Part shown: piece by piece, positions 1 through 64,000 of the stretch | Numbering within the stretch: position 1 is the stretch's first letter | Layout: the number at the start of each line of letters is the position of its first letter | NCBI GenBank assembly: GCA_964512925.1 | Contig: CAZEKH010000002.1 | Span: forward strand, 57,831 to 121,830 | Source of the DNA: an uncultured Candidatus Saccharibacteria bacterium | Lineage (GTDB): Bacteria > Patescibacteriota > Doudnabacteria > UBA920 | Direction: 5' to 3' | Length of the DNA stretch: 64,000 bases | Program-made: the position numbers and the translations under genes | The notes under the pieces: generated by a model | Seen by the model: only the letters and a program-made list of their open reading frames with translations | Database searches by the model: none | Told to the model about the DNA's origin: nothing

Positions 1-326
1 CCCAAAGCCCCGGCCCTGGCTAATGCTACTGCCATTTCACTCTCTGTAACCGTATCCATAGGCGAGGAGATTATGGGTAAATTTAAACATATCCCCTTAC
101 CCAAATCTATTCTTAAATCTGTTTCTTTGCGGGAACGGATAGCAGATCGTTTGGGTACTAACAAAACATCGTCAAAAGTTATGCCGCTTGCCCAATTTTC
201 AGGAGATTGTTGCATTCGATTTAAACAGCTAATAAGCTGTAAATAAAATATCGCTCAAACTGATGTCTTAAAATATCTTATCACTTTCAGATCAAAACAC
301 CAACATAACAACTTTCAAACCAAATC

Positions 327-941
327 TTATTTTCCTTTCAGTATTTTAGTAAGTAGCTCTCTATATTTATCTGCCATTTTTTCATAACCTTTGGCATTGG
401 GGTGGATGGCGTCATACATCAAATCTTTTTTTCCCAAAATCCCGCCCAAAACATCGTCCACATAGTTTACTTCTAGCTCAGAAGCCAACTTTCTATAAGC
501 GCTGTTATAGTTTCCCAAAACACCTCCGCTGATTCCGCTTAGTACAACTGTTGAGCCGGTATTTTTTATCTCCAGTATCATCTCCCGCAAATTCCCCAAG
601 GTTTCTTCTTTAGGGTAGCGCCTTAGTATGTCGTTGCCGCCTAAAACTATGATCACGATTTTTGGCTCTTTTTCCAACACATCTTTTTTAAGCCTGAGCT
701 TGGCTGTACTGGTAGTGTCCCCGCTTAGTCCGGCATTAAGCACTTTTACTCCCAGCTTTTTTTCCAACTGCGCCACGAAATTGTCTTTCTCAGTGGCGCC
801 CACCCCATAGACCAAACTGTCGCCAAAAGCAATAATATTTGTCCCAGAGGTAGGAAAATATATTTTTTCACCGCTTGAAAAAAACCATAGAGCGGTAAAA
901 AATAAAAGCAATATAGCTATAACCACATAAACAATACGCAT
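327..941 (-). CDS. SGNH/GDSL-family hydrolase (lipase/acylhydrolase-like) with N-terminal membrane anchor
   Basis: Motifs FGDSLVYG (GDSL block), GGNDIL and DAIHPN (DxxH) in the order typical of SGNH hydrolases. N-terminal hydrophobic helix. Confidence 0.8.
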   Translation of the reverse strand: MRIVYVVIAILLLFFTALWFFSSGEKIYFPTSGTNIIAFGDSLVYGVGATEKDNFVAQLEKKLGVKVLNAGLSGDTTSTAKLRLKKDVLEKEPKIVIIVLGGNDILRRYPKEETLGNLREMILEIKNTGSTVVLSGISGGVLGNYNSAYRKLASELEVNYVDDVLGGILGKKDLMYDAIHPNAKGYEKMADKYRELLTKILKGK

Positions 942-1077
942 AAAAACTGGTATTACATTAAAATGTATCTATTCTTCAAAACCTACAAAAAAAGTTTTTC
1001 TAGGGACGCTCACCTGCTCCTAAACTCATATCGTCTCTTTGTTCTACTGGACCATAGAATGGAACCTTTGCATCAGA

Positions 1078-1281
1078 CTATTTAATGTGGATATAAATCC
1101 TTTGGGTGGCGCCTTCTTTTTTTGCATCATCCAAATGATAAATATCTACTTTTCTTCCATCCAGAACAGCGTCACGAATTCTAGGTTCAAATTGTACAGC
1201 AGGTGGTTCATTCATAACCATAATATCGGTAAAGGGTCGAAGCTGATCTGTTAAACCTTTTTTTCTATTGCCTCTTTCCAA
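1078..1281 (-). CDS. hypothetical small protein (67 aa)
   Basis: Intact ORF with plausible composition. No recognisable motif. Confidence 0.35.
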   Translation of the reverse strand: MERGNRKKGLTDQLRPFTDIMVMNEPPAVQFEPRIRDAVLDGRKVDIYHLDDAKKEGATQRIYIHIK

Positions 1282-1566
1282 AATTCATAACCCTTCCATA
1301 TTTCGTTGTTTATTATTTCGTTCATATTTTTATGAATTAATTGATGATTTATTTAATCCAACATCATTATATCACTAAATATTGCTATCGTACTGCCTGC
1401 TAATATAAAAATCTCAATGAATACTGGTTGATTGGAATATATTGATAACCCCTCCTTCCCCGCCACAACAGATATAAATAGATGGTCGGGAAATTATATC
1501 TCTCAAATAATAAAAAAGAGCGGCCGTCGGTTGCCCGGCTGGTCGCCCTTGAACTTAGTCAGCCCA

Positions 1567-1884
1567 TCACTGCTTCTTGGGCGGATTGTTTGGGTCTTCA
1601 CCCAAGCTGATTTTCATACTCTTCATGAACCTCTGATCTTCCGATGTAAAATTCGGCTTGCCGCCTCCGGTGGTTGCCGACGGTCGTGGGCTTTCAGGCT
1701 TTCCCGTGGAAGCGTCATCCTGTTTCTGAAAGCCAATTGTACACTCGAGGATCAGAAAAACTTCGTAGCCTGCTTTCTGAATTGCCTCGATAGCTTCCGC
1801 AATGCGTTCGCTCCCGGACAGCGCATCATTGATCGCCTGGCCAAGTTCCTGCATCAGTCTTTGCAGCTTTTCATCCATTGCCAT
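1567..1884 (-). CDS. hypothetical acidic helical protein (about 105 aa)
   Basis: ORF trimmed to the ATG preceded by AAGGAGG (MAMDEKLQRL...). The plus-strand ORF 1432..1950 has antisense-like composition. Confidence 0.45.
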   Translation of the reverse strand: MAMDEKLQRLMQELGQAINDALSGSERIAEAIEAIQKAGYEVFLILECTIGFQKQDDASTGKPESPRPSATTGGGKPNFTSEDQRFMKSMKISLGEDPNNPPKKQ

Positions 1885-2499
1885 TGTTATTGCCTCCTTG
1901 CGGCTGATAAAACATTTAACATTACCATAAAAACGGACTATGGTCAATAGCCTGCTGACTTAATACTTACAACTACCAAATACCAAAAAAGCGCTACCAT
2001 AAAAGGTAGAGCTTTTTCTTTGGCTCCGACTCTGGGACGGTTTTCGAACTGCTAAATGGGCTAAATTACTGGAATTCCCAGAATTAACTAGCGCTGCTAT
2101 ACAAAATTTACTGTTTATAAATTAACGTGCGGAATTTCGTCTGTTTCTTTCCTGTGCATCTGCAACACGTCTAGCGTCTTCAGTTTTTTCAGTACTATGT
2201 TCAATACGGGTTTTAGTATCAACATTTGGCAACAATGGGGCAACAATGGGGACATGACCCATTATTCATTATTACTTACTTTGTACAAAATAAATGGCTC
2301 CTGACCCTTTTTGGTTTTTCCGAACAAGTGGAATAGCTACCGCAATTTGAACTGGCAGGAGCAGTATCCGGCGTTTGATACAATAAAGGCCGATTTAGAG
2401 GAGATTTTGGCTGTTAAATAAATTCTGGACAAGTGGGAGGGGGAAGGATTTTTTAAGAAAATCTAATTTAGGTTAGGCGGGGTACCATGGATAATAGTT

Positions 2500-3660
2500 T
2501 TAAGCTAAATTATCGAACTTTCTTTTTTGGTGCTTTTGAACAAGACTATTAAAATACCTAATACCAAGAGAGTCAAATTCAAACCCCACATACTTTATCG
2601 GAGTTACCCTTAGGTCGTCCACCCAACTTTTCCAATGAATATCTCCCCCTAATATTATTTTTCCAAAACCTTCATTTATTTGAATATTTAAACACGCAAT
2701 AAAAAAGTATAAGGCAATATCAAAATGTCTTTGCCACGTGCCAAATATATATTCTTTCGGTTTAGGCATTAAACCATGAGCAATATGATTTCTAAGTGTA
2801 AAAAATCTATCCGCCCAAATTTCTTTCTTTGTCCCGACTTCAAACTCTTTTATCGCACCATCTCTTTCCGAACTGTAACGGTATTTTTTATCAGTTTTAT
2901 TATTTAGATTATTTTTAATAAAATTTTTTACTTTTCTTCTACCTTTCCCCGGCAGGATCCCGAGCAGAACTTCGAAAGCCGATGCTTGTAATAAAATTCT
3001 AGCATTATGGCTTATTTGCGATGAGTTATAATAACTCTCATAAAACAACTCAATAGCTGAAATTATTCTCCTAAAATATTTTGGTTTTTGTTTCCTTAAA
3101 CGTATAAGTGCATCGAACAAATCTTGATCCACTTCTCGGAATAAGGGAGTTGGCACGTATCGAGGGCGAATTGTTTTGTTCTCTTTTATATCAATTCCCC
3201 CATGACCCATAGGGACTGCAAAACCACCCCATTCAGTCATATAATCACTATCTAAAACTATTGAAAAATGTATCTTTTCAAAATTATCAGAACTTGCCAT
3301 CCAGTGACTAGAATTAACATTTCTTTTAATAGTGTTCGATCTCGACAAAAAACTAATAAATAGAATTAGCCTGGCATCATTAGCTTTAACTTGGTCGGTT
3401 TTGTTAAATTCCCTAAAGTCATTCTTACCGACTTGAATTAGTCCTACCCCTCTAACGCGATAACCCTCATGTGTTTTATAATTAGCAAGCACAAGGTCAA
3501 TTTTGGCTTTTAACTGTTCGTCGGTAATGTATTTTTGATTACTAGTGTCAAAATTCCATATTTTTGCAAAACCAAAGTCTATCTCACGAACGTCACTTAA
3601 AGTTAAATAAGGTAGGCAAATAAAAAAGAATCTTTTATTCTGTGGCTGTGGTATAGTCAT
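2500..3660 (-). CDS. hypothetical protein with C-terminal R-x4-H (RNHIAHG) motif; possible HEPN/Abi-like protein
   Basis: 386-aa ORF in a very AT-rich stretch. LRNHIAHG fits the R-x4-6-H HEPN signature. Assignment is speculative. Confidence 0.45.
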   Translation of the reverse strand: MTIPQPQNKRFFFICLPYLTLSDVREIDFGFAKIWNFDTSNQKYITDEQLKAKIDLVLANYKTHEGYRVRGVGLIQVGKNDFREFNKTDQVKANDARLILFISFLSRSNTIKRNVNSSHWMASSDNFEKIHFSIVLDSDYMTEWGGFAVPMGHGGIDIKENKTIRPRYVPTPLFREVDQDLFDALIRLRKQKPKYFRRIISAIELFYESYYNSSQISHNARILLQASAFEVLLGILPGKGRRKVKNFIKNNLNNKTDKKYRYSSERDGAIKEFEVGTKKEIWADRFFTLRNHIAHGLMPKPKEYIFGTWQRHFDIALYFFIACLNIQINEGFGKIILGGDIHWKSWVDDLRVTPIKYVGFEFDSLGIRYFNSLVQKHQKRKFDNLA

Positions 3661-3760
3661 TTTTCTATTCTGATAGGTTTGATTAACTGGGAAAAATTAT
3701 TATTTGGAAAATTTATGGCTTTTTTTGGAAACTTAAAATGTTTAAGTTTTTGCATATTTT

Positions 3761-4222
3761 TTATTCATTTAAACGTTTCCAAATAACTTTGCTACCTTTC
3801 CCCTCTATATTACCAGTTTCAGAATCGTACTCATTAACAGACCACGAAAATATTTGCCATCCGTAACCATCGTACAAATATAACTCATCTCGACTAATTA
3901 TTTTATTCTCGCCATTACTGAATAACATCTTATTATTGGCAATATAAGGAAAATCCGGATTACCTGTTTTATTAAACTCAGTATCATCCCCCGAATAATG
4001 AAAACCTTGCTGATCAGTAATCATGTCAACAAAAGATTGTTTGCTTTCAGGAGGCAACTTTTTATAAAAGTTAGTATTATCAAAACTTTTGATTGCAGTT
4101 TGGTATGGATCTTCACCCGATTCCCTATTTGCATTCCAAAAAACTAAAGTCAAAATTATTGCGACCAGTACGACAATTAAAATTTTAAACCAATTTTCTT
4201 TTAAAAATCTCATACAGTGCAA
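3761..4222 (-). CDS. hypothetical N-terminally membrane-anchored protein
   Basis: 153-aa ORF with a single N-terminal TM helix (ILIVVLVAIILTLVFW). First of three tandem similar-architecture genes. Confidence 0.5.
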   Translation of the reverse strand: MHCMRFLKENWFKILIVVLVAIILTLVFWNANRESGEDPYQTAIKSFDNTNFYKKLPPESKQSFVDMITDQQGFHYSGDDTEFNKTGNPDFPYIANNKMLFSNGENKIISRDELYLYDGYGWQIFSWSVNEYDSETGNIEGKGSKVIWKRLNE

Positions 4223-4227
4223 ATATT

Positions 4228-4707
4228 TTATTCTGGATTAGAAATCTCAAACAGTTCATGTTTTCTAGCCAAATAATCCTTTTGTTGTTGTAAATTGTAA
4301 TTAACCAACTCCATATCCATCTCGTTTGTTATGTTTGATGTATACGATGCTTCAAAAACATTTGTTTTTAAATTTTTTATAAATCTATATTCTTGAGAGC
4401 CATTACCAGAAAAAAATGTAATTGTGCCTGTTTCCACAAAGCACGTAGATTCTTTTTCATTATAGTGGAATCTAGCTGGAATTATTGTTTTATTGAGTAA
4501 GCTAGATTTTTCATCACGCTCATATTTCTCAAAAAATTCATTGCCAATTTTTCGGCATGCATCTTCATTTTCTAAAAGCTCGTCCTTAACTAGTTTGAGC
4601 TGTTTTTGTTTTGGGACAATAACTAAATAATTATAAAATGAGTAAGTTATTATTAACCCACATATTAGTAAAAAAATCTTTGTCCAGTTTCCTTTTACCC
4701 AATTCAT
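4228..4707 (-). CDS. hypothetical N-terminally membrane-anchored protein
   Basis: 159 aa with N-terminal TM helix. Tandem with neighbours at 5-bp spacing. Confidence 0.5.
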   Translation of the reverse strand: MNWVKGNWTKIFLLICGLIITYSFYNYLVIVPKQKQLKLVKDELLENEDACRKIGNEFFEKYERDEKSSLLNKTIIPARFHYNEKESTCFVETGTITFFSGNGSQEYRFIKNLKTNVFEASYTSNITNEMDMELVNYNLQQQKDYLARKHELFEISNPE

Positions 4708-4712
4708 AATAA

Positions 4713-5207
4713 TTATTTTGCGGGTTTAATTTTTCCAATATAAATATAATAAAAAATCCATTTAGGTACTTGTAAGAAAAACCATGCTAGCGCTAAAGAA
4801 AAGGGTGCGTATAGCAAAAGCCATAAAAGGGATGCTGGTTTCTGATGATTTTTGTCATATAAATCAAGGTCTAATTTTGAAGATTCGCTTTCACCGTAAA
4901 TCTCTTTAAAAACATAGGGTGAGTAGCTAGTCATTCGTTTTATAACCTTATCTGAAATTTCTTTAGTATTGAACCCCGCTTCTTTAAGATCCTTTATTTC
5001 TTTAATTTGTTTGTTGGTAGTATCCTGTTCTTTCAAATACTCTTGCCTATCCTCATTAAGCTTAATCCCAACACTAATACTTGATAGAACGGCTAACCCG
5101 AAACAAAAAATGGCAAAACATACATATAAAACTTTTAAAGTTCTATACCATGCTTTGCTATTTAAATAGCTGAGTGATTTGATTTCCATGACTGTATTAG
5201 TACACAT
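4713..5207 (-). CDS. hypothetical membrane protein (two TM segments)
   Basis: 164 aa with hydrophobic helices near the N- and C-termini. Confidence 0.5.
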   Translation of the reverse strand: MCTNTVMEIKSLSYLNSKAWYRTLKVLYVCFAIFCFGLAVLSSISVGIKLNEDRQEYLKEQDTTNKQIKEIKDLKEAGFNTKEISDKVIKRMTSYSPYVFKEIYGESESSKLDLDLYDKNHQKPASLLWLLLYAPFSLALAWFFLQVPKWIFYYIYIGKIKPAK

Positions 5208-5612
5208 TTAGTCTATACCTAAGCCATAAATTTGTAAATATGACTAAAACAGTCTTTTTTAGAGGTACTTAAAAACCTTTACCTCTTAAGCAACTTTCAT
5301 ATTCTAGTTTAGGGGTTTGAGCCCACCAATTTTTTTCTGGTTGTGCTAATTGTGGTATTTCTGGACAAGAAGCACGGCACCAAAAATCCTCGCATTTTAG
5401 ACGACATGCATTTGCTGTATCAAATTGTTCTTGTAGGAAACAAAGGGGTCAGGAGCTTTTTTATAAGAGTTTTTTGTTGGCTCCCTCCTTCGTCCCGATG
5501 ATCATCGGGACTACGGCGGACAGGCTGGGATTCCGTTTTGCACCCGAACCCCCGACCAACCAAGGGATGGTGCCGGGAGTTTTCCTATCGGAAAAAACGA
5601 GGGTATAGCCTA

Positions 5613-5882
5613 TTATTTCTTCCAAGGATTTTGTTTAAAGTAGTCTTCCAAAACTTTTTCTAACTCTTTCTTACCATTTCCGCCTTTGAGGTACAATTCT
5701 CTGCGTTTGGCATCCGACTCTAGTAGAAAAGCTTCGTAGTGGATGAGAGTTAAAGGACGGCGGTGTTTGGTAGCGGTTACAAAACCTGATTCGTGAGATT
5801 TTATTCTACTTTTCAAGTCAGGAGTGTAACCAGTATATAGAAGTCCATCTTTCTGACTATGTAATACATATATATAAAACAT
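5613..5882 (-). CDS. GIY-YIG nuclease superfamily protein (full length, 89 aa)
   Basis: YIYVL...DGLLYTGYT.DL..R...H...G matches the GIY-YIG motif arrangement of small UPF0213-like nucleases. Confidence 0.75.
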   Translation of the reverse strand: MFYIYVLHSQKDGLLYTGYTPDLKSRIKSHESGFVTATKHRRPLTLIHYEAFLLESDAKRRELYLKGGNGKKELEKVLEDYFKQNPWKK

Positions 5883-5991
5883 ATTAATATTTTACCATAA
5901 AGAAAAACCATCCTGAGATGGTTTTTCTAACTTACTATGCTAAACGTATCTATGGCTCACCCGCTGAGCGGGTGTATAGCCACGCTTAGCG

Positions 5992-6066
5992 TGGCTCGGG
6001 AGCTGGGATTCGAACCCAGGACCCATCGGTTAACAGCCGATTGCTCTACCGCTGAGCTACTCCCGA
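5992..6066 (-). tRNA. tRNA-Asn (anticodon GTT), CCA encoded
   Basis: Hand-folded cloverleaf: acceptor TCGGGAG/CTCCCGA, D-arm GCTC..GAGC, anticodon stem ATCGG/CCGAT with loop CTGTTAA, T-arm CTGGG-TTCGAAT-CCCAG, discriminator G plus CCA. Confidence 0.85.
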
Positions 6067-6302
6067 ATGATATTTTTCATTTGTCTTCTACCAGATGCAC
6101 TTTTGAAAAATTTTTCTCTTAGACGTGCATCTTGCAAATTATTATATTCTTCAAAATATATTAACTTCCAAGGTGCATACCTTTTTGTATAAAAATGTTT
6201 TTTTGAATTGTGCTCACTGAGTCTAATTTCTAAAGTTCTATCTGTACTACCAACATAAGTTTTTTTATAGTTCAAGCTTTTTAAAATATAGAGGTAAGGC
6301 AT
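6057..6302 (-). CDS. GIY-YIG nuclease superfamily protein (81 aa); last codons plus stop lie in tRNA-Asn 5' acceptor stem
   Basis: YLYILKS...KTYVGST.D...R..EH motif. C-terminus ...NIIRE is encoded by ATTCGGGAG, and the TAG stop is tRNA positions 8-10. Confidence 0.7.
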   Translation of the reverse strand: MPYLYILKSLNYKKTYVGSTDRTLEIRLSEHNSKKHFYTKRYAPWKLIYFEEYNNLQDARLREKFFKSASGRRQMKNIIRE

Positions 6303-6380
6303 AAATTTTTTGCTCTACCCGCCTCGACTCCCGAAGCTCGTCTTCGGCGAGGCGGGCCGCTGAGCTACCAGCCTCGACGT
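6303..6380 (-). repeat. tRNA-Asn D-arm-like fragment (GGTAGCTCAGCGG...TAGAGCA) interrupted by a perfect 9-bp-stem palindrome (CCCGCCTCG...CGAGGCGGG)
   Basis: Minus-strand sequence reproduces the tRNA D-arm flanking a 39-nt hairpin insertion. It sits between two GIY-YIG ORFs. Confidence 0.45.
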
Positions 6381-6575
6381 CTAGGCGGGCTCCCGAATAT
6401 TTTCGTCAAGCCATTTACGACCCTGACCAGACTTTAAAAACTTTTCTCTTTTTAAAGCCTCGCTTTTAGTAGTAAATGATTCGTTATAAATTAAAATCCA
6501 AGGTCTATTTTTAGGAGTAATAATACTGACCTGCCTCCAACCAGCTTGCGGATGGCAGAACTCCCGAATATCCAA
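6381..6575 (-). pseudogene. truncated GIY-YIG nuclease gene (C-terminal half only, fused to a leftover ...IRE end of another copy)
   Basis: RPWILIYNESF...ALKREKFLKSGQGRKWLDENIRE aligns with the C-terminal half of the 6057..6302 protein. The N-terminal GIY-YIG block is absent, and MDIRE at the start repeats the IRE/ATTCGGGAG terminus. Confidence 0.5.
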
Positions 6576-6699
6576 ATGTTAAACTAACTTTAGATAGTTT
6601 AACACCTATTACTTTTTTTTTCAATAGTTATAAAGGTCTGATATAATATACCGGACGATGAAATAATTACAATACTTTTTTGAACTTTAAAATATTATT

Positions 6700-7188
6700 A
6701 TGCAAATAAATTTTATAAATCCGGAAATATCCGTCATTATAACAGGGATGTTGCCGATTTTTGAAGTGCGGGGAGCTTTGCCTTTGGCATTGTTTTACTA
6801 CCACTTTTCCCCTCTCAAATCCTACCTATTGTCGGTTTTTGGCAACCTCCTGCCCATCCTTCCCCTGCTTTTTGGCCTAAAAATCTTTTCTGAATATTTG
6901 GCTCATAAAGTCTACTTTTTAAACAGGCTCTTAAACTGGCTTTATGAAAAAACCAGGCAAAGGCACGGAGACCATTTTGAATCCTATTCCTGGGCGCCTT
7001 TTGCCCTGTTTGTTTTTGTTGCCATCCCCATACCCTTAACTGGAGCTTGGAGCGGTATTTTGGCTGCCATCACTTTTGGTATTCCTTTTTGGCGGTCTTT
7101 TATTGCTATTTCTGCCGGAGTTTTGGTGTCAGGTGCAGCAGTTCTTGCGATTTCCTTGTTAGGCTTAAATTTTAAAGAAATATTTTAA
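6700..7188 (+). CDS. small polytopic membrane protein (possibly putative small multidrug export family)
   Basis: 162 aa with about 4 TM helices. An IPIPLTGAWSG-like motif is recalled from the Sm_multidrug_ex family. Family assignment is tentative. Confidence 0.5.
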   Translation: MQINFINPEISVIITGMLPIFEVRGALPLALFYYHFSPLKSYLLSVFGNLLPILPLLFGLKIFSEYLAHKVYFLNRLLNWLYEKTRQRHGDHFESYSWAPFALFVFVAIPIPLTGAWSGILAAITFGIPFWRSFIAISAGVLVSGAAVLAISLLGLNFKEIF

Positions 7189-7213
7189 ATTTTATTAATC
7201 CCAAACACTTTTT

Positions 7214-7633
7214 ATGAACATGTTCAAACCAACAAATCAAAAAACTATTTCCGGCTATTTAAACGCCCTGGTCCCAGAGCGAAAAAAATCTGTGGTTTTT
7301 CTGCATAACTTCATACAAAAAACCGTACCCAAACTAAAACCGCATTTTGCCTACAACATGCTGGGCTACGGAACTTTTCCTTACACCAACTACAAAAAAC
7401 AGATCGTAAATTGGCCAGTGGTTGCTTTGGCTAGTCAAAAAAATCACATTAGCATCTATGTCTGCGCGCTGGATGCCGGTAAATATCTGGCAGAAAAATA
7501 CAAAAAAGATTTGGGAAAAGTCAGTGTCGGCAAAAGCTGTATTCGTTTTAGAAAACTGGAGAATTTAAATCTTGATATGTTAAAAAAAATATTAAAGCTG
7601 GCAGCTAAAAATCCGGGCTTGGTTTTAAAATAA
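7214..7633 (+). CDS. DUF1801/YdhG-like domain protein
   Basis: 139-aa soluble protein whose pattern resembles the YdhG/DUF1801 family. Weak assignment. Confidence 0.45.
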   Translation: MNMFKPTNQKTISGYLNALVPERKKSVVFLHNFIQKTVPKLKPHFAYNMLGYGTFPYTNYKKQIVNWPVVALASQKNHISIYVCALDAGKYLAEKYKKDLGKVSVGKSCIRFRKLENLNLDMLKKILKLAAKNPGLVLK

Positions 7634-7689
7634 ACATTTTAGAGTGTTTCAAAAACAGGATAAATTTCAATTTATTCATATACAAAAAT

Positions 7690-7720
7690 ACCCAGCCCGT
7701 TTAAAAGGGCTGGGTATTTT
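7690..7720. terminator. rho-independent terminator hairpin between convergent genes
   Basis: ACCCAGCCC-GTTTAAAA-GGGCTGGGT followed by ATTTT. Lies between the 7214..7633 (+) and 7729..8487 (-) genes. Confidence 0.6.
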
Positions 7721-7728
7721 ATAAAAAT

Positions 7729-8487
7729 TTATTTTAACTCAACGTTGGAACTGATCTTAACTGTAAACAAATCATCAATAAACCCGTCAGCAACTTTGCT
7801 GGAGGCGTAAGTGATCCCCCACAATGTCCTATCCAGCTTGGTTTCTGCGGTAAAAACAGCTGTCTGTCCGCTTTGTACGACAGTGCCGGAAAACACGACT
7901 GGTTTGGTTAAGCCTTTTAAAGTCAGATTGCCGGAAAATTCGTAAGTTTGCTTGCCTGAAGATTCAGAAACTAACTTTGCGGAAGAAATATTCAACTCGC
8001 CAGTAGGATATTTTTCCACATCAAAAAAATCCGGGCTTTTGAGATGGCCGGAAAGCTTATCCTGCCCGTCGCCTTTGCCGGTTGTCAAAGTTTCTATGCT
8101 TGCCATATTTAAAACAGCATTAGCTGAGACAATTTTTCCATCCTTATAAAGCACATTGCCGGAAGAAATATCTATTTTACCCGCATCTTCATAGCCTGCC
8201 ACCAAAGTTTTTCTGCCTATCCAGGCCAATTTGGTATTTTGGGAGGTTAAAGCGACACTGCCAGAAAAAGCAGTCGCTTGAGCCGGCACAGAAGGAGTCA
8301 CAGAAACTGCCGGGGTCGGAGTGGCCGCAGCGTTTGTCGGCTGCTCCGTATTTTTACCATTTAAATCCTGTAAATAGCTATCTACGGCGTCTGAAGTTTG
8401 CTTATTGTAATATCCGGAATAGGCATAGACACCGCCCAGACCCAAAACTAATATTCCTAACACTATACCAATGGCTTTTTTGCTCAT
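7729..8487 (-). CDS. YceI-like domain protein (polyisoprenoid-binding family), N-terminally anchored
   Basis: N-terminal TM or signal helix and a Thr/Pro-rich linker. C-terminal region has a YceI-like pattern (NLTLKGLTKPVVF...). Confidence 0.65.
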   Translation of the reverse strand: MSKKAIGIVLGILVLGLGGVYAYSGYYNKQTSDAVDSYLQDLNGKNTEQPTNAAATPTPAVSVTPSVPAQATAFSGSVALTSQNTKLAWIGRKTLVAGYEDAGKIDISSGNVLYKDGKIVSANAVLNMASIETLTTGKGDGQDKLSGHLKSPDFFDVEKYPTGELNISSAKLVSESSGKQTYEFSGNLTLKGLTKPVVFSGTVVQSGQTAVFTAETKLDRTLWGITYASSKVADGFIDDLFTVKISSNVELK

Positions 8488-8596
8488 TTTTTTCCTTTCT
8501 TTTTTAATTTTTCCTTAATTCTCATAGCAAAAATATGCTATGATATGGATATGCTTAAATACTTAAATATATTCTAAGCCTTATATAGGCTACCAT

Positions 8597-9406
8597 ATGT
8601 TTAATACAAAAACAACCATAAAATATTTCCTGTTTGCCAGCGTCCTTTTTTTCTTATTGCCTGTTTTTAAGGCGCAAGGATTAGAACCCAAAACGCTTAA
8701 TTTAAACGGCACTGTTACCCAAATTTCCGGGTTACAAGTATATTTCAAATCCCCTTCATCTGCCAAATATACAGCAGAAATTTCCACAGCCAAGCTGTTT
8801 AGAAAAAACGGCACTGAAATTTCTGTTTCAGAGATTCTTCCCGGGGATAAAATTGAAGTAAAAGGCAAAGTTTGGCCGGACAACAGCATAAATGCGGAAT
8901 ATGTAAAAAATCTTTCGCTATACCCTCACCGCTCAACTTTTATCGGAAAAATCACAGGTATCAATTTTCAAAAATCAGAATTCACTCTGGAATCCGGCAG
9001 TGTAAGCCGCCTGGTTAAAACTTCCCAGCTCACAGCTTATAAAAACAGCGGCTCTATATCCGGCTTTAGCAATCTGGAAATCGGGATGTCAGCGACTGTC
9101 AAAGCCGCCTGGGAAAGAAAGGACTCGGTTTTAACCGCTGAAAGCGTGGAGGCTAAACAAAAACTGATTAATATCACTATAACTGGGACGCTGGTTATGA
9201 CCAGCCCTGAAGCTTTCACCATAGTCGGAGATAACAATGTTATCTACGGAATCAGTCTCAACAATGCTGTCCTAGTGTCCAAAAGCGGAAAAAAACTTTC
9301 TCTCTCGGCTTTTCAAAACGGTCAGCAGGTAAAAGTCGAAGGCAAGCACACATCCGGTTTGGTAAAAATTTTTGCAACCAAAATCCGTAATCTTAACTTT
9401 AAATAA
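8597..9406 (+). CDS. secreted repeat protein (DUF5666-like OB repeats)
   Basis: Signal peptide (FLFASVLFFLLPVFKAQG) and three repeats of a G.V..I.....F.L.SG pattern ending in V.V.GK. Confidence 0.5.
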   Translation: MFNTKTTIKYFLFASVLFFLLPVFKAQGLEPKTLNLNGTVTQISGLQVYFKSPSSAKYTAEISTAKLFRKNGTEISVSEILPGDKIEVKGKVWPDNSINAEYVKNLSLYPHRSTFIGKITGINFQKSEFTLESGSVSRLVKTSQLTAYKNSGSISGFSNLEIGMSATVKAAWERKDSVLTAESVEAKQKLINITITGTLVMTSPEAFTIVGDNNVIYGISLNNAVLVSKSGKKLSLSAFQNGQQVKVEGKHTSGLVKIFATKIRNLNFK

Positions 9407-10510
9407 ATGAATTTAGCCATAATATTTTTTTTAAGTATCGTTGAAGGAATTATCCTGTTTGGACATTTTTTAGTTTACAAAACTTTGACCAAATTCTGGC
9501 CGGCCGTCGCTTTTTGGCCCAACCTGAAACTTATCACTTTAATTTTAGGTTTTAGTTTTTTGATATTTTCCATACTTATCAACTACCAATTCAACTGGTT
9601 TTTATCCTGGGGCTACTATGTTTCTTCAGTTTGGCTCGGGACTCTGCATCTGCTGGTCTGGGCCAGCATCGCAGTTTGGCTTTTGTATATCCCGGTGAAA
9701 ATTTTTGGTTTAAATGTTTCAATGCTCTTGTCCGTAAAAACGCTTTTTTCTCTGGCTATTTTGTTTAGCCTGTACGGCTTATATCATTCTTACCAAACCC
9801 GCGTAACCGCTTACGAGGTAACCCTGCCAAACCTGCCCGCATACTGGCAAGGCAAAAAAATCGCGCTCGTAGCTGATACCCACCTGGGAGATGTCACAAA
9901 CATCGGTTTTTCAAAAAAAATCGCCAAACTTATCGCGGAGCAAAATCCCGAAGCAGTCCTAATCGCCGGGGATTTTTTTGACGGACCGCCAGCCAATTTT
10001 ACGGAACTGGCGATGCCGTTTGGACAGATCAAAGCCCCGTCCGGCGTGTTTTTTGCCAATGGCAACCACGAAGAATTTTCCGACAACCGCCCGTTTGCCG
10101 AAGCCATACAAGCTTCCGGCATTGTCAATGTGACAAACAAAAAAACCGAAGTTAAGGGCCTGCAAATTTTAGGCGTGTCATATGCAGGCACTGGCAAGTA
10201 TGAGGGGCTCTTAGCCCACTTAAAGCCTCTGGAGATAGACCCGAAAAAACCATCTATCCTCATCAAACACTCGCCCAACGCTCTTTCTGCCGCAGCAGAG
10301 TCAGGCGTCAGCCTGACAGTATCTGGCCACAGCCATAGTGGCCAAGTCTGGCCTGGAATGTATTTTACCCGCAAAATTTTCAAAGGCTATGACTACGGCC
10401 TAAAACCATTTGGCAAAATGCTTCAGATAACCACCTCAGGCGCCGGCACCTGGGGGCCCCCGCAGCGCCTGGGCACCAACAGTGAAATTGTCATTCTAAC
10501 TTTAAACTAA
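9407..10510 (+). CDS. membrane-anchored calcineurin-like metallophosphoesterase
   Basis: N-terminal TM helices. Phosphoesterase motifs DTHLG, GDFFDG, GNHE and GHSHSG occur in order. Start abuts the stop of the upstream gene. Confidence 0.8.
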   Translation: MNLAIIFFLSIVEGIILFGHFLVYKTLTKFWPAVAFWPNLKLITLILGFSFLIFSILINYQFNWFLSWGYYVSSVWLGTLHLLVWASIAVWLLYIPVKIFGLNVSMLLSVKTLFSLAILFSLYGLYHSYQTRVTAYEVTLPNLPAYWQGKKIALVADTHLGDVTNIGFSKKIAKLIAEQNPEAVLIAGDFFDGPPANFTELAMPFGQIKAPSGVFFANGNHEEFSDNRPFAEAIQASGIVNVTNKKTEVKGLQILGVSYAGTGKYEGLLAHLKPLEIDPKKPSILIKHSPNALSAAAESGVSLTVSGHSHSGQVWPGMYFTRKIFKGYDYGLKPFGKMLQITTSGAGTWGPPQRLGTNSEIVILTLN

Positions 10511-10621
10511 AGGCTCGCAGTTCCGCCAGGAGAAGCCAGCTTAAATGATTTAGCTTAAGTCCTAAATCTGTAACTTTATTTTGTTTAAAGCGTATTTATA
10601 TACATAAACACAAAGCCAAGT

Positions 10622-11179
10622 ATGACTGAACAGGATGCGATTTCTGCCGTATTAAGCGGCCAAACAGAAAGGTTTTCAGAAATTTATGATTCTTATATCA
10701 AGAAAATCTACGATTTTTTATATGCCCGAACTTTGCACAAACCAACAGCCGAAGATCTAACTTCCCAAGTATTTTTTAAGGCTTATAAAAATTTGTTCCA
10801 ATACAAGCCTAACAAAATAGGAGTCGGGCCCTGGCTGTACGGCATCGCCAGGAACACCCTGATAGACCACTTTAGGCAAAACAAAACCGAACTGCCCATT
10901 GAGACGGTATACGACCTTTCTTCAGACAGTCGGCCGGAGGTAGACACGGACCAGCAAATCAGAAAAGAGCATATAACTAAGCTTTTAAATTTTTTATCGC
11001 CAAAACACAAACAAATCGTGTTATTGCGCCTGTGGGAAGGTTTGTCGCACCAGGAAATCGCCCAAGCGCTCAACATCAGCGAAGCCTCCAGTAAAACAGA
11101 ATTTTTTCGAGCAATCAAATCTCTCAAAGAACACTCAGGCGGTTTAATGTTAGCCTTTATACTATTAACAAAATTCTAA
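10622..11179 (+). CDS. ECF-type RNA polymerase sigma-70 factor
   Basis: Region 2 (GIARNTLIDHFRQ) and region 4 HTH (LLRLWEGLSHQEIAQALNISE). Confidence 0.85.
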   Translation: MTEQDAISAVLSGQTERFSEIYDSYIKKIYDFLYARTLHKPTAEDLTSQVFFKAYKNLFQYKPNKIGVGPWLYGIARNTLIDHFRQNKTELPIETVYDLSSDSRPEVDTDQQIRKEHITKLLNFLSPKHKQIVLLRLWEGLSHQEIAQALNISEASSKTEFFRAIKSLKEHSGGLMLAFILLTKF

Positions 11180-13453
11180 ATGGAAAATTCTGCCGACATT
11201 TTAAAAGAGCTTTACGCCATAGATCCTTCGCTGAAAGAATACGAAGGCAGGCTTTTGCCGATTTTACAAAAATTAATCCGTGAAAAACCCGCCTCTATAC
11301 TTGATCCCGCTTTTGTCCAAACATTAAAACAGCGGCTTGTGGAAGATAATAAACTTCCAGAAACCGCGGCTCAATCATCTATCATTAACTTTTTTTCTAT
11401 GAACAAATTCGCATACGGCTCATTTGCGGTCCTCACAGCAATGGTCATCGCCGGCGTTAGTTTTTACGCCGGGCAAAAAAAATCCGGTCAATTAATTAAG
11501 TTGCCGAACATCTCTGACACTGTCAGCCTGAAAAACAATCCAAAAACCCAAAGTTCGCTGAAAACTTTTGCTTCCGGGGAAGAATACCTTTCTTACCTAG
11601 AAACAGCGCAGAGCTCTTACGGATATGGAGGCGGAGGCGGCTTGATGGAAAAAACCCTGGTCGCGCCAATGTCTGCTTCAGACTCTGCCGGAATTTTACA
11701 AAATGAATTTAGAGCTGCACCCACCTCTAACCTTACCGCAAATTCAGCACCAAGATCTTCCCAAACCAACACACAGGTTTTAAGCATTGACGAACCTGAT
11801 GTGGTTAAAAATGACGGAAAAAATCTTTTTGTTTCAATTGACAATCCGATTTATTATTTTAGACAACCTCTGCCATTTGAAGGCGATATGCCTCAACCGG
11901 GCTCCAAAATTCTTCCACCATATAGCCAACCACAATCACAAACCCAAATCTTAGCCGCCTTTCCTCCTGAGGGTCTTAAAAAATTAGGCAAAATAGACAA
12001 GCAGGGTGAACTGCTTCTGTCCGGCAATACTTTAATGATTTTTTCTTACGAGGGCGTCTCGGCTTTTGATGTTTCTGACAAGCAAAATCCTAAAACAGCC
12101 TGGAAACTCAAATACGAACAAAACAGCCAGCTAGCCACGGCTCGCCTTTTTGAAGGCAAACTTTATATGGTTACCAGAAGCTACCCAGACTACGGCTTGC
12201 CTTGCCCAATTATGCCCCTATCCGTGGACAATGCAAAAATTGAAATCGCCTGCAACCAAATCTATCATCCTGTCTCCCCGATTTCAGACACCAGCCTGTT
12301 TTCAGCTTTTAAAATAGACCCAAAAAACGGACAAGTGGAAAACAAAAGTTCGTTTATGGGCTCCTACGGCCAATCAGTCGCCTATATGTCGGAAAACGCC
12401 CTCTATATAACATACTCTTACCAGCCAGACCAAATCAAAACTTTGCTCAGCTTTTTAAATGAAGACGGCAAAAACTTTTTTTCTTCCGAACTCATAAGCA
12501 AAATTAAACGTCTGGATTCTTATGAGTTAAGCCAAAGCGCAAAAATGGTAGAATTGCAAAACCTTCTCTACTCCTGGCAAAAAGGCGCGGATCAAGACGA
12601 GATGCTGAAAAAACAAACAGAACTGGAAAATCTGGCGCAAAGCTATATCAAAAAACACCAGCGCGAACTAAGCTTAACCGGCATTGCCAAAATCTCCTTA
12701 AAAAATATGTCCGTGGAAAAAACCGCATCAGTGCCAGGAACGCCTTTAAACCAGTTTTCCCTGGATGAATACAAAAACAATCTAAGAATCGCCGTAACCA
12801 TCGGCTCCCAGGGTGGATTTTTCTGGGGCGGTTGGTCTGCCAGTCAAAACACTGTCAACGATGTCTATGTTTTAGACAGCGATCTGGATATTTCCGGCGC
12901 AGTCCGCGACCTTGGCAAAGGCGAAACCATCCATTCAGCCCGCTTTATAGGTAACCGCGGTTATGTCGTAACTTTCCGCCAAACCGACCCGTTCTATGTG
13001 CTGGACTTGTCCAATGCAAAAAATCCCCAGCTTTCTGGCGAACTTAAAATTCCTGGTTTTTCCTCTTACCTGCACCCGCTCAAAGACGATTTGATCTTGG
13101 GAGTTGGCCAGGAAAACAGTAAGGTTAAACTCTCCTTGTTTGACGTATCAAACCCGACCAATCCTCTGGAAGTGGACAAATATATGTTAAATGAGTACTG
13201 GTCAGAGGCGCAACAAAACCATCACGCCTTTTTGCAGGATGAAAAATATCAAGTCTTCTTTTTGCCAGGCGGGCAAAATGGCTATGTGGTTTCCTATAAA
13301 AATAACCGTCTAAATTTGGAAAAAGCCATTGCCTCCACCCAAACCAAACGGGCGGTATATATGGGCGACTATCTCTATATAATCGGTACTGACAAAATTT
13401 CAGTGTACAGTGAAAAAACTTGGGAGAAGGTGAAAGAGTTGGACATACAATAA
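11180..13453 (+). CDS. putative membrane-spanning anti-sigma factor with large extracytoplasmic beta-propeller-like domain
   Basis: Starts 1 nt after the sigma factor stop. About 80-aa cytoplasmic N-terminus, one TM helix (FAVLTAMVIAGVSFYAG), then about 650 aa extracellular. Domain identity is uncertain. Confidence 0.5.
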   Translation: MENSADILKELYAIDPSLKEYEGRLLPILQKLIREKPASILDPAFVQTLKQRLVEDNKLPETAAQSSIINFFSMNKFAYGSFAVLTAMVIAGVSFYAGQKKSGQLIKLPNISDTVSLKNNPKTQSSLKTFASGEEYLSYLETAQSSYGYGGGGGLMEKTLVAPMSASDSAGILQNEFRAAPTSNLTANSAPRSSQTNTQVLSIDEPDVVKNDGKNLFVSIDNPIYYFRQPLPFEGDMPQPGSKILPPYSQPQSQTQILAAFPPEGLKKLGKIDKQGELLLSGNTLMIFSYEGVSAFDVSDKQNPKTAWKLKYEQNSQLATARLFEGKLYMVTRSYPDYGLPCPIMPLSVDNAKIEIACNQIYHPVSPISDTSLFSAFKIDPKNGQVENKSSFMGSYGQSVAYMSENALYITYSYQPDQIKTLLSFLNEDGKNFFSSELISKIKRLDSYELSQSAKMVELQNLLYSWQKGADQDEMLKKQTELENLAQSYIKKHQRELSLTGIAKISLKNMSVEKTASVPGTPLNQFSLDEYKNNLRIAVTIGSQGGFFWGGWSASQNTVNDVYVLDSDLDISGAVRDLGKGETIHSARFIGNRGYVVTFRQTDPFYVLDLSNAKNPQLSGELKIPGFSSYLHPLKDDLILGVGQENSKVKLSLFDVSNPTNPLEVDKYMLNEYWSEAQQNHHAFLQDEKYQVFFLPGGQNGYVVSYKNNRLNLEKAIASTQTKRAVYMGDYLYIIGTDKISVYSEKTWEKVKELDIQ

Positions 13454-13543
13454 TTATCTTTGATCCTTAATCTTTAATCCTTTATCCTTTTTTAGATATT
13501 TGTAGGTATCTGTAGATTTGGATAAATTTGTAAATTTGAATTT

Positions 13544-13921
13544 ATGAATGAAGAAGAACTTAAAAAGAAACTCACTCCCGAGCAATACAAAATCCTCAGG
13601 GAAAAAGGCACGGAAAGACCTTTTTCCAGTCCGCTTTTAGATATGAAAGAGCCGGCTGAATTTGCCTGCGCTGCCTGCGGAAATGTGTTGTTTGACTCCA
13701 AAGCCAAATTTGACTCTGGCACCGGCTGGCCAAGTTTTGATCAGGCTTTACCCGGAGCAGTTAAATTTTCCGAAGACACTGAGTACGGTATGACCCGCAC
13801 CGAAGTTACTTGCGCCCAATGCGGCAGCCACTTAGGTCATGTATTTGAAGATGGACCCGCTGAAAGCACTGGCAAACGCTTTTGCATCAACGGCGCCTGC
13901 TTGCTAGTAAACAAGCACTAA
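13544..13921 (+). CDS. msrB: peptide-methionine (R)-S-oxide reductase MsrB
   Basis: Two CxxC zinc motifs (CAACGN..., CAQCGSHLGHVF), GWPSF and HLGHVFxDGP signature. Confidence 0.9.
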   Translation: MNEEELKKKLTPEQYKILREKGTERPFSSPLLDMKEPAEFACAACGNVLFDSKAKFDSGTGWPSFDQALPGAVKFSEDTEYGMTRTEVTCAQCGSHLGHVFEDGPAESTGKRFCINGACLLVNKH

Positions 13922-13990
13922 GAGCTTACACCAAGATGGAAGTCTTTAAAAAAGACTTCCATCTTTTATTTGCGCTGAAAACTGGCTTGG

Positions 13991-14527
13991 GTGTATGATA
14001 TGCTTATGAACGAATTGGAAGAAAAAAACCTGCACGAACACCTGGTTCGTAAAAGCGTGTCTGTTTTGCTTTTCAAGGGCGGACTGGTTTTTTTCTTTTA
14101 CTATGCCGTAAGCCTCTTTCTCCGCTGGATGGAAAAAAACAACGCCAATTCGTTGCAAAACTTTACCGGCCTACAATATCAGTCTTCTGCTTCACCCCTG
14201 ACTTATGCAATTTATATCTGGCCGATATTTTTTGGCCTGGTGATGCTGGTTGTGGTTTTGTCCTGGGTCTATGAATATTATATTTTTAAGCTGGACAGGA
14301 TTATTGTCAGAAAGGGCATCCTGTTCAGCTCTGAAGCAGTCTATGAGATAGAAAACATTCACGCAGCCGACGTCTTCCAAGGACTTGTGGGAAAAATCCT
14401 GGACACCGGCACCTTGATCCTAAAATACGGCGCCCGGGGCGTAGAAAAAACCGTGGTCTTAAAAAATATTCCCCGTCCGTATCATGTACTTTCCACAGTA
14501 AAAAATCCATCAGGCAATATATCCTGA
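13991..14527 (+). CDS. membrane protein with bacterial PH (bPH_2/YdbS-like) domain
   Basis: Two TM helices followed by RIIVRKGILFSSEAVYEIENIH...VLKNIPRP, typical of the bPH_2 family. Confidence 0.55.
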   Translation: MYDMLMNELEEKNLHEHLVRKSVSVLLFKGGLVFFFYYAVSLFLRWMEKNNANSLQNFTGLQYQSSASPLTYAIYIWPIFFGLVMLVVVLSWVYEYYIFKLDRIIVRKGILFSSEAVYEIENIHAADVFQGLVGKILDTGTLILKYGARGVEKTVVLKNIPRPYHVLSTVKNPSGNIS

Positions 14528-14614
14528 ATAACTCATCCCCGTCCCTCTTCAAAGGCCGGGGTTTGCTTTTAAATATTGCTTCAGATAAAATATCTGAAAG
14601 ATTAACTTTTATAT

Positions 14615-15544
14615 ATGTCAAAAAATAAATATATTACCATCGGTCTTGTCCAGACAAAAGTTTCCGCTGATATTAAAATCAATGTGGAAAAAACAATCAG
14701 ACTAATAGGTCAAGCGGCAAAAAAAGGCGCGAAAATTATCGCTCTTCAGGAACTTTTCCAAACCCCATACTTTCCCCAGTGGGAAAAAAAGAACAAAGAC
14801 GACTACGCTGAAACCCTTAGCGGCTATACTGTTTTGGAAATGAAGAAAGCTGCGGTGAAATACAAAGTGACTTTGGTCGTTCCAATTTACGAAAAAAAGG
14901 GCAAAAAATACTTCAACACCGCCATTGTCTTAAACAAACTCGGAAAAATAGTCGGTCAGTACCACAAAATTCATATTCCCCACGATCCGGGATTTTACGA
15001 AAAGGAGTATTTTGAACATTCAACCGAAGGCTACAAAATTTTTCAAGTAGACAATGTAAAATTTGCGGTCTTAATCTGCTACGACCAGTGGTTTCCGGAA
15101 GCAGCCCGCATGGCGCGGCTTTCCGGCGCGGAAATAATTTTTTATCCCACAGCCATTGCCGATATCATTGGCTATAGGCATAAAAATGACTGGCACGATG
15201 CCTGGGAAACTTCTATGCGGGGACACGCCATAGCTAACAGTGTTTATGTGGCAGCTATAAACCGCACCGGTACAGAAGGACGCTGTAAATTTTGGGGCCA
15301 GTCTTTTGTTGCCGATGCCTGGGGCAAAGTGTTAAAAAGAACCTCCAAAGACAGGGAAGAGGTGCTGGTGCAAAAAATTGATCTGGAATACAACAAATTT
15401 CTTTCCGAAGGTTGGGGCTTTTTAAGAAACCGCAGACCGGACACATACAAAGACCTAGTGTCAAACAAGCTGATAAAAAAATCCAAAAAACTCGCTAGTG
15501 TAGACCATTACGCGGACGAAAAACGCGCTCTTGGACAATTGTAA
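14615..15544 (+). CDS. aguB: N-carbamoylputrescine amidase (carbon-nitrogen hydrolase family)
   Basis: CN-hydrolase Glu-Lys-Cys triad context (IALQELF, ...CYDQWFPE). Adjacent to agmatine deiminase. Confidence 0.8.
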   Translation: MSKNKYITIGLVQTKVSADIKINVEKTIRLIGQAAKKGAKIIALQELFQTPYFPQWEKKNKDDYAETLSGYTVLEMKKAAVKYKVTLVVPIYEKKGKKYFNTAIVLNKLGKIVGQYHKIHIPHDPGFYEKEYFEHSTEGYKIFQVDNVKFAVLICYDQWFPEAARMARLSGAEIIFYPTAIADIIGYRHKNDWHDAWETSMRGHAIANSVYVAAINRTGTEGRCKFWGQSFVADAWGKVLKRTSKDREEVLVQKIDLEYNKFLSEGWGFLRNRRPDTYKDLVSNKLIKKSKKLASVDHYADEKRALGQL

Positions 15545-15652
15545 TTTTTTTTCTTTATTTTTTTCACTTTCCCGCTTCAATGTTGAAATAATTTAACCAA
15601 TAATAATTAAAGACTCCAACCAGTTAATAATTTTGTTCATTTTTGTTCAATT

Positions 15653-16705
15653 ATGGTCAATTTTGTCAATTCTAAATACCTTCTTCCCGCCGAATGGGAA
15701 CCACATCAAGCCATCTGGCTAGCCTGGCCACATGACACTATTACATTTCCTACCAGCCTAAACAAAGTCAGGACAGATGTAGTTAAAATAATTTCTGCCA
15801 TCCACCAAAGCGAACAAGTGGAGCTTTTAGTTTTGGATGACGCTATGCAAAAACAAGCCTCAGATAAACTACAAATAGCCGGTATAGACCTGTCCAAAAT
15901 AACTTTCAGACAAACTGATTATATGGACGGATGGATGCGCGACTGCAGCGGGCTTACAGTAAAAGACGAAACAGGAAAACCCAGCTTAATAAATTTCATA
16001 TTTAACATCTGGGGCAACAAATTTCCAGACCTGGAGATAGACAAACAAATCGCGGAAAAAGTCAGTACCTGGGTCGGTATAAGCAAAATAGACCTACCGA
16101 TTGTTCTAGAGGGTGGAGCCATAGATGTAAACGGCTCCGGCGTTCTTCTGACCACTGAGCAGTGTCTGTTAAATATAAACCGAAACCCTGGCAAAACCAA
16201 AGAGGAACTGGAGAAATATTTTGCAGAATACTTGGGCGTAAAAAAAACCATTTGGCTGAAAAAAGGCCTGTTTAACGACCACACCGACGGGCATATAGAC
16301 GACATCGCCCGGTTTGCCTCTGCAAATACTATCCTTTGCGCATTTGAAGAAAACCCCGAAGACGAAAACTACCAGTCTTTAAAAGATAATTTTGAACAGC
16401 TTTCAAAAGAAACTGACGCTTTTGGCAAACCATTCCAAATCATAAAACTGCCTATGCCCCACTTTTCCTACGAAGTGGAAGCTGCCGGCACCCACTCCAA
16501 AAAAGCTCCCGCCTCCTATACCAATTTTTACATTGGCAACACTGTGGTGTTAGTCCCGGTTTACAACGACCCAAGCGACACAAAAGCTCTGGAAATAATC
16601 CAAAAATGTTTTCCTAACAAAAAAGTTGTCGGTATAGAATGCAGAGACCTCCTCTACGGCGGCGGCGCAGTCCACTGCCTAACTATGCAGCAGCCTGCAA
16701 ACTAG
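15653..16705 (+). CDS. aguA: agmatine deiminase (PAD_porph family)
   Basis: WLAWPHD at the N-terminus and C-terminal GGGAVHCLTMQQP catalytic-Cys signature. Confidence 0.9.
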   Translation: MVNFVNSKYLLPAEWEPHQAIWLAWPHDTITFPTSLNKVRTDVVKIISAIHQSEQVELLVLDDAMQKQASDKLQIAGIDLSKITFRQTDYMDGWMRDCSGLTVKDETGKPSLINFIFNIWGNKFPDLEIDKQIAEKVSTWVGISKIDLPIVLEGGAIDVNGSGVLLTTEQCLLNINRNPGKTKEELEKYFAEYLGVKKTIWLKKGLFNDHTDGHIDDIARFASANTILCAFEENPEDENYQSLKDNFEQLSKETDAFGKPFQIIKLPMPHFSYEVEAAGTHSKKAPASYTNFYIGNTVVLVPVYNDPSDTKALEIIQKCFPNKKVVGIECRDLLYGGGAVHCLTMQQPAN

Positions 16706-16752
16706 GGGGTAGCGTATAGGGTACAGTAGATTAAAAAAATAGAATCAAAACT

Positions 16753-16780
16753 TTGACAGATATTTTGCATCTGGTAAAAT
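16753..16780 (+). promoter_or_regulatory. sigma-70-like promoter candidate (TTGACA-N16-TAAAAT) upstream of the deoxyhypusine-synthase-like gene
   Basis: Read directly from the sequence. It lies about 150 nt upstream of the ATG, with two hairpins in the leader. Confidence 0.3.
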
Positions 16781-16933
16781 AATTTTGACATTAATTTTCG
16801 CTTGAACTTGTTTAAGTCCCCTCTCTTTTACAAAGAGAGGGTTAGGGTGAGTTAAAAAAACTTCTCCCATCCCGCTGAATTAAAATAGCGGGAGAGAATA
16901 CCGAGAAATTCGCGGAAAGCAAAAAGGATAAAA

Positions 16934-18034
16934 ATGGACAAGAAAAAAATTGGTAAACTTTCTAAAGGTTTGCAGGAACTCATACAAGAAGAACCAAACG
17001 CAAAGACTAGCGGGACAGTCAGTCAGTTTGTCAGTAAATCAGTAAAACCGGTTTCGGCTTACGCTGAAAGGACGCTTAACCACTTAAACGGCGGTTCTAC
17101 TTTGCAGGCGGCTTTATGGCTAAAAGAACATTTAAAAAACGGCGGTAAAATTGTAGTTACTTTGGCCGGCGCCCTCTCCTCTTTTCAAGTGGGCGTAATG
17201 CTTTCAGAACTCATAAGAAAAAACAAAGTTCATTTAGTTTCCGCCACCGGAGCCAACCACGAAGAAAGCTACTACCGCTATGTAGCCCACTCCCACTATG
17301 CCTATATCCCCCGCTATACAGAGCTAACTCCAGAGCAGGAAGCTGAACTGCGGGATGCCGGACTTAGGAGAATAACCGACACTTTTTTGCCTGAAGACGA
17401 AAGCGTCAGGATAATGGAGCCTCACCTTTTGAAAATGTGGAAAGAAGCTGAGAAAAAAAATGAAAGCTATTTTCCCCATGAATATTTTAGAAGGCTCTAT
17501 AAAGAAAAACTCATCAAACCAGACCCCAAAGCAAACCCTCTGGACGCTTGGACTTACGCGGCATTTGAAAAAAACATTCCTATTGTTATCCCAGGCTTTG
17601 AAGACAGCACAATGGGCAATATTTTTGCCAGCTATACCTACAAAGGCTCATTAAAAAGCAAAAAAGATGTATTTTTAAATGGTAGTGTAATGAAGACCGG
17701 ACTAGACTATTTCCACCTAATGTATGACTGGTACGCCAAAGAAAGCAAAGACGCGCCCATAGCTTTCCTACAGCTCGGCGGCGGTATAGCAGCTGACTTT
17801 CCGATCTGTGTCGTACCTTCCATCAAGCACGATCTTAAACACCACAAAGTCCGGGACTGGGCAGGCTTCATAGAAATCGGTTCCTCGCCTATGTCCTACG
17901 GCTCCTACTCAGGAGCTGGCGGCAAGGAAAAGATAACCTGGGACAAACTCTCCACCCAAAGCTACTATCAGATCATCCAAAGCGATGTTACAGTTGCTTT
18001 CCCCTGGATAGCCGCCATACTTTTAGACTTATAA
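16934..18034 (+). CDS. deoxyhypusine synthase-like protein (probable homospermidine synthase)
   Basis: DHS-family NAD-binding pattern (VTLAGALSS..., ...VSATGANHEESY). It follows the aguA and aguB genes. Confidence 0.75.
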   Translation: MDKKKIGKLSKGLQELIQEEPNAKTSGTVSQFVSKSVKPVSAYAERTLNHLNGGSTLQAALWLKEHLKNGGKIVVTLAGALSSFQVGVMLSELIRKNKVHLVSATGANHEESYYRYVAHSHYAYIPRYTELTPEQEAELRDAGLRRITDTFLPEDESVRIMEPHLLKMWKEAEKKNESYFPHEYFRRLYKEKLIKPDPKANPLDAWTYAAFEKNIPIVIPGFEDSTMGNIFASYTYKGSLKSKKDVFLNGSVMKTGLDYFHLMYDWYAKESKDAPIAFLQLGGGIAADFPICVVPSIKHDLKHHKVRDWAGFIEIGSSPMSYGSYSGAGGKEKITWDKLSTQSYYQIIQSDVTVAFPWIAAILLDL

Positions 18035-18147
18035 TATTAGCCTCATAAAAAACAATAAACCCCGCTATCCTAAAATGGAGTAGCGGGGTTTACCCAGCCC
18101 AAATAAATGAAATTAAATACAAATTTAAAAATTTTTTGAAAAACAAA

Positions 18148-18195
18148 CAATAAACCCAGCTCACGACTTTTAATCAAATCATTTGAGCTGGGTTT
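18148..18195. terminator. terminator-like hairpin in the convergent intergenic region
   Basis: AAACCCAGCTCA...TGAGCTGGGTTT with T-rich flank on the minus-strand side. Confidence 0.35.
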
Positions 18196-18527
18196 ACTTT
18201 GAGGTAACTTTTCCCATATGCGATTTTCTTTTTTTCTACTTATCCGCCAGTTCGGCGAAGTTAGATGTAAGGCTTAGCCGCCTTTAGGGCTTTTCGCTGA
18301 TCCGCCATAAGGCGGAGGAAAAGCTACCCGAGTGACCTAAAACCGTTAATCATCTATTACATTCCTTTCTAAATATATCGTACTCCCGTAAAATTTACCC
18401 GTCAATGCCATTTATCCACCGCTTGGCTTAAATAATAAACAAAATAAAAAACCCGCCATTTCCAGGCGGATTTTTATTTGATTTTAAAAATATTATGTGT
18501 GCAATTTTACTTAATTTTGCTCAATTT

Positions 18528-19850
18528 CTAATAGTCTTTAAGCTTATGCACGCTGGTATGGTCGCGGATTTTTTCCAAAGCTTTGGACTCAATCTGCCTG
18601 ATGCGTTCGCGGGTTACCCCAAACTCTTCGCCCACTTCTTCCAAAGTATGAGTTACGCCGTCTTCAAGTCCAAAACGCATTTTTAATATCTTTTGCTCTC
18701 TGGGGTCCAGGTCGTGCATTATGCCCTGCACATACTCTTTCAAAATCTGCCGGCCTGCCATATCGTGGGGCTTGGCTGTGTCCTCGTCAACAATGAAATC
18801 CCCCAAAGAAGTATCTTCCCCTTCGTCTTCGCCTACGGGAGAATCTATGGATACCGTTTCCTGGGAAATCTTTTTTAAGTGGTAAACTTTTTCCACCTCT
18901 ATGCCCATCTCAGCAGCTATCTCTTCCGGCAAAGGTTCTCTGCCTAAATCCTGAACCAAGGACCTTTCAGCCTGGGCGTACTTATTTAAAGTTTCCACCA
19001 TATGCACCGGAATGCGGATGGTGCGGCTTTGGTCGGCTAAAGCGCGGGTGATAGCCTGCCTTATCCACCAGGTTGCATAAGTGGAAAATTTATAACCTTT
19101 AGTCCAATCAAATTTTTCTACTGCACGGAAAAGACCTAGGTTACCTTCTTGAATAAGATCCAAAAGTCCCAAATTTCTTCCCATATATTTTTTTGCAATG
19201 GAAACCACCAGCCTTAAGTTAGCTTCAGTCAATTTCTTCCTGGCTGCCACATCGCCCTTTTCCACTCTTTTTGCCAAATCAATTTCTTCCTCGCCAGTCA
19301 AAAGAGGCACCTTGCCTATCTCGCGCAAATACATCTGGATAGAGTCATCGTAAATGTCGCCCAAGTCAAAAGCCTCAGCCGTTTCTTCCTGTTGTTTCTT
19401 TTTTTTCTTGGCCGCGGCTTTGGCTTTGGAATCTTTCGGCTCCTCTTCCGGCTCGGCTTTTTTGTTCTGCTCCCAAACGCTGGCGACTTCCTGATCAACC
19501 ACTTCCACGCCGCGCTTGTCTAAGATGTCTAAAACTTTTTCCAAGGCTTCCACATTGTCTTCAAAATACGGAAAAGCGTGGAGGATCTCAGCTTCCGTGA
19601 CAAAACTCCGTTCAAAGCCCTTATCCAAAAGTTTTTGCGCCAATTTTTCCGCTTCCTCGGCTGAAAACTCGGGCAATTTGTTTTTGATTTTGATTTCAGA
19701 TTTTTTCTGCAGACGCCTCAAAATCGCCTTTTTTACACTCGGGTTTTTTTTGCCCGCAGTTTTTTTAAAGGTTTTTTTTGCCCGCAGTTTTTTTAAAGGT
19801 TTTTTTACCTTTGCACTTTTCTTGATTTTGCTGACTTTATGCTTTTTCAT
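18528..19850 (-). CDS. rpoD: RNA polymerase sigma factor RpoD (sigma-70) with Lys-rich N-terminal extension
   Basis: Regions 1.2-4.2 are present ([39 protein letters not shown], region-4 HTH). Adjacent to dnaG. Confidence 0.9.
19743..19798. repeat. perfect 28-bp tandem duplication (2 copies) containing A8/A7 homopolymers inside the rpoD 5' coding region
   Basis: GTTTTTTTTGCCCGCAGTTTTTTTAAAG occurs twice head-to-tail. The two copies are read in different frames ([11 protein letters not shown] vs [10 protein letters not shown]). Confidence 0.7.
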
Positions 19851-21611
19851 TTAGGAGGATAAAAATTTTTCCCAAAAAATCCTTTTTCGGGAAATTTCTT
19901 CAAAATCTCTGCTTAATTTTGACAAACTTTCTGAATTCTTGCCTATTTCCGCCTGGCGGATCTCGCTTTGCAGCTTTTGCTGCTGCTTTTTAAAAGAATT
20001 TATGAGTAAAATGCCAAAAGCTCTTTTAAGTTCACGAAAAAAAATCTCCCTGTCCGTACTCTCTGCTAACATAGATTCTACCATAAATTCAGCCTCTTTG
20101 GCTAGTGCGCTGGAAGCGTCAAGCAAAACTTCCTTATCCTGAAAACCCGGAGCCAGTATTTCAGCGATGCGGGAGTCGGAAAAATCCCCTATCTTGCTTT
20201 CTTTATAAACCATTGCCCGAAAATCCGCATCCAGAAGCATTCCGCCCAAAATCTGCTTTTCCAAAGCCAAAACCCCTTCTGGCAGGCTGGTTTTAGGTTT
20301 ATTTTCCGGCTTTACCACACCGCCCCGGTTTTGTCTGACCAGCTCCCTGATGGTCCTGTCGGACACAGAAAATTTTTCCGACATTCTGCGGATATAATGA
20401 TCCTGCTCCAAAGCATCGCTGACATAAGCAAGTAGCGGCACCGTATGCTCGGTTAAGTAGTGCTTTTGTTCTACCGGGTCTTTAGGGAAAAGTTTTAAAG
20501 CAAAATCCATCTGCCAATCCAAAAACCAAACCGCTTCTGATACCGCCTTCTTCCAGAGGTTGGGACTTTTTTTTATGAGTTCGTCAGGGTCTTTGGCCGC
20601 GCCTAAGACCACCACTTTCAAACGGAAACCCTGCTTTAAAGCCAGCTCCCCGGCTTTTCTACAAGCCGCTTCGCCGGCCTGGTCTGAATCAAAACAAAAT
20701 TTTAAATTTTTACTAAGCGGCGAAAGCAAATTCAGCTGTTCTAAAGTCAAAGCCGTGCCGCTGCCGGCTACTACATTTTCAAACCCGGCCTGGTGCGCGG
20801 CTATACAGTCCATCTGCCCTTCCACCAAGACAGCCTCGTCATTTTTACGGATAGATTTTTTGGCAAAATTCAAACCAAACAAAATTTTACTCTTGTGGTA
20901 AATCAAACTTTCCGGCGAATTTATATATTTACCAGCTTTGCCGTCGTCCAAAGACGGCAGTATACGGGCGGAAAAACCCACAGCCTGGCCAAAAGAGTCA
21001 AAGATCGGAAAAGTGATGCGGCCGCGAAACCGGTCATACACCTGCCCGCGTTCGTTTTTAGTCAGCACCCCGGCCTGTATAGCCGCCTCAGGAAAAACTT
21101 TCTTTTTTTGCAAAGCCTGCTCTAAAGTATGAAAATCCGCTGGCGCAAAACCGACCTGCCATTTTTTTAAAGTTTCTTCCGCAAGTCCCCTTTTTTGCAA
21201 ATACTCCAAAGCCTCTTTGGCGCGCCTGTCTTCAAACAAAATTTTATGGTAAAATCTGGCGGCAAAGTCATTGATTTTGTTTAGCAGTTCTTTTTCGTCA
21301 CGGATTTTCGGATCCTGGGGCCTAAACTCCGGCAAAGTGACGCCGGCTTTTTGGGCTAAAATTTTCAAAGCTTCCTTAAAGTCCACATTTTCAAACTTCT
21401 CCACGAATTCAAAAATATCCCCGCCTTCCCCACAACCAAAACAGTGCCATACCTGGCGGGCAGGGTTAATATGGAAAGACGGCGTCCGTTCGTTATGAAA
21501 AGGACACAAAGCTTTAAAATTCGCCCCGGCTTTTTTCACCTGGATATACCCCCCTATCACATCCGCCACACTCAGCCGGTCTTTTATGTCTTGTACTGTT
21601 GAATCAGCCAT
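19851..21611 (-). CDS. dnaG: DNA primase DnaG
   Basis: CHC2 zinc finger (CPFHNERTPSFHINPARQVWHCFGCGEGGD) and TOPRIM (VLVEGQMDCIAAHQAG). Confidence 0.9.
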   Translation of the reverse strand: MADSTVQDIKDRLSVADVIGGYIQVKKAGANFKALCPFHNERTPSFHINPARQVWHCFGCGEGGDIFEFVEKFENVDFKEALKILAQKAGVTLPEFRPQDPKIRDEKELLNKINDFAARFYHKILFEDRRAKEALEYLQKRGLAEETLKKWQVGFAPADFHTLEQALQKKKVFPEAAIQAGVLTKNERGQVYDRFRGRITFPIFDSFGQAVGFSARILPSLDDGKAGKYINSPESLIYHKSKILFGLNFAKKSIRKNDEAVLVEGQMDCIAAHQAGFENVVAGSGTALTLEQLNLLSPLSKNLKFCFDSDQAGEAACRKAGELALKQGFRLKVVVLGAAKDPDELIKKSPNLWKKAVSEAVWFLDWQMDFALKLFPKDPVEQKHYLTEHTVPLLAYVSDALEQDHYIRRMSEKFSVSDRTIRELVRQNRGGVVKPENKPKTSLPEGVLALEKQILGGMLLDADFRAMVYKESKIGDFSDSRIAEILAPGFQDKEVLLDASSALAKEAEFMVESMLAESTDREIFFRELKRAFGILLINSFKKQQQKLQSEIRQAEIGKNSESLSKLSRDFEEISRKRIFWEKFLSS

Positions 21612-21715
21612 ACAATCTCAACCAATTATTCTAAGTTAATATTAGCTTTTTTGCAGCCTTCCCGCAACTGAAAATAGCCCAATATTGCTGGACGAAAACC
21701 CAAATAATTGATAAA

Positions 21716-23344
21716 CTAACTCTCAGTTATATCTGGAGAGATCGCATAGTGGTCGAGTGCGCTCGCTTGGAAAGCGAGTAAACCTTTACCGGTTTCGGGG
21801 GTTCGAATCCCCCTCTCTCCGCCAGATTTCCAAGTTTGAACCGAAGTGTTTGCAAGGCTTTTTGAGCCTTTAGACGGCTTCGGAGGTTCGATCTTGGAGA
21901 CTTGCAAGTCCATAAGAACATCAAAGACTGGCGTCCATATCGGCGTCAGTTTTTGATTCCTGACGACAAAACCCTCAAAGCAAAGCTTCATCAATGTACG
22001 CTTTTGGTGCAAACCACTCGTCTGGAATACTCTATCCGCATGATCAGTGAAGTCCAAAAGCTCGTTGAACTTTTGAACAAACTTGTCCGACTTTCCCTCG
22101 AGCTCTCCCAAGCGATCCTGATACATCTCTTTCTCTCGCAAGAGCTCGTCCTGAATCTTTATAAATACATCTGCGTCAATGATGCGTTTTGAACGATCCA
22201 CCACGATATTGCGGATCTGTTGCTGAAGCCTTATAAGCTCTTGCTTGAGACTTTTTCTCTCTTTATCCTCCTGATCCAAACGCTCTTTAGCGAAATATTG
22301 AAAATAAGAATCAAGTACCTTTTTGAATTTATCTGGAAGCTGTACTCGTCCGAGCATTACTGCAACCTGCGCCTCGACATCCTCCCAGCGCATATATTTC
22401 TTTTCTACACACTTGGGGTCTTTACGATGACTGCACGAATAATATAGATGGCCTTTTTGCATTTGACCACAAAGCATTGATCCGCAGTCACCACACCTCA
22501 TAAAACCAGCCATTGGATACGAGTGCTTTCGTGTGCGGTCGGCGTAGTGATTATGTTGCTCGATAATTTCTTGAACATCATCAAAAAGTTTTTTGGTTAC
22601 AAGAGGAGGAAAATTTGCCTGAGAAGTTGCTGAGCGAGTTTTAATAAGACCGTAATAGAGTGAATTTGCCAGTATATGCTCAAGAGTCTTACGGCCGACC
22701 AATTTGCCACTGCGAGTCTTTAAACCACGTTTATTGAGCTCTGCTGACAGAGATTCGTAGGAATACTTGCCGGAAGCATAAAGCTCAAAAGCCAACTTTA
22801 TATACGGAGCTCGAATATTATCGATTATAAGCGACTTAGACTTCTTATCATTTAAATAGCCTAAAGGTGCCACTCCCGGAAACCTGCCACGTTCTACAGC
22901 CTCTTTAAGACCTTTCTTGACCTCCCAGCTGATGTTCTGAGATGTCCATTGAGCGATTGACGACATGATGTTTTCAACAAGCTCACCGGAAAAGGATTCA
23001 TCAAATTGCTCGACTACTGAGATAAGGCGGACGTCATGCTTCTTTAGCATCATCTTGATAGCCGCGTAGTCGGCGACGTTACGGCACATACGGTCAAGCT
23101 TGTGGATTAGGATAACATCAACTTTATTGTCGGTCTTTGCTCGATGAAGCATTTTTTGAATCTGTGGACGTTCAACGGTTCGAGCTGATTCACCTTTTTC
23201 TTCATAAACGCCATCTGGTAGTAGATTCCAATGGTGATCCATGCCGTATTTTTGGCATGCTTTGACCTGTGCAGGAATACTCAATTCTCGTTCGGCCTGA
23301 CGAGAGGTAGAGACACGGCCGTAAATTAAATAATTTGTGCTCAT
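21716..23344 (-). CDS. large serine recombinase (phage integrase); annotated 3' end reads through tRNA-Ser
   Basis: N-terminal resolvase catalytic motif (LIYGRVSTSRQ), recombinase domain, Cys-rich zinc ribbon (CGDCGSMLCG...YYSCSHRK) and coiled coil. The last ~35 codons are antisense to the tRNA. Confidence 0.85.
   Translation of the reverse strand: MSTNYLIYGRVSTSRQAERELSIPAQVKACQKYGMDHHWNLLPDGVYEEKGESARTVERPQIQKMLHRAKTDNKVDVILIHKLDRMCRNVADYAAIKMMLKKHDVRLISVVEQFDESFSGELVENIMSSIAQWTSQNISWEVKKGLKEAVERGRFPGVAPLGYLNDKKSKSLIIDNIRAPYIKLAFELYASGKYSYESLSAELNKRGLKTRSGKLVGRKTLEHILANSLYYGLIKTRSATSQANFPPLVTKKLFDDVQEIIEQHNHYADRTRKHSYPMAGFMRCGDCGSMLCGQMQKGHLYYSCSHRKDPKCVEKKYMRWEDVEAQVAVMLGRVQLPDKFKKVLDSYFQYFAKERLDQEDKERKSLKQELIRLQQQIRNIVVDRSKRIIDADVFIKIQDELLREKEMYQDRLGELEGKSDKFVQKFNELLDFTDHADRVFQTSGLHQKRTLMKLCFEGFVVRNQKLTPIWTPVFDVLMDLQVSKIEPPKPSKGSKSLANTSVQTWKSGGERGIRTPETGKGLLAFQASALDHYAISPDITES
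21735..21824 (+). tRNA. tRNA-Ser (anticodon GGA), type II with long variable arm, CCA encoded
   Basis: Hand-folded: acceptor GGAGAGA/TCTCTCC, 3-bp D stem, anticodon stem CTCGC/GCGAG with loop TTGGAAA, variable arm AAACC..GGTTT, T-arm GGGGG-TTCGAAT-CCCCC, G-CCA. Confidence 0.85.
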
Positions 23345-23395
23345 AATTTTGTTTCTAAAAAGCGGCAGGGCTCTCGCATTGAGAGCCCTGTGTGG

Positions 23396-24121
23396 TTAGT
23401 ATTTTTTTAAGTGATAAATTAGCCGACCTATTATCTTGCTCTCCGTGAGACGATAGGTTTTTTTGAAGCCTTCCTTCTCCGGCCGGAGTTCCAAATGATC
23501 TCCTCGTTCGAAATAGTGGGTCATGATTATTCCGTCTGGAGTACCCACTATTGTGATATCGCCGTTCTTCGGCGGCTGGTCGGCATCAAGGATTATAAAG
23601 TCGCCGGAAAGAATGCCTGCGTCCGGCAGATCAAGATCGGTGACTCGGATTCCGAACACCCGATGCTCAACTGGAAAGTTTTCGTGCGGTAGCATGACGA
23701 ACTCGTTGGTCATGCTCAGATGATCATCGAGATTGTCTATCGGAATCGCCACGAGCACCGGCAGTTTAAAATGTCCTTCGACCGAAAAAGTATTTTTCAA
23801 ATCTTCCAACCCCTGTTCCAATTTGGCGGTTGCCTCATGCATCCGCTTCTCGCCGACATCTTTCATGTTGAACTTATAGTTGGTGTCCATGCTGACCTTG
23901 AGGATCTTGGCCTCGGTCCAACGTTTCTTCAAATCGGCCTCCGGCAGATCATAAGCCGTGGCCAAAATCGACATTTGCTTTGCTGACGGGACACGTGTCC
24001 CGTTCTCCAGCTGGCTGACATAGCTCGACGAAAAGCCGAGCCGCTCGGCTACCTCCTTGATCGTCCGACCACTGGTCTCACGTTTTTGTCTCAGATACGA
24101 ACCAAATGACATAAATGGCAT
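23396..24121 (-). CDS. CI-like repressor (XRE HTH + S24 LexA-like peptidase domain)
   Basis: N-terminal HTH (TIKEVAERLGFSSSYVSQLENG). C-terminal S24-like region (GDFIILD...GDITIV). Confidence 0.8.
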   Translation of the reverse strand: MPFMSFGSYLRQKRETSGRTIKEVAERLGFSSSYVSQLENGTRVPSAKQMSILATAYDLPEADLKKRWTEAKILKVSMDTNYKFNMKDVGEKRMHEATAKLEQGLEDLKNTFSVEGHFKLPVLVAIPIDNLDDHLSMTNEFVMLPHENFPVEHRVFGIRVTDLDLPDAGILSGDFIILDADQPPKNGDITIVGTPDGIIMTHYFERGDHLELRPEKEGFKKTYRLTESKIIGRLIYHLKKY

Positions 24122-24130
24122 ATTTTTATT

Positions 24131-24251
24131 AGTTAAGGTTATTAATTGCTTAACTCCAGTTTAGTATACAGTAGCAAAATTGTAAAGATTAAGCAACTTT
24201 GCTTATCCACACCCCCAAATATTGACCAAGTAAGCAAAATTGCTTAATATG
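24131..24251. promoter_or_regulatory. cI/cro divergent control region: two 16-bp palindromic operators (TAAGCAA-NN-TTGCTTA), a third imperfect copy, and a TTGACC-N17-TAATAT promoter for cro
   Basis: Operators at 24190..24205 and 24231..24246. Imperfect copy around 24131..24157. -35 at 24223..24228 and -10 at 24246..24251, with the cro ATG at 24279. Confidence 0.6.
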
Positions 24252-24278
24252 ACTGTAGAGGTCTATTAGCTAATAAAT

Positions 24279-24485
24279 ATGAAAACAACACCAACGAATG
24301 TAAGGCTGAGAGATCTTCGGATCAAGAAAGGGCTGACTCAATATCAGCTCGCTCGGATTCTTGGGTTTCGGCACAACACGGCGATCAGCCGGTACGAGAT
24401 CGGCCGCAAGCGTCCGAATCTCGAAACTGCCCAGCGGATCGCCCTTGCGCTGGGGGCAAAAGTTGAGGACATCTTTTTGCCATAG
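24279..24485 (+). CDS. Cro-like XRE-family HTH regulator
   Basis: 68 aa with HTH (LTQYQLARILGFRHNTAISRYE). Divergent from the repressor. Confidence 0.7.
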   Translation: MKTTPTNVRLRDLRIKKGLTQYQLARILGFRHNTAISRYEIGRKRPNLETAQRIALALGAKVEDIFLP

Positions 24486-24542
24486 CCCTAAGGCGTACGG
24501 AGTCAAAAAAGTGTGAGGTCACTCTTATGAACCGCAACGCAC

Positions 24543-24821
24543 ATGTCACAACCAACGAAGGACGAGGAAGCTCTTGTCGAGCTTACCAAGAATGCTCTCG
24601 CCGATGTCCTTGGCCGAGAACCTACCAAGCAAGAGGTTTGGCGTGTTCATGCAGGATTCAAGCGCATGGCATTCATGCTCTTGGATCACTTAGATCACAT
24701 CAAAAAGTATGACGATGAGAATCCTGACCAAAAGAATCTTCCAGAGGATCTGGAAACGGATCACGAGGAAGCCGCCGACCCGGAGAGAACTCTTGGCGAG
24801 GAGGGAGAGCTTGCTGAGTAA
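24543..24821 (+). CDS. hypothetical acidic early protein
   Basis: ORF follows cro. An overlapping alternative frame (24709..24921) exists. Confidence 0.35.
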   Translation: MSQPTKDEEALVELTKNALADVLGREPTKQEVWRVHAGFKRMAFMLLDHLDHIKKYDDENPDQKNLPEDLETDHEEAADPERTLGEEGELAE

Positions 24822-24943
24822 TTTTGCAATCCGCGAATTGGAGAATCCAAGAATACGGCGTGATTTTTGTAGAGCGATGGACAACATCGATCGGGCTTTG
24901 CCCAAATCCAGAGAGTGGTAGATAGCGCCTTACTCTCCCCTCA

Positions 24944-25549
24944 ATGGCGCCAGACGTGAAGGGAGGAATAAGGTGCGATCTTGAGGTCGATCCACCTTTT
25001 TATTCGTTGTCCATGCCGGATGAAAAAATAAAAGTCAGAGATTTAAGAAATGGCGATTGGTACTGGGTCAGCAAAGTGCTTCTCGATGAGTACGGCGACC
25101 GACTCAAGCCGATCGGCATTGCGATTTATAACTGCCTGGCGGCTCATGCTAATCAGGAGGGTTTTTGTTTTCCGTCTCATGGCTACATCGCCAAGAAAAT
25201 CGGTGCGAGCATCTCAAGCGTCCAACGTGGCATTCGGGATCTCATCAAACTGGAGATCATCCGCAAGAGCCGCCAGCGATATCACAATGTGTATTACCTG
25301 TTGAAAATAGATAGGTCATATAGACCGAACTCAAACGAGACCGGTCAGGCAGACCGGCAGTTCGGTCACACAGACCGGTCAGATCAGTCAGCCGGAACTA
25401 CTAACAAGAATAAAGAAAAAGAATTAATTAATAAGAAATCCGGATTTTATAAAAAAACTGGGGATAACTTAAAAGAAATGAAAGCTCTGCTCGTTGAAAA
25501 AATGTCGATACCGGGTCCGAGAATAAGATCGCCGCTTGATGACACCTAA
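24944..25549 (+). CDS. winged-helix DNA-binding protein (possible phage replication/regulatory protein)
   Basis: GYIAKKIGASISSVQRGIRDLIKLEIIRK is a winged-helix-type HTH. Location in the early region. Confidence 0.5.
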   Translation: MAPDVKGGIRCDLEVDPPFYSLSMPDEKIKVRDLRNGDWYWVSKVLLDEYGDRLKPIGIAIYNCLAAHANQEGFCFPSHGYIAKKIGASISSVQRGIRDLIKLEIIRKSRQRYHNVYYLLKIDRSYRPNSNETGQADRQFGHTDRSDQSAGTTNKNKEKELINKKSGFYKKTGDNLKEMKALLVEKMSIPGPRIRSPLDDT

Positions 25550-25691
25550 TCCTGAATTTGCCGGTTCGGGAGTAGTCGAACCTGAACTGCAAATCTTATT
25601 CATTAATCCCTCTATGATGAGGATCGAGGATTTCTGAAGCCGAACATTTTTGTGAGCGACACCCAGAAGCCTCTTGCACAACTAAAACAGT

Positions 25692-25991
25692 ATGGATAAA
25701 GAGGAGTACAACGTAGGAAATTGTCCCCATTGCACGAAAATTATTTTTCGCGATGGTAAATTTAATTCCGAAGCCACGTTCACAACAAGGTGTCCTCACT
25801 GCCAGAAACCTCTCAAGGTGACAATAAGGAAAAGGATAGAGATTATCATCGTGCCACTCGAGCCAAAGCCGGGATGCAAGATCGACAAGAAAATAACCGG
25901 CGGTCTCATCGTTCTGATCGTAGTTCTTTATTTGCCTCCGCTGATCAGCTTTTTGAACGATGCATCCGACATATTGGACGCATTGACCTGA
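25692..25991 (+). CDS. small zinc-ribbon protein with C-terminal TM helix
   Basis: CPHC...CPHC pair plus hydrophobic C-terminus. The overlapping minus ORF 25596..26099 looks like antisense. Confidence 0.4.
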   Translation: MDKEEYNVGNCPHCTKIIFRDGKFNSEATFTTRCPHCQKPLKVTIRKRIEIIIVPLEPKPGCKIDKKITGGLIVLIVVLYLPPLISFLNDASDILDALT

Positions 25992-26215
25992 CGGACAACG
26001 GTTCTTCGAAATCAAGAACAAAAAGGAGCCAGAAAAGCCCCTTTTTGCCATTTGTTTGCCCCTTGGGCGAGCTTTGTGACCCGGGCCAGAGATTTGCACC
26101 AGTTGCCCGACAATTTTACATATTTGACCGAGGTTGATAGATCGTGCCAGTTTTTATTAAAAAAAGATAAACATCCGCTGGACTTGTTCCGAGGGTAAGC
26201 ATATGTTCGTGTTGT

Positions 26216-26530
26216 ATGCTCGACTTTGACCACGATGACATCCAAGCAGTGATCAAGGCCGCCAAAGACGTGCGGCCAAAGTATCACGGTTGGATCGCAA
26301 ATCCAATATCTTCGCTTCCCGAACCGAAAGCAAAACTAAAAGCCGCCATAAAAGAACGGATCAGACTTTTAGCTGGATCATATATTGCACTTGCTGGATT
26401 CGTAGACGATGACGACTTGAAAGCGGCCGAGGACAATCCGGAAAAGACAAAAGTTATCTATCAGAAAATCCTCGAGGACATGGAAAAAGCACAGAAAGAA
26501 ATGCGGGAATTTAAAATAATAGATTTATAA
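26216..26530 (+). CDS. hypothetical protein
   Basis: 104-aa ORF with balanced composition. No known motif. Confidence 0.4.
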   Translation: MLDFDHDDIQAVIKAAKDVRPKYHGWIANPISSLPEPKAKLKAAIKERIRLLAGSYIALAGFVDDDDLKAAEDNPEKTKVIYQKILEDMEKAQKEMREFKIIDL

Positions 26531-26538
26531 AAAGAAAG

Positions 26539-26577
26539 AACCCCCGGTCAGCTTCCGTAGAAGCCGAACCGGGGGTT
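26539..26577 (-). terminator. GC-rich hairpin terminator closing the minus-strand ARC-like cassette (bidirectional context)
   Basis: AACCCCCGGTCAGCTTC-CGTAG-AAGCCGAACCGGGGGTT with a T-rich tract on the minus-strand side. Confidence 0.55.
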
Positions 26578-26591
26578 GTTGATTGAAAGAA

Positions 26592-27005
26592 CTACTGTTG
26601 TAACTCCTTGATGGTCGTGTCCTGCTCGATGAGCTTTTCTCTCGCTTTTTCGAGCGCGGCCCGCAGGAGATCTGCCTCGTCATTGTTCTCAATGATCAAT
26701 CCTTGGAAGGATCGATAGACAACGAACGAAACAGGCATTGCGAGGGCGACGATGGCGAAAGCGGACAGTACGAGGTCAAGCGGCCACCACCATTGAATAA
26801 TCCTCGGCTGGTAGCATGCTACCAGTGCGAAGCTCACCCAATGACTCATGCAGTACGGGCAAGTGAACAGCTTTCCGAGCCATTCATTGCGTTCTCGTAT
26901 CCACTCGCGCAGATACTGGAACACACTTGCTCTTGTGATGGTAAGCGAGATGACGGCGACTGGCAGTGACAGGAGAAGCACCACCAAAAGCGACTGTGTA
27001 TTCAT
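26592..27005 (-). CDS. small 3-TM membrane protein with CPYC motif
   Basis: Start set at the ATG after TAAGGAGG (MNTQSLL...). FTCPYCMSHW sits between TM1 and TM2. Last gene of the coupled cassette. Confidence 0.5.
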   Translation of the reverse strand: MNTQSLLVVLLLSLPVAVISLTITRASVFQYLREWIRERNEWLGKLFTCPYCMSHWVSFALVACYQPRIIQWWWPLDLVLSAFAIVALAMPVSFVVYRSFQGLIIENNDEADLLRAALEKAREKLIEQDTTIKELQQ

Positions 27006-27016
27006 GGCGTTCCTCC

Positions 27017-27187
27017 TTAACACCCACACTGCTTGCGCGGCGTGGTTTTTTGTAGGAGCTTGTCGATCTCATTCAAGAGATCTCCAACCTCCGGGACTTC
27101 AGCCTTCCGATCCTTCAGCTCGAGCGGAGTGTTGCCGTTGCCGTTGGTCGGACGCTGTGTTTTCGGTTTTTTCTGATCGAATTGCAT
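27017..27187 (-). CDS. 56-aa protein with Pup-like Mpa-binding helix motif (EVGDLLNEIDKLLQK), C-terminus ...RKQCGC
   Basis: ATG preceded by AAGGAGG, 10 nt after the AAA gene stop. DLLNEIDKLL resembles Pup DDLLDEIDDVL. It lacks the GGQ/GGE end. Confidence 0.45.
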   Translation of the reverse strand: MQFDQKKPKTQRPTNGNGNTPLELKDRKAEVPEVGDLLNEIDKLLQKTTPRKQCGC

Positions 27188-27197
27188 AGCGTCCTCC

Positions 27198-29192
27198 TTA
27201 ATTGGCCGCGGCGCCGGAACTCTGCCGGAGCTTGCGGATACTGACGACGTCGTCGCGGAAATCGTGAACGAAATCCGCAATCTCATCGTTGTGGTTGAGG
27301 TCGAAGTTCTGCTGGAACACGCATTCCACAGACTGCATCAAGTCATCCTTCGACATCCCTTGCGGTTTGCCGGTGGAGATATCCCGATGCAGGGCAATGG
27401 ACGTTGCTTGATCCACAACGCCAGCAATCATGGCACCACTGGCCAAGTCTCCCAGCGTGAAGCTACGAGTCTCGTCTTTGTGATTGCCGTTGAGCTGGAT
27501 CGAGTAGAGCACGCGTTTTTCCGAGAACAACTCGAGCGCGCCGACATCCGAGAGCTCGTCATGCGTGTAGCCGTTGTAAAGCGGCACTCGCTTGAGGTAG
27601 AGCCCGAAGATATCACGCGAAGCGTTGAGGTCGGGACGGATGATTTTGACCTTGCGGTCAACACGCCCGTCGCGCGTAACTGCCGGATCGAGGATGTCAG
27701 CCCGATTGGTTGCCAAGAGCACGATTGCTCCGGTTTCCTCGAGGCCGTCCATCTCTGCCAGGAACTGAGGAACGATGGTACGCTCGATGTCCGAACTGAT
27801 TCCCATGCCACGCTTACCGAGAATAGCGTCAGCTTCGTCGATGAAGATCACCGCCGGGTAGCCGTGCTGTTCCTTGTGCTTGCGCGAACGTTGGAAGATC
27901 TGTCGGATGGTTGCCTCCGCAACACCCACGAACCGGTCCAAAATTTCAGGGCCTTTGACGTAGATGAAACCGGAGGGAGCGGAACTGCCGCTGTGAAGCT
28001 TGGCGAGCGCTGTTGCGGCCGCCTTGCCGAGCATGGTCTTTCCGCATCCGGGAGGGCCGTACAGCAGGACACCCTTGATGGGCTTTTTGCCGTAGTGCTT
28101 GTAAATGTCCGGGTAACGGAATGGGAGTTCGATCGCTTCGACCATCTGCTTTTTGGCTTCCACCAAACCGCCGATGTCTTCCCATGCGACATTCGTTGCC
28201 GCCGTGAATGAGAAGCGTTCGTCCTCTTTGCCGAGGTTGAGTCCGATGACAGTGGCACTCTGGTCGAGAACCACGCGATCACCGATTTCCGGTTTAGCCG
28301 GAAGTTTACCATTGAGCACGACACGGATTGCTCCGTTGTGCTCGACTTCGCTCACAGTGTTGTCGATTGGCCGCCGCACGATGGAAATTTCTCCAGCGTA
28401 AACGGGAATCGCCACGTCCACTATTTGCATTGTCTGCATGGACAGCTTGACGGTGTCGCCCGGTTTGACATCTTTGTTGGCCGGCAACTCGACTTCGAGT
28501 TGCTTGCCTTCGTGGAGGACGATTGCCGTGCCGATGAACTGGTTTACGGGTTCGACATAAATCGAGGTCCCGACCCAGAACCAAGGCTCGTCATCAACCT
28601 TCTCGATGCGGACTCTGCGCCATTCTCCGTCGACGTTCCGGATCGTACCGGTTTTGCCGACATAGCGCTTGTCGCCGTTCTCGAACTTTCCAACGATGTC
28701 GACCTTGATTCCCTGAAGGAAATCCTGGGGTCTCGCATCGGGCTGATTCGGGATGGCGAGAGTCATGTTCTTGATCTGGGCGTAGTAGCGACTGGTGTCT
28801 CCGTCACTGAACTTAACGGTAATAACACCGTCGGAGTCCGGAGTGCGAACCACCATGCCGACTTCACCTTCACGATTGTCTGCGCCGGGCAGGATACGCA
28901 CCTGCGTATCTTTGGCGTATGCCGTTTTCTTTTCTGCATCGACGCGCAACACCACAGCGAGCACGAGCGGTGAGGCCGTGAGCTGTTGAAGCAGTTCGTT
29001 CTGCTCTGCCAGTTTGCCTTTGGCGGCTTCGAGCACCGCACGAAGCTCTTGAACTTCTTGCGAACTCTCGACCTCAAGCTGTTGCTTGAGCTGGCCGATA
29101 GTGTTCTGCAACTTCTCGGTTTGGGATTGACGCTGTTGATTCAGCTCTTCCCGTTTCGTGAGCATTTCGCCCAATTCGTCTCTCTTCTTCAT
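27198..29192 (-). CDS. ARC/Mpa-type (proteasome-associated-ATPase-like) AAA+ ATPase: N-terminal coiled coil, OB/beta-barrel region, AAA module
   Basis: Walker A GPPGCGKT, Walker B VIFIDEAD, second region of homology TNRADILDPAVTRDGRVDRK. ARC-type insertion AKLHSGSSAPSGFIYVKGPE and C-terminal SGAMIAGVVDQA...TGKPQG block. No C-terminal GQYL. Confidence 0.8.
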   Translation of the reverse strand: MKKRDELGEMLTKREELNQQRQSQTEKLQNTIGQLKQQLEVESSQEVQELRAVLEAAKGKLAEQNELLQQLTASPLVLAVVLRVDAEKKTAYAKDTQVRILPGADNREGEVGMVVRTPDSDGVITVKFSDGDTSRYYAQIKNMTLAIPNQPDARPQDFLQGIKVDIVGKFENGDKRYVGKTGTIRNVDGEWRRVRIEKVDDEPWFWVGTSIYVEPVNQFIGTAIVLHEGKQLEVELPANKDVKPGDTVKLSMQTMQIVDVAIPVYAGEISIVRRPIDNTVSEVEHNGAIRVVLNGKLPAKPEIGDRVVLDQSATVIGLNLGKEDERFSFTAATNVAWEDIGGLVEAKKQMVEAIELPFRYPDIYKHYGKKPIKGVLLYGPPGCGKTMLGKAAATALAKLHSGSSAPSGFIYVKGPEILDRFVGVAEATIRQIFQRSRKHKEQHGYPAVIFIDEADAILGKRGMGISSDIERTIVPQFLAEMDGLEETGAIVLLATNRADILDPAVTRDGRVDRKVKIIRPDLNASRDIFGLYLKRVPLYNGYTHDELSDVGALELFSEKRVLYSIQLNGNHKDETRSFTLGDLASGAMIAGVVDQATSIALHRDISTGKPQGMSKDDLMQSVECVFQQNFDLNHNDEIADFVHDFRDDVVSIRKLRQSSGAAAN

Positions 29193-29485
29193 GACTGACC
29201 TCCTGACCTTTTGACGTAGTTTTGAGTTTGACCATCTTCGGGATTTTCGAGGCAGACGTCGACTGCTCTCAAAACTTTTGTTCCCGACTGGTCGTCAATT
29301 GTGCCGACAGCGAAATGGACATTGAGCCCTCTCGCCAGTTCCAGTCCACCACGGACTGAAGCCACGACAAGCTTTTGCCCATCGTGCGGACTTTCGGAAT
29401 CTTTCACACGCACCTTCCAGGTCGGTTGACCTTTCGGGGATGTGTCAGACCCGACAACGAAACCTCTGTGCCGTTTCTGATCCAT
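29189..29485 (-). CDS. 99-aa beta-rich protein ending ...NYVKRSGGQS; stop overlaps the AAA gene ATG
   Basis: Start set at the ATG after AAAGGAG (MDQKRHRG...). The C-terminal tail resembles the Pup tail (AYVQKGGQ) plus one Ser. ATGA start/stop overlap with the downstream gene. Confidence 0.45.
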   Translation of the reverse strand: MDQKRHRGFVVGSDTSPKGQPTWKVRVKDSESPHDGQKLVVASVRGGLELARGLNVHFAVGTIDDQSGTKVLRAVDVCLENPEDGQTQNYVKRSGGQS

Positions 29486-29759
29486 GACCTTACTCCTTTC
29501 TGACCGGTATGTTTCTGTTGTTGCCGTTTGACCGAATTTGACCGTTTTGACCACCTCCTTTTCAGTTTTCAAAGATCTACTTCGGTTTCCAAGACACACG
29601 CCTTGGAATAGCTCATTATCGCATATTTGGCTTTGTTTGTCAATAACCAAGCCAAAACGCCGATTTTAGCTAACTTCTAAGCCCTATATTGCCGCCTAGG
29701 TAAGTTTTATACAAATTTCAGAGATTAAAGGATCTCCACTTTTACCTACTTTTTTATAT

Positions 29760-30092
29760 TCAATTTTGAAAAATATAAATCAAATTATTCCTGAAAATAA
29801 AAACAAGGACAATGAAAAATAAGGTCCCCAACAAGGAAATCTTTGAGTAATTATCGGCATGAGTTTTGCCGCCAATCAGAATATAGGTGAGCTCGTCAAC
29901 AAACAAGCCGAGACCTATAGCGAATACCAGCACGGAATGAATAAGTAAACCCACCACTATCCCGAGGAGTCCAAACATGTAATGGTGCGTTCTGAATTTT
30001 CCGATCGTCGGTGCTGGTATTGGGCGTAGAAAAAGAAATAAACGAGTAGCCAAAATAGTTATCAAAAAAGTAAAAAAGAAGTAGATATTCAT
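29760..30092 (-). CDS. small polytopic membrane protein
   Basis: 110 aa with about 3 TM helices. ATGA-type overlap with the upstream SET-domain gene. Confidence 0.45.
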   Translation of the reverse strand: MNIYFFFTFLITILATRLFLFLRPIPAPTIGKFRTHHYMFGLLGIVVGLLIHSVLVFAIGLGLFVDELTYILIGGKTHADNYSKISLLGTLFFIVLVFIFRNNLIYIFQN

Positions 30093-30469
30093 TTTATTTC
30101 TCGGTGCTGGTCGATGTCGCCGTAAAAATCTTTATAATTCACAATCAATTCTTCTCCCGACTGTATGTCTCTCATTGCTGTCGTTATATCATCCATCCTC
30201 TCGTCGCAATTTGGATTGTCGGAATGATTGAAAAAACGAGCATCATCAGAACATAGTAAATACTTACTGTGCTTTTTATCAAGATATGCGTAATTGTAAA
30301 ACTGTTCTTTTGCCGGTCCAGATAGCTTTTTGATCTCTTCTTCCGTCATTAGGAGATCAAACCCCGGCATAAACTTCCAGACAGCAGTTCCTTTTGGAAT
30401 AAATTGATCAGCAAATAGACCTATACCCTGAATCTTACTTGGTGCAATTTTTGTTTTTACGCATAGCAT
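30089..30469 (-). CDS. minimal SET-domain protein (putative protein-lysine methyltransferase)
   Basis: GIGLFA...IPKGT (N-SET GxG), RFFNHSDNPNC (the NHSCxPN SAM/pseudoknot motif), GEELIVNY (ELxxxY). Size is about that of viral vSET. Confidence 0.75.
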   Translation of the reverse strand: MLCVKTKIAPSKIQGIGLFADQFIPKGTAVWKFMPGFDLLMTEEEIKKLSGPAKEQFYNYAYLDKKHSKYLLCSDDARFFNHSDNPNCDERMDDITTAMRDIQSGEELIVNYKDFYGDIDQHREIK

Positions 30470-30478
30470 AAATTTCTT

Positions 30479-33463
30479 TTACGATCTTATATATTTCTCG
30501 TCTCTAATATCGAAAGCCGGCAATGTACCCTCAAGTACATCGGAAGCCTTTTTATTTATATCGCAATTCTCGATACTGCCGAATGTATATCTGATCTGAT
30601 TTTTCTGTTTATTCATCGAGGCGGCGATGATCTGTTCAGCATCACAGACGATAGCCAAGTTGGGATTGTGGGTAACAATGATAACCTGTCTTTTTAGTTT
30701 TGCTTTCCGGATATACGGCACCAAAAGTTCAAAAATCGACTCGTTGTCGAGATTTTCCTCCGGCTGATCCATAATTAAAGGTCCACGGTCTTTATCGATC
30801 AGCAAGTAGAAAATCAAGAGAAGGGCACCCTTTTCACCCGGAGAGAACTCGTTGCTGTTCAAGTCCTTGCCGTTGAATAAAACTTTATATTTAACATCGA
30901 GATAATCTAAACCAAAGACGTAATCGTAGAATGAGACATTGTCACCCTTCAGTTGAGAGCAGATCGTGTTCTGTTTTTCTGGGGTCTTTGTCTTGTCGCT
31001 CGTAAGGTGATCGATCAATTCCTGCCTGAACGCCTTGACTCCGATAGGATTTGAAAAATCAGCTTTCTCGATAACCTTGCCGAGTATCTTTTGCCCGTTA
31101 TCGGCATACTGAAAGCTTCCATCACGACCCTGATTTATGAACCCTAAGAATTTAGCTGGGAATGATGCCTTGTCGAATACAATGCCTGCATCGAACTCGA
31201 GCATGCTACCCGTTTTCTGTTGCGTTTCTTTTTCTGACTCGATGAATTTTTGGAGAGGCATATAAACCTCTTTGTAAAATTCGCTTTTTTGTTGAAGTCC
31301 GGAATATAGCTTGTCGGACAGACCATCTCTGCTTACCATCGCCGCCTTCAGATCGGCATGAATTTTTTTATCAAGGTATTTTATTTCAGCCTCAATTGAT
31401 TTGATGGTCTCAAAAGTTTGATCATCGGCCGTTCCTTCAATCTCTTTTTTGCGCTCATTGTATTCCTTGAGTTTGTCTTGATAGGTCGAATATTTTCTCT
31501 GATCCTCACCAAGAACATCGATCAGTTTTTTCTTTTGACCTTCCAGCTCCAATTTCTTAGCATACAAACTGGTAGACGAAGTTCCGTTCTGATCAAGAAG
31601 TACGGTCAGCTTATCTCTTTTTGTGGTGAGCTTACTTTCTGTCGATTCAAGGATTTTGCTATGGACTGTTACCGTAAATAATTTTGTAAGGTCGATCGAA
31701 AGAAGTTTTGCGTCATCCGCAAAATCTCTTGAAATACTATCTGCACTTTGGGAGAGACGTTCAACTGCCGCCTTTAATTTTCCGAGTTTCAGGATCTTAT
31801 CGTTTACCGATTTGAGCGTGGCTTTTGTAGTATCTATTCTTGTTGAGACGGTCCCGATCTCGGTGGTTATTTTTGCGAGTTTATCTTGATCGCTTTTCTT
31901 GGGCTGTTTTTTGGGAGCCTGCACAGCTTTCGGCTTGGCCAGACTATTTAGTTCCTGCTGTTTGGCTTTGAGTTTGTTGCTCAGTGTTTCAAGATACTTA
32001 GGCAGTAGTTTATTTTCTAATTTTACGATCTCCTCGTTGGACAGATGTAAATCATTCTTGATCTGAGTGAGATTGCCATCGATTGTCGAGGTCTTGATGC
32101 GGATAAGGTCTTCAAGTGTAGTCGCTCCAAGTCGGCTCTCATCGGGGATATAAGAAAAAATAACTTTGTCTACTTCTCTCTGAAACTGGGTACTGACACC
32201 ATCTTCGTTGCATATCGTCTCAACGTATTTCTGCGGTAGATATTTAACTTTCTCAACTTCGGCCGGATTAACTTCGGCATCAAGATTTTCGGTGACTGAC
32301 GTCTTATCCAGCCAAGTCAAAACCGCCTCGTAATTTTTGGCGAGTCCTTTCTTTCTGAATTTGTCCTTATTAAGAAAGGAGAAATCCTTCGGTGCTATTT
32401 TGGTTCTTCCACAAAGAGCGATGATGTCATTCAGAGCACTTTTGCCTTGACCCTTTCTGCCTATGATCGCTACCAGTCCGGGGTTTAAGGGTATATCATC
32501 GTTGAACCAACCGGAGACTTGTTTGCCATCTGTATTACGGACATTTATAGATTCGATGAATCTCGAACTATTTGATTCAACGTCCATCAATTTATCCGGT
32601 TTGTCACCAAAGAATGTTCGTTCTCTCGGTTCGTGAGTAATCTGCCGCAAACCCTCGAAAGTTTTGTCTGCTTTTATCCAAGTCGGATAAGTGTGCCTGC
32701 CTTCATTTAAAAACGTCTTGCCGACCTTATCATCAAAATCTTTGAAAGAGTGTGCGTCGCTCCCTGAAACACACGGTTTTTTCTTTTTTACCTCGCCGCG
32801 ATCATTAAGGAAAAATTCTCTGTCCTTATCGTCACAGCCAAAGTAAATATCCGCCACTCGTTTGTCAGTTTCTTCGGCGACTGCGTTTTTTCTTGAATTA
32901 TTTTTTTCCGGTTGGAGACCTCCATGACCATGAGCCATTAGTATTCTAAAATAGGGCTTCTTGTCTCCAAAGGTATCCTTAAGAGCCTCGTCGATGAGCG
33001 GAATTGTTGTAAAGGCAGTTTTGAAATCACTGTCGGTTTTAAGCTCGTTCGCCTTTTTCTTCTTGCCGTTTCCGTCCGTATTTTCCAACTTCAAATTGGA
33101 CAAGAAGCTCTGCAAATCTTTGTCGGGTAGTTCATTGTTAAAAATAAGATGCAGATCATAGCCCTCATTGTGACTATTGGACGAACGATCGACTCGCAAT
33201 TCTACATTTGGGAAAAACACCTTTTCGGATTTTGGATATTTGGCTTGAAATTTCTTTTTGAATTCCAGATAATTCTCGACTGAAAAATAATCGGTAATGC
33301 CGAAAACTTCCACGTCTGATCGCTCAACCTTGTCGCAGAATTCAGCCCAGACATCACCGCCGTTGGCCAGGGCGTATCCGTTGTTTAATTTGGTAAAAGG
33401 CACGTGGAGATGTAAATCCCACTTTCGCCATTCTGAACCTTTTGGATAAGCTAAATTGCCCAT
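30479..33463 (-). CDS. PHP-domain + SMC/ABC-type ATPase fusion protein (architecture of the Ppl defence protein)
   Basis: PHP motifs DLHLH, GITDY, PNVELRV, GSDAHS. Walker A GRKGQGKSAL, about 350-aa coiled coil, signature FSPGEKGALL, Walker B LIMDQPEENLD, H-loop VTHNP. Confidence 0.75.
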   Translation of the reverse strand: MGNLAYPKGSEWRKWDLHLHVPFTKLNNGYALANGGDVWAEFCDKVERSDVEVFGITDYFSVENYLEFKKKFQAKYPKSEKVFFPNVELRVDRSSNSHNEGYDLHLIFNNELPDKDLQSFLSNLKLENTDGNGKKKKANELKTDSDFKTAFTTIPLIDEALKDTFGDKKPYFRILMAHGHGGLQPEKNNSRKNAVAEETDKRVADIYFGCDDKDREFFLNDRGEVKKKKPCVSGSDAHSFKDFDDKVGKTFLNEGRHTYPTWIKADKTFEGLRQITHEPRERTFFGDKPDKLMDVESNSSRFIESINVRNTDGKQVSGWFNDDIPLNPGLVAIIGRKGQGKSALNDIIALCGRTKIAPKDFSFLNKDKFRKKGLAKNYEAVLTWLDKTSVTENLDAEVNPAEVEKVKYLPQKYVETICNEDGVSTQFQREVDKVIFSYIPDESRLGATTLEDLIRIKTSTIDGNLTQIKNDLHLSNEEIVKLENKLLPKYLETLSNKLKAKQQELNSLAKPKAVQAPKKQPKKSDQDKLAKITTEIGTVSTRIDTTKATLKSVNDKILKLGKLKAAVERLSQSADSISRDFADDAKLLSIDLTKLFTVTVHSKILESTESKLTTKRDKLTVLLDQNGTSSTSLYAKKLELEGQKKKLIDVLGEDQRKYSTYQDKLKEYNERKKEIEGTADDQTFETIKSIEAEIKYLDKKIHADLKAAMVSRDGLSDKLYSGLQQKSEFYKEVYMPLQKFIESEKETQQKTGSMLEFDAGIVFDKASFPAKFLGFINQGRDGSFQYADNGQKILGKVIEKADFSNPIGVKAFRQELIDHLTSDKTKTPEKQNTICSQLKGDNVSFYDYVFGLDYLDVKYKVLFNGKDLNSNEFSPGEKGALLLIFYLLIDKDRGPLIMDQPEENLDNESIFELLVPYIRKAKLKRQVIIVTHNPNLAIVCDAEQIIAASMNKQKNQIRYTFGSIENCDINKKASDVLEGTLPAFDIRDEKYIRS

Positions 33464-33580
33464 ATTTACCAGTAAACTAAACTAATGTTTATAAATGCAT
33501 TATATCCCTCTTGACTTCATTTTGTCAATAATATACACTGGAAATAAGGAAATATAGACATTCCAGCGAACAAAACCACT

Positions 33581-34150
33581 ATGGACAGCTTAATTGCAAA
33601 ATTATATCAGTCAAATAAGACAATCCTGACCACCAAGGATCTGGCTTTGATTTGGGAGGAAAACGACAAACTGAAGTTAAACGTTAAAGCCGGATATTAC
33701 GTTAGACAGGGTGCATTGATCCGCCTGACCAGAGGCGTTTTTGCTAAGGATAAAAACTTCAATTCAAAGGAACTGGCGACCAGTCTCTATACTCCCTCCT
33801 ACATCAGCTTTGAAACGGTCTTGAGAGAATCCGGTGTTATCTTCCAGCACTACGATACAACCTTCGTTGCCGCCCAGCACCCGAAAACGGTAACGATCGA
33901 TAAATACACCTTCATCTTCAGAAAGCTGAAGGATGCTGTGCTGTTCAATACCACGGGAATAATAAACAAGGATAACTACAGCATCGCCACTCCGGAGAGA
34001 GCCTTCTTGGACATGATTTATCTGTCGCCGAATTACTACTTCGACAATCTGAAAGGGATCAACTGGGAAAAGTGTGAGGAGATCGTGAAAATTTACGATA
34101 ACAAGCAATTAATCAAGAGGTTGAATAAGTATAAGAAAAATTCTCAATAA
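33581..34150 (+). CDS. AbiEi-family antitoxin/transcriptional regulator (type IV TA)
   Basis: N-terminal wHTH-like segment. Size and pattern resemble AbiEi. Immediately precedes an AbiEii-type NTase. Confidence 0.6.
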   Translation: MDSLIAKLYQSNKTILTTKDLALIWEENDKLKLNVKAGYYVRQGALIRLTRGVFAKDKNFNSKELATSLYTPSYISFETVLRESGVIFQHYDTTFVAAQHPKTVTIDKYTFIFRKLKDAVLFNTTGIINKDNYSIATPERAFLDMIYLSPNYYFDNLKGINWEKCEEIVKIYDNKQLIKRLNKYKKNSQ

Positions 34151-34154
34151 AAAT

Positions 34155-34868
34155 ATGTTGAATAAAGAAAAGCATCAGTTAATAATGGGTCAGGTTTTGA
34201 AAGACATCTATACCGATGTCTCGATTAGTCCGCTCTTGGGTTTCAAAGGCGGCACCTGTGCTTACTTTTTCTATAACCTGCCGAGATTCTCGGTGGACTT
34301 GGATTTTGATTTGCTGGAAGTGACCGAGGAAAACCAAAAGATGGTTTTTGAAAAGATTGTCGCTATTTTAAGCAAGTACGGGACAATCAAGGATCAGTAC
34401 ATCAAGAGGTTTACAGTTTTTGCATTACTCTCCTACGGCGACGAGGATCACAATGTCAAAGTTGAGATCAATGTCCGCAAGCTGGCGGAAAATATAAAAG
34501 ACCTTTACGAGATGAAGGAATATCTGGGTATTTCAATGTTGGCGGCCAAGAAAGATTATTTGTTCGCTGGCAAATTGGCGGCTTTGACTTTGAGAACCGA
34601 AACAGCCATGAGAGACATTTTTGATATCCAGTATTTTGCCAAGAATCACTGGGATATCAATGCTGAAGTCATAAAGAATTTTACCGGGAAAACCGTCAAA
34701 GAATATCTGCCGGATTGCATCGCCTTTATCGAGAAAACCAAAGACAGCCAAATGTTGCAGGGGTTGGGAGAGCTGATTGATAGCGAGAAGCAGAAAGACT
34801 GGGTCCGAAATCACCTGAAAGCGGATGCTATCTTTATGCTGAAAAATTACCAATCTGTATTAAAATAA
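34155..34868 (+). CDS. AbiEii/AbiGii-family nucleotidyltransferase toxin
   Basis: NTase motif GGTCAYFFYNLPRFSVDLDFD (GS...DxD) and DUF1814-like C-terminal region. Confidence 0.75.
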   Translation: MLNKEKHQLIMGQVLKDIYTDVSISPLLGFKGGTCAYFFYNLPRFSVDLDFDLLEVTEENQKMVFEKIVAILSKYGTIKDQYIKRFTVFALLSYGDEDHNVKVEINVRKLAENIKDLYEMKEYLGISMLAAKKDYLFAGKLAALTLRTETAMRDIFDIQYFAKNHWDINAEVIKNFTGKTVKEYLPDCIAFIEKTKDSQMLQGLGELIDSEKQKDWVRNHLKADAIFMLKNYQSVLK

Positions 34869-34875
34869 AAACATT

Positions 34876-35358
34876 ATGGACAAAGAAAAAGACAAACGAT
34901 ACCTAAAGAAGTTCGAGATCGTCGAAACCGAAGTCGAACTTCCGATCCAAGGCCAAGTCCGTGATCCGGAAGACCTGTATAAGTTCCTCAAAGATTTGGA
35001 AAGTGAAAGTGTTTCCAAGGTTATAGGAATTTACCTCGATGACAAAAACCTCTTCCTCGGACACCAAGTATTCCTCGGCATGTCACCGCAGATTTTTGAT
35101 ACGCAACTCCTATACCACTACTACGCCCTCTTTCTGGCCAAGAAGTTTATGATCCTGATAAACCACCCGAACTCTGATGATCCGACTCCGGATGATGCTG
35201 ACAAGAAGCTGATCCGGGCCCTGCAAGCCGATGCTCAAGTGCTCTCGTTTAAACCTTTCTTTGCTGATTTTATTATCGTGGCAGGACGGTCATATTTCAG
35301 TATGGCCACAAACGACGGCACTGCTGGTCATGTGCATCAAAAGCATATACCGGAGTAA
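34876..35358 (+). CDS. RadC-like JAB/MPN-domain protein
   Basis: INHPNSDDPTPDDAD matches the RadC HNHPSGxPxPSxxD metal-binding motif. Confidence 0.65.
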   Translation: MDKEKDKRYLKKFEIVETEVELPIQGQVRDPEDLYKFLKDLESESVSKVIGIYLDDKNLFLGHQVFLGMSPQIFDTQLLYHYYALFLAKKFMILINHPNSDDPTPDDADKKLIRALQADAQVLSFKPFFADFIIVAGRSYFSMATNDGTAGHVHQKHIPE

Positions 35359-35508
35359 GCTCTTTTTCCCCACTTTTCTGCTAAAATAGCTGAACAACTG
35401 AATAAAGGCCTAAACCCGGTCCCGGGCATGGTCGCAAAACCATCCAACTGTCCTCGCAAAGGATTTTTCCGTGCATGTTGCGGAAGATGGTTTTGCGAGG
35501 ATTTTGTT

Positions 35509-36558
35509 TTACTCATGAATCCAATACCAGCACTGGTTTTTAAGGTCTTGGCTCAGTTGGTAGGTGTGAGCATGAGAAAGCGCACCCAAGTACGACTGAA
35601 GCGACTGAAATAAAGAATGTTCGTCGATCTCGCCTCGACGAAATTGCATCACTCGGTATTTAAGTTTACGAAATATTCTATGTTTCGTTTTGCTTCTAAG
35701 TAACCGATAGTGTGGCAGAATCACGTATCCCAAAAAATCTACTCCTTGGCCAACGTCAAGAATTGAACATTTCGTGGGATGCAAAGATAGCTTCAATTTG
35801 TCCCCGATAAATTTCTGGAACGAAATGATGAGGCTATCCAGATATTCTTTGTCTGTCGATACAACTATAAAGTCGTCGGTGTAGCGCGCGTAATGTTTGA
35901 CTTTTAAGTCATGCTTAACGAATTGGTCGAATTCGTTCATGTAGACATTGGCAAACAATTGCGAAGTAAGATTGCCGATCGGAAGACCGTGACGATCAAA
36001 AAGTGTCGTTTGGCCGGCCGCAAAGCTTCTGACAATCTGCTCCAATAGCCACATGGTGTCCGGATCAGCAAGTCGTTTTCTGAGAATTGCCAAAAGAATT
36101 TCGTGATCGATCGAATCGAAAAACTTTCGCACATCGCATTTGAGAGCAAAACAAGGCCTTGTATAGTTTTGGCTCTCTTTCCGGATCATGCTCTCGGCCG
36201 CCAACACTCCCTTGTGCGTCCCTTTGCCAACCCGGCATGAAAATGAATTGGCAATAAAGGTCTTCTCAAAAATAGGATTCAGGATTCGGAAAACCGCATG
36301 GTGCAAGACTCGATCTCGCACCATAGCCTTGTGAATGTGGCGAACTTTCGGATCGCAAATGTAAAAACTTGCATACGGTCCATGGGAATAACGCTTGGTA
36401 ATCAAGTCGTGATGCAAAGGGAAAAGATTTTGCTCAAGCGAAAACTCGAAAGCCTGAACATCAGCCTTCTTGCCCTTATCGCTTCGGAACTGCTCCCATG
36501 CCTTAACAATATTTTCCAGCGATGTGATCTGATTGAATAAATCCTTATAAATCTTCAT
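35509..36558 (-). CDS. diversity-generating retroelement reverse transcriptase
   Basis: RT motifs 1-7 including GLPIGNLTSQLFANVY (the I/LGxxxSQ form typical of DGR RTs) and YTDDFIV (YxDD). Start set at MKIYKDLF... (an upstream ATG is possible). Confidence 0.85.
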   Translation of the reverse strand: MKIYKDLFNQITSLENIVKAWEQFRSDKGKKADVQAFEFSLEQNLFPLHHDLITKRYSHGPYASFYICDPKVRHIHKAMVRDRVLHHAVFRILNPIFEKTFIANSFSCRVGKGTHKGVLAAESMIRKESQNYTRPCFALKCDVRKFFDSIDHEILLAILRKRLADPDTMWLLEQIVRSFAAGQTTLFDRHGLPIGNLTSQLFANVYMNEFDQFVKHDLKVKHYARYTDDFIVVSTDKEYLDSLIISFQKFIGDKLKLSLHPTKCSILDVGQGVDFLGYVILPHYRLLRSKTKHRIFRKLKYRVMQFRRGEIDEHSLFQSLQSYLGALSHAHTYQLSQDLKNQCWYWIHE

Positions 36559-36562
36559 AACT

Positions 36563-36913
36563 ATGAATGACTTTGATATTCCCATCTTCAAGAAAGCGTA
36601 CGATCTGTTCAAACTCTTTCATGAATACAGAAGGGTTGTGCCAAAACAAGATCGGTTCACGATTTTTGAACGGTGCGAACAGCTAATTCTTGACGTAATT
36701 GAAAGCATCCTGCAAGCAAGCAGTGAGCAAAAGCAGGTAAAAGTTCCAACACTGGAACGATGCAGTCTAAAACTTAACATGCTCCGGGTCTTTATCCGAC
36801 TAATGAAAGACATTAGAGCGATCGACTCAAAAAAGTATGTAGCATTAGAAAGTGTCGTGGACGAAATCGGCCGAATGCTCGGTGGCTGGATTCGGTCAAC
36901 TAAATCCTGTTAA
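36563..36913 (+). CDS. avd: DGR accessory variability determinant (Avd-like four-helix-bundle protein)
   Basis: 116 aa. The C-terminus VDEIGRMLGGWIRSTKS resembles Bordetella phage bAvd (IAEVGRILGSWIARVNRKG). Start is 5 nt from the RT start on the opposite strand. Confidence 0.7.
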   Translation: MNDFDIPIFKKAYDLFKLFHEYRRVVPKQDRFTIFERCEQLILDVIESILQASSEQKQVKVPTLERCSLKLNMLRVFIRLMKDIRAIDSKKYVALESVVDEIGRMLGGWIRSTKSC

Positions 36914-36959
36914 TAGAAAGGGCATCCGTTTTTCGGATGCCCTTTCTTGTTGTAGAGAG

Positions 36960-37090
36960 ACTTCGAGAGGAAGGCTGAAGCGGAACCGTAGTTCTCGTTG
37001 GCATCGTCGAACCACTTGGTGTCGAACTTGACCCCGTCGTCGTCGAAGTTGAAGATCGGGGCGTTCGAGAAATCGCCATCGGCATCCGGA
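36960..37090 (-). repeat. DGR template repeat (TR), 131 bp
   Basis: Reverse complement aligns base-for-base with 38311..38441. The 9 mismatches are all adenines in this copy. It carries AAC codons where VR varies. Confidence 0.85.
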
Positions 37091-37558
37091 ATATTGTCCC
37101 CATCCATCCGTGTCACCGAGCTTTGAGCTTTACTTCCCGTTGGAAACGGAACTATGAGCTCTTAGCTTTGAACTTAATTTGACAGTATTTACCTCACGGC
37201 AAAACCTGTACCAGACGAGGGCAAGCAGTATCCCATCAACACAACACGCTCATAGAAGCCGTAGCCTCCATGACTCTGGTTGCTATCGTTGAAACGATAG
37301 AGTTCGGCGACAGCAATCCTTGAATGGCTGTACATTAGCCTATACTCAAGCCTATTATACCCCAAAGAGATTGCCGCCTCAAACGCCTTGACAAAACGCA
37401 TTAAATTTGTTAAGGTGAAGCGTCTGAATAGTTCTTTGTTATTTGGCTTATTTATGAGGTAGCGCATTGGGCGTAATTGCGTTTTTGTGCCTATTGCGCT
37501 ACCTCACACAGAGGAAAGCCGTTTGCCAGAGCGACTCTGGTAAATTCAAATTAGGAGG

Positions 37559-38443
37559 TTGACGATGACGACACAATCGATCACGTCCATCACAGACGGT
37601 CAGAGAAAGCAGTACAAACGGTTCGTTGAGGACGCCGCAGACAAAGCGCTTGCGGAAGTCGGACTCGACAAGGACGGAATTCAGAAGCTCATCGAAAAGG
37701 GCGATGAATTCCAGTCACGGATCGTGGAGGCAGTCCGGGAACTTTCCGTGAACGATGAGTTTGCGGACGAGGAAGTTGAATCGAACTATGAATACCCGGG
37801 TGTCTACAAGGTCAGGGCTGTCGCTGAACAAGTGGCAACGTTGCGCGAGGTCTTTCCGGAACTCAAGGACGCCACATTCGACGAAAGCATCGCCGCGAGG
37901 CCGCTTCCCCCGAACGCCGAAGGATGGTTCGCCATCCCCAGGTGGGAAAAGCTTGCTTCTGTCTACGGCGAAGCCGTCGACAAGATGCTTGCGACCATGA
38001 GGTCCGAACGCCGCCGATTCCAAAACTATTGTGAGGATCGGACGGGCGAGGAATACCTGCGCCAGCATGCCAAGACGGTCAAAGCGTTCCAGAAGCTCAT
38101 CGACGAGCAGAAAGGACACGACATTCTGATCGTTCCGTGCCAGTTCGGTCTCCGTCACCGCGGACGCTCGGTTCGCCGGGCCCACGAAGTGATGAACGCC
38201 GCAGAGTTCGGTCTCGGCGCATTCGCTGTCGGGTGTATGCTACTGACACATCCCGAACGGCTCCAAGCCTACGAGAACCTGTTTGTCGACTGCGCCGGAG
38301 ACGAATACTCTCCGGCTGCCGATGGCGATTTCTCGCACGCCCCGCTCTTCCGCTTCGACGACGACGGGGTCGAGTTCGACACCCAGTGGTTCGACGATGC
38401 CAACGAGAGCTACGGTTCCGCTTCAGCCTTCCTCTCGCAGTAA
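37559..38443 (+). CDS. DGR target (variable) protein, 294 aa, no signal peptide, VR at C-terminus
   Basis: RBS AGGAGG. The C-terminal 44 aa (ADGDFSHAPLFRFDDDGVEFDTQWFDDANESYGSASAFLSQ) is encoded by VR. TR encodes ...SNAPIFNFDDDGVKFDTKW...ENYGS... Confidence 0.75.
   Translation: MTMTTQSITSITDGQRKQYKRFVEDAADKALAEVGLDKDGIQKLIEKGDEFQSRIVEAVRELSVNDEFADEEVESNYEYPGVYKVRAVAEQVATLREVFPELKDATFDESIAARPLPPNAEGWFAIPRWEKLASVYGEAVDKMLATMRSERRRFQNYCEDRTGEEYLRQHAKTVKAFQKLIDEQKGHDILIVPCQFGLRHRGRSVRRAHEVMNAAEFGLGAFAVGCMLLTHPERLQAYENLFVDCAGDEYSPAADGDFSHAPLFRFDDDGVEFDTQWFDDANESYGSASAFLSQ
38311..38441 (+). repeat. DGR variable repeat (VR), 131 bp, ending at the target gene stop
   Basis: 122/131 identity to TR. 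All 9 differences (A>C x6, A>G x3) are at TR adenines. A GC hairpin CCGCCGCAGGCGG lies 50 bp downstream. Confidence 0.85.
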
Positions 38444-39095
38444 TTGATCCTTGAGGTCTTGAATTCTTGAGTCTTTTGACTCCTTGAATTCCGCCGCAGG
38501 CGGTCGAAAAAAATTGGGGTTATCCACAGTACATCGTGGATAACCCCTTTCTCTTTTTACATATGTTCAAAACTTATTTATTTTGATAAAATAACATTAC
38601 AATCCAAATGCCTAAACCTGTCGGAATAATTTCGGCAGGCATGGCATAAATCCATCCAAGGTATAGAACCCGTCGTCAGGGATCCTTGGATGGTCGTGTG
38701 GGGAAACTCATGCGTTGAGGCCGAAAGGTCTCTACTCTTGGCGGCGGGCTTTATGCAAAACGATCCCTATTCCAAGAGTAGTTTTTTTGTTATGCACAGT
38801 CTGGCATTGACCGGACTATTGCAAAGAATTTGTGTGCGGTGATATAATAAATTTAACAACTGAATAATTTATGCCTCAAGGGGCATCCTGAAAGGTATTC
38901 CGAGTTTAAGAGCTCGCGATCCGTTATCACTTTTTGTGATTGCAGATCGCGAGCTCTTTTTGTTTTCAGTTGTTGTCAGCTCTCTGATACCCTCGATGGT
39001 CGACATCCGCAATCTGTAATCGACCTCACACTGCCTGGTGCTCACGGGTACTGGGTATATAAAAAACATACAGAGGATGCGCGGGTGTCAGAGAT

Positions 39096-40133
39096 TTGAA
39101 TCAAAAAATAATTATGTTTTCCAAATTCCAATCATTACCAAGTTACTTCGGCGGCAAGCGAAAGCTGGTCAAATATATTTTTAAGCCAATCAAAAAGACT
39201 GATGGAATTTTTATTGACGCATTTCTCGGTGGCGGATCAGTCAGCCTCTATGCCAAGGCCAAAGGATACAAAGTCATCGCCAACGATATTGCATTCCGGT
39301 CCCTCATTATCGGCAAGGCCATCATCGCCAACAACAGCGTGAAGCTCACAACCGAGGACTTAGCGAGACTGTTCGTGGAAACCAAGCATGATGGATTTAT
39401 AAAAAAGAATTACTGCCCGAAAGTATTCACCACCAAGATCGCAGAATTTCTCGACAATGCGGTGGTAGCCGCCAGACAGGTGGAAAACGAAACCAAACGA
39501 TATCTCCTCCTGCACCTTTTAATAAAATTTATTCTGTCCTGTCGACAATTCGGAAAATTTACACACACCCGGGACACGCTGGACTTGGAAGCCCGAAAAT
39601 GGGAGTGGCCGCTACGGTCCAAGTCTCATGCCCCTAAGAATCTCCGGATGATCCAAAACCCGATGATGACTCTGGAAAAATTAAAAGACGAGGTCAATCA
39701 TGGCATCTTTGATAACCATCAAGACAATGAAATACACCAAAAAGACGTGTTCGATTTCCTCAAGAACGTGGCTGGTGATGTTATTTATTTTGATCCTCCT
39801 TATCCTGGCTCTTCTGCCTACGAAGTTGAGTACGGCATTTTAGATAACCTCTTGGCCGGTAAAAAGCTCGATAACAAGCCGAGCGGATTCTCTAACAAGG
39901 ACGCTGACGAATTTCTGGAAAGATTGTTTGAATCGGCAAAACATATCCCTCAATGGGTCATCTCGCTCGGTCAAAACAAAGAGGACATCGGCGTGAAGCC
40001 GGAAAAATTATTGGCAATGGTGCAGAAACACCGGAAAGCCGAAGTGATCATGCTTGATCACAAATGGTCGGTGTCGAACGCCGGCGGCCGCAACCAGAGC
40101 AATAACATTGAGTACATGATTGTAACCTTATGA
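39096..40133 (+). CDS. Dam-family N6-adenine DNA methyltransferase (orphan, phage-encoded)
   Basis: N-terminal YFGGKRKL (the GGK motif of D12-class MTases) and catalytic DPPY (IYFDPPYPG). Confidence 0.75.
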   Translation: MNQKIIMFSKFQSLPSYFGGKRKLVKYIFKPIKKTDGIFIDAFLGGGSVSLYAKAKGYKVIANDIAFRSLIIGKAIIANNSVKLTTEDLARLFVETKHDGFIKKNYCPKVFTTKIAEFLDNAVVAARQVENETKRYLLLHLLIKFILSCRQFGKFTHTRDTLDLEARKWEWPLRSKSHAPKNLRMIQNPMMTLEKLKDEVNHGIFDNHQDNEIHQKDVFDFLKNVAGDVIYFDPPYPGSSAYEVEYGILDNLLAGKKLDNKPSGFSNKDADEFLERLFESAKHIPQWVISLGQNKEDIGVKPEKLLAMVQKHRKAEVIMLDHKWSVSNAGGRNQSNNIEYMIVTL

Positions 40134-40924
40134 CAAAAGAAAAAACACAAATCAAGACGGTGAAAATAAAGGAATGCGTTCCGAACTCTTGGAATCCCAA
40201 CGAGATGAACGCACGCCAGTATGCATCGCTGAAAAAAGCAATCACGAAATTCGGACAAACGAAACCGATCCAAGTCGGTGTCTGGCCGAATATGAAAGTC
40301 AAAGACGGCTACGTGATCGTCGGCGGTTTCCACACATGGAAAGTGCTCGGTGAACTTGGCAATACCGAGATCGAAGCGAACGTCCACGATTTCAAAAACG
40401 AGAACGAAGCTAAACTCTACGGACTGACCGACAACATTCATGGGTCCAACCAGCAACTCAAGCTCGGCAAGCTCGCCTTTGAACTGACCCAAAACGGCTA
40501 TTCGATAAAAGAGATTGCTTCAAACCTCGGCGAGGAGGACGTGAATGTGAAAGATGCTCTTGATCTGGTAAAAGACGAGATAGAAAAGAAAATGGTCGAG
40601 CTTAAGAAAGCCGAGCGTGAGAACTTTGTCGCTTTGAACTTCATCGTCGACAAAGACCCCAAAGAAGCCGCCGATGAATTTATAAAAGCAGTTACCGATT
40701 TTGCAAAGACGAAAGGCGTAAAGGTCGGCAAGGTGAGCAAAGACATCAATGCCCACCGAGAGACCATTGCGCTTATAAGCTTTAACGTTACCAATCCGCA
40801 GAAAACAGTCATTGACGAAGCGTTGGCCGAGGTCGCCAAAGCCGAGGGTGTGAGCGAGAGCAAAGCACTGGAAATCATCTGTTCAGAGCGCATTGCGGAA
40901 ATAAACGGCAATAAACGGAAATAA
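40130..40924 (+). CDS. ParB/Srx-like nuclease-domain protein
   Basis: N-terminal VKIKECVPNSWNPNEM...KPIQVGVW...GGFHTWKV resembles the ParB N-terminal domain. Lies upstream of the terminase genes. Confidence 0.6.
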   Translation: MTKEKTQIKTVKIKECVPNSWNPNEMNARQYASLKKAITKFGQTKPIQVGVWPNMKVKDGYVIVGGFHTWKVLGELGNTEIEANVHDFKNENEAKLYGLTDNIHGSNQQLKLGKLAFELTQNGYSIKEIASNLGEEDVNVKDALDLVKDEIEKKMVELKKAERENFVALNFIVDKDPKEAADEFIKAVTDFAKTKGVKVGKVSKDINAHRETIALISFNVTNPQKTVIDEALAEVAKAEGVSESKALEIICSERIAEINGNKRK

Positions 40925-40925
40925 A

Positions 40926-41351
40926 ATGGCCAAGAATGTCGACATACAAAATCAAAAGTATCAGGAAGCGATTAGCCTCAAATACAGCGGCGAGTCGTAT
41001 ATCGTCATTGCCAAAAAGCTCAAGACGCCGCTCTCAACCGTGCAGAAGTGGTTCATGTTCGGCGGACTGCTCAAAGAGGAATACGACAAATTCCGTGACG
41101 AGCAGAATGAGATTAAGAAAGCAGATGCCCAAGAGATACTCCGAAAGAACCTCGCCGTTGCGGCGAGCATGATGATCGCCCTTATGGGCAGTTCCGATGA
41201 CAATGTTAAATTTCGTGCCGCCAAAGAAGTCCTCGACCGAGAACTTGGGAGTCCGAAAGAAACGGTCGAACATCGGGGATTATTTGGATCAGACCTAAGC
41301 TATGAACAAATCCTCCGCAAATCAAGAGAAAAACCCCCTCCAGATGGTTAA
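40926..41351 (+). CDS. putative terminase small subunit (HTH protein)
   Basis: 141 aa with an HTH-like N-terminus. Position is immediately before the large terminase. Confidence 0.45.
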   Translation: MAKNVDIQNQKYQEAISLKYSGESYIVIAKKLKTPLSTVQKWFMFGGLLKEEYDKFRDEQNEIKKADAQEILRKNLAVAASMMIALMGSSDDNVKFRAAKEVLDRELGSPKETVEHRGLFGSDLSYEQILRKSREKPPPDG

Positions 41352-42951
41352 CGAACTCACGGAAGTGATGAGGATTTGCGATGCTGATCCGCAAGAATTC
41401 ATCCAGAACTGCTTATCAATTAAAACCAAGAATCAGCAAACTGTTCTTTTACACCTGAATACCGCTCAATCCATGATCTACAACCGGATCAAGAAACTGC
41501 GAGCGCTGGGTAAGCCGATAAGAATGCTAATCCTCAAAGCCAGACAGGAGGGAGTCTCAACACTGTGCGAAGGACTGATATTCGAAAGGACTGCACGGTT
41601 TGAGAACACCAACTCACTGATCGTTGCCCACGAACCCGAATCAACCGATGCAATCTTTGCCATGAGTAAGCTGTTCTACGACATGCTTCCCCTGTGGGCG
41701 AAGCCAATGCGACGGTACGACAACAAAAAGCAGATGGTGTTCGAGAATCCCGAGGAAAAGACGAGAAGCGCAGACCCCGGACTGCGATCCCGAATGGTGA
41801 TCGCAACAGCAGACAAAGTGAAAGTCGGTAGAGGTTTAACCCTCCACAACTTCCACGGCTCGGAGGTGGCCTTCTGGAAAAATGCCAAAGACCTCATGCT
41901 CTCCGTCCTGCAAGCAATCCCGAACCTGCCAAATACCAGCGTCTTCCTTGAATCAACTGCCAATGGCTTCGGGGGTGACGGCGAATATTTCTACCGAACA
42001 GTGCAAGACTCACTGGCCGGCAAGAACGAATTTGAGCTTATATTCCTGCCGTGGCACCTGATGCCCGAATACAGCACGGACTTCGGAAGCGATAAAGAAA
42101 AAATAAAGTTTTCTGAATCACTGGACGAATACGAACGGGATCTCAAAGCGAACGCAAAATTGACCCTTGAACAGCTTAACTGGAGACGCTGGGCGATCCA
42201 CAACCTCTGCGGCGGCGACGTCGACAAGTTCAAACAGGAATACCCAGCCACCATCGAGGAAGCGTTCGTCGCATCAAGCAAAGCAGTTATCCCGAAGCAG
42301 TACATCGAAGCCCAGAGTAAATTCACAAGGCAACCTATACGAAAGCTTGATGACATCCTGATTTATGAGGAACCCAACCTCCGACACTTCTACAGCCTGG
42401 GTGCAGACCCAAGCGAAGGGATCGGACAGGATGACTCGGCGATCACCGTAATCGACAAGATGACCGGACGTGAAGTCGGAAGTTACGTAGGACAGATACA
42501 GCCAGACCTGTTTGCCAAGAAAATAAAACAGACTGCTGAACTGTTCAACGATGCACTGGCAGTGATCGAAATAAACAATCATGGGCTGGCGGTTATAAAC
42601 GCACTGAAAGCCGAATATGGAAACATCTACCAACGAACCATCTTCGACAAGGTCACCAACACCAAGAGAAAAGAACTGGGATGGAAAACAAGCCAGACCA
42701 CCAAACCTCTCATGGTCGATGACTTCATTGCCGGATTGCGTGACGAGGAAATCGGACTGTCGAGCCAAGGCACGGTAAGCCAGATGATGACCTTCGTACA
42801 CACAAGCGAAAGCAACCGGTACGGCATGGGTGCGGAAACAGGACAAAAAGACGACTGCCTTATCTCGGCAATGCTCGCATGGCAAGGACTGAAAGAACTG
42901 CCAAGCGCAATGCCGAAACCAACGAAAGGTCGATCAATAAAACTTTACTAA
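41302..42951 (+). CDS. terminase large subunit
   Basis: ATPase Walker A variant ILKARQEGVST, Walker B-like LHNFHGSE and a C-terminal nuclease-like region. Followed by a portal-sized gene. Confidence 0.75.
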   Translation: MNKSSANQEKNPLQMVNELTEVMRICDADPQEFIQNCLSIKTKNQQTVLLHLNTAQSMIYNRIKKLRALGKPIRMLILKARQEGVSTLCEGLIFERTARFENTNSLIVAHEPESTDAIFAMSKLFYDMLPLWAKPMRRYDNKKQMVFENPEEKTRSADPGLRSRMVIATADKVKVGRGLTLHNFHGSEVAFWKNAKDLMLSVLQAIPNLPNTSVFLESTANGFGGDGEYFYRTVQDSLAGKNEFELIFLPWHLMPEYSTDFGSDKEKIKFSESLDEYERDLKANAKLTLEQLNWRRWAIHNLCGGDVDKFKQEYPATIEEAFVASSKAVIPKQYIEAQSKFTRQPIRKLDDILIYEEPNLRHFYSLGADPSEGIGQDDSAITVIDKMTGREVGSYVGQIQPDLFAKKIKQTAELFNDALAVIEINNHGLAVINALKAEYGNIYQRTIFDKVTNTKRKELGWKTSQTTKPLMVDDFIAGLRDEEIGLSSQGTVSQMMTFVHTSESNRYGMGAETGQKDDCLISAMLAWQGLKELPSAMPKPTKGRSIKLY

Positions 42952-42952
42952 T

Positions 42953-44860
42953 ATGGCTGACACCAAAAAACTACAAAAATATAATACCGAGTACGATGAA
43001 GCGAAAAAGAACTTCATGTACTACTACAAGCCAGAATTTGACCGGGCGTACAAACTGTTTGCGTCCTACAACGGCGATCGTGCCGTAGAACTCGAACAGA
43101 CGACAGACGGTGAAGTGTGGCAATCCAACGTCTTCATTCCCCAAGTTTTTGCATACATCAAAACCTTTTTACAAAAGACGGTCGGCATCACCCCGGACTT
43201 TAAGCTCGAGGGCAAGAACAGTGAAGCCGTCAAAGACCTTGTCCTCTGGCTCTGGGAAATTGGCATGAGTGACGACCTGATCGACTACTTCCTGCAAGTT
43301 TTCATCTGCGGAACGACCATTGGCAAAGATTTCCTGAAAAAAGAATCAAAGAAAAAGAGACAGTCGGAAATAAACATAATCGACAAGATCAAGAAGCTCG
43401 TCTTCAAGACCGCAACATCCAAGATCGTCTTCAGACCAGACTTTGACCCTGTGGACATTTACAACTTCTATCCGCATACGAGGATGAAAAAGATATCCGA
43501 TCCGTTCCCGGTATTCCACCGATACGTGCTGACCTTAGATGAAATGAAAGCCCAATATCCCGATGTGCCTGCCAGTATGTGGAATCAATTTGTGGACAAG
43601 GAAGGCGAAGTCATCAAGTCCGGCGGTGATACCACTGACTATGCCTACGTGAGAAAAGAAGTCCTGATCCAACTGCGAAAGAATATCCGAGAGACAACCA
43701 AAGCCTCCACGCCGATCCAGGGCAACCCAAACAATCCGGTCCAACTGCCGACCCCGAGCGACAAACTCTTTGAGGTCGTTGAGCGGTGGACTGACGACAC
43801 CTTCACCGTATTTTTGCCGATGGAAGGGACACCGATAGAAATTAAAGACAGCGACAATCCATACGACCACCAGTCCAAACCATACTCACGAACCGGATTC
43901 TTCCCAAGGCCATTCTCGTTCTACTGGCTCGGTATTCCGAAGCTCGTTGACCACCTGCAAGAACTTTTGAACTCCGTAACCAACCAGAGAGTCGATGCCG
44001 TAACCATGAAAATTCACAGCATGATTGCGGCCGCACCAGTGGCTCTCCCCGGATACAAACAATCAAGCATCACCGTAAGACCACTTGGAATCCTGTGGAC
44101 GAATGACCCGAACTCAGTAAAAGAGCTTAAATTCGGAGATGTGAACTCCTCTGCGTTTATCGAACCTGATCACATCAAGGAAGCCATGAGGATTGCAGTC
44201 GGTATCGATGAATACACCACGACGGCCGGTGCAGACCAAAAACAGACAGCCACCGTTGCGTCGTTCATGCGAGAGGCAACGCTCGAGGGAGTAAAGCTAT
44301 TCCTGATCATGCTTCGCAATTCCTACGTGATGCACTTTGAACACTGGATCGGCATGATGAAGCAGTTCTGGACGACTAAGTCTGTAATGCCGGACAAGGC
44401 AGTCGCAATCCTGATGCGACATGGACTTATAAACGATGCCACCGAAAAGATTGACGGGGTGTTCGACAATGACTACGAAATGTCCCTCGAATCCACATCG
44501 AGTCTTGCCACCTCCACTGAACTCCGTAAATCAAAAGACTTGGAACTCTGGGGACTCATCAAAGACGTGAATGAACTGACCGATCCGGAAACCGGAACAG
44601 TGTACTCGATAAAGAAATTCAAGATTTTAACGAAGCTCTTTGAGGACTACGGCTGGGAACCAACCAACTACGTTGCCGAAAACAAACCTGCACCAGTAGT
44701 ACCGAATCCTACCGACCAAACACCGCCGAGCCCCGGAGAAATGCCGATAGCCCCCGGTGATGCACCTGCCATCGACCCGAACGAAGGATCAATGCCTGCC
44801 AAAGAACCACTGCCGGGAAATAAAATGGGTGCGATTTTCGGCGGTGCCATGAAGCAATAA
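42953..44860 (+). CDS. probable portal protein
   Basis: 635 aa, directly after TerL. No strong motif, so the call is by size and position. Confidence 0.55.
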   Translation: MADTKKLQKYNTEYDEAKKNFMYYYKPEFDRAYKLFASYNGDRAVELEQTTDGEVWQSNVFIPQVFAYIKTFLQKTVGITPDFKLEGKNSEAVKDLVLWLWEIGMSDDLIDYFLQVFICGTTIGKDFLKKESKKKRQSEINIIDKIKKLVFKTATSKIVFRPDFDPVDIYNFYPHTRMKKISDPFPVFHRYVLTLDEMKAQYPDVPASMWNQFVDKEGEVIKSGGDTTDYAYVRKEVLIQLRKNIRETTKASTPIQGNPNNPVQLPTPSDKLFEVVERWTDDTFTVFLPMEGTPIEIKDSDNPYDHQSKPYSRTGFFPRPFSFYWLGIPKLVDHLQELLNSVTNQRVDAVTMKIHSMIAAAPVALPGYKQSSITVRPLGILWTNDPNSVKELKFGDVNSSAFIEPDHIKEAMRIAVGIDEYTTTAGADQKQTATVASFMREATLEGVKLFLIMLRNSYVMHFEHWIGMMKQFWTTKSVMPDKAVAILMRHGLINDATEKIDGVFDNDYEMSLESTSSLATSTELRKSKDLELWGLIKDVNELTDPETGTVYSIKKFKILTKLFEDYGWEPTNYVAENKPAPVVPNPTDQTPPSPGEMPIAPGDAPAIDPNEGSMPAKEPLPGNKMGAIFGGAMKQ

Positions 44861-44864
44861 ATCT

Positions 44865-45104
44865 ATGAAAGACACATTCAACAAAGAAACCGAGGAAACC
44901 ATAAGCAATCTTTATGAGACAAAGTATTTTAATGCGTTGTCCGAACTTGTTGCCAATGAACTGGAAGTCACCAAGACATGGCTACTCAACAAAGGACTCT
45001 CGGCAGATGAGATCAGATTTTATCAAGGTCGAGCCGAGGGCTTGGGAGTAATCCTGCTTCGGATAAAAACCATTCACGATGACCATATGAAAGCACCAAC
45101 ATAA
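44865..45104 (+). CDS. hypothetical small head-module protein
   Basis: 79-aa ORF 5 nt after the portal stop. Confidence 0.3.
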   Translation: MKDTFNKETEETISNLYETKYFNALSELVANELEVTKTWLLNKGLSADEIRFYQGRAEGLGVILLRIKTIHDDHMKAPT

Positions 45105-45304
45105 ACAACTGCAACTCAAGGAAATCGCCAAAATTTTGAGAGGTTCAGCTGGCCTCTTAAGATGGGATTTCTGGCGATTTCCACATCTTGAGAAGCCAAC
45201 CGAGCCTCCGCAAAGGGGCTCGGTTTATTAATACAGCGGACACCAAAGTAGGTCTCTCGTGAGGTCAGACCGAAAAATGGAGCAATCCGTTGCAATAAAA
45301 GCCT

Positions 45305-46165
45305 ATGGAAAAACCAAACAATTCCGGCGCCGATCCGAACGCAAAGCCAGAGACTCCGTCTTTTGACGATGCGGTCGGTAAGGAACAACCGGTCAATTCC
45401 GTTCCGTCGGGCACTCCGAGCGGAGACCAACCTGACAAGAAACCAGACGCCAAAGGTGACAAGCCTGCGGATCAATCTGGCGGCACACCCAACGATAAGG
45501 GTGGAAGTCCCGAGGGTAAAGACAAAAAGCCCGAGGGCGACAAAACCTTCTGGGGCAAGTTCAAGAGTGAGGATGATGCGAAGCACTCCTATGACGAAGC
45601 CCAGACCAAGATCATCGAGCAAGGCAAAGAGATCAACGATCTCAAAACTGCCGCCGAGAAAAACGACCAGTTTCTCTCGATACTCGACAAGGCATTGGTC
45701 AAGAATCCGCAACTGGCCGAACAGCTGAAAGCGAGTCTCGCTGAAGCCATGAAAGCCGGCGATGCAGAGCCGAAGGATACGCCCGATATCGAAGCCATCC
45801 TCGATAAGAAACTTGAGGAGCGAGAGACAAAGGCAAAGACGAAAGCAGAGATCGACAAATGGATCGGTGAACACGAGGACTTCAAGGAACCGGAGATCGG
45901 CCACCAAGTACTCGATATCATCGAAAAAGAAAAGCTTCCGTTCAATGCCCGAACCCTGCAACTTGCTTACGATTCCATCACCAAGGATTCGCAAGCCAAG
46001 AAAGCGGCAGACGAAGCTCTCAAGAAAGAGGAGGTGAAAAATCTCGAGCGAGAGAACGCATCCGGTGTCGGCGGTGGCACGCCAGCCACCAAAGGCGACA
46101 CGCCACAAGAGAATCCGTTCGATGATCTTGTGGGATCAAGTATCAACCCAAATAAAGTTCGGTAA
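45305..46165 (+). CDS. probable scaffolding protein
   Basis: Low-complexity Pro/Gly/Lys-rich N-terminus, then a long charged helical region. Position is before the capsid gene. Confidence 0.5.
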   Translation: MEKPNNSGADPNAKPETPSFDDAVGKEQPVNSVPSGTPSGDQPDKKPDAKGDKPADQSGGTPNDKGGSPEGKDKKPEGDKTFWGKFKSEDDAKHSYDEAQTKIIEQGKEINDLKTAAEKNDQFLSILDKALVKNPQLAEQLKASLAEAMKAGDAEPKDTPDIEAILDKKLEERETKAKTKAEIDKWIGEHEDFKEPEIGHQVLDIIEKEKLPFNARTLQLAYDSITKDSQAKKAADEALKKEEVKNLERENASGVGGGTPATKGDTPQENPFDDLVGSSINPNKVR

Positions 46166-46225
46166 CGCTTATAAGATTTGAGGTCTCGTGAGCGGCTACT
46201 GAATCTTAAATAAAAAAAACAACCT

Positions 46226-47449
46226 ATGCCTGAACCAACTCACATCCAAGGCACGAGAACTACGCTGAATATTGAAACCAGCCAGCGCATTCCCGATGTC
46301 GAGGATAAAATTTTCCTCCTTGAACCAGGCGATTCACCGCTCACTGCCTTTTTGACCCAAATCGGAAAGGTTGCGGATGGTGGCGGCAAGTTCAAGGGCA
46401 TGGCTCTCCAAAAAAGAGTCGTGTACAACCCGGAGTTCACTGAATACGAGGATCAGTACTCCGGAGTCTGGGCTCGGATCAACAACGGCGGCGGATATCT
46501 ATCCTCTGCCACTGATCTGGTCGTAGACAGTCCCGGCGCATCGATCTTCACTAAGTACGATCTGATCAAAAACAGCCGTACCGGTGAAATCATGCGTGTC
46601 ACCTCGATCAATTACTCCACGAACACCCTCACCGTGACTCGTGGAGCCGGTGCCACTGCGGCGGCCGCCATCAACGATGACGACTGGCTTTTGGTCATCG
46701 GTCCCGCCTTTGAAGAAGGGTCAAAGTCTGGCGATTCCAACACGACCAAGCTCGTGAAAGTCACCAACTACACCCAAATCTTCAAGACGAAGTTCGGCGT
46801 GACCCAAACCGAGAACGCTTCGAAGCTCTACCCGACCGGCAACCCCGGTGCGGACTTGAAGTACCTGCGTGCAAAGCACGGTATCGAACAAGCAAAGAAA
46901 ATCGAACGCGCATATTGGTTCGGTGAAAAGAAAGAAGTCACCGGTCCAGACGGCAAGCCGTTGCGTCTGACTGGAGGCATCTTGGAAGCCATCATCTCTG
47001 CCGGCAACGTGCAGGACGAAGCGGCTTCATCTCTCACCGAAGCGGAATTCCGTTCCTTCTTGCAGAACTACGCATTCAAGTACGGCTCATCCGAGAAGTA
47101 CTTCTTCTGCGGAAACACGGTGCTCGGATATTTGGAAGGGTTTGCAACTTCCAAGATGTACATCGTGCCGACCGACAAGACGTACGGCGTAGAAGTACGC
47201 AAGTTCCAGTCATCGTTCGGAACCTTGAACATCGTGCGTCACCCGATGTTCGACAATCAGTACGCCGGTATGGGAGTCGTGATCGATCTCTCCACACTCA
47301 AGCATTGCCCTCTGAATGGCCGAGACACTTCTCTCGAAACCAACATTCAGGACAACGATGCTGACGAGGAAGTCGATCAGTACAAGTCCGAAGCCGGTTT
47401 GCAGAGAGTTAACTTCGAAAAGAACGCATTGCTCAAAGGCGTTGCCTAA
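46226..47449 (+). CDS. probable major capsid protein
   Basis: 407 aa following the scaffold. Call is by size, position and composition. Confidence 0.55.
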   Translation: MPEPTHIQGTRTTLNIETSQRIPDVEDKIFLLEPGDSPLTAFLTQIGKVADGGGKFKGMALQKRVVYNPEFTEYEDQYSGVWARINNGGGYLSSATDLVVDSPGASIFTKYDLIKNSRTGEIMRVTSINYSTNTLTVTRGAGATAAAAINDDDWLLVIGPAFEEGSKSGDSNTTKLVKVTNYTQIFKTKFGVTQTENASKLYPTGNPGADLKYLRAKHGIEQAKKIERAYWFGEKKEVTGPDGKPLRLTGGILEAIISAGNVQDEAASSLTEAEFRSFLQNYAFKYGSSEKYFFCGNTVLGYLEGFATSKMYIVPTDKTYGVEVRKFQSSFGTLNIVRHPMFDNQYAGMGVVIDLSTLKHCPLNGRDTSLETNIQDNDADEEVDQYKSEAGLQRVNFEKNALLKGVA

Positions 47450-47548
47450 ACCTAAGGGCTCTGCTCTGACTCGCTGGCCTCCACCCTCGTGGAAGCCAGG
47501 AGTAAGGGCGGAGGCCGATGATTACAAAATAATTCAATTACCACATAT

Positions 47549-47902
47549 ATGGCTAAATATAATTCACACATCAAATCCTTAAAGATCGTCCTCAAACCGG
47601 CAATGCCTGTGTTTGAAGGCGGTCAGAAAGTCGGCGACTCACAAGGCAAGTACGCCCTGTTTGCCGACGGTAAGTTCGAGACACAAGACGAGGAAGTTAT
47701 CGCAAAGCTTGAGTCTCTGTCCACATTCAACGTGGACTTCTGGAAAGTTTCCGATGAACCGGAAAAAACCAAAGAGCCGGAGGTCGGCGGCGATTTGCAG
47801 AAGCACACCAAGAAAGAACTCCAAGCGATGGCCGAGGAAAAAGGCATTCAGCTTGATGGATCAGAGACCAAAGATCGACTGATCGAGCTCTTAGAGCAGT
47901 AG
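47549..47902 (+). CDS. head-associated small protein with Rho-N/SAP-like C-terminal motif
   Basis: C-terminus TKKELQAMAEEKGIQLDGSETKDRLIELL resembles the Rho_N/SAP helix-hairpin. Confidence 0.35.
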   Translation: MAKYNSHIKSLKIVLKPAMPVFEGGQKVGDSQGKYALFADGKFETQDEEVIAKLESLSTFNVDFWKVSDEPEKTKEPEVGGDLQKHTKKELQAMAEEKGIQLDGSETKDRLIELLEQ

Positions 47903-47936
47903 ACCACATTAAGGTCGATTAATTCCAAAAAATCTT

Positions 47937-48716
47937 ATGCCAATCGTATCTGCTGACTTAAAAGAATATAAATCGTCTGCCGCCAACAGCGACGGTGCTG
48001 ACATTTCTGCGACTGAAGTCGTGGACAACACCGACAACAACCTCTTCACCGATATCACCGGCGATGAAGCGGCGGCCGGTGGCACGGAATACCGAAAAAT
48101 ATTCCGAAAAAATAATCACGGCACTCTGACGTGGCAAAACGTGGTCTCGTGGCTTCAGAGCCAGCCCACCAATGCCGCCCTCTCGTTCGGCTACGGCGTA
48201 AACCATGCCGATGATGCCGACGGTGCTCAAGGAAACATGTCGGCGTTCGGGGCAAATGCCGTTGTTGCTGTCGTTTCCGACGGTGCGGACGTGAGACAAG
48301 TAACGATCGTGGGAGAGGATGCCTCGGGCAACCGCCAGAGCGAAACCCTCACCCTAAACGGCACCACCGAGGTCGTGGGTGCTTTAACTTTCTCCAAACT
48401 TTACGGCGCATCCTTGAACTCTCTGTCTGCATCAAGAACCGTAACCATCCGACAAGGATCAGGAGGGACGACCAGAGGCACCATTGCCCCAAATAAAAAG
48501 ATCAGTTTTATCTGGTACGGCAAAAAGTATTCGGGTGCATCTGCCGTGAATGCCGAGGGCGGTGACATGGCAAGCAAAGCGGCCGGAATGAAAAACGGCG
48601 ACGTTGCCCCTGCCGGAAACTTCGGCCTCTGGTATCGGCTGACATGGCCTGCCGGTGCCGGTGCAGTGACGGCCAACACCACCCAAGTGAAATCCGAGGG
48701 TGATACTGCCGCTTAA
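47937..48716 (+). CDS. hypothetical structural protein
   Basis: Gly/Ala/Thr-rich 259-aa ORF in the structural block. Confidence 0.35.
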   Translation: MPIVSADLKEYKSSAANSDGADISATEVVDNTDNNLFTDITGDEAAAGGTEYRKIFRKNNHGTLTWQNVVSWLQSQPTNAALSFGYGVNHADDADGAQGNMSAFGANAVVAVVSDGADVRQVTIVGEDASGNRQSETLTLNGTTEVVGALTFSKLYGASLNSLSASRTVTIRQGSGGTTRGTIAPNKKISFIWYGKKYSGASAVNAEGGDMASKAAGMKNGDVAPAGNFGLWYRLTWPAGAGAVTANTTQVKSEGDTAA

Positions 48717-48721
48717 ACTCT

Positions 48722-50293
48722 ATGACCACGACATTCCTGCAAAAGAAAAATAATGCCAAGTCGACTCTGGCAACTGTTGGAGGAATAAATAACTCCGTCA
48801 CGGCGTTGGATGTCCAATCTGGTGACGGTACGAAATTCCCAGCAGTTCCGTTCAATGCGACTCTCTACTCCGATGCCGGGACTCCGGCAAACGGCGAGAT
48901 CGTAAAAGTCACCAGTAAAGGAACCGGTGACAATTGGACGATTGTCCGAGCTCAAGAATCCACCACTGCCCAAACATGGGCTCAAGGAATCAAGGTGGAA
49001 CTTTTGGTAACGGCAAAACTTTTGCAGGACTTGGACACGGCGGTCAACAATCTGGAAAAAAGAGTCCAAGTCGTGGTGGCCACTGATGGATCGGGCGACT
49101 ACAACACTGACGGCACGGCCGACAATGTTGAAATTCAGCAAGCAATCGACAGTCTGCCGTCCGGTGGAGGCATCGTCCTACTCAAAGCCGGAACGTACAC
49201 GATTAATGCCACGATCAACGTTCTGAAAAACAACGTGATCATCCGCGGCGAAGGTAAGGTAACAAAAATGTTCCTTGCCAACAGCTCGAACGTGAACATG
49301 CTCTACATCGGTAACGGCTCGACCGTAGCCAATGACTGCGTGGTCGAGGATATCTTCTTCGATCCGAATGGTGCAAACCAAACATCGCTCGGTTCAGCCG
49401 TATGCATTTACGGAACGTCCGGCGTCAAAGCCCTACGCAACATCATCCGAGGATGCCGGTTCACCAAATGCCAAAACGATAACGTAAAGCTGATCTACGC
49501 CGACAGAAACATTGTTGCCAACAACATCTTCGATGAATGCACGAACGGTGCTGGACTGGGAATTTTCTCGAGCTCGCAATCCAACAACGTGAACGAGAAT
49601 ATATTCATCCATTGCACCTATGGCGTGTACTCGAACAGTCACTACAACAACATCTCCGGTAACGTATTTGTCGACAACACCTATGGCGTGGGTCTGAACG
49701 GAGTGGTCAATTGCAGTGTTTCCGGAAACTGGTTCGGGAGTGTCTCTTATTACCAGACAGGCGTATGGCTGGCTGGTGCGTCTGCACGACACTCGATCAC
49801 CGGCAACACTTTCTACCAGCCATACAGGGCAGTTCTCGGAGATGCCAATACTGGCCTTTACTCAAATGTCATCAGTGGCAACAGCATCCACCTGTCGAAC
49901 CAAGAAGCGATCTACCTGCAAGCCGGTGCGAACCAAAATAACATCGTAGGAAATACGATCCGACAATCATCTCTTCACGCAATCAGAATCAGAGGATCAA
50001 AGAATGTCATCTCAAGCAACGTGCTAAGCGATAACGGCGGCGGTGCGAACAACACCTACAGTGATATTTTTCTCGATGACGACGGTACCACGTTCTCAAC
50101 CTACAACGTGGTGATTGGCAACAACTGCCAAGCGGCTGGGGCCAACAAAGTCGCATACCACATCCGAGAAAATGCAGTCGGTGATGATTACAACCTGATA
50201 ATAGGAAACATCTGCAAGGACGGAGTGACCGCCCAAATCAGCGTGCAGGGAGTGAACTCAGTGCGAGGAACTAACATACCGGCATCGGGATAA
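48722..50293 (+). CDS. right-handed parallel beta-helix (pectate-lyase-fold) tail fibre/tailspike, possible depolymerase
   Basis: Repeated 22-25-aa PbH1-like units rich in N/G/V/I (NNIFDECTNGAG, NIFIHCTYGVYSNS, GNVFVDNTYGVGL, GNSIHLSNQ, GNTIRQSS...). Confidence 0.6.
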   Translation: MTTTFLQKKNNAKSTLATVGGINNSVTALDVQSGDGTKFPAVPFNATLYSDAGTPANGEIVKVTSKGTGDNWTIVRAQESTTAQTWAQGIKVELLVTAKLLQDLDTAVNNLEKRVQVVVATDGSGDYNTDGTADNVEIQQAIDSLPSGGGIVLLKAGTYTINATINVLKNNVIIRGEGKVTKMFLANSSNVNMLYIGNGSTVANDCVVEDIFFDPNGANQTSLGSAVCIYGTSGVKALRNIIRGCRFTKCQNDNVKLIYADRNIVANNIFDECTNGAGLGIFSSSQSNNVNENIFIHCTYGVYSNSHYNNISGNVFVDNTYGVGLNGVVNCSVSGNWFGSVSYYQTGVWLAGASARHSITGNTFYQPYRAVLGDANTGLYSNVISGNSIHLSNQEAIYLQAGANQNNIVGNTIRQSSLHAIRIRGSKNVISSNVLSDNGGGANNTYSDIFLDDDGTTFSTYNVVIGNNCQAAGANKVAYHIRENAVGDDYNLIIGNICKDGVTAQISVQGVNSVRGTNIPASG

Positions 50294-50299
50294 AAAATT

Positions 50300-51643
50300 A
50301 TGTTCAACACGTACCCACTCAATTCTGCCCAGCTCAACAGCACCGCATCACAGCCGGTGTCGCAGTCAGTGAGCTATGTGCTGGATGTATTCACCCTGAT
50401 AACCAAGCCGGTCACGTATCTGTTCGATCAGTGCGTGGCAGTTCTCTCAAATAAAACTTATAAGCTTGACATCACGAATCTTGCGGCGAAATCAATCGCA
50501 TACGTGTTTGACGAACTGGTGCTTGTACTCAAATCCATTGCCTACGTTCTCGACCTCCGAAATCTCGCAACGAAAGCCCTGACCTACGTGCTTGATCTTA
50601 AAAATCTTGCGCTAAAGTCCATCCAGTATCTCTGGGATCAGAGAGTTCTCGCAATCAAAGCGATCACGTATCCATTCGACATCATCTGGGGTGCGGTACT
50701 GGCAACGATCTATAAACTTGATCTCCGAAATCTCGCAACAAAAAACATTCGGTACATGCTCGACACCCTGATCACATTAGGGAGATCGATAACGTACAAA
50801 TTTGATTCGTTCCTTTCGGCGATCCGGCTGACAGCCTATAAGCTCGATATCCGAAACCTTGCCACTAAGATAGCAACCTACCTGATCGACATCGGAGGCG
50901 TCGTGGCAAGAATTGAAACTTACAAATTAGATATCAGGAACCTGACAGGCCGAACCGTGAGCTACCTCATGGACATACGAGGACTAGCCGGCAAAGTGTG
51001 GCGTTACGCATTCGACATCAGAAATCTTGCAACCAAGTCCGGACAATATCTGCTGGACATCCTGAACGCCACCAGCAAGAACGTGCGATATGCCTTCGAC
51101 ATCCTGCTCTACGTGATGACACAAACATCGTACCTGTTTGACGTGAGAAGTCTGACCGCTAAAGCAACGAGATATCTGCTGGACATCCGGTCCCTCATTG
51201 CCCGAACTCTTACCTACAAGCTCGATATCCGAGGACTCGTGCTCAAGATAACTGCCTACGTTTTGGATATCAGAAGTTTGATCGCAAAATCCATGACTTA
51301 CGTGATCCGGATTCTAAGTCGAATCGCCAAGTGGTGGACGTACAAGTTCGACATCCTGATCACACTCGGAAAGTTCTGGACATACAAATGGAATGTTCGA
51401 GTGCTTATCGCAAAGATTTGGAAGTATGTATTCGACATCTGGAAAATCCCCGAGGGAGTAAAGATCGTCGTTGAATTCTTAAGTGCAAAACTTTCGGTGC
51501 TTATGCTTTCAGCCAAAGAATCTCTCGGACTCGTGAATGCCAAGACAAGCATTGAGGTCAAGACCGCCCGGCAAGACCAGCAGATGCAGACAGCCAAAAC
51601 TGACGTGGTTCTGCCGAGCGATAAAAAAGATATAAACCTATGA
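50300..51643 (+). CDS. tandem 11-residue (33-bp) repeat protein, probable fibre/whisker
   Basis: About 35 consecutive hendecad units of consensus xYxLDIRNLAxK (YVLDLRNLATK, YKLDIRNLATK, YLLDIRSLIAR...). Confidence 0.6.
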   Translation: MFNTYPLNSAQLNSTASQPVSQSVSYVLDVFTLITKPVTYLFDQCVAVLSNKTYKLDITNLAAKSIAYVFDELVLVLKSIAYVLDLRNLATKALTYVLDLKNLALKSIQYLWDQRVLAIKAITYPFDIIWGAVLATIYKLDLRNLATKNIRYMLDTLITLGRSITYKFDSFLSAIRLTAYKLDIRNLATKIATYLIDIGGVVARIETYKLDIRNLTGRTVSYLMDIRGLAGKVWRYAFDIRNLATKSGQYLLDILNATSKNVRYAFDILLYVMTQTSYLFDVRSLTAKATRYLLDIRSLIARTLTYKLDIRGLVLKITAYVLDIRSLIAKSMTYVIRILSRIAKWWTYKFDILITLGKFWTYKWNVRVLIAKIWKYVFDIWKIPEGVKIVVEFLSAKLSVLMLSAKESLGLVNAKTSIEVKTARQDQQMQTAKTDVVLPSDKKDINL

Positions 51644-51954
51644 GCGTAAAAATTGTACAAAATGACACACTGCCGCCGATCGAGTTTACCCTCACGCAGG
51701 ACGGTGCGCCGGTCGATCTGACCGGATGCACGGTGAAGTTCTACATGAAGGATTCCACGAGCGGATCGGTGAAAATAAACGGCGTCAACTGCACCATCAT
51801 GGATGCCAAAAAAGGAAAATGCCGATATAGCTGGACATCGTCAGACACCAACACGGTCGGCACGTATCTCGGTGAGGTCGAGGTCACGTTCCCAGACGGA
51901 AAAATCCAAACCGGATATAAGCAAACGTCCATCATTATCCGTGATGACATTTAA
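51640..51954 (+). CDS. small Ig-like/BppU-N-like structural protein
   Basis: IEFTLTQDGAPVDLTGCTVKFYMKD pattern resembles baseplate BppU N-terminal/Ig-like domains. Weak assignment. Confidence 0.35.
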   Translation: MSVKIVQNDTLPPIEFTLTQDGAPVDLTGCTVKFYMKDSTSGSVKINGVNCTIMDAKKGKCRYSWTSSDTNTVGTYLGEVEVTFPDGKIQTGYKQTSIIIRDDI

Positions 51955-51959
51955 AACCT

Positions 51960-52592
51960 ATGAACAGAGGCGACATTAAAAAAGCAATCAAGAACGAGGT
52001 CGACGACCAGACCCTCGATGACACTTTGCTCAACACGTGGATACAGCGTGGTGATGAGAAAGTGCAGACATGGCGTCCGGCCGAGGATCGAGACCAAACC
52101 TTCGACTACTGGGACTATCTCAAGACTGAACAGCCGTACACCACAGTTGCAAACCAGACCAAATATCCGGTCCCGGAAAACTTCAGAGCGTTCATGGAAC
52201 TTAAGATTGGCACAGACACCAAACCATACGTGCTGATAGATTTTCGCAAAAGAAGCGACTACACCGACCATGCCACATACCTGCTCGGCGGATATTTCTA
52301 TCCGATCGCAATACCAACGCAAGACGGCGACAGCATGAATTTGGTATTCGTCCGCATCTCTGACGAATTCTCGTCCGACAATGACGAGCCAGAGGTCGAA
52401 AAGCTATACCACCAAGCCTATGTCGAGTGGGGCAAGAAAATGTACTACAACCAGCAGGGCGACACCGAGCTTGAACGGCAAGCAGATGGAAACTTTGAGC
52501 GGATCATACTCGGCAAATGGCGAGATCAAGAGATTGCACGAATGGCCGCCGCTTCCGATCAGGCCGAGATTCCAAGAAGCAGTCTCGTATAA
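51960..52592 (+). CDS. hypothetical structural protein
   Basis: 210-aa ORF with a 5-nt gap to the upstream gene. Confidence 0.35.
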   Translation: MNRGDIKKAIKNEVDDQTLDDTLLNTWIQRGDEKVQTWRPAEDRDQTFDYWDYLKTEQPYTTVANQTKYPVPENFRAFMELKIGTDTKPYVLIDFRKRSDYTDHATYLLGGYFYPIAIPTQDGDSMNLVFVRISDEFSSDNDEPEVEKLYHQAYVEWGKKMYYNQQGDTELERQADGNFERIILGKWRDQEIARMAAASDQAEIPRSSLV

Positions 52593-52597
52593 AAACT

Positions 52598-54286
52598 ATG
52601 TCACTACCAAAACAAATCTGGAAAACGTCACGATTCCACAAAGGCATCTCGAACCTGAATTCCGAGGGTACCTTTTGGTTTTCAAACGGATTGGAGTTTG
52701 ACCAGAGTCCGCCGTATCTCAAAGTTGCCAGCAAATTTTTCAAAGAAAGCGACAGCATAAGCGTGCCGACTTTAAACCAGCCGTCATACATGTGCTATTT
52801 CAATTACGCCTACTATGCCGTGAATCACGATGACGGAAAGATTTTTCAAAACACCTACGCCAGCTGGTCAGAAGTGCATGACAGTACGAACATCTGGGGA
52901 GGAAGCGGAATGTATGCCGATAACGATTATCTCTATTACGCCGGAAGCACCTGGGTCGGGCGGTACGATAAAACAACGTGGGTAGACAACTGGCAATCAT
53001 TCAACGTCAACACGGCTTTTGATGACGTGCCGATCACAAAGTTTTTGAAATTTATCTGCTTCGGAAATAAAAATTATTTGGCAACGTGGGATACCGGTGC
53101 AACCACATGGAATCCCGGACGACTAACTCTGCCTGCCGGATACGTGATTGTCTGGCTTGCGCCGCTGACCGACTACCTCATTATTTCCGCCCACCATCCG
53201 ACATTCGGGTCCGCCTTATTCTTCTGGGACGGATACTCGCAGACCTATAACCGAGTTCTCCAGCTGACTCAAACGCAAAGTCTTGCCGGAGTCGTTGATA
53301 AAAACGTCCTGTACTTTTTGACGAGAGACGGCTGGATCTGCCGATTCAACGGAACCGGCATCGAAAAGTTAAACCGATTCCCGGACATGGACAATGCCGA
53401 CTACATATCCCTCAAAGCGGAATGCATGAAAGTCTACCAAGGCCTGATTTATATCGCCAAAGGATCAAACACCTACGATGCGAGCCACAGAAACCAATAT
53501 TGCGGAATCTGGTGCTACAACCCGGACACCAACGCCCTGTACTTTAAACACCGCTTCTCAAACAACGCTGTCATCCACGTGACTCCGGGAGTGGCCGCAG
53601 TTTATTGCCTCTATGTCGATAACACCTCAATTCGAGTCGGATACACCGATGGCAACAAGCACATCATCGACACAAATAGCGATACCGGAACATTCCGTCC
53701 ATACGACTTTGGTGCGTATTGGATCAGTCCGCTCATCGACAACGATCCGTATCTCCGCAAACGATGGAAGCAGATTATTTTGAACTTTTTCAAACCGATG
53801 CCGAACAGCAGTTTTGCCCGGTTCGAAGTGAAATACAACACGAGCGAGCAGTCTATCCGGGAAGTGAGAGTAACGAGCGGCGGCGGTTCGGATTATTTCA
53901 CCTTGCCATACATCTACAGCTCATACGAGGTCGGTGACGAGGTGATGGTTTTGGCCGGAGTGGCCGCCGGGCAGATCAGACACATCAAGAGCATCGACAT
54001 GGCCACCAAGACAATCTACTTGGACGAACCGCTTTATTGGATGGGCGGTTCGCAAGGATACATCCAAGCTAACGAGTACGTAGCGATCACGCCGTTTAAG
54101 CGTCTCGGCACGATCAAAGGAAGCGACAATGTGAGCAAAGTAAACAAGATGCTTCGGTTCAATGCGAGGTCGAAAAAAATTCAGTTCAAGATCGAAATAT
54201 GGAGTAATTCCGGATACGGCGGTGAATGGGATATGGGACTCCGTGACGTCTCGGCCATTTATACGCCGGATCGAATAATCAAATAA
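52598..54286 (+). CDS. hypothetical structural protein (Trp/Tyr-rich, possible receptor-binding/baseplate)
   Basis: Start trimmed to the ATG 6 nt after the upstream stop (MSLPKQIW...). Confidence 0.4.
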   Translation: MSLPKQIWKTSRFHKGISNLNSEGTFWFSNGLEFDQSPPYLKVASKFFKESDSISVPTLNQPSYMCYFNYAYYAVNHDDGKIFQNTYASWSEVHDSTNIWGGSGMYADNDYLYYAGSTWVGRYDKTTWVDNWQSFNVNTAFDDVPITKFLKFICFGNKNYLATWDTGATTWNPGRLTLPAGYVIVWLAPLTDYLIISAHHPTFGSALFFWDGYSQTYNRVLQLTQTQSLAGVVDKNVLYFLTRDGWICRFNGTGIEKLNRFPDMDNADYISLKAECMKVYQGLIYIAKGSNTYDASHRNQYCGIWCYNPDTNALYFKHRFSNNAVIHVTPGVAAVYCLYVDNTSIRVGYTDGNKHIIDTNSDTGTFRPYDFGAYWISPLIDNDPYLRKRWKQIILNFFKPMPNSSFARFEVKYNTSEQSIREVRVTSGGGSDYFTLPYIYSSYEVGDEVMVLAGVAAGQIRHIKSIDMATKTIYLDEPLYWMGGSQGYIQANEYVAITPFKRLGTIKGSDNVSKVNKMLRFNARSKKIQFKIEIWSNSGYGGEWDMGLRDVSAIYTPDRIIK

Positions 54287-54290
54287 CAAT

Positions 54291-54584
54291 ATGCCTGAAG
54301 AAATAAATTCAACGATCGACATGTCGTCAGCGGCACAGGAAACTGCGCCGGGAATAGCGACTCCGGCCGTGCCGGCACCGGACAAACAACAGGACGGCAA
54401 ATTCAAACTGGAGAGGATCGATGCCGACAACGTGAGAAAGATAGACTCACGCACCGACACGACCGTACTCCACATCCCAGCCCTCGAAAAACACAAAGCG
54501 GAACTCGAGGACGAGATGAGCAGACTGCAAGTACAGCTCGACCAAATCAATGAGGTCTTGGGCGAGTATAAAAAACTTCAATAA
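54291..54584 (+). CDS. hypothetical coiled-coil protein
   Basis: 97-aa ORF. Confidence 0.3.
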   Translation: MPEEINSTIDMSSAAQETAPGIATPAVPAPDKQQDGKFKLERIDADNVRKIDSRTDTTVLHIPALEKHKAELEDEMSRLQVQLDQINEVLGEYKKLQ

Positions 54585-54588
54585 ATTT

Positions 54589-54789
54589 ATGGCTGATCCA
54601 AACAACAACCAACCGTTCGATCCACAGCTGGGTTCAATCCTGAATCTCTTGCGAGACATTCCGATTCTCAATTCTGCACCGGCAGACACGCCGAGAACTC
54701 CGATAAGTTTCGCTCTGTACGATAGCGGAGGTGTGAGGCGGTTCTACATTTTCTTTAACGGTGCGTGGAGGTACGTAACTCTTACTTAA
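54589..54789 (+). CDS. hypothetical small protein
   Basis: Trimmed to the ATG following the upstream stop (MADPNNNQ...). Confidence 0.3.
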   Translation: MADPNNNQPFDPQLGSILNLLRDIPILNSAPADTPRTPISFALYDSGGVRRFYIFFNGAWRYVTLT

Positions 54790-54793
54790 AATT

Positions 54794-56113
54794 ATGGCAA
54801 CGATAACAATACAAAAAGGTCAAACCTTATCGGGAATCGCCAAACAGCAAGGCACGACAGTCGATGCTTTGATGAAAGCAAATCCGACCATCAAGAATGC
54901 GAATTTGATCTACGCTGGATCAGCATTGAATTTGCCGGAAGCGCCGAAACCCGTTGTTGCCCCGGGGGCGAGCGGTTCTGCCCCGGTTGCACCCGTGACA
55001 CCTTCTACGCCGGTTGCGACCCGTGTTGACCAAATTTCGAGCCCGGGGGCGAGCCCTGTGCCAGCAAAAAGCACCCTTTATGGCGCTGAAGTGCCTTCTT
55101 CGACTTCTTTGCTACAACAATACCGATCATCGCTCGGACTCGATACTGCCCTCAAAAGCATGCAGGATAGCCAGACTTCCTACCTCGACACTCTCAAGAA
55201 TTTGCCGAAAAAATCTGATCTTTATAAAACCGAACGAACCAATCGTGGCATTGATCAGATGCAGACAAATTTGCAGAGCTTGGATGACCGACTGGCGACA
55301 ATGGAAAACTCTATCAATGATTCCGAAAAAGATATCCGTGACCGAATCATCAAAAGCGGAGGCATGGTGACCGAAAGCCAGACGCAAAGATTAGTCGCTT
55401 CCGAAAAGAATCCTCTCGTCGAGGAATATCGAAAGTTGCTCGATGAACGCAATCGTCTAGCCGAAAAAATGGGAGTAGCTGATGCGGCGGCAAAAGATGC
55501 GGCCGGCATGGCATATGAGGATTCAACGCTTCCACTCACGGTTGCTGAAAAAACAATGGGATTCCAAAAAGACCAATACTCAGTTCTCGGCGATCTCTTA
55601 AGTCAGGTATTCGGCGCATCCGAAAAAGATGTGGCAAACATAATCGATTCAGCCAAGTACGGCAAAGAGCAGGAAAAGAAAGATGCTCAAGAAGTGATCG
55701 ATCGGGCAATCAAACTCGCAGACCTAGCAAACAGCACACCGGCCGGAACTTCCTACAACATCGGCGGAACGACAGTGGTCGGGAAAAAGACTTCCAGCGG
55801 ATCTGGTGATGGATCAACGGGAGATGTAGAAGCATACGCTCTCGAACTGCTCAACAATCCAAACTTCTCAATTGCCAATGTGCCACAGAACATCCGAGGT
55901 CAGGTTCTGGCCAAGAGAGATCAAATAGTGAATGACGCCAATCAGGCAGACGAAGCGGCGGCCGCTTCTCAACCAAGTCAGCCGCCAATAACCGCACATG
56001 ACTTCGGTGCCGGAGTTAAAGATGTGTTCACACAAAAGATACCGAGCCTTGCAAAAGCCGGATACACCGGAACCAAGAATTTCTTCAAGGGCTTGTTTGG
56101 CATCGGAAATTAA
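54794..56113 (+). CDS. LysM-domain protein (peptidoglycan-binding; virion-associated or lytic accessory)
   Basis: N-terminal LysM (TIQKGQTLSGIAKQQGTTVDALMKANPTIKNANLIYAGSALNLP). Low-complexity linker. Confidence 0.6.
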   Translation: MATITIQKGQTLSGIAKQQGTTVDALMKANPTIKNANLIYAGSALNLPEAPKPVVAPGASGSAPVAPVTPSTPVATRVDQISSPGASPVPAKSTLYGAEVPSSTSLLQQYRSSLGLDTALKSMQDSQTSYLDTLKNLPKKSDLYKTERTNRGIDQMQTNLQSLDDRLATMENSINDSEKDIRDRIIKSGGMVTESQTQRLVASEKNPLVEEYRKLLDERNRLAEKMGVADAAAKDAAGMAYEDSTLPLTVAEKTMGFQKDQYSVLGDLLSQVFGASEKDVANIIDSAKYGKEQEKKDAQEVIDRAIKLADLANSTPAGTSYNIGGTTVVGKKTSSGSGDGSTGDVEAYALELLNNPNFSIANVPQNIRGQVLAKRDQIVNDANQADEAAAASQPSQPPITAHDFGAGVKDVFTQKIPSLAKAGYTGTKNFFKGLFGIGN

Positions 56114-56119
56114 AACGCT

Positions 56120-58978
56120 ATGGCTTACATCAAAGACCCCACAACTGGAAAATACATACGAACCGACTCAGTGCCGGCGGCTAAACCGATCGTGCCTATA
56201 AAAACATCTGTGCCAGGTTCTTCCGGATCAGTAATGAAGTACGGTAAAGATTCCAGCGGAAAATACACGATGATGCCGAGCGACTCCTCCACTCCTGCCG
56301 GTAAACCGAAAGTGACAACGCTGGCCGGACTCCAAGATTACGCTACCTCGCAAGGCATCGACGTGTCACAATCACAGCCGAAAGAATCTCTCCTGCAACG
56401 ACTCCTCCACTTACTGAACACTGGTGCGTATGCCGTGGGAGGAGTTATCAGCGGAAAAGGAATTATAAAAGGCATTCAGGAACACACTCTGCCATCCGAA
56501 GCTCTTGGCATAAAAAATCCAATCGGCGGATTTATTGCCGACGTGTTGCTTGATCCGACAACGTACATCACGTTCGGCTACGGGGCCGAAGCGAAACTTG
56601 CTACCAAAGCCGGTGAAGTGGCATTGAGCAAAGCCGGAACGACTCTCCTCAAGGATTCAATCTTAAAGCTCGGGGAGGAAGCCGGACGAAAAGCCATGGC
56701 CACCAAAGTGCTTGAGGAGGGCGGCGAAAAGTTCTTGGCCAAAGATGGTCTCAAATTCATGGGCAAACAGATACTGCCTCGAGCTGTTGTGACCGCACCA
56801 TTCAGAGCCGCCGATACGATCGTCGAGAAAACTCCGGTTGTCGGCAAACTTTACCAAGGCGCAAAAGATTTGGCCGGAAAAGCATTCGTACCGTTTAAGT
56901 CCATCAAAGACCTGCCGGGAGGCATCGGACAAGAATATCTCGATAAATTTACTGCCTTCAGCAAAGGAACCAGAGCTGAAGTGAGTAAGGCTGTCGAGGA
57001 AGCGGCAACACTTGGCAAGAGTGCCAAAAAGGAACTCGGAAAAGACGCCGGTTCGTTTGTCGGAAAAACAATCGAGGAAATGGCCACCGGAAAACCTGCC
57101 GAGGCAGTTGCGACGGCCGCGAATATAGCAGAGACAGCTGTACCGAAAGCTGGTACTGGAAATAGTGTGATCGACAACATCATCGAAAACATCCGAGGCC
57201 AGCACAAGGACTTTGCCACCATTGAAAAAGAAAAAGGAATATTGGACACAGAGCTTCCGGATTATGTTCGGCACTATCTCACACCCGAGGGCCGTGACTT
57301 TTTGAATAAGACCGGCATGAATATCACTGCGGAATTAAACAAACCGCTTCGAGTCAAAAATCCGTTCTCAAAAACCAGACAACTCGACGGCACCATTGAG
57401 GGAATTAACAAATACTTCCAAGGCAGATACGGAGTCCAATTGTTTGAACCCGATGCGTTCAAAGCCTTTGCCGCACGTAAAGCCGAACACATCAAGGCCG
57501 TGAACACCTACGACTTTATAACCGATGTTGGAAAGCAGTTCGGCAAACAAGCAGAGGCGGTCACCAAAGAAATAAAAAATCCGATCACCGGCAAGCTCAC
57601 CACTAAAGAAACAATAAAGCCGGTTTTTGAAAACGGCATCAAATACATCGAGAGTTCAGTACCTCAACTCAAAGGAACGCTTCTGCCCGAGCAGATCGTG
57701 AAGCACGTTGACGATACTTATAAAACGCTTACCAACGAGGAAGCAACAAAAAAGTTTATCGGACTCTACGACAAGGTGCTCGGATTTTGGAAAGGATCAG
57801 TTACCGGATGGTTTCCGTCTTTCCACACCCGAAATACCATGGGCGGTATTTTCAATAACTGGATCGCCGGAGTAAAGAGTCCTGCACGATATCTGCAAGC
57901 CGACCAAATCGCACGAGGTGTCGAGGGATCGATCACCACCAAACTTGGCACCAAATATACGTATGGCCAAATCCGTGAATTGGCCACTAAGCTCGGCGCA
58001 ATAGGCCAGCCCGGATATTTGGATGTGATGCGTGAGGTCGAAAAGGACATAGGCAAAGGTCCCGTTTCCAAGCTAATGGATCTGCCTAAAAATGCGATGG
58101 AGATCGTGGAAAACCGACTGCGATTGCCGCTGTTCGTAGATCGCCTGATCAAAGGCGATGCACCAGAGCAAGCCGCAAAACAAGTCTTCCAATTCCACTT
58201 CGACTATGCACCCGAAGCCCTGACCGGCTTTGAGCAGAATGTCATGAAGCGACTGTTGCCGTTCTACCGATGGACAAGAGGCAATATTCCGCTTCAGCTC
58301 GAGCAGATGGTTAAACAGCCAGGCAAGTACGGCGCAATCGGAAAATTTATCGGGAACATCAGTAGCGACAAACAGAAAGCCAAAGAGGAATTCCCGTCAC
58401 TGCCGCCTTACATGCGAGAAGGACTGCCGATCAGACTCGGTGAGAAAAACGGCATTGCCCAATACCTCTATGGTCTGGGACTGCCGGTTGAGGACGTAAA
58501 TCGCATTTATAAAGAGAGTCCACAGAGAACACTCGCCAGTTTCGTCGGCGAACTTTCTCCACTGCTCAAATATCCGATTGAGGTCGGTACCGGACAAAAC
58601 CTCTTCACCGGTGAACCGATCACTCAAAGCAACAACGTCTATCCGTTCGTGAATAAAATCCCCGGACTGCGTGACTGGCTCGGAGTAACCGAACATAAGA
58701 ATAAAGACGGATCGGTGAGCTACCGAGGTGATGCTTATAAGCTTCACTTCCTGAACACCGCTCTTGGGAGGTTTTATACCACGGCCGGAAAACTTACTGA
58801 CGACAACACGTCTGCGGCCGTGAAATTCCTCTACGGCCTGATCGGGGCCAAAGCGAAATCGGTAGACATCGAAAAAGAAAAGTTCTACCGACAGCAAGAT
58901 GTCCGAGCACGATTGGAACAACAGCTGGAAAACAAGGGGTTGATCAATAAGTTTGAGAGCGTCTACGTTCCGAAATAA
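56120..58978 (+). CDS. large (952 aa) virion protein, hypothetical
   Basis: Gly/Lys/Ala-rich N-terminal half. No catalytic motif recognised. Position is before the lysis genes. Confidence 0.45.
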   Translation: MAYIKDPTTGKYIRTDSVPAAKPIVPIKTSVPGSSGSVMKYGKDSSGKYTMMPSDSSTPAGKPKVTTLAGLQDYATSQGIDVSQSQPKESLLQRLLHLLNTGAYAVGGVISGKGIIKGIQEHTLPSEALGIKNPIGGFIADVLLDPTTYITFGYGAEAKLATKAGEVALSKAGTTLLKDSILKLGEEAGRKAMATKVLEEGGEKFLAKDGLKFMGKQILPRAVVTAPFRAADTIVEKTPVVGKLYQGAKDLAGKAFVPFKSIKDLPGGIGQEYLDKFTAFSKGTRAEVSKAVEEAATLGKSAKKELGKDAGSFVGKTIEEMATGKPAEAVATAANIAETAVPKAGTGNSVIDNIIENIRGQHKDFATIEKEKGILDTELPDYVRHYLTPEGRDFLNKTGMNITAELNKPLRVKNPFSKTRQLDGTIEGINKYFQGRYGVQLFEPDAFKAFAARKAEHIKAVNTYDFITDVGKQFGKQAEAVTKEIKNPITGKLTTKETIKPVFENGIKYIESSVPQLKGTLLPEQIVKHVDDTYKTLTNEEATKKFIGLYDKVLGFWKGSVTGWFPSFHTRNTMGGIFNNWIAGVKSPARYLQADQIARGVEGSITTKLGTKYTYGQIRELATKLGAIGQPGYLDVMREVEKDIGKGPVSKLMDLPKNAMEIVENRLRLPLFVDRLIKGDAPEQAAKQVFQFHFDYAPEALTGFEQNVMKRLLPFYRWTRGNIPLQLEQMVKQPGKYGAIGKFIGNISSDKQKAKEEFPSLPPYMREGLPIRLGEKNGIAQYLYGLGLPVEDVNRIYKESPQRTLASFVGELSPLLKYPIEVGTGQNLFTGEPITQSNNVYPFVNKIPGLRDWLGVTEHKNKDGSVSYRGDAYKLHFLNTALGRFYTTAGKLTDDNTSAAVKFLYGLIGAKAKSVDIEKEKFYRQQDVRARLEQQLENKGLINKFESVYVPK

Positions 58979-58982
58979 TCAC

Positions 58983-59210
58983 ATGGATAAAAATTGTTAC
59001 CAAAATCAAATGCAAGATGAGCGTATCGACCGTGTAGAAAAAGCGGTCAACGAGATCAAGGACAATCATCTTGTGCATCTGCAAAACGATGTGACCAAAG
59101 TAAGCACCGACGTTGACTGGCTCAAGCGGTTCTTTTGGATCATCGCCACCGCATCGGTCGGCGGTCTTATTGGGGCACTGATCAATCTTCTAATCACCAT
59201 TAATAAATAA
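58983..59210 (+). CDS. XhlA-like holin-associated protein (coiled coil + C-terminal TM)
   Basis: Start trimmed to MDKNCYQ. C-terminal TM helix FFWIIATASVGGLIGALINLLI. Immediately upstream of the amidase. Confidence 0.5.
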   Translation: MDKNCYQNQMQDERIDRVEKAVNEIKDNHLVHLQNDVTKVSTDVDWLKRFFWIIATASVGGLIGALINLLITINK

Positions 59211-59212
59211 CT

Positions 59213-59794
59213 ATGAACATCATTCAAAAAAAGTCGTCCAATTTCTGGGTAGGACGCAAAGGATACAAGCCGGAAGCGGTTGTCATCCACATCATGGACG
59301 GCACGCTCGCCGGAACCGACTCGTGGTTCGCTAATCCGGCATCGCAAGTAAGCGCACATTACGGCATCGGCCGGAACGGCGAAGTCCATCAGTACGTGCA
59401 GGAAAACGACTCTGCCTGGCATGCTGGCCGGATTGATGCGCCGATCTGGAAGTTTATAAGACCGAACATCAACCCGAACCTGTACACAATTGGCATCGAG
59501 CATGAGGGTAAACCGGAGGATATATGGACTGCCGCCATGAAGCAGTCCAGTGCCGATCTCATCCGAGAGATCTGTGAACGCTGGCAGATTCCCATCGATC
59601 GCAATCATGTCATCGGTCACTACGAAATCTATTCCAAGAAGCCGAACTGCCCGGCAACCAACAAAAGAATCCTCGACGAGCTGGTCGCACTTGCCGGACA
59701 GCAAGTACCGGCCGCAACGCCAAACCCTACTGTCGAGGATGGTGTGAGGAAAATCGAGGAAGGGTTGGCAATAATAAAACAAATAATTTACTAA
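59213..59794 (+). CDS. N-acetylmuramoyl-L-alanine amidase (Amidase_2/PGRP-type endolysin)
   Basis: Zn-ligand pattern (HIMDG...H...), SAHYGIGRNGEVHQYV, AWHAG, HYEIY...CP. Confidence 0.85.
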   Translation: MNIIQKKSSNFWVGRKGYKPEAVVIHIMDGTLAGTDSWFANPASQVSAHYGIGRNGEVHQYVQENDSAWHAGRIDAPIWKFIRPNINPNLYTIGIEHEGKPEDIWTAAMKQSSADLIREICERWQIPIDRNHVIGHYEIYSKKPNCPATNKRILDELVALAGQQVPAATPNPTVEDGVRKIEEGLAIIKQIIY

Positions 59795-59797
59795 ACT

Positions 59798-60019
59798 ATG
59801 ACCACACCACAAAAAGAAGCCCTGAAGCATCTATTGATCGTTTTCTTCTACTCGGCGGTATCATCTGTCCTGCCGATCCTGCTGGTCTACGCCGAGCACG
59901 ACACTCGCTGGACGTTGCTGATCCCGGTCATCAACGCCGCATGGTACGCCATAACCCGATACCTCAAAGAACAGAAGCTCATCGAGGACGTGGTATCCGA
60001 AAAAGGCGAAACGCTTTAA
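59798..60019 (+). CDS. holin (2 TM, 73 aa)
   Basis: Two hydrophobic helices and a charged C-terminus. Follows the endolysin. Confidence 0.5.
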   Translation: MTTPQKEALKHLLIVFFYSAVSSVLPILLVYAEHDTRWTLLIPVINAAWYAITRYLKEQKLIEDVVSEKGETL

Positions 60020-60192
60020 TTTAGCGAAAATCCAGTCTTAATAGACCTTCTGTGCGAAAGCCGGAACCTCAAAAGAGACAGGATTTTCCTTGTAAAATAA
60101 CCTTAAACGGCGTATAATTTTATCAATACGGCCGTAGGATAAGGCCTTTAAGGCGACTACCGGTTCAAACTTCCGGAAATCGCCACCGCCAT

Positions 60193-60223
60193 AAAAACCC
60201 CAGCTTTTAAAGCTGGGGTTTTT
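60193..60223. terminator. palindromic terminator AAAAACCCCAGCTTTTAAAGCTGGGGTTTTT (copy 1 of 2)
   Basis: 8-bp GC-containing stem flanked by A5/T5. A near-identical copy lies at 61421..61452. Confidence 0.6.
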
Positions 60224-60397
60224 ATTGATTTCAGTCAATTTTATCATATTTCTAGTACATTATAATATTGTAATATAAGCCCATAAATTGCTATACTATT
60301 AACAATAATATGGTAGGCAACACAATTCCACGCTTATCAACATTCAGAAAATCGCCCAAGTACTAGGAGTAACAAGCGACAAGCTTTTGAAATAATT

Positions 60398-61246
60398 ATG
60401 ACTACACAGAATCAAACAATTACCAAAATAGCGATATTTCAGAAAAAGGAAGTGCGTAAAACGCTTCATAAAAACGAGTGGTGGTTTGTCATTGAGGATG
60501 TCGTGGCTATTCTGACAGATTCCGTTCAACCCAAAGGTTACATCAAAGATATGCGTAGGCGTGACAAGGAACTCTCCGAAGGATGGGGGCAAATTGCCAC
60601 CCCCCTTTCCATAGACACGGCAGGAGGTCCGCAAAAACTCAACTGTGCGAATACAGAGGGAATTTTTCGTATCATACAATCCATTTCTTCACCCAAGGCT
60701 GAGCCATTCAAACGTTGGTTGGCGAGAGTTGGTTATGAACGAATTGAGGAGATAGAAAACCCAGAACTTGCAACAAAGAGGACTCGTGCATTGTACAAAG
60801 CCAAAGGATATTCTGATACGTGGATTGAGAAACGAATGCGTGGTATTGAAGTCCGCGAAACACTTACTGATGAGTGGAAGAAACGTGGAGTAAAAGAAGG
60901 GCAAGAATACGCGATACTTACTGCAGAAATTTCAAAAGCAACATTTGGAATGACGCCTAGTCAATATCAAAAACTCAAAGGATTGAAACGAGAGAATTTG
61001 CGAGACCACATGAACGATTTGGAGCTTATCTTTTCTATGCTTGGAGAAGCCTCGACCACTGAAATAGCTCGCAATAAAAATACGCAAGGATTTTTGGAGA
61101 ATAAAATCGCCGAAAAAGAAGGCGGTAATATTGCGGGAGAAGCTCGCAAAAAACTTGAATTAAAAAGTGGCAAGAAAGTATCGACTGGAGAGAATTATTT
61201 ACCAAAGTCAAAAAAGAAACGAAAGCTAAAATCTAAAAATACATGA
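60398..61246 (+). CDS. DinD-like (DNA-damage-inducible protein D / Bro-N-family) protein
   Basis: The segment KGLKRENLRDHMNDLELIFSMLGEASTTEIA resembles E. coli DinD (KGLKKNQKILDHMGSTELAANLFRATQTEE), and IFRIIQSISSPKAEPFKRWLARVG resembles a Bro-N domain. Confidence 0.6.
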   Translation: MTTQNQTITKIAIFQKKEVRKTLHKNEWWFVIEDVVAILTDSVQPKGYIKDMRRRDKELSEGWGQIATPLSIDTAGGPQKLNCANTEGIFRIIQSISSPKAEPFKRWLARVGYERIEEIENPELATKRTRALYKAKGYSDTWIEKRMRGIEVRETLTDEWKKRGVKEGQEYAILTAEISKATFGMTPSQYQKLKGLKRENLRDHMNDLELIFSMLGEASTTEIARNKNTQGFLENKIAEKEGGNIAGEARKKLELKSGKKVSTGENYLPKSKKKRKLKSKNT

Positions 61247-61420
61247 AACTGACTTTTGATGAAAACTTAATGGTGAACTATAACAGTGCTTCTCAAAAAA
61301 TTAGAGTTTTGAGTGAGAATTGGATTTTGTACTACATCACAATCCGCTTTTTAGAGTTACCACATGCTTAAACGAAACCACAAATTAACACGCTCAATAC
61401 CAAACAGCTTAACACAATAC

Positions 61421-61452
61421 AAAACCCCAGCTTTTAAAAGCTGGGGGTTTTG
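61421..61452. terminator. palindromic terminator AAAACCCCAGCTTTTAAAAGCTGGGGGTTTTG (copy 2 of 2), bidirectional between DinD-like and ppsA
   Basis: Differs from 60193..60223 by two single-nucleotide insertions. Confidence 0.6.
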
Positions 61453-61485
61453 TATTGAAATGGGATTCAAAATTTTGCTTGCTAT

Positions 61486-63981
61486 TTACTTAATCCTATC
61501 TTCCGCGGCTTTGATTTTCATTGTGGCTTTTAGCACAGTGTCCGGGTTTATGGAGATGGAATCTATACCTTCTTTTAACAAAAACTCGGCAAAGTCTGGA
61601 AAGTCGGAAGGCCCCTGGCCGCAGATGCCGACTTTTTTACCCAAGCGGTGTGCTTCTTTTATAAGAATGCTAATAAGTTTTTTTACTGCCGGGCTTTTTT
61701 CATTGCCAATGTGGGCAATAAGCTTACTGTCCCTATCCAGCCCCAAAGTCAGCTGGGTTAAGTCGTTGGACCCAATAGAAAATCCGTCAAACAAATCTGC
61801 AAACTCCTCAACCAGCAAAATATTGGACGGAATTTCAGCCATTACCCAAATCTCCAAACCTTCCACCAAATCGCCGTTCTTTTTTGCTTTATGCTCTTGT
61901 TCTGTAATGCGTTTCATCTGCCCATACTTTTCTATGAGCGATACAACTTTTTTCCCCTCTTCCGGCGTTCGGCAAAACGGCACCATTACGCTTAAGTTTA
62001 AAAGCCCCATCTCTTCCCTTACCCTTTTTACCGCCTGAACTTCCAAAGCAAAAGCCCTCTCAAAGTTTGGGTCGTAGTAGCGACTTGCTCCCCTCCAGCC
62101 TATCATAGGGTTTTCCTCGTGGGGTTCGTAAATATGCCCGCCTAGGAGGTTAGCATATTCATTGGTTTTAAAATCCGAAAAACGAAGCAGTACATCAAAA
62201 GGGTAAAAAGCCGCGGCCAGCTGGGCTACGCCGTAAGCAAATTTTTCCGTATAAAATTCCACCTTGTCCGCATAACCTTTGGTTCTGGCTTCAATCTGGC
62301 TTTTGACTTTTTCATCCTGCAGGGTTTCAAAGTCCAAAAGCGCGTTGGGGTGTATGCCTATGTAGTTGGAAATCACAAACTCCACGCGAGCGAGGCCCAC
62401 GCCTTTGTGCGGCAGCTGGCAGTGCCGAAAAGACAGCTCCGGGTCTGCTGCTATCATTTTTATATCTACTTTCGGCGGAGTAAATCCGCTTAAGTCGGTC
62501 TGGTGCAAATCAAATTTCAAAAGCCCTTCATACACTCTACCCACTTCACCTTCCGCGCAAGAAACGGTTATCTCCCTGCCTGTGGTTAAAACTGTTGTGG
62601 CATTGCCGCAGCCTACCACTGCCGGAATACCCAGTTCGCGCGACACAATAGCAGCGTGGGAAGTCCTGCCGCCCGCGTTAGTTACTATGGCTGAAGCGAT
62701 TTTCATTATGGGTTCCCAGTCCGGATCCGTGATCTCAGCTACCAAAACTTCGCCTTTTTGAAACTCGTCCAAATGCGTGGCATCTTTTATGTACCTGGCT
62801 TTGCCCTGGCCTATTTTAGACCCAACAGCCGCGCCCTGGCATAAAAGTTTACCTTTTTCCAGCAAAGAATATTCTTCCAAAATATTAACTTTTCTTCTGG
62901 CAACCACAGTTTCCGGCCTGGCCTGAACAATATACAGCTCCTTGGTTTTGCCGTCATACGCCCACTCTATATCCATCGGCCTTTGGTAATGTTCTTCTAT
63001 TATCACTCCCCATTTCGCCAGCTTTAACACCTCTTCATCGCTTAAAACAAACCTCTGCCGGTCTATTTCCGCAACTAAAAATTCCTGCGTACTTTCCGTA
63101 CCGTCTATGGAATACAAAAGTTTTTTTTCTTTACTGCCCATCCGCTTGGAGATTAGCGCGTTGTACCCCTGTTTTAAAGTCGGTTTAAAAACTTTAAACT
63201 CGTCGGGAGTAACCACGCCTTTCACCACATATTCGCCCAAACCCCAGGACCCGTTGATCACCACCATATCTTTAAACCCGCTTTCCGTGTCTATGGTAAA
63301 CATCACTCCGCTCGCCCCGCGGTCGCTGCGGGCCATTTTTTGCACTGCCACTGAAAGCGCGATTTGAAAATGGTCAAAATTCCGGTCGTGGCGGTATGAA
63401 ATTGCCCTGTTGGTAAACAAAGAAGAAATGGCTTTTTTTACCGCTTCCAAAAGATCGTGATTACCACGGATGTTCAGGTAAGTTTCCTGCTGGCCGGCGA
63501 AAGACGAATCCGGCAGGTCTTCAGCTGTGGCCGAACTTCTTACAGCTACATCCAAATCCTCAGGCGGAAGTTTTAGCCGTTTAGCCATTTCCGCGTAAGC
63601 TTCCTCTATCTCTTTTTCCAAATCTTCAGGAAATTCCGCCTCCAAAATCATCTTACGGATGCTATGCCCGCGCTTTTCCAGGTCAGCCATGTCAGAAGTG
63701 TTAAGTCCGGACAACAAATTGCCAATTTTTTCCGCCAATTTATTTTCAGCGATAAAATATCTATATGCTTCAGCCGTAATAGCAAAACCAAAAGGCACGC
63801 GGATCTGCTCGCCGGGAAAAAGTTTGCTTTTAGCTTCAGTTAAATGCTGGTACATTTCCCCTAAGTTGGCATTTTTTCCGCCCACCAAACCAACATCGTT
63901 TTTTCCCACCTCGTCAAACCACAAAATACGCGCTTTTGTTTTGTCCATAGATTTTGTTTTAATTTTATTAAATCCAAACAT
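61486..63981 (-). CDS. ppsA: phosphoenolpyruvate synthase (pyruvate, water dikinase)
   Basis: 831 aa. N-terminal ATP-grasp region, phosphohistidine domain signature GGRTSHAAIVSRELGIPAVVG and C-terminal PEP-utilising TIM-barrel region. Confidence 0.9.
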   Translation of the reverse strand: MFGFNKIKTKSMDKTKARILWFDEVGKNDVGLVGGKNANLGEMYQHLTEAKSKLFPGEQIRVPFGFAITAEAYRYFIAENKLAEKIGNLLSGLNTSDMADLEKRGHSIRKMILEAEFPEDLEKEIEEAYAEMAKRLKLPPEDLDVAVRSSATAEDLPDSSFAGQQETYLNIRGNHDLLEAVKKAISSLFTNRAISYRHDRNFDHFQIALSVAVQKMARSDRGASGVMFTIDTESGFKDMVVINGSWGLGEYVVKGVVTPDEFKVFKPTLKQGYNALISKRMGSKEKKLLYSIDGTESTQEFLVAEIDRQRFVLSDEEVLKLAKWGVIIEEHYQRPMDIEWAYDGKTKELYIVQARPETVVARRKVNILEEYSLLEKGKLLCQGAAVGSKIGQGKARYIKDATHLDEFQKGEVLVAEITDPDWEPIMKIASAIVTNAGGRTSHAAIVSRELGIPAVVGCGNATTVLTTGREITVSCAEGEVGRVYEGLLKFDLHQTDLSGFTPPKVDIKMIAADPELSFRHCQLPHKGVGLARVEFVISNYIGIHPNALLDFETLQDEKVKSQIEARTKGYADKVEFYTEKFAYGVAQLAAAFYPFDVLLRFSDFKTNEYANLLGGHIYEPHEENPMIGWRGASRYYDPNFERAFALEVQAVKRVREEMGLLNLSVMVPFCRTPEEGKKVVSLIEKYGQMKRITEQEHKAKKNGDLVEGLEIWVMAEIPSNILLVEEFADLFDGFSIGSNDLTQLTLGLDRDSKLIAHIGNEKSPAVKKLISILIKEAHRLGKKVGICGQGPSDFPDFAEFLLKEGIDSISINPDTVLKATMKIKAAEDRIK

Positions 63982-64000
63982 TTTTGTTTCGTAATTTATA

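Follow-up and report, generated by a model that had tools for sequence, protein, structure and literature searches.

Background

[quoted passage not shown] SegB is the closest precedent for the locus described here. Integrase islands and prophages also reside in tRNA genes, carry a tyrosine integrase, span many kb and normally duplicate the tRNA 3′ end as a plain direct repeat, and the REP/RAYT and IS200/IS605 systems have HUH/Y1 transposases, with hairpins distributed genome-wide. [quoted passage not shown] Small GIY-YIG proteins of the UPF0213 type were described as repair-type enzymes of vertical descent, and were not linked there to tRNA genes, hairpins or mobility (PMC1564403).

We analysed a 64-kb stretch of DNA (the window) in which a tRNA-Asn gene is flanked on both sides by cassettes consisting of a minimal GIY-YIG gene, GC-rich hairpins and a partial, hairpin-broken copy of the tRNA gene. 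Full-text literature searches found no description of this cassette architecture. We consider it probable, with some reservation, that the locus is a pile-up of selfish, homing-like cassettes encoding Slx1-like nucleases, which rebuild the tRNA they enter.

Organisation of the tRNA-Asn locus

Every feature of the cassette locus lies on the minus strand (Table 1). The intact tRNA-Asn is surrounded by two complete minimal GIY-YIG genes (G1 and G2) and one C-terminal remnant (G3), and no further GIY-YIG-like sequence was found in the window. The sequence ATTCGGGAG is present in three copies at the locus (minus strand), and CTCCCGAAT was counted exactly three times in the 64 kb (at 6060, 6390 and 6561), with 0.57 copies expected by chance; three copies were obtained in 2 of 100 shuffles, none similarly clustered.

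Many of these elements had been recognised in a preliminary description of the locus. The intact tRNA-Asn with a complete GIY-YIG gene downstream is confirmed by the ARAGORN and Rfam calls and the Pfam match of G1, the second gene does end in NIIRE-stop within tRNA positions 1–10, and the truncated third copy ending in ENIRE is a C-terminal part according to Pfam and tblastn. Both hairpins, the one at the CCA end and the similar one that follows, were located in the sequence. The three copies of the 9-mer were recovered on recount, the third starting at 6561 rather than 6560, and the D-arm fragment and its palindrome were found as described, with the qualification that the palindrome is perfect only in its 9-bp outer arms.

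Table 1. Features of the tRNA-Asn locus, in the order of the minus strand
Feature	Position in window	Strand	Basis
Promoter-like site (TTGAAA, 17 nt, TAAACT with TG)	6596..6624	(-)	sequence; matches L096 promoter
Outermost copy of tRNA-Asn 5′ end, ATTCGGGAG, tRNA positions -2 to 7	6561..6569	(-)	
GC-rich stem-loop CTGCC ... GGCAG, directly after outermost tRNA piece	6531..6558	(-)	sequence
G3, C-terminal remnant of older GIY-YIG gene (ORF 6381..6575)	6390..6518	(-)	Pfam 4e-4; tblastn
Insert cccgcctagacgtcgaggctgg, a degenerate hairpin separating tRNA positions 7 and 8 in leftover fragment	6368..6389	(-)	
Leftover tRNA piece TAGCTCAGCGG, positions 8-18	6357..6367	(-)	exact 12-nt match to positions 7-18
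Cassette hairpin, CPR type, CCCGCCTCG ... CGAGGCGGG, in D loop of leftover fragment	6318..6356	(-)	
Leftover tRNA piece TAGAGCAA, positions 19-26; duplication ends here	6310..6317	(-)	
7-nt spacer aaaattt, between leftover tRNA piece and G2	6303-6309	(-)	
G2, intact 81-aa minimal GIY-YIG (Slx1-like/UPF0213) gene	6057..6302	(-)	Pfam GIY-YIG 7.8e-15
tRNA-Asn(GTT), intact	5992..6066	(-)	ARAGORN; Rfam tRNA 72.5 bits
Hairpin 1, AGCCACGC-TAA-GCGTGGCT (GCCACGC-TAA-GCGTGGC, extendable to 8 bp)	5978..5996	(-)	
Hairpin 2, CACCCGC-TCA-GCGGGTG, then repeat of the tRNA's last bases GAGCCA	5953..5974	(-)	
Terminator-like A/T-flanked hairpin	5901-5928	(-)	inverted repeat I10
TAAAAT box, 6 nt ahead of G1 start codon	5889-5894	(-)	sequence
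G1, intact 89-aa GIY-YIG gene	5613..5882	(-)	Pfam GIY-YIG 7.3e-14
Decayed tRNA-Asn 3′ part (positions 44-76), colinear blocks, three inserts	5478..5558	(-)	alignment

The promoter-like site at the upstream edge is homologous, in both sequence and position, to the promoter of the related locus L096 (related loci carry L numbers throughout). From its sequence it is presumed to be the native promoter of the tRNA-Asn gene, now located ~530 nt upstream of the tRNA. At those empty tRNA-Asn sites that carry no insert ahead of the tRNA, a TAAAAT/TAGAAT box precedes tRNA position 1 by ~15–40 nt, and L091 and L092 have a ~150-nt GC-rich insert in this place.

The cassette upstream of the tRNA

The final 10 nt of G2 (...NIIRE-TAG) are tRNA positions 1–10, with the stop codon formed by U8-A9-G10 of the tRNA. 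From G3 to G2, the minus strand reads ATTCGGGAG, cccgcctagacgtcgaggctgg, TAGCTCAGCGG, cccgcctcgccgaagacgagcttcgggagtcgaggcggg and TAGAGCAA, which corresponds to tRNA positions 1–26 plus two inserts, the tRNA pieces matching the intact tRNA at 26/26 nucleotides. The D-loop insert has outer arms that pair perfectly over 9 bp, with a 6-bp hairpin inside them, and is imperfect overall; it occurs once in the 64 kb (0 expected), and its stem was found in the equivalent place in many loci. The insert between positions 7 and 8 is a shortened look-alike of this hairpin (repeat families D9 and D14). Leftover fragments with two hairpins were also present in L047, L049, L072 and L098, and tandem hairpins in L024. 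An exact sequence look-up of G2 gave no match on record.

Further upstream, the Pfam match of G3 (20.9 bits) covers profile positions 43–70 only, in the C-terminal half of the domain, and G3 aligns to residues 39–81 of G2 at 44% identity in tblastn, with 40% identity to G1. The GIY, YIG, Arg and His motifs are missing, and the ...ENIRE end is encoded in the second copy of ATTCGGGAG (6390–6398). The outermost ATTCGGGAG is the oldest copy of the tRNA-Asn 5′ end, and by analogy the stem-loop directly behind it is presumed to be the hairpin remnant of the oldest cassette. Since G2 and G3 share only 44% identity and the tRNA pieces flanking them are fully identical to the tRNA, the two genes are best seen as separate arrivals rather than as the products of an in-situ duplication followed by drift, which also agrees with the earlier proposal that older copies are pushed outward and decay.

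The cassette downstream of the tRNA

G1 is a distinct, mirror-image cassette on the 3′ side of the tRNA, with its own pair of hairpins, and the earlier view that all GIY-YIG genes at the locus are nested copies of one element is therefore abandoned. The order on this side is tRNA, two CGCTNAGCG hairpins, the tRNA-end repeat, a terminator-like hairpin, G1 and a decayed tRNA 3′ part. The 5′ arm of hairpin 1 is made up of the discriminator base and CCA of the tRNA itself; this hairpin is kept in seven loci, and at a tRNA-Gln the pair involving the discriminator base shows covariation, from G-C to A-U. Compensatory changes were detected in 4/7 pairs of hairpin 2. The TAAAAT box could, judging by its sequence, be the promoter of G1 itself, which would give a leaderless mRNA, and the layout of a hairpin and box ahead of the ORF recurs in L096, L103 and L104, as well as in L101 with a poorer box.

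The decayed 3′ part consists of the blocks TGGTCGGGGGTTCG, AATCCCAGC, TCCCGA and GCCA, separated by inserts of 12, 13 and 23 nt, respectively. Its alignment score of 41 compares with a null of 18.2 ± 3.5 and a maximum of 30 (1756 windows), and it is followed by the native trailer AACAAAAAAC, which is common to L097. Region 5420–5612 was also considered as an unknown structured RNA gene; this candidate was dropped, as the region aligns as an interrupted tRNA-Asn 3′ part, and its folding alone was unremarkable (z = −2.1).

There were 138 relatives of G1, and among the 120 listed the best 48 are 70–92% identical, several of them from named Patescibacteria lineages. An exact look-up of G1 together with the neighbouring Sm_multidrug_ex protein returned only short same-strain contigs (Logan SRR14271332 and SRR14271336), which end inside repeats and are uninformative on polymorphism.

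The presence of tRNA pieces on both sides could also signify a split, permuted or intron-bearing tRNA, in which the pieces are assembled or spliced as RNA and the hairpins are small introns; a processed or permuted tRNA had been the alternative offered in the preliminary description. The hairpin loop positions recall the non-canonical intron sites of archaeal tRNAs, and full-length hairpin-bearing tRNA copies exist in L049 and L058. We know of no bacterial enzyme for such hairpin introns. The locus contains a complete, uninterrupted and high-scoring tRNA (72.5 bits), the extra pieces duplicate positions 1–26 and 44–76, and the majority of hairpin-bearing copies, being 5′ or 3′ fragments, are incapable of forming a tRNA. 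Group I introns are carried by tRNA genes of Patescibacteria (PMC13011429); an Rfam search of window positions 4800–7200 at E up to 1 matched no intron or ribozyme family. Across the locus (E up to 1) and 18 loci (gathering thresholds), the hairpins, the leaders and region 5420–5612 matched no Rfam RNA family. Taken with the intact tRNA, this makes an RNA-level assembly of the pieces scarcely credible, and we continue with the reading of these pieces as remnants left by arriving cassettes.

The encoded proteins

By sequence, G1 and G2 are single-domain members of the prokaryotic Slx1-like/UPF0213 minimal clade. Each has one Pfam match, to PF01541 (52.3 bits for G1 and 55.4 bits for G2, cut-off 22.6 bits), and a PDB search with the clade profile recovered 1zg2 (BH0048, 1.7e-12) and 1ywl (EF2693, 3.4e-12), followed by SLX1 (1e-5 to 2e-3), I-TevI (0.04) and UvrC (0.5); a single-sequence PDB search gave no match. 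The UPF0213 proteins BH0048 and EF2693 are of the same size as G1 and G2, and likewise have no extra domain. Residues Y5, Y16, G18, R27, H31, E51 and E63 are invariant across 14 aligned sequences, and G2 keeps the catalytic Tyr, Tyr, Arg, His and Glu, which suggests that nucleases of the G1/G2 type are active. Both proteins consist of the catalytic domain alone, lacking a DNA-binding domain, and the NCBIfam model for group I intron endonucleases scored only 14.4 bits (cut-off 56).

The cassettes encode only the nuclease ORF. No integrase domain was found in the five neighbouring ORFs tested, with the low-GC stretch 1–5200 covered in part only, and PHROGs and PADLOC yielded no meaningful match. 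A search of viral contigs recovered no relatives, and thus there is no obvious vector.

Recurrence of the cassette design

A search with a six-sequence alignment identified 80 loci with G2 relatives, and ~100 related loci were compared overall. Within the 80 loci, 52 of 101 GIY-YIG segments are followed on the same strand by a tRNA that begins ≤40 nt from the stop codon, and in 34 of these 52 junctions the stop codon is located inside the tRNA. The junction tRNAs represent 13 amino-acid identities (not counting the tRNA-Ser call in L035, which is a hairpin-disrupted tRNA-Leu piece), and the phenomenon is not specific to tRNA-Asn. The genomes concerned belong to Patescibacteria, Bacteroidota, Ignavibacteria and Omnitrophota. 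More than one copy is present in 17/83 loci, with the upstream copies often 5′-truncated like G3. The mirror 3′ design was seen in L033, L034, L035, L041, L050, L075 and L082, and at the G1 relatives L096 and L101–L107. Group I introns were detected in L101 and L107 (one tRNA shared with cassettes, the intron beside the cassette).

The 5′ part of the tRNA is duplicated ≤160 nt upstream of the ATG in 50/52 junctions, versus 2/52 controls. These copies run from position 1 to ~26–33 (median end ~31), mostly with 0–1 mismatch, and contain 20–40-nt inserts clustering at positions 5–9, 15–22 and 32–36. The duplication had been taken for a 9-nt acceptor piece, and the tRNA 5′ end for the insertion point; instead it extends from position 1 to ~26 and is always hairpin-broken, with break points at the acceptor/D junction, in the D loop and in the anticodon loop. 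The base at tRNA position −1 was uninformative (T at 30/52 ORF junctions versus 18/34 other tRNAs). A pooled tRNA 10-mer test for fragments ('class C') was discarded, as it was positive in 26% of control windows.

The GC-rich hairpins are concentrated at the cassettes, with 63/72 lying within 200 nt of a GIY-YIG segment (17% of the sequence). Each protein clade has its own palindrome, namely CCCGCCTCG..CGAGGCGGG in G2-like, CCTGCCTGCCGGCAGGCAGG in relatives from Bacteroidota and CGCTNAGCG in G1-like cassettes, and 12 loci with proteins of only 27–68% identity share CCTGCCTGCCGGCAGGCAGG as an exact 20-mer. One to three hairpins are present per fragment, sometimes in tandem (L024, L050, L056, L107 and the window), and their insert sites are cloverleaf loops. 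This strictness could mean that what moves, or what is recognised, is in fact the palindrome, which would be inserted with help of the GIY-YIG protein at single-stranded spots of tRNA-shaped DNA, and recognised either by a dimer bound to it or as a cruciform or hairpin. The duplication of the ORF and tRNA would then be a separate event, and inserts would survive only in redundant tRNA fragments, insertion into a working tRNA being lethal. A hydrolytic GIY-YIG nuclease is itself unable to join DNA. Hairpins away from cassettes number only 9/72, several of which adjoin tRNAs, independent movement finds no support, and clade-specific hairpins would also result from co-inheritance of hairpin and ORF in one cassette. 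GIY-YIG restriction enzymes have been reported to act on palindromes as dimers or tetramers (PMC2241918), which fits such recognition; overall we regard palindromes moving as units in their own right as unlikely, and return to the cassette as the unit that arrives.

Empty and occupied sites

The same tRNA-Asn (identical 5′ part) was located on 16 metagenome contigs in addition to the window, 14 of which are empty and two occupied; the empty sites are from other species with different flanking genes, which makes this a comparison between species and not within a single population. Both states of the site exist for this tRNA-Asn, as sought by the presence/absence comparison suggested in the preliminary description. 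Homing endonucleases are expected to show such polymorphism, here observed between species, and to have a DNA-binding module, which G1 and G2 lack. Two further loci bear on the origin of the copies. Compensatory D-stem changes distinguish the leftover piece of L052 from its intact tRNA, and this piece is the tRNA variant of sister genomes, indicating that one of the two copies was imported, and L096 has both cassettes in common with the window and none of the flanking genes. The repeated site-directed insertion of a GIY-YIG gene proposed at the outset hence gains from the recurrence, from the empty and occupied sites and from the divergence of G2 and G3, and it had to be changed with respect to the details of the target and the identity of the copies.

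The same pattern could arise locally if a resident GIY-YIG–tRNA module was tandem-duplicated by unequal crossing-over at short repeats derived from the tRNA, with the extra copies decaying afterwards and the modules inherited vertically; the nuclease may have stimulated the exchange, as in the case of SegB, where tRNA and segB units are amplified in tandem via their microhomology. Near-identical tandem units do exist in L063 (three copies), L050 (three copies) and L045 (five to six copies), and these arrays are better explained by unequal crossing-over. The nearest-neighbour protein of another locus is at the same tRNA type in 27/40 cases, versus 18% by chance. This fidelity to a tRNA speaks for the cassettes, but vertical descent predicts it too, and the association of protein clades with tRNA types could come partly from vertical inheritance. 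At the tRNA-Asn locus itself, such amplification is improbable, given the low G2/G3 identity next to tRNA pieces identical to the tRNA, the empty state of most genomes with the same tRNA-Asn, the two tRNA variants in L052, the G1 relatives that, at 70–92% identity, are found with different tRNAs and in remote Patescibacteria lineages, and the sharing of both cassettes with L096 in a different gene context.

The empty sites also bear on a host function, in which the nuclease would serve tRNA genes, for example by removing R-loops or cruciforms at highly transcribed tRNA genes or by acting on pre-tRNA, with the hairpin-bearing tRNA-like leader being regulatory and nothing selfish in the arrangement. 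A gene absent from most genomes with the same tRNA, occurring in stacked and decaying copies and next to tRNAs that differ between genomes, fits poorly with such a function, which moreover would not require a dead tRNA fragment alongside. The Slx1-like family does comprise structure-specific repair nucleases, the ORFs and catalytic residues are well conserved, and a role in RNA metabolism was suggested on the basis of a protein in which this family is fused to a TrmH-type tRNA methyltransferase (PMC1564403), yet we consider a host factor very unlikely. The arrival of selfish cassettes remains our preferred explanation.

A proposed route for cassette arrival

In a 5′ cassette the order is hairpin-broken tRNA positions 1 to ~26, spacer, ORF and complete tRNA, so placed that the cassette separates the tRNA from its own promoter, with tRNA bases supplying the end of the ORF and its stop codon. 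We propose that the nuclease breaks a cognate tRNA gene without a cassette, and that the break would be repaired from a cassette-bearing copy with tRNA sequence as homology at both sides, by which the cassette would be copied in along with a replacement tRNA part. The host would retain a functional tRNA, and the displaced, hairpin-bearing tRNA piece would be dead. The rebuilt, intact tRNA would be open to new hits, with older copies pushed outward to decay, and repeated hits on the restored site would thus yield the order G3, G2, tRNA. The 5′ cassette would be transcribed from the tRNA promoter and the tRNA freed by RNase P, the cut of which would strip the stop codon from the ORF in the overlap cases. 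What was observed directly is the cassette anatomy and its recurrence, the two states of the site, and the conservation and covariation of the hairpins, whereas cleavage, recognition of the target, the route of recombination, co-transcription and the role of the hairpins belong to the proposal.

This proposal meets several difficulties. Known Slx1-type enzymes are structure-specific, and an 81-aa catalytic domain without a DNA-binding domain is unlikely to be a sequence-specific homing enzyme. As the target sequence is restored unchanged in the rebuilt tRNA, it is not obvious how a genome with a cassette would escape the nuclease it encodes. The palindromes, which are strictly conserved, belong to the cassette and are absent from the empty target, and if they were the nuclease site the donor would be cut, an outcome not predicted by classic homing. 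A broader reading, which we hold tentatively and lean somewhat against, is that the cassettes are unrecognised, widespread minimal mobile elements, each combining a ~85-aa nuclease with its cognate palindrome, which as autonomous units target tRNA loops, rebuild the tRNA, spread between distant bacteria such as Patescibacteria and Bacteroidota, and have nuclease expression coupled to transcription of the tRNA and curtailed by RNase P through loss of the stop codon; the tRNA loops would then probably be recognised as a DNA structure and not by sequence.

If mobile, the cassettes would rank with the smallest known units of selfish DNA that are self-contained (~0.3–0.4 kb, an 80–90-aa domain plus a hairpin), and would represent a new way to inhabit an essential gene without intron or integrase, by supplying a spare gene part. 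They would account for the frequent 'GIY-YIG nuclease family protein' genes beside tRNAs in Bacteroidota and candidate phyla, as well as for many tRNA fragments and many of the assemblies that break at tRNA loci, and would provide a concrete role for the UPF0213/Slx1-like family, which is large and functionally obscure. That each protein clade is strictly paired with its own palindrome points to compact nucleases, possibly programmable, with specificity for a structure or a palindrome, and the overlap of tRNA and ORF would be a natural contest between RNase P processing and translation of the upstream ORF.

Comparison with known systems

The cassettes resemble the SegB system in having a GIY-YIG gene beside tRNA genes, and the microhomology used there is similar to the junctions of ORF 3′ end and tRNA 5′ end, and to the stacks, found here. 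SegB is, however, a phage protein with extra DNA-binding regions from the I-TevI/UvrC-like branch, whereas the cassette proteins are 81–89-aa Slx1-like domains on bacterial chromosomes, with no relatives found in viral contigs. To our knowledge, there is no report of SegB loci with hairpin-broken partial tRNA copies, nor of an ORF at a SegB locus with tRNA bases 8–10 as its stop codon. The group I introns of tRNA genes are likewise selfish DNA that spares tRNA function, in the same tRNA (Asn) and the same phylum, but the cassettes contain no ribozyme and tRNA function is kept via partial gene duplication instead of splicing. Like the small genes with conserved GC-rich palindromic hairpins of the REP/RAYT and IS200/IS605 systems, the cassettes combine a small gene with such hairpins; their enzyme is a hydrolytic GIY-YIG nuclease, however, and the hairpins are confined to the cassettes. 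Integrase islands, finally, also bring a partial tRNA copy that keeps the gene intact, with the leftover copy marking the other end of the element, but the cassettes measure only ~0.3–0.4 kb, encode only a nuclease, occupy either side of the tRNA, and have a leftover copy that a conserved hairpin interrupts.

Organisation of the tRNA-Asn locus

The intact tRNA-Asn(GTT) gene lies between two complete minimal GIY-YIG genes, G1 and G2, with a C-terminal remnant of a third (G3) further out, and all features of this arrangement are on the minus strand. The GIY-YIG domain is clear in G1 and G2, while G3 contains its C-terminal half only; identity is 30% between G1 and G2 and 44% between G2 and G3, and no further GIY-YIG-like sequence was found in the 64 kb. 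The last codons of G2 (ATT CGG GAG TAG) are tRNA positions -2 to 10, and three copies of CTCCCGAAT are present in the 64-kb window, where 0.57 would be expected. The nested GIY-YIG genes with tRNA-derived ends reported in the preliminary description were thus borne out, as were its window features and its three copies of the 9-mer, although the third copy starts at 6561, slightly away from the position reported, and the palindrome described as perfect is so only in its outer arms.

Features of the tRNA-Asn locus, in minus-strand order
Feature	Position	Strand	Remarks
Promoter-like site TTGAAA-17-TAAACT	6624-6596	minus	
ATTCGGGAG	6569-6561	minus	tRNA-Asn positions -2 to 7
Stem-loop	6558-6531	minus	GC-rich
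G3	6518-6390	minus	final 43 codons of a GIY-YIG gene
Second ATTCGGGAG copy	6398-6390	minus	encodes G3 end ...ENIRE
Degenerate hairpin	6389-6368	minus	22 nt
TAGCTCAGCGG		minus	tRNA positions 8-18; between 22-nt and 39-nt hairpins
Hairpin CCCGCCTCG...CGAGGCGGG	6356-6318	minus	39 nt, perfect 9-bp arms
TAGAGCAA		minus	tRNA positions 19-26; then 7-base spacer before G2
G2	6302-6057	minus	81 aa
tRNA-Asn(GTT)	6066-5992	minus	intact; ARAGORN; Rfam 72.5 bits
Hairpin AGCCACGC-TAA-GCGTGGCT		minus	5′ arm formed by discriminator base and CCA of the tRNA itself
Hairpin CACCCGC-TCA-GCGGGTG		minus	after the AGCCACGC-TAA-GCGTGGCT hairpin
GAGCCA repeat, then terminator-like hairpin		minus	between CACCCGC hairpin and G1
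TAAAAT box		minus	6 nt ahead of G1 start codon
G1	5882-5613	minus	89 aa

The GC-rich stretch after G1 aligns, as colinear blocks interrupted by three inserts, with tRNA-Asn positions 44-76 (score 41, versus 18.2 ± 3.5 for the null, which reached at most 30 over 1756 windows), and its interpretation as an unknown RNA was dropped because of this alignment. This decayed copy of the 3′ part is followed by the trailer known from other tRNA-Asn genes, and since the stretch on the G1 side thus represents an interrupted tRNA-Asn 3′ part with its trailer, the tRNA-Asn gene has been colonised from both sides.

The first 8 kb of the window (1-8000) have a GC content of 36-37%, versus 42-50% in the remainder. 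The part downstream of the tRNA-Asn locus (~2500-5207), with small ORFs without a Pfam match and one weak Apea-like HEPN match, may be an island adjoining the tRNA. A 994-aa ORF at 30479-33463 on the minus strand matches AAA_21 and SMC_N ATPases, and its predicted product is an ABC-type ATPase of a kind known from defence systems.

5′-side cassettes, with the ORF ahead of the tRNA

A locus scan using an alignment of G2 and five relatives, with one genome per species, yielded 80 loci in Patescibacteria, Bacteroidota, Ignavibacteria, Omnitrophota and some MAGs labelled Gammaproteobacteria. Within these loci, 52 of 101 plus-strand GIY-YIG segments had a same-strand tRNA starting ≤40 nt from the stop codon. 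The stop codon was inside the tRNA at 34/52 junctions, most commonly as a TAG at positions 8-10 (10-nt overlap) or as the D-arm TAG (23-nt overlap). The closest relatives of G2 end in ...IRE, ...VRE or ...AVAQW, the latter being the in-frame translation of GTAGCTCAGTGGTAG. ARAGORN assigned 14 tRNA types (Arg, Asn, Gln, Gly, Leu, Lys, Met, Ala, Phe, Pro, Ile, Thr, Glu and Ser), and 13 remained after rejection of the single Ser call (locus L035), an artefact on a hairpin-disrupted tRNA-Leu 3′ piece. With tRNA genes occurring approximately once per tens of kilobases, we estimate that chance adjacency would be far below 1%, and the ORF/tRNA junction is a rule rather than an accident.

Exact copies (at least 8 nt) of the 5′ part of the following tRNA were present within 160 nt upstream of the ATG at 50 of the 52 junctions, compared to 2/52 for control regions. 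The common design consists of tRNA position 1 to x, a GC-rich hairpin of 20-40 nt, tRNA position x+1 to ~26-40, a spacer (0-30 nt in 49/52, maximum 67 nt) and the ATG. The leftover tRNA copy begins at position 1 and extends to a median of ~31, in most cases with no more than one mismatch; its inserts are clustered at positions 5-9, 15-22 and 32-36, corresponding to the acceptor/D junction, D loop and anticodon loop. Some fragments contain two hairpins (L047, L049, L072, L098 and the window) or a tandem pair (L024).

The hairpin stems are conserved by clade, with CCCGCCTCG...CGAGGCGGG found in candidate-phyla genomes and the window, and CCTGCCTGCCGGCAGGCAGG in Bacteroidota. A GIY-YIG segment was located ≤200 nt away from 63 of 72 clade-type hairpins, a zone representing 17% of the sequence, and the window contains exactly one such hairpin. 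An exact hairpin 20-mer is kept in 12 loci at different tRNAs with proteins of only 27-68% identity, so the hairpin sequence is either strongly constrained or repeatedly renewed. Candidate roles are a recognition site for the nuclease, protection of the dead fragment, a reduction of repeat-mediated deletion, or prevention of precursor misfolding.

3′-side cassettes, with the ORF behind the tRNA

Thirteen more segments were located just downstream of an intact tRNA. At seven loci (L033, L034, L035, L041, L050, L075 and L082) a copy of the tRNA 3′ part, carrying a T-loop hairpin (GGTTC / hairpin / GATTCC...), comes after the ORF, and GGTTC together with the hairpin arm encodes a conserved C-terminus, ...GSLPD. 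G1, with 138 relatives, falls in a distinct and highly conserved clade; among the 120 listed, the best 48 have 70-92% identity, and the names given include several named Patescibacteria lineages. The G1-type gene follows a tRNA (Asn, Gln or intron-bearing) in every context examined (L096, L101-L107), and the junction is constant in these loci: the discriminator base and CCA pair into CGC-TNA-GCG-TGGN, followed by a second CGCTNAGCG-type hairpin and a repeat of the last 6-7 bases of the tRNA. At the tRNA-Asn loci (L096, L101, L103, L104 and the window), a terminator-like hairpin and an A/T-rich box (TAAAAT in L096, L103 and L104) are located just before the ATG. In seven sequences of the junction hairpins 99% of cells pair, with compensatory changes in 5/15 pairs; the discriminator-base pair covaries (G-C at tRNA-Asn, A-U at tRNA-Gln), and no shuffle reached the observed covariation.

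Rfam detected group I introns in L101 (983-1310, 63.7 bits) and L107 (1059-1282, 76.5 bits), in each case within the tRNA that immediately precedes the G1-type cassette. L101 also has a 5′-side GIY-YIG gene (85 aa, 711-968), so that one tRNA-Asn gene combines three kinds of selfish DNA.

Gain, loss and stacking of cassettes

A metagenome scan with the exact tRNA-Asn sequence returned 16 contigs, of which 14 have a plain tRNA-Asn without a GIY-YIG gene, the promoter usually being 15-40 nt ahead. The two occupied contigs are L096, which has G2-like (65%) and G1-like (82%) genes and no flanking genes in common with the window, and L098, where the protein differs and the hairpin is of the Bacteroidota type. 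Judged from these loci, cassettes appear to come and go.

Stacks are present in 17 of 83 loci, with the outer copies often 5′-truncated, like G3. In the window, in-situ duplication followed by drift would not produce genes as divergent as G2 and G3 (44%) next to tRNA pieces matching the tRNA at 26/26 positions. At L052, which has a Flavobacteriaceae tRNA-Arg(TCG) locus in common with L017, L024, L037 and L047, the intact tRNA and the leftover piece differ at six positions, including compensatory D-stem changes, and the piece equals the tRNA-Arg variant of sister genomes with the same upstream gene; one of the two copies was therefore imported. The nearest-neighbour protein in another locus was at the same tRNA type in 27/40 cases, versus 18% by chance. 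This tendency fits elements that carry part of a tRNA and hence can replace only the cognate tRNA, with occasional switches.

Several loci display further remnants. In L037 (2400-2432), an older GIY-YIG gene is reduced to its last eight codons (GREYLKRL-stop), flanked by the tRNA fragment and the stop codon of the gene upstream, showing the extent to which old copies can erode. In L045 (2740-4400), tRNA-Glu is followed by five to six GIY-YIG copies, and between them are runs of a ~25-nt repeat (gtctccttcggagccgggtaaaccac) embedded in tRNA-Glu fragments. Loose copies of the tRNA 3′ end (GGGAGCCA / CTCCCGAGCCA) and T-arm-like pieces are present behind the terminator downstream of tRNA-Asn in L093 and L097, where a GIY-YIG gene is absent, and these may be scars of lost 3′-side cassettes. 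In the identical sequences of L091 (3020-3169) and L092, the tRNA-Asn site is otherwise empty, but ~150 nt of GC-rich, hairpin-forming DNA, unlike the cassette hairpins, separates the tRNA from the promoter box; the DUF1801 gene just downstream shares 67% identity with window 7214-7633. In short-read contigs from the strain of the window (L001, L002, L083 and L084; Logan SRR14271332 and SRR14271336), the breaks fall precisely where tRNA pieces are repeated and within the palindromic hairpin, and cassettes thus fragment assemblies at tRNA loci.

Proposed insertion and expression of cassettes

From the anatomy and distribution observed we infer the following insertion steps. The nuclease would break the cognate tRNA gene, and repair would copy the cassette from a donor, with tRNA sequence as homology on both sides. 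The tRNA part of the cassette would restore the gene, leaving the displaced, hairpin-carrying piece dead, and the rebuilt tRNA would be open to new insertion, giving stacks. The homing suggested in the preliminary description is supported in substance, with its anatomy corrected, and the alternative offered there, a processed or permuted tRNA, was rejected.

No promoter of its own was found for the 5′ cassette of the window. The one good site on the minus strand is upstream of the outermost fragment, and hence transcription of the ORF probably starts at the promoter of the tRNA, which RNase P would then free. In the overlap class, it follows from established RNase P biology that the RNase P cut would take off the stop codon of the ORF, which should limit nuclease production.

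Relationship to known systems

In a profile search the closest matches were UPF0213 proteins (1zg2, 1ywl), followed by eukaryotic SLX1, with I-TevI and UvrC far weaker, a ranking which places the cassette proteins in the 'prokaryotic Slx1-like' minimal clade of Dunin-Horkawicz et al. (PMC1564403), for which tRNA genes or mobility are unmentioned. Searches of Rfam, PHROGs and PADLOC gave nothing matching the hairpins or proteins, and full-text literature searches, whose coverage lacks most subscription journals, did not turn up the architecture, so this absence is not proof. We rate the cassettes as homing-endonuclease-like selfish DNA at tRNA genes, with an unusual, conserved and widespread architecture that merits experimental work. 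The group I introns described in tRNA-Asn/Asp of Patescibacteria (PMC13011429) are a neighbouring phenomenon, which in L101 and L107 is combined with cassettes in one tRNA. [quoted passage not shown]

What the first reader, a model, noticed from the sequence alone, without database searches (positions are those of the whole stretch)
26592..29485. Prophage-borne ARC/Mpa-like proteasomal-ATPase homologue flanked by small proteins carrying Pup-like motifs, with no Pup ligase, deamidase or 20S proteasome
Four minus-strand genes form a translationally coupled cassette inside an otherwise plus-strand phage region. Adjacent genes have ATGA start/stop overlaps or 10-nt gaps with AGGAGG sites. The 664-aa protein has the full domain order I associate with actinobacterial Mpa/ARC. 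It has an N-terminal coiled coil of about 75 aa, then a tandem OB/beta-barrel region. Its classical AAA module carries an inserted hairpin segment after Walker A (AKLHSGSSAPSGFIYVKGPE, compared with Mpa [25 protein letters not shown]). An ARC-specific C-terminal helical block follows (LASGAMIAGVVDQA...TGKPQG, compared with FNSGAMIQNVVDRA...TGQPG). It stops short of the GQYL proteasome-docking tail. The downstream 56-aa ORF carries EVGDLLNEIDKLLQK, strikingly like the Mpa-binding helix of Pup (DDLLDEIDDVLEE), but it ends RKQCGC instead of GGQ/GGE. The upstream 99-aa ORF ends NYVKRSGGQS, like the Pup tail AYVQKGGQ plus one residue. A 3-TM protein with a CPYC motif completes the set. Pupylation is essentially confined to Actinobacteria and a few other lineages. 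Here the module is in a temperate phage of an AT-rich, apparently non-actinobacterial host, with no PafA or Dop. This suggests a phage-encoded unfoldase with its own Pup-like adaptor or substrate, possibly remodelling host proteins or acting in an anti-defence or defence role. I know of no described system like this.
Basis: partly seen in the sequence, partly recalled or inferred. Interest (0 to 1): 0.88.

Follow-up and report, generated by a model that had tools for sequence, protein, structure and literature searches.

The report
Proteasome-free Mpa-like unfoldase with Pup-like microprotein
A prophage of a probable CPR bacterium carries a conserved gene cassette for a relative of the actinobacterial proteasome ATPase Mpa/ARC, a tiny protein that copies only the Mpa-docking helix of the degradation tag Pup and ends in a Cys-x-Cys hook, and a small membrane protein, with no Pup ligase or proteasome nearby, which suggests a ligase-free way of coupling such an unfoldase to a target.

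Summary
The four genes, their coupling signals and the prophage setting are real. The 664-aa protein is a genuine Mpa/ARC relative: TIGR03689 gives 329 bits (below cutoff), the top 30 Foldseek PDB matches are all Mpa, and the coiled-coil/OB junction is homologous. It belongs to a separate clade that lacks the GQYL proteasome-docking tail (0/25 against 107/147). That clade is never found beside Pup, Dop/PafA or 20S genes (0 of 22 DUF1360 loci). Instead the ATPase is followed by a 56-77-aa microprotein and a DUF1360 membrane protein. This arrangement recurs in CPR genomes, integrative elements and IMG/VR viral contigs, including very large ones. The microprotein family (31 representative clusters) shares only Pup's Mpa-binding helix (hhalign 91%, 20 columns) and ends in CxC, never in GGQ/E. 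DUF1360 has an invariant CxxC. My preferred mechanism is inferred, not shown: the microprotein docks on the ATPase coiled coil and its CxC pairs with the DUF1360 CxxC, coupling a proteasome-independent unfoldase to the membrane. I found no description of this module in the searchable literature.

The parts
29615..29643 (-). Promoter-like site, TTGACA-17 nt-GATAAT with a TG extension, about 130 nt upstream of the first cassette gene
   Evidence: matches 11 of 12 consensus positions. Only 2 such sites were found in the 3.5-kb region, against 1.8 expected from shuffles, so this is a consensus match only and not evidence of function.
29189..29485 (-). 98-aa OB-fold protein resembling a cold-shock domain, with a low-confidence tail ending ...KRSGGQS
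29199..29204 (-). AGGAGG Shine-Dalgarno site of the ATPase gene, embedded in the codons for the S-G-G of the upstream ORF's tail, 6 nt before the ATG of the ATGA overlap
   Evidence: The same SD lies 6-8 nt before the ATPase start in L088, L087, L002, L004, L090 and L089. It is translated as GGQS* only where the upstream ORF reads through to the overlap.
27198..29192 (-). 664-aa Mpa/ARC-like AAA+ ATPase: coiled-coil helix 2-72, beta-rich OB region 77-331 with an extra inserted segment, AAA module from about residue 344, and no GQYL tail
   Evidence: TIGR03689 at 329 bits. Mpa chains give 227-232 bits over query residues 229-640. AF2 model with pLDDT 82, and the Foldseek top 30 are all Mpa (E 1.9e-34 to 3e-29); motifs are intact, and the penultimate Tyr is present in 0/25 cassette-clade against 107/147 Pup-type ATPases; the coiled-coil/OB junction is homologous.
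27017..27187 (-). 56-aa microprotein with a basic, Gly/Asn-rich N-terminus, a Pup-like helix (EVPEVGDLLNEIDKLLQK) and a C-terminal CGC
   Evidence: hhalign against Pup gives 91% probability and E 1.1e-6 over 20 columns (Pup residues 32-51). Pfam Pup hits 7 of 18 members, all below threshold; 31 representative clusters among 1.84e9 proteins; all 28 fetched are 56-77 aa with a CxC at or within 3 residues of the C-terminus; the family HMM's only non-cassette hits among 24,892 ORFs are four genuine Pups.
26592..27005 (-). 137-aa DUF1360 membrane protein with three hydrophobic segments, CPYCMSHW at the start of the second, and a charged helical C-terminal tail
   Evidence: PF07098 E 6.4e-6, 26.5 bits, above the 21-bit cutoff; phrog_781. 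C-x-[YWF]-C is invariant in 17 unique cassette DUF1360 sequences, and the loop before the motif is basic; the gene lies directly downstream of the ATPase and small ORF in 22 loci.

Best explanation
The cassette is a self-contained, mobile-element-borne module built around a proteasome-independent member of the Mpa/ARC unfoldase family.

Shown here:
- The ATPase keeps the catalytic and pore-loop motifs, the N-terminal coiled coil and the OB region of Mpa, but has lost the proteasome-docking tail.
- It belongs to a clade that is never linked to pup, dop/pafA or prcAB in the loci examined.
- In that clade it is followed, with translational coupling, by a microprotein that has Pup's Mpa-binding helix but a CxC end in place of the GGQ/E ligation end, and then by a DUF1360 membrane protein with an invariant CxxC.

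Inferred:
- The microprotein's helix docks on the ATPase coiled coil as Pup does on Mpa, with its disordered basic N-terminus pointing into the pore.
- Its C-terminal CxC joins the CxxC(H) motif of DUF1360. That motif is predicted to lie at the cytoplasmic end of TM2. The link would be a shared tetra-thiolate metal site, or less likely a disulfide.
- The microprotein would thus replace enzymatic pupylation with a built-in hook. This would either tether the unfoldase ring to the membrane or present DUF1360 (and whatever it holds) for extraction or unfolding.
- With no peptidase partner, the output would be unfolding or remodelling and not degradation.

In the CPR-type sub-clade, a cold-shock-like OB protein encoded upstream may be a further adaptor or client. 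What the module does for the phage or cell (superinfection exclusion or defence, lysis timing, or remodelling of envelope proteins) is not determined.
For: ATPase identity.
Separate clade: in the NJ tree, the MRCA of the Pup/Dop/20S-linked ATPases spans 147 leaves with 0 DUF1360 loci, and the MRCA of the DUF1360-linked ones spans 40 leaves with 0 Pup-type loci.
No pupylation or proteasome genes: 108 of the 252 fetched loci carry Dop/PafA, 77 PrcB, 70 PrcA and 82 Pup; none of these overlaps the 22 DUF1360 loci, and none is in the window. No such Pfam hits occur within 10 kb.
Loss of the docking tail with intact motor motifs.
Pup-helix similarity.
CxC as the family hallmark.
Invariant DUF1360 CxxC and the basic loop before it.
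Co-occurrence of a coupled Cys-cluster ORF with DUF1360: 14/16 by script (16/16 after inspecting L106 and L109) against 6/23 without DUF1360, Fisher p = 2.4e-4, with a background of 6/136 in the Pup-type clade.
Tight coupling signals.
Gene order is the same in CPR contigs, integrative elements and viral contigs.
Against: No physical interaction has been tested or modelled; only single-chain AF2 was available.
Six cassette-clade loci have Cys-cluster small ORFs without a detectable DUF1360, and one (L172) has a Pup-like helix without Cys, so the pairing is not obligatory.
The topology of DUF1360 rests on hydropathy and the positive-inside rule only.
The Fisher test is not corrected for phylogeny.
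The tree is a midpoint-rooted NJ tree without bootstrap support.
Flanks were limited to 6-10 kb, so PafA, Dop or 20S genes elsewhere in the host genomes are not excluded.
Confidence: 0.42

Rival explanations
1. The microprotein is a client, regulator or assembly factor of the ATPase (for example a pore-engaging plug or activator) and is not a bridge. On this view its CxC forms its own metal site or dimer, and DUF1360 is functionally linked but not physically joined to it.
For: Some clade members have Cys-cluster small ORFs without DUF1360 (L098, L100, L101, L104). L109 has three paralogous small Cys proteins in a row. Small-protein variants with 3-5 cysteines could bind metal on their own.
Against: Wherever DUF1360 is present, the small ORF always sits between the ATPase and DUF1360 and carries a Cys cluster, 16/16 after inspection. 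Both the DUF1360 CxxC and the small-protein CxC are essentially invariant.
Confidence: 0.25
2. The resemblance to Pup is convergent or compositional. The microprotein does not dock on the coiled coil, and the three proteins are merely co-transcribed parts of some other membrane-associated function, such as lysis control with DUF1360 acting as a holin-like protein.
For: Only 20 columns align. The reciprocal Pup HMM is not significant. DUF1360 has three TM segments and a charged C-terminal tail, which resembles class I holins (the comparison is from general knowledge). The DUF1360 family also occurs in phages without this ATPase (phrog_781; a mycobacteriophage mention).
Against: Among 24,892 ORFs, the only non-family hits of the microprotein HMM are four genuine Pups. 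The partner ATPase retains a coiled-coil segment homologous to that of Mpa; from my recollection of the Pup-Mpa structural literature, this is the segment that Pup binds. The cassette has its own promoter-like site, lies in the lysogeny and accessory region, and is antisense to the late genes, away from the lysin gene at 54794-56113.
Confidence: 0.18
3. The module is an ordinary part of a canonical Pup-proteasome system, with the ligase, deamidase and 20S genes encoded elsewhere in the host genome.
For: The ATPase is 34-42% identical to genuine Mpa (best-segment tblastn identities). JGI labels homologues 'proteasome-associated ATPase'. From memory, some candidate-phylum bacteria have been reported to carry Pup/UBact systems; I did not verify this here.
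Against: The GQYL/HbYX tail is absent in 0/25 clade members against 107/147 genuine ones. No microprotein ends in GGQ/E and none has the Pup C-terminal region. No cassette locus holds Dop/PafA, PrcA/B or Pup, whereas most genuine Mpa loci do within the same flank size. The cassette travels on phages and integrative elements.
Confidence: 0.03
4. Function-level alternative: the cassette is a prophage-encoded defence or superinfection-exclusion system in which the membrane protein senses or blocks infection and the unfoldase executes the response.
For: The cassette lies between the lysogeny module and a defence island in the window, comprising a Ppl-like ATPase and AbiEi/AbiEii. In L088 it lies beside an RM system and DGR genes. 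Helicase, methylase or SMC-like ATPase genes neighbour it in L002, L089 and L090. It has its own promoter-like site, as prophage accessory genes ('morons') typically do.
Against: PADLOC gives only generic AAA hits (IetA, TRIP13 models). The module also occurs in very large, presumably lytic, viral contigs and in chromosomal contexts without defence genes (L004). Guilt by association was not quantified.
Confidence: 0.12

Closest known systems
Mpa/ARC, the actinobacterial proteasomal AAA+ ATPase of the Pup-proteasome system (TIGR03689; PDB 5kzf, 5kwa, 7px9)
   Same: It shares the N-terminal coiled coil followed by the (P)P-x-x-Y/L-A/G-V-V junction into the OB region. It also shares a classical AAA module with the ARC-specific insert after Walker A, the C-terminal 'sGAMI..V..A' helical block, and intact Walker A/B, pore-loop, sensor-1 and Arg-finger motifs. 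Identity is 31-35% over about 460-490 Foldseek alignment columns, and Mpa is the top structural match.
   Different: It forms a separate clade. It has no GQYL/HbYX tail. It scores below the equivalog cutoff, 329 against 504.75 bits. The window protein has an extra inserted beta segment of about 130 aa in the OB region. It is never linked to pup, dop, pafA or prcAB in the loci examined, and is instead linked to a CxC microprotein and DUF1360. It is carried by prophages, integrative elements and large viral contigs, and where named the hosts are mostly CPR bacteria.
Pup (PF05639), the prokaryotic ubiquitin-like protein
   Same: It is a small protein of about 60 aa with a polar, low-complexity N-terminus. 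It has a central amphipathic acidic helix with the same L-x-x-I-D-x-x-L register as the Mpa-binding helix of Pup (hhalign 91% probability). It is encoded next to an Mpa-type ATPase.
   Different: It has no GGQ/GGE C-terminus and no 'FVxxYVQKGGQ' region, which binds PafA and Dop. It ends in CxC instead. Its N-terminus is basic where Pup's is acidic. It stays below the Pfam gathering score. No ligase or deamidase gene lies nearby.
Membrane-anchored AAA+ machines such as FtsH (functional analogy only)
   Same: If the model is right, an AAA+ ring would work at the cytoplasmic face of the membrane, possibly on membrane proteins.
   Different: The anchor would be a separate protein joined through a microprotein adaptor, and there is no protease domain. 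By sequence the ATPase is closer to Mpa than to FtsH, 329 against 159 bits.
'Proteasome-associated ATPase' of Brevundimonas phages vB_BpoS-Strzyga and vB_BpoS-Polewnik, and the AAA ATPase of Methylobacterium indicum plasmid pVL1_2
   Same: These are ARC-like AAA modules on mobile elements, 35-42% identical over the AAA and C-terminal region.
   Different: They have a Cys-rich N-terminus in place of the coiled coil, and no CxC microprotein or DUF1360 downstream. They do not carry the same cassette.

Membership tests
Mpa/ARC proteasomal ATPase (TIGR03689 pup_AAA, equivalog) | Score at or above the curated equivalog cutoff | tested here: not met
   329.3 bits against a cutoff of 504.75. It is still the best-scoring family by a wide margin.
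Mpa/ARC proteasomal ATPase (TIGR03689 pup_AAA, equivalog) | N-terminal coiled coil leading into OB domains, followed by a single AAA module with the ARC-specific insert and C-terminal block | tested here: met
   helix 2-72, beta region 77-331, then the AAA module; the top 30 Foldseek matches are all Mpa; the coil/OB junction is homologous; the insert and C-terminal block are shared. The window protein has an extra inserted beta segment.
Mpa/ARC proteasomal ATPase (TIGR03689 pup_AAA, equivalog) | C-terminal GQYL (penultimate Tyr) motif that docks into the 20S proteasome | tested here: not met
   0/25 cassette-clade sequences have it, against 107/147 in the Pup-type clade. The window protein ends ...QSSGAAAN.
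Mpa/ARC proteasomal ATPase (TIGR03689 pup_AAA, equivalog) | Genomic association with pup, dop/pafA and prcBA | tested here: not met
   0 of 22 DUF1360 cassette loci and 0 in the 64-kb window, whereas 108 of the fetched loci carry Dop/PafA. This holds only within 6-10-kb flanks; whole genomes were not available.
Mpa/ARC proteasomal ATPase (TIGR03689 pup_AAA, equivalog) | ATP-dependent unfolding of Pup-tagged substrates and binding to the 20S particle | not testable with these tools
   This requires biochemistry.
Pup (PF05639) | Score at or above the Pfam gathering threshold | tested here: not met
   13.6-14.8 bits against 27. Pup is the only recurrent Pfam hit (7 of 18 members, best E 0.0028).
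Pup (PF05639) | Helix that binds the Mpa coiled coil (Pup residues about 21-51) | tested here: met
   hhalign gives 91% probability and E 1.1e-6 over Pup columns 32-51; the family HMM retrieves four genuine Pups and nothing else outside the family. This is sequence similarity only; binding was not tested.
Pup (PF05639) | C-terminal GGQ/GGE for deamidation and ligation, and the preceding PafA/Dop-binding segment | tested here: not met
   every family member inspected carries a CxC at or near the C-terminus, and none ends in GGQ/E; nothing aligns beyond Pup column 51.
DUF1360 (PF07098) | Score at or above the Pfam gathering threshold over the conserved core | tested here: met
   26.5 bits against 21 (E 6.4e-6), residues 40-97 matching profile positions 42-95 of 102, which include CPYC; phrog_781 E 1.7e-8.
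Cold-shock domain / OB fold (for the upstream 98-aa protein) | Five-stranded OB barrel with a CSD-type fold | tested here: met
Known anti-phage defence systems (PADLOC-DB 2.0) | Specific model hits for the cassette proteins | tested here: not met
   only generic AAA hits (IetA and TRIP13 models, 41-66 bits) for the ATPase. There is nothing for the 56-aa and 98-aa proteins, and one marginal LmuB hit (E 0.0082) for DUF1360.

The most novel reading that the evidence does not exclude
The CxC microproteins would be a ligase-free counterpart of Pup. On this reading the tag carries the Mpa-docking helix but attaches to its target directly through its terminal cysteines, by a shared metal site or a disulfide or thiol-based covalent link to the CxxC of DUF1360 or of other proteins. 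Mobile elements would then use a proteasome-independent ARC unfoldase to extract or remodel membrane proteins. If this arrangement is ancestral and not derived, it would show that Pup-coiled-coil recognition existed before enzymatic pupylation, which would bear on the unresolved origin of Pup.
Probability: 0.22. Interest if true: 0.9.

Novelty: new variant of a known kind. Interest (0 to 1): 0.72.

Why it matters
Pupylation is studied as a four-part system (Pup, PafA/Dop, Mpa and the 20S proteasome) confined mainly to Actinobacteria and a few other phyla. This cassette separates one piece of that logic, an Mpa-type unfoldase and a Pup-type docking helix, from both the ligase and the protease. 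It occurs on phages and integrative elements of very different bacteria.

If the docking and the cysteine hook are real, they give a minimal, genetically compact way to direct an AAA+ unfoldase to a chosen partner. That would be of interest both as biology and as a tool. The biological questions are what CPR prophages and very large phages do with it and how Pup arose.

The analysis also assigns a first testable partner and motif to DUF1360 and defines a new microprotein family. It shows, as well, how a 'conserved' peptide tail can be an artefact of a ribosome-binding site.

Tried and rejected
- A single-protein scan of IMG/VR found nothing. The alignment-based scan was needed.
- The genome contigs and metagenome-contig scans were dominated by genuine Mpa because the search patterns were Walker A-like. 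These loci served as the control set, but few new cassette loci came from them.
- The word-index search with the 56-aa protein found only 9 close relatives. The exhaustive HMMER search found 31 clusters but reached no genuine Pup.
- I first dismissed the GGQS tail as chance because L002 and L004 lack it. I then found it in 19 of 52 family members. It is best explained as the ATPase RBS read in frame. I therefore rejected the upstream ORF as a Pup-like or ubiquitin-like tag; its fold is OB/CSD and not beta-grasp.
- INPHARED phages and PLSDB plasmids hold only ARC-like ATPases of a different architecture. No cultured phage in that collection has the cassette.
- PADLOC does not recognise the cassette as a known defence system.
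- Literature searches for DUF1360, for Pup/Mpa with phage or Patescibacteria, for UBact, and for proteasomal ATPase with prophage found no description of the module. The UBact paper itself was not in the searchable library, so no UBact comparison was made.
- Organism names for the host proteins were not retrievable. The CPR assignment rests on named homologues only.

Full report
**What is in the window.**
Searches confirm four consecutive minus-strand genes:
- a 98-aa ORF (29189-29485);
- a 664-aa ATPase (27198-29192);
- a 56-aa ORF (27017-27187);
- a three-TM protein (26592-27005 from its ATG).

They are joined by an ATGA overlap and by two TAA-GGAGGA-N4/5-ATG junctions. A near-consensus sigma-70-like site (TTGACA-17-GATAAT, 11 of 12 positions) lies upstream at 29643-29615.

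The setting is a prophage. Host rpoD and dnaG (18528-21611) are followed by a serine recombinase abutting tRNA-Ser, a CI/LexA-like repressor, an HTH_36 protein and then the cassette. Next comes a lower-GC island with a SET-domain gene, a Ppl-like ATPase and AbiEi/AbiEii. After that come a methyltransferase, ParB, terminase, portal, capsid, tail-fibre and lysin genes.

The capsid protein belongs to a cluster of 296 near-identical proteins, one of them on a 1.09-Mb Candidatus Uhrbacteria contig. Named homologues of the cassette proteins come from Kerfeldbacteria, Staskawiczbacteria and Paceibacterota. The host is therefore most probably a CPR/Patescibacteria bacterium. This is an inference, because the record's own organism name was not retrievable.

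**The ATPase is a true Mpa/ARC relative but not a proteasomal ATPase.**
- NCBIfam places it best in TIGR03689 (329 bits, E 4e-98, profile positions 61-489 of 512), ahead of CDC48 (201), PAN (184) and FtsH (159). It is below the equivalog cutoff of 504.75.
- Among solved structures, Mpa gives the longest and best single-domain match: 227-232 bits over query residues 229-640. The Cdc48 and VAT totals are higher only because each sums two AAA domains.
- An AF2 model (pLDDT 82) shows one long helix (2-72), a beta-rich region (77-331) and the AAA module.
- Its 30 best Foldseek matches in the PDB are all Mpa chains (E 1.9e-34 to 3e-29, 31-35% identity over about 460-490 columns). Rpt subunits follow at about 1e-24.
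- The end of the coiled coil and its junction into the OB domain are recognisably homologous. Mpa reads ...[30 protein letters not shown] and the window protein reads ...VLEAAKGKLAEQNELLQQLTA-SPLVLAVVL.
- Walker A and B, the pore loop ((K/R)-(W/F)-V-G), sensor 1 and the arginine fingers are intact. The ARC-specific insert after Walker A and the C-terminal 'sGAMI..V..A' block are shared.

**A clade defined by what it has lost and gained.**
I collected 252 loci from species-representative genomes, metagenomes, IMG/VR and exact-protein look-ups. I called all ORFs and searched them with HMMs built from the loci themselves.
- Dop/PafA is present in 108 loci, PrcB in 77, PrcA in 70, Pup in 82 and DUF1360 in 22.
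- No locus has both DUF1360 and any pupylation or proteasome gene, and the window has none of the latter.
- In a midpoint-rooted neighbour-joining tree of the OB2-AAA-C-terminal region (no bootstrap), the Pup/Dop/20S-linked ATPases form a group of 147 leaves containing no DUF1360 locus.
- The DUF1360-linked ATPases fall in a group of 40 leaves containing no pupylation locus.
- The proteasome-docking penultimate tyrosine (GQYL and variants) is present in 107/147 of the first group and 0/25 of the long-form cassette clade.

The cassette clade sits in several kinds of context:
- CPR contigs, some with ordinary chromosomal neighbours (L004, L087);
- a second prophage with the same lysogeny module (L088);
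- elements flanked by integrases or recombinases (L002, L089);
- IMG/VR viral contigs of up to several hundred kb (L091-L123).

**The downstream microprotein.**
In every DUF1360 locus the ATPase is followed by a small ORF and then by DUF1360. The small proteins share three features:
- a basic, Gly/Ser/Asn-rich N-terminus;
- a central helix, (E/Q)VP(E/Q)(V/I)DD(L/V)LxEIDxxL;
- a cysteine cluster.

The cluster is a C-terminal CxC in the long-form clade (CGC, CRC, CWC, CHC, CFCFR, CTCCC and others). In the short-ATPase phage versions it is an internal GCGCGG.

An exhaustive HMMER search of 1.84 billion representative proteins found 31 clusters at E <= 1e-3. All 28 sequences fetched are 56-77 aa with a CxC at or within three residues of the C-terminus, and none ends in GGQ/E.

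Evidence on the relationship to Pup is as follows.
- A profile-profile comparison with 18 diverse genuine Pups gives 91% probability (E 1.1e-6), but over only 20 columns. These correspond to Pup residues 32-51, within the Mpa-binding helix.
- The family HMM, searched against all 24,892 ORFs of the loci, hits only family members and four genuine Pups (E 2e-5 to 5e-4).
- Pfam Pup is the only recurrent Pfam hit (7 of 18 members) but is always below threshold.
- The reciprocal full-length Pup HMM is weak (best E 0.0097).

The microprotein therefore has the docking half of Pup and lacks the ligation half. Homology and convergence cannot be distinguished on 20 columns.

**DUF1360.**
The membrane protein passes the Pfam threshold for DUF1360 (26.5 against 21 bits) and matches phrog_781. 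In 17 unique cassette sequences the motif C-x-[YWF]-C-x-x-[HF]-[WY] at the start of the second hydrophobic segment is invariant in its two cysteines. The preceding loop is rich in Arg and Lys, and the C-terminus is a charged helix. By the positive-inside rule, the CxxC would lie at the cytoplasmic face; this is an inference.

A coupled Cys-cluster small ORF accompanies DUF1360 in 14/16 loci by script. It is 16/16 after inspecting L106 and L109, where an extra ORF intervenes. Without DUF1360 the figure is 6/23 (Fisher p = 2.4e-4, not phylogenetically corrected). The background in the Pup-type clade is 6/136.

**The upstream ORF and its 'Pup tail'.**

The tail ...KRSGGQS recurs in 19 of 52 family members, so it is not a quirk of this window. 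At the DNA level, however, it reads tcAGGAGGtcagtcATGA, which is the Shine-Dalgarno site, spacer and start codon of the ATPase gene. All seven loci examined have AGGAGG or AAGGAG 6-8 nt before the ATPase start. Where the upstream ORF stops earlier, the same bases read ...KRS* or ...TRR*, and in L090 they lie beyond the stop codon. The simplest reading is that the 'GGQ' comes from a conserved RBS read in frame and is not a pupylation-like terminus. This gene belongs only to the CPR-type sub-clade of the cassette.

**Mechanism.**
The following is shown:
- an apparently active Mpa-type motor that has lost the proteasome-docking motif;
- a conserved three-gene core (ATPase, Pup-helix/CxC microprotein, CxxC DUF1360) with tight translational coupling;
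- no pupylation or proteasome genes in any cassette locus.

The following is inferred by analogy with Pup-Mpa; the structural points are my recollection of the literature on PDB 3M9D, which I did not re-read here. The helix docks on the coiled coil with the disordered N-terminus entering the pore. The C-terminal end, which in Pup carries the substrate, carries a CxC hook here. The obvious partner for that hook is the invariant CxxC(H) of the co-encoded membrane protein, most plausibly through a shared metal site in the reducing cytoplasm.

This would give a membrane-coupled unfoldase or extractase with no degradation step. I put this at about 0.4. The main alternatives are:
- the microprotein is a client or regulator with its own metal site;
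- the Pup likeness is convergent and the cluster serves another membrane function, such as lysis control;
- at the level of biological role, the cassette is a defence or exclusion module, given its position next to defence islands.

A role within canonical pupylation is very unlikely.

**Comparison with known systems and novelty.**
The closest known system is the Pup-proteasome system. The ATPase fails three defining tests for Mpa membership (equivalog score, GQYL tail, gene neighbourhood) while meeting the architectural ones. The microprotein fails the Pup tests for the ligation terminus and the Pfam threshold while meeting the docking-helix one.

PADLOC does not recognise the cassette. No annotated cultured phage or plasmid in the collections searched has it: the Brevundimonas phages and a Methylobacterium plasmid carry a different ARC-like architecture. 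Full-text searches found no description.

I therefore rate it a new variant of a known kind: an Mpa/Pup-type recognition pair re-used without ligase or protease. If the cysteine hook proves to be a genuine ligase-free tagging mechanism, or an ancestral form of Pup, it would be considerably more novel.

Noticed in passing
window 38609-38732 (+): Rfam LOOT RNA (RF03000) at 78.8 bits against a gathering score of 46.4, with full model coverage. It lies in the prophage between the accessory island and the DNA methyltransferase gene at 39096.
   Followed up: no
window 29760-35358: A lower-GC island (about 40-42% against about 50% for the cassette and the late genes) with several genes: a 110-aa membrane protein, a SET-domain protein (30089-30469), a 994-aa Ppl-like ATPase with AAA_21/SMC_N hits at its C-terminus (30479-33463; PADLOC Ppl E 8e-17), and a complete AbiEi/AbiEii pair (33581-34868; E 4e-59 and 7e-68). 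It looks like a defence island inserted next to the cassette.
   Followed up: partly
window 21716-21824: tRNA-Ser(GGA) on the plus strand overlaps the 3' end of the minus-strand serine recombinase gene (21716-23344). This is probably the prophage attachment site at the boundary with host dnaG and rpoD.
   Followed up: no
window 46226-47449 (+): The major capsid protein belongs to a cluster of 296 proteins at 90% identity or more, seen on contigs of up to about 1 Mb. One is on a Candidatus Uhrbacteria contig (GMU25824.1). This prophage lineage therefore appears widespread in CPR bacteria.
   Followed up: partly
window 16934-18034 (+): This host-flank gene clusters with proteins that JGI names deoxyhypusine synthase, an enzyme usually associated with archaea and eukaryotes.
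   Followed up: no
L109 7565-8683: This viral contig has three small ORFs in a row sharing the motif 'KLPxKPNxSxTLxKLDxxI' followed by Cys clusters. One lies before DUF1360 and two after it, as if the microprotein had been duplicated into several adaptors.
   Followed up: no
L172 1640-1807: In this cassette-clade ATPase locus, the coupled 55-aa ORF has one of the clearest Pup-like helices seen outside the close relatives (DIDDVILEIDTHL). It has no cysteine, and no DUF1360 follows. It may be a natural 'hook-less' variant.
   Followed up: no
L002 7074-7496, L004 7294-7698, L087 8635-9051 and 9286-9699: A conserved 134-140-aa helical protein (motif ...GWKVVW...) precedes the 98-aa gene in several CPR loci and is duplicated in L087. 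It is absent from the window, L088 and L090.
   Followed up: no
L251 3087-4499 (Brevundimonas phage vB_BpoS-Strzyga, ON529867.1): This cultured phage carries an annotated 'proteasome-associated ATPase' with an ARC-like AAA and C-terminal region but a Cys-rich N-terminus in place of the coiled coil. A similar protein is on Methylobacterium indicum plasmid pVL1_2. It is a different, also uncharacterised, ARC-like lineage on mobile elements.
   Followed up: partly
L112, L113, L123, L142, L250 (IMG/VR and metagenome loci): A short-form version of the module: an ATPase of 362-417 aa with a short coiled coil, a small protein of about 80-118 aa with an internal GCGCGG or CCGCGC followed by an acidic segment (e.g. 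...VP.DS...DGDY... in L113, L123 and L142), and a DUF1360 with CP[YW]C (in L250 only a 247-aa fragment of the ATPase ORF was called). It branches apart from the long form in the NJ tree.
   Followed up: partly

Follow-up and report, generated by a model that had tools for sequence, protein, structure and literature searches.

Two described protein families are needed to place the locus analyzed here. The first is Ppl, an anti-phage protein encoded by one E. coli gene (Gao et al. 2020; PMC12904381). As PMC12904381 summarizes from Xu et al. (Mol Cell 2026;86:180), Ppl degrades ssDNA as a 3'-5' exonuclease, with NTP binding and 3'-OH DNA ends acting as the gate; the exonuclease is NTP-inhibited, and a single gene is enough for the anti-phage activity (PMC12904381; ref 51 of PMC13434339). 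The second family, TrlF, is named after trlF in the temperature-restriction locus trlR-trlF-trlG of Photorhabdus laumondii (PMC7554251). The literature we found on TrlF is confined to the genetics of this TRL operon, which implicates TrlG, not TrlF (PMC7554251).

The locus described here lies on a 64,000-nucleotide stretch of a Patescibacteria (CPR) genome, hereafter referred to as the window. The initial annotation of this DNA proposed a three-gene system composed of a Ppl-like nuclease/ATPase, a SET-domain protein and a membrane protein (TM). Our analysis leads to a different reading: most probably, independent cassettes have come to lie side by side by chance in a prophage, within its variable slot for accessory (defense/moron) genes.

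Organization of the locus

Three open reading frames, all on the minus strand and with the coordinates of the initial annotation, encode a TrlF-family protein of 994 aa (30479..33463), a minimal SET-domain protein of 126 aa (30089..30469) and a small membrane protein of 110 aa (29760..30092). They are indeed tightly packed on one strand: the ORF coordinates place the ATG of the SET gene 9 nt behind the TrlF stop codon, and SET runs 4 bp into TM, as had been claimed. The closeness of TrlF and SET is likewise borne out, with a spacer one nucleotide shorter than the 10 nt given earlier. A scan with the sigma-70 consensus, which is not validated for CPR bacteria, detected a 12/12 promoter match (TTGACA-18-TATAAT; 33499..33528, minus strand) located 36 nt upstream of the TrlF start. 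Between TrlF, SET and TM, the sequence scan found no terminator-like site. The close packing (9 nt between TrlF and SET, 4 bp shared by SET and TM), with one strong promoter-like site upstream and no terminator-like site, is compatible with one transcript and makes co-transcription of the three genes seem likely in this genome. The promoter-like site likely drives TrlF, with SET and TM transcribed by read-through; the latter two would probably be read from the TrlF promoter only because they lie 9 nt downstream.

The prophage is marked by a serine recombinase (21716-23344) and by genes for a CI/S24 repressor, Dam, ParB, an SU10-type portal and the major capsid protein. Its accessory hotspot is variable in content and also houses AbiE, RadC and a DGR. 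The GC content of TM (0.366), SET (0.378), TrlF (0.417) and AbiE (0.412) is below that of the prophage late genes (0.491) and of the adjacent AAA gene (0.545), in agreement with the earlier description of an AT-rich accessory part. The AbiEi/AbiEii pair (33581..34868, plus strand; PADLOC AbiEi 197 bits, AbiEii 227 bits; Pfam AbiEii), transcribed divergently from TrlF, is a type IV toxin-antitoxin (abortive infection) and a separate defense cassette of the same hotspot. On one side, the variable slot is bounded by a gene for a RadC-like JAB domain protein (34876..35358, plus strand; Pfam PF04002). According to tblastn and blastn, this gene is shared with a related prophage, L007 (RadC 80%, RT 68%, Avd 73% and HTH36 72% at the amino acid level), in which other cargo surrounds TrlF in the same slot, in the order Mod-Res-TrlF-PD-(D/E)XK. 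The template repeat of the DGR escaped a search for direct repeats because TR and VR are inverted in orientation; both were recovered by an inverted-repeat search. We also considered whether TrlF is part of an R-M operon, as in its closest relatives. Neither Mod nor Res adjoins it, and the nearest methyltransferase is the D12-class Dam, 6 kb off among the prophage genes.

The TrlF-family protein

By its sequence, the 994-aa protein is a full-length member of TrlF, a sister family of Ppl. The NCBIfam model NF045780 ('TrlF family AAA-like ATPase') matches with 634.2 bits (cut-off 350), aligning residues 8-991 to profile positions 1-943 of 944, and PGAP names plasmid homologs with 30-35% identity as TrlF. 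The assignment to Ppl in the initial annotation had to be abandoned, as both curated Ppl models failed: NF042955 reaches 88.9 bits against a cut-off of 1000, its best stretch covering residues 831-987 only, and PADLOC PDLC02208 reaches 58.6 bits with residues 852-989 on positions 757-890 of 894. Among the top 50 Foldseek matches of the TrlF model in the PDB, there is no Ppl structure.

The protein consists of an N-terminal PHP phosphoesterase domain (residues ~1-300) followed by a Rad50/SMC-type ABC ATPase head, which is interrupted by a coiled coil of ~300 residues (helices ~450-750 in the model). In an alignment of 29 sequences, D16, H18, H20, D58, E88 and D236 of the PHP domain do not vary, and H105 is retained in 21 and H238 in 26; all of them are present in the window protein. 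The ATPase motifs are conserved in 29 out of 29, namely Walker A (G335-K337-G338-x-G340-K341-S342), the Q-loop Q411, the signature S874-P875-G876-E877-x-G879, Walker B (D899...E902), the D-loop D906 and the H-loop H932. The AlphaFold2 model (mean pLDDT 83.4) matches the heads and coiled coils of Smc, Rad50, JetC, MukB and LmuB (Foldseek, E 2e-10 to 1e-7) as well as the PHP domain of RNase AM (7ug9; E 3e-4, TM 0.57). A phmmer search of PDB sequences gives weak Rad50 matches only, and PHROGs yield nothing informative for TrlF, SET or TM. Pfam detects no PHP domain in the window protein even at E<=0.1; PF02811 matches 7 of the 29 family members, and the PHP assignment is based on these matches together with the family HMM, the conserved motifs and the fold match. 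Motifs, family HMM and structural comparison thus agree with the earlier description of a PHP domain and an SMC/Rad50-like ATPase in one polypeptide. The ATPase elements listed there (Walker A, coiled coil, signature, Walker B, H-loop) were all recovered, and so was the architecture shared with Ppl, i.e. PHP plus NTPase on one chain.

Neighborhoods of TrlF and SET homologs

A survey of gene neighborhoods had been named beforehand as the test that could refute a functional three-gene system, and by this test the system is refuted: SET and TM are not conserved beside TrlF in close or distant relatives. The five closest TrlF homologs (86-73% identity) all lack a SET gene as neighbor. At 86%, a patatin gene lies next to TrlF on the opposite strand; at 80%, the order is Mod-ResIII-TrlF-PD-(D/E)XK; at 79% and 73%, the neighbors encode unknown proteins of 149 aa and 334 aa, respectively; and a second homolog at 73% is arranged as HTH-Mod-Res-TrlF. 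Conversely, TrlF is found near none of the four closest SET homologs looked up (84%, 83%, 79% and 76%). The first of these lies in the order HD / SET / RidA, the second follows a recombinase and precedes TM, and the one at 76% sits between ArgRS and IleRS.

Larger samples, searched with tblastn and profile HMMs, give the same picture. Where 400 bp or more of sequence follows a genomic TrlF gene, SET is adjacent in 0 of 73 loci; a SET gene is present in a single one out of 147 TrlF loci, 5 kb away and 33% identical. TrlF is missing from all 160 SET loci (80 metagenomic and 80 viral; at least 500 bp upstream in 69 of the 80 metagenome loci). The adjacency of TrlF and SET is seen only in the window contig and its identical short Logan copies. 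At the DNA level, three related contigs (L007, L175, L176) match the window by blastn only from 30474/30478 to 33448/33464, i.e. the TrlF ORF, and another one (L004) only at 29842-30459, i.e. SET and TM; homology to related contigs ends within the 9-nt TrlF/SET spacer. All-against-all comparison of 924 ORFs flanking 84 TrlF genes reveals no recurring partner family at BLAST level, and tightly linked TrlF neighbors across phyla are mostly parts of R-M systems and other defense genes. PADLOC holds no matching model that contains a SET domain. What the window presents are probably separate cassettes side by side; therefore, no new three-gene system is supported.

The SET-domain gene and the membrane gene

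The SET domain had been recognized correctly: PF00856 scores 58.8 bits against a cut-off of 22.4 with the whole profile (1-105) covered, and the SAM-binding and catalytic motifs are present. G15-x-G17, R78-F-F-N81-H82-S83 and E106-E107...Y112 are conserved in 30 homologs, in which the last motif reads EELxVNY alongside GxG and RFFNHS. When the profile is compared with the PDB, the SET domains of KMT2C/2D/2A (KMT2/MLL) are closest (E ~3e-12). The protein is a putative protein-lysine methyltransferase and would represent an independent cassette. It has at least 282 homologs, mostly from Patescibacteria and metagenomes; the subfamily is concentrated in Patescibacteria, and more distant relatives occur on many IMG/VR viral contigs. 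When the ORFs flanking ~78 SET genes are clustered, TM (5 loci) is the one family to emerge besides some small clusters, and no conserved neighbor points to a substrate. In the literature, we found no link between SET domains and Patescibacteria or anti-phage defense.

The membrane protein, whose multi-TM nature had been noted before, contains three hydrophobic stretches, one of them long enough for two helices, and hence 3-4 TM segments. Conserved polar motifs are FRxHHYMYG, GLFVDELTY and GGKTHxDNYS. It matches no Pfam, PADLOC, NCBIfam or PHROG family and is specific to Patescibacteria.

The strongest alternative, though a tentative one, is that SET together with TM makes up a true two-gene module for membrane-associated protein methylation in CPR bacteria, sometimes carried as a prophage moron and independent of TrlF. 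TM is adjacent to SET or one gene away from it in the window and in five other distinct loci, across which SET identity to the window protein ranges from 83% to 48%. The order SET-TM with a 4-bp overlap occurs in the window, L004 and L113, and with a gap in L119; TM lies upstream of SET in L164 and also in L179, there with one gene between, and a serine recombinase is nearby in both L004 and L179. However, TM accompanies SET in just 3 of the 80 loci from metagenomes and in 0 of the 80 viral ones, no relatives of the TM family were found in IMG/VR, and the contigs of two TM homologs, when inspected, showed no SET gene nearby. TM homologs also occur solo, beside GNAT/RNase III or beside unknown genes, and SET and TM are each found among housekeeping genes of CPR chromosomes as well. 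The co-occurrences could be due to descent from a few ancestral arrangements.

Proposed function and alternative explanations

Full-length TrlF is encoded by plasmids (23 records, coverage 80% or higher) and by about 20 viral contigs of prophage-like character. In the family as a whole, the gene is often embedded in R-M operons of type I, type III or type IIL. It is probably a stand-alone defense gene; this role and a Ppl-like mechanism are inferred from its architecture and neighborhood. As a separate cassette of the window, TrlF would combine a metal-dependent PHP phosphoesterase with a Rad50/SMC-like ABC ATPase and its coiled coil and, by analogy with its sister family Ppl, would most likely act as a DNA-sensing nuclease. 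The ATPase/coiled-coil part may recognize DNA ends or foreign DNA, nucleotide binding may gate the PHP exonuclease, and the targets of restriction would be superinfecting phages or mobile DNA of other kinds. The second cassette would comprise the SET methyltransferase gene and the small CPR-specific membrane gene, which seem to travel together occasionally in CPR genomes and prophages. It would not be a partner of TrlF, and its read-through would follow from position alone.

It is unlikely that TrlF is instead a housekeeping or phage-encoded DNA-repair/recombination factor without a role in immunity, i.e. an analog of Rad50/SbcC in which the PHP nuclease replaces Mre11/SbcD. In PolX and Pol III, PHP domains do act as nucleases in proofreading or end processing, which would fit such a factor, as would the best fold and sequence matches (Rad50, Smc, RecN and MukB). 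Against it stand the patchy distribution over phyla, plasmids and prophages, the variable neighbors rich in R-M, ApeA-HEPN, Schlafen-helicase, Fic and toxin-antitoxin genes, and the position next to AbiE in a prophage accessory slot. Furthermore, phage defense by an exonuclease is described for the sister family Ppl (PMC12904381; Xu et al. Mol Cell 2026, cited in PMC13434339).

A lineage-specific functional link between TrlF and SET-TM may exist in this genome. We give little credence to the idea that SET and TM were recruited downstream of TrlF as an add-on, for example to methylate a nucleoid protein or TrlF itself and so set the threshold of the nuclease. A more modest possibility is the tentative two-gene module named above, which would be an unrecognized protein-methylation unit of CPR bacteria and prophages. 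Very improbable is a single three-gene defense system whose SET protein would serve regulation or self-protection by methylating TrlF or a DNA-binding protein of host or phage: the shared strand, the 9-nt gap, the 4-bp overlap, the one 12/12 promoter-like site upstream of TrlF with no terminator-like site between the genes, and a higher AT content of all three than in the remaining prophage speak for it, but nine closest homologs, 147 TrlF loci and 160 SET loci show no adjacency, homology breaks off in the TrlF/SET spacer, SET and TM each occur among chromosomal housekeeping genes of CPR bacteria, and no SET-containing PADLOC model matches.

The locus as found is of little consequence: TrlF and the minimal SET proteins are families known to annotation pipelines by name, and each gains an ordinary new member. 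Three side observations have modest value. Minimal SET-domain genes occur commonly in the genomes of CPR bacteria and on viral contigs. Related Patescibacteria prophages have in common a cargo-swapping hotspot between the DGR cassette and an HTH gene. TrlF, which behaves like a mobile stand-alone defense cassette on CPR prophages and plasmids, is a reasonable candidate for experiments.

Comparison with known systems

Presumable counterparts of the SET protein are the minimal SET lysine methyltransferases of prokaryotes and viruses, for example PBCV-1 vSET, Methanosarcina Go1-SET and chlamydial SET. They would share with the window protein a core-only SET domain of ~120-130 aa and the motifs GxG, NHS and ELxxxY; the window subfamily differs in its concentration in Patescibacteria and in having no conserved genomic partner.

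TrlF resembles Rad50/SbcC, SMC, JetC (Wadjet) and LmuB (Lamassu), which provide its top Foldseek matches, in that an antiparallel coiled coil interrupts the ATPase head. Rad50/SbcC, JetC and LmuB have their nuclease on a different subunit (Mre11/SbcD, JetD and LmuA, respectively), whereas in TrlF the PHP nuclease is fused in cis, and there is no kleisin-like or other conserved partner gene. Within the TrlF family, the window protein shows the same combination of PHP, ABC/SMC-like ATPase and coiled coil and the same length class (~950-1050 aa). Unlike the Photorhabdus TRL operon, the window has no TrlR or TrlG (AlbA_2 + HATPase_c_4) partner: neither TrlR nor the TrlG domains AlbA_2 and HATPase_c_4 occur in the genes flanking TrlF, and across the family HATPase_c_4 is present in 1 of 27 tightly linked upstream neighbors. 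The host differs as well, being a Patescibacteria prophage, and the closest TrlF relatives (73-86% identity) all come from CPR or groundwater metagenomes.

Ppl and TrlF are alike in that a single polypeptide joins an N-terminal PHP nuclease to an ABC/SMC-type NTPase. They differ in that just the last ~140-160 residues of the window protein align to the Ppl models. The mechanism of Ppl is, by analogy, a plausible model for TrlF.

TrlF family membership and fold

The 994-aa open reading frame on the minus strand (30479..33463) encodes a protein with complete sets of PHP metal-site and ABC ATPase motifs and a Rad50/SMC-like fold. In an alignment of 29 TrlF-family members, the PHP residues D16, H18, H20, D58, E88 and D236 are invariant, while H105 is retained in 21 and H238 in 26 of them; the Walker A, Q-loop, SPGExG signature, Walker B, D-loop and H-loop of the ATPase are all invariant. 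In the AlphaFold2 model (mean pLDDT 83.4, pTM 0.66), the N-terminus forms an alpha/beta domain, the ATPase head is split, and long helices account for about 300 residues. According to Foldseek searches against the PDB, the ATPase matches the coiled-coil-bearing heads of Smc, Rad50, JetC, MukB, LmuB and RecN (E 2e-10 to 1e-6), and the N-terminal domain matches the RNase AM PHP domain (7ug9; E 3e-4, TM-score 0.57).

The protein matches the NCBIfam model NF045780 ('TrlF family AAA-like ATPase') end to end with 634.2 bits (cut-off 350). The initial annotation had described a Ppl-like PHP-ATPase; the architecture is indeed Ppl-like, but membership in Ppl does not hold. The NCBIfam Ppl equivalog scores 88.9 bits where its cut-off demands 1000, and the PADLOC Ppl model 58.6 bits, both over the C-terminal ~140-160 residues only. 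Judged by these profiles, TrlF is a sister family of Ppl and not Ppl itself. The name derives from trlF of Photorhabdus, which lies in the middle of the temperature-restriction locus trlR-trlF-trlG; the phenotype of this locus was mapped to trlG, and no function was assigned to trlF (PMC7554251).

Gene arrangement and its conservation

The TrlF gene is followed on the minus strand by a 126-aa SET-domain gene (30089..30469), which starts 9 nt past the TrlF stop, and by a gene for a 110-aa membrane protein (TM; 29760..30092), which overlaps SET by 4 bp. ORF calling recovered all three at the coordinates proposed initially, together with every motif cited for them (for TrlF, in the 29-member alignment). 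A sigma-70-like site with a 12/12 consensus match lies 36 nt 5' of TrlF, and a scan of the three-gene stretch found no terminator-like site between the genes; SET and TM are thus probably co-transcribed with TrlF through read-through. This read-through would be an outcome of insertion and does not speak for a common function.

By the gene-neighborhood criterion that was put forward with it, the proposal of a functional three-gene operon is refuted by the closest homologs and by the locus scans: SET and TM are not conserved beside TrlF. The TrlF homolog with 86% identity neighbors a patatin gene on the opposite strand; one with 80% is arranged as N6/N4 methylase, ResIII helicase, TrlF and PD-(D/E)XK nuclease; those with 79% and 73% neighbor unknown proteins of 149 and 334 aa, and a further one with 73% ends the series HTH, methylase, type III Res. 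SET homologs are found between an HD protein and RidA (84%), in SET-TM after a serine recombinase and before other genes and a DGR (83%), between an unknown and a 117-aa unknown, with a TM homolog one gene 5' of SET (79%), and flanked by ArgRS and IleRS (76%). Co-localization scans were performed and then repeated with profile HMMs. Among 80 TrlF loci from GTDB genomes, none of the 73 with at least 400 bp downstream has an adjacent SET gene; at the sole locus with a SET gene nearby (L016), it lies 5 kb off and is 33% identical. None of 67 TrlF-related viral loci has SET nearby. Conversely, TrlF is absent near SET in 80 metagenome loci (69 with at least 500 bp upstream) and in 80 IMG/VR loci. 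By blastn, the similarity of the TrlF-bearing contigs L007, L175 and L176 to the window is confined to ~30474/30478-33448/33464, i.e. the TrlF ORF, and that of the SET-TM contig L004 to 29842-30459, i.e. SET and TM. These breakpoints indicate that the 9-nt spacer joins two independently inherited segments. That SET-TM was recruited for a function in this lineage specifically, or that it is a genuine module, is highly improbable.

Neighborhood and distribution of TrlF

No recurrent TrlF partner emerges from 924 clustered flanking ORFs at 84 loci. Pfam scans of 54 tightly linked co-directional neighbors reveal chiefly restriction-modification (R-M) parts (HsdR/M/S, ResIII, MmeI, Eco57I, BsuBI/PstI, C5 methylase, Vsr), further defense-type genes (ApeA HEPN, Schlafen-like helicase, Fic, DUF2130) and a single TrlG-like (HATPase_c_4) neighbor. 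Full-length TrlF occurs in 23 plasmid records and about 20 prophage-like viral contigs. Such a pattern is typical of a defense-island gene that is mobile and self-sufficient and often lies within R-M operons. R-M components make up about one third of the tightly linked neighbors, across phyla. In L007 (3354-11135) and L011 (1598-9730), TrlF homologs (73-80%) are the end or penultimate gene of type III-like R-M operons comprising an N6/N4 methylase and a ResIII helicase/endonuclease, with or without a PD-(D/E)XK nuclease. TrlF may be an R-M accessory in some lineages.

Prophage setting and cargo hotspot

In the upstream part of the window, rpoD (18528-19850) and dnaG (19851-21611) are directly followed by a predicted 90-nt tRNA-Ser(GGA) (21735-21824, plus strand), which is overlapped by the 3' end of a large serine recombinase gene (21716-23344, minus strand); this overlap (21716-21824) may mark an attachment site or the edge of the prophage. 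Two genes in the host part of the window (2500-3660 and 16934-18034) encode a 386-aa protein that weakly matches ApeA-like HEPN (E 5e-4) and a protein resembling deoxyhypusine synthase (PF01916, E 1e-29). After the recombinase comes a CI/LexA-like repressor and, beyond, a Dam methylase, a ParB-like protein, and an SU10-type portal and major capsid protein; beta-helix and LysM proteins are also encoded. The nearest homologs of TrlF, SET and TM come from Paceibacterota, Minisyncoccia, Giovannonibacteria, Yanofskybacteria and groundwater metagenomes. Together, phage genes and homologs indicate that the window holds a prophage, roughly 38 kb long, whose host belongs to the Patescibacteria (CPR).

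TrlF-SET-TM lies in the accessory region of this prophage with an AbiEi/AbiEii pair, a RadC/JAB gene and a diversity-generating retroelement (DGR). The AT-rich island described initially is confirmed, with a GC of 0.37-0.42 across TM, SET, TrlF and AbiE against 0.49 in late prophage genes and 0.545 in the adjoining AAA gene. The AbiE pair (33581-34868; PADLOC 197 and 227 bits), a type IV toxin-antitoxin (abortive infection) system, is divergent from TrlF. Directly after TM and on the same strand (27198-29650, with a much higher GC of 0.545), p153 (153 aa, no family) precedes a 664-aa AAA+ ATPase resembling the Mpa/ARC proteasome ATPase (TIGR03689, 329 bits, under the 505 cut-off; PADLOC IetA, 66 bits); a promoter-like site at 29643-29615 (11/12 match) suggests that both form their own transcription unit. 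The DGR is complete (35509-38443), with a reverse transcriptase (RT; 35509-36612, minus strand), bAvd (36563-36913, plus strand), a template repeat (36960-37090, minus-strand reading) and a variable repeat (38311-38441), which lies 3'-terminally in the target gene (37559-38443; 294 aa, no Pfam family); all 9 of the 9 differences between template and variable copy inside the repeat fall at template adenines, the DGR hallmark.

L007, a groundwater prophage, is a relative of the prophage in the window (amino acid identity: RT 68%, Avd 73%, RadC 80%, HTH36 72%). Between the DGR and the HTH gene, its cargo is Fic, RadC and Mod-Res-TrlF-PD-(D/E)XK, that of the window RadC, AbiE, TrlF, SET-TM and p153-AAA. 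This interval is a cargo-swapping hotspot, and looks like a defense/moron hotspot in CPR prophages. In the compared stretches (window 24944-36913, L007 1-12386), RadC is in inverted orientation compared with the other common genes.

SET and TM proteins

SET matches PF00856 over the full profile (58.8 bits), retains GxG, RFFNHS and EELxVNY, and belongs to a subfamily of at least 282 members (E<=1e-3), with more distant relatives on 112 IMG/VR stretches. Related minimal SET proteins (28-50% identity) occur on at least 112 such viral-contig stretches (e.g. L180-L259), some on contigs >200 kb. SET genes carried by phages seem to be common, and they are little described.

TM has three hydrophobic stretches, one of two-helix length. 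Its family, about 100 members exclusively from Patescibacteria, has no Pfam family and no relatives in IMG/VR. It has strongly conserved polar motifs (FRxHHYMYG, GLFVDELTY, GGKTHxDNYS). Near-invariant polar residues lie in or beside hydrophobic segments (R17, H36, H37, D66, E67, H78, D80, N81; alignment A6), which suggests that the protein is an enzyme or binds ions and is not a plain anchor. SET and TM are neighbors, directly or with one gene between them, in the window, L004, L113, L119, L164 and L179, in three arrangements; of the 160 SET loci scanned, however, just 3 have TM, and the two TM-homolog contigs that were looked up carry it beside GNAT and RNase III or beside unknowns, with no SET. 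A facultative functional link between the two is conceivable, if rather doubtful.

Comparison with known systems

Ppl is described as a 3'-5' ssDNA exonuclease whose inhibition by NTP is lifted, with 3'-OH ends as the trigger (PMC12904381; Xu et al. 2026 via PMC13434339). By analogy, the ATPase/coiled-coil module of TrlF would probably sense DNA and its PHP domain would probably degrade the DNA so sensed; such degradation would shield the lysogen from superinfection.
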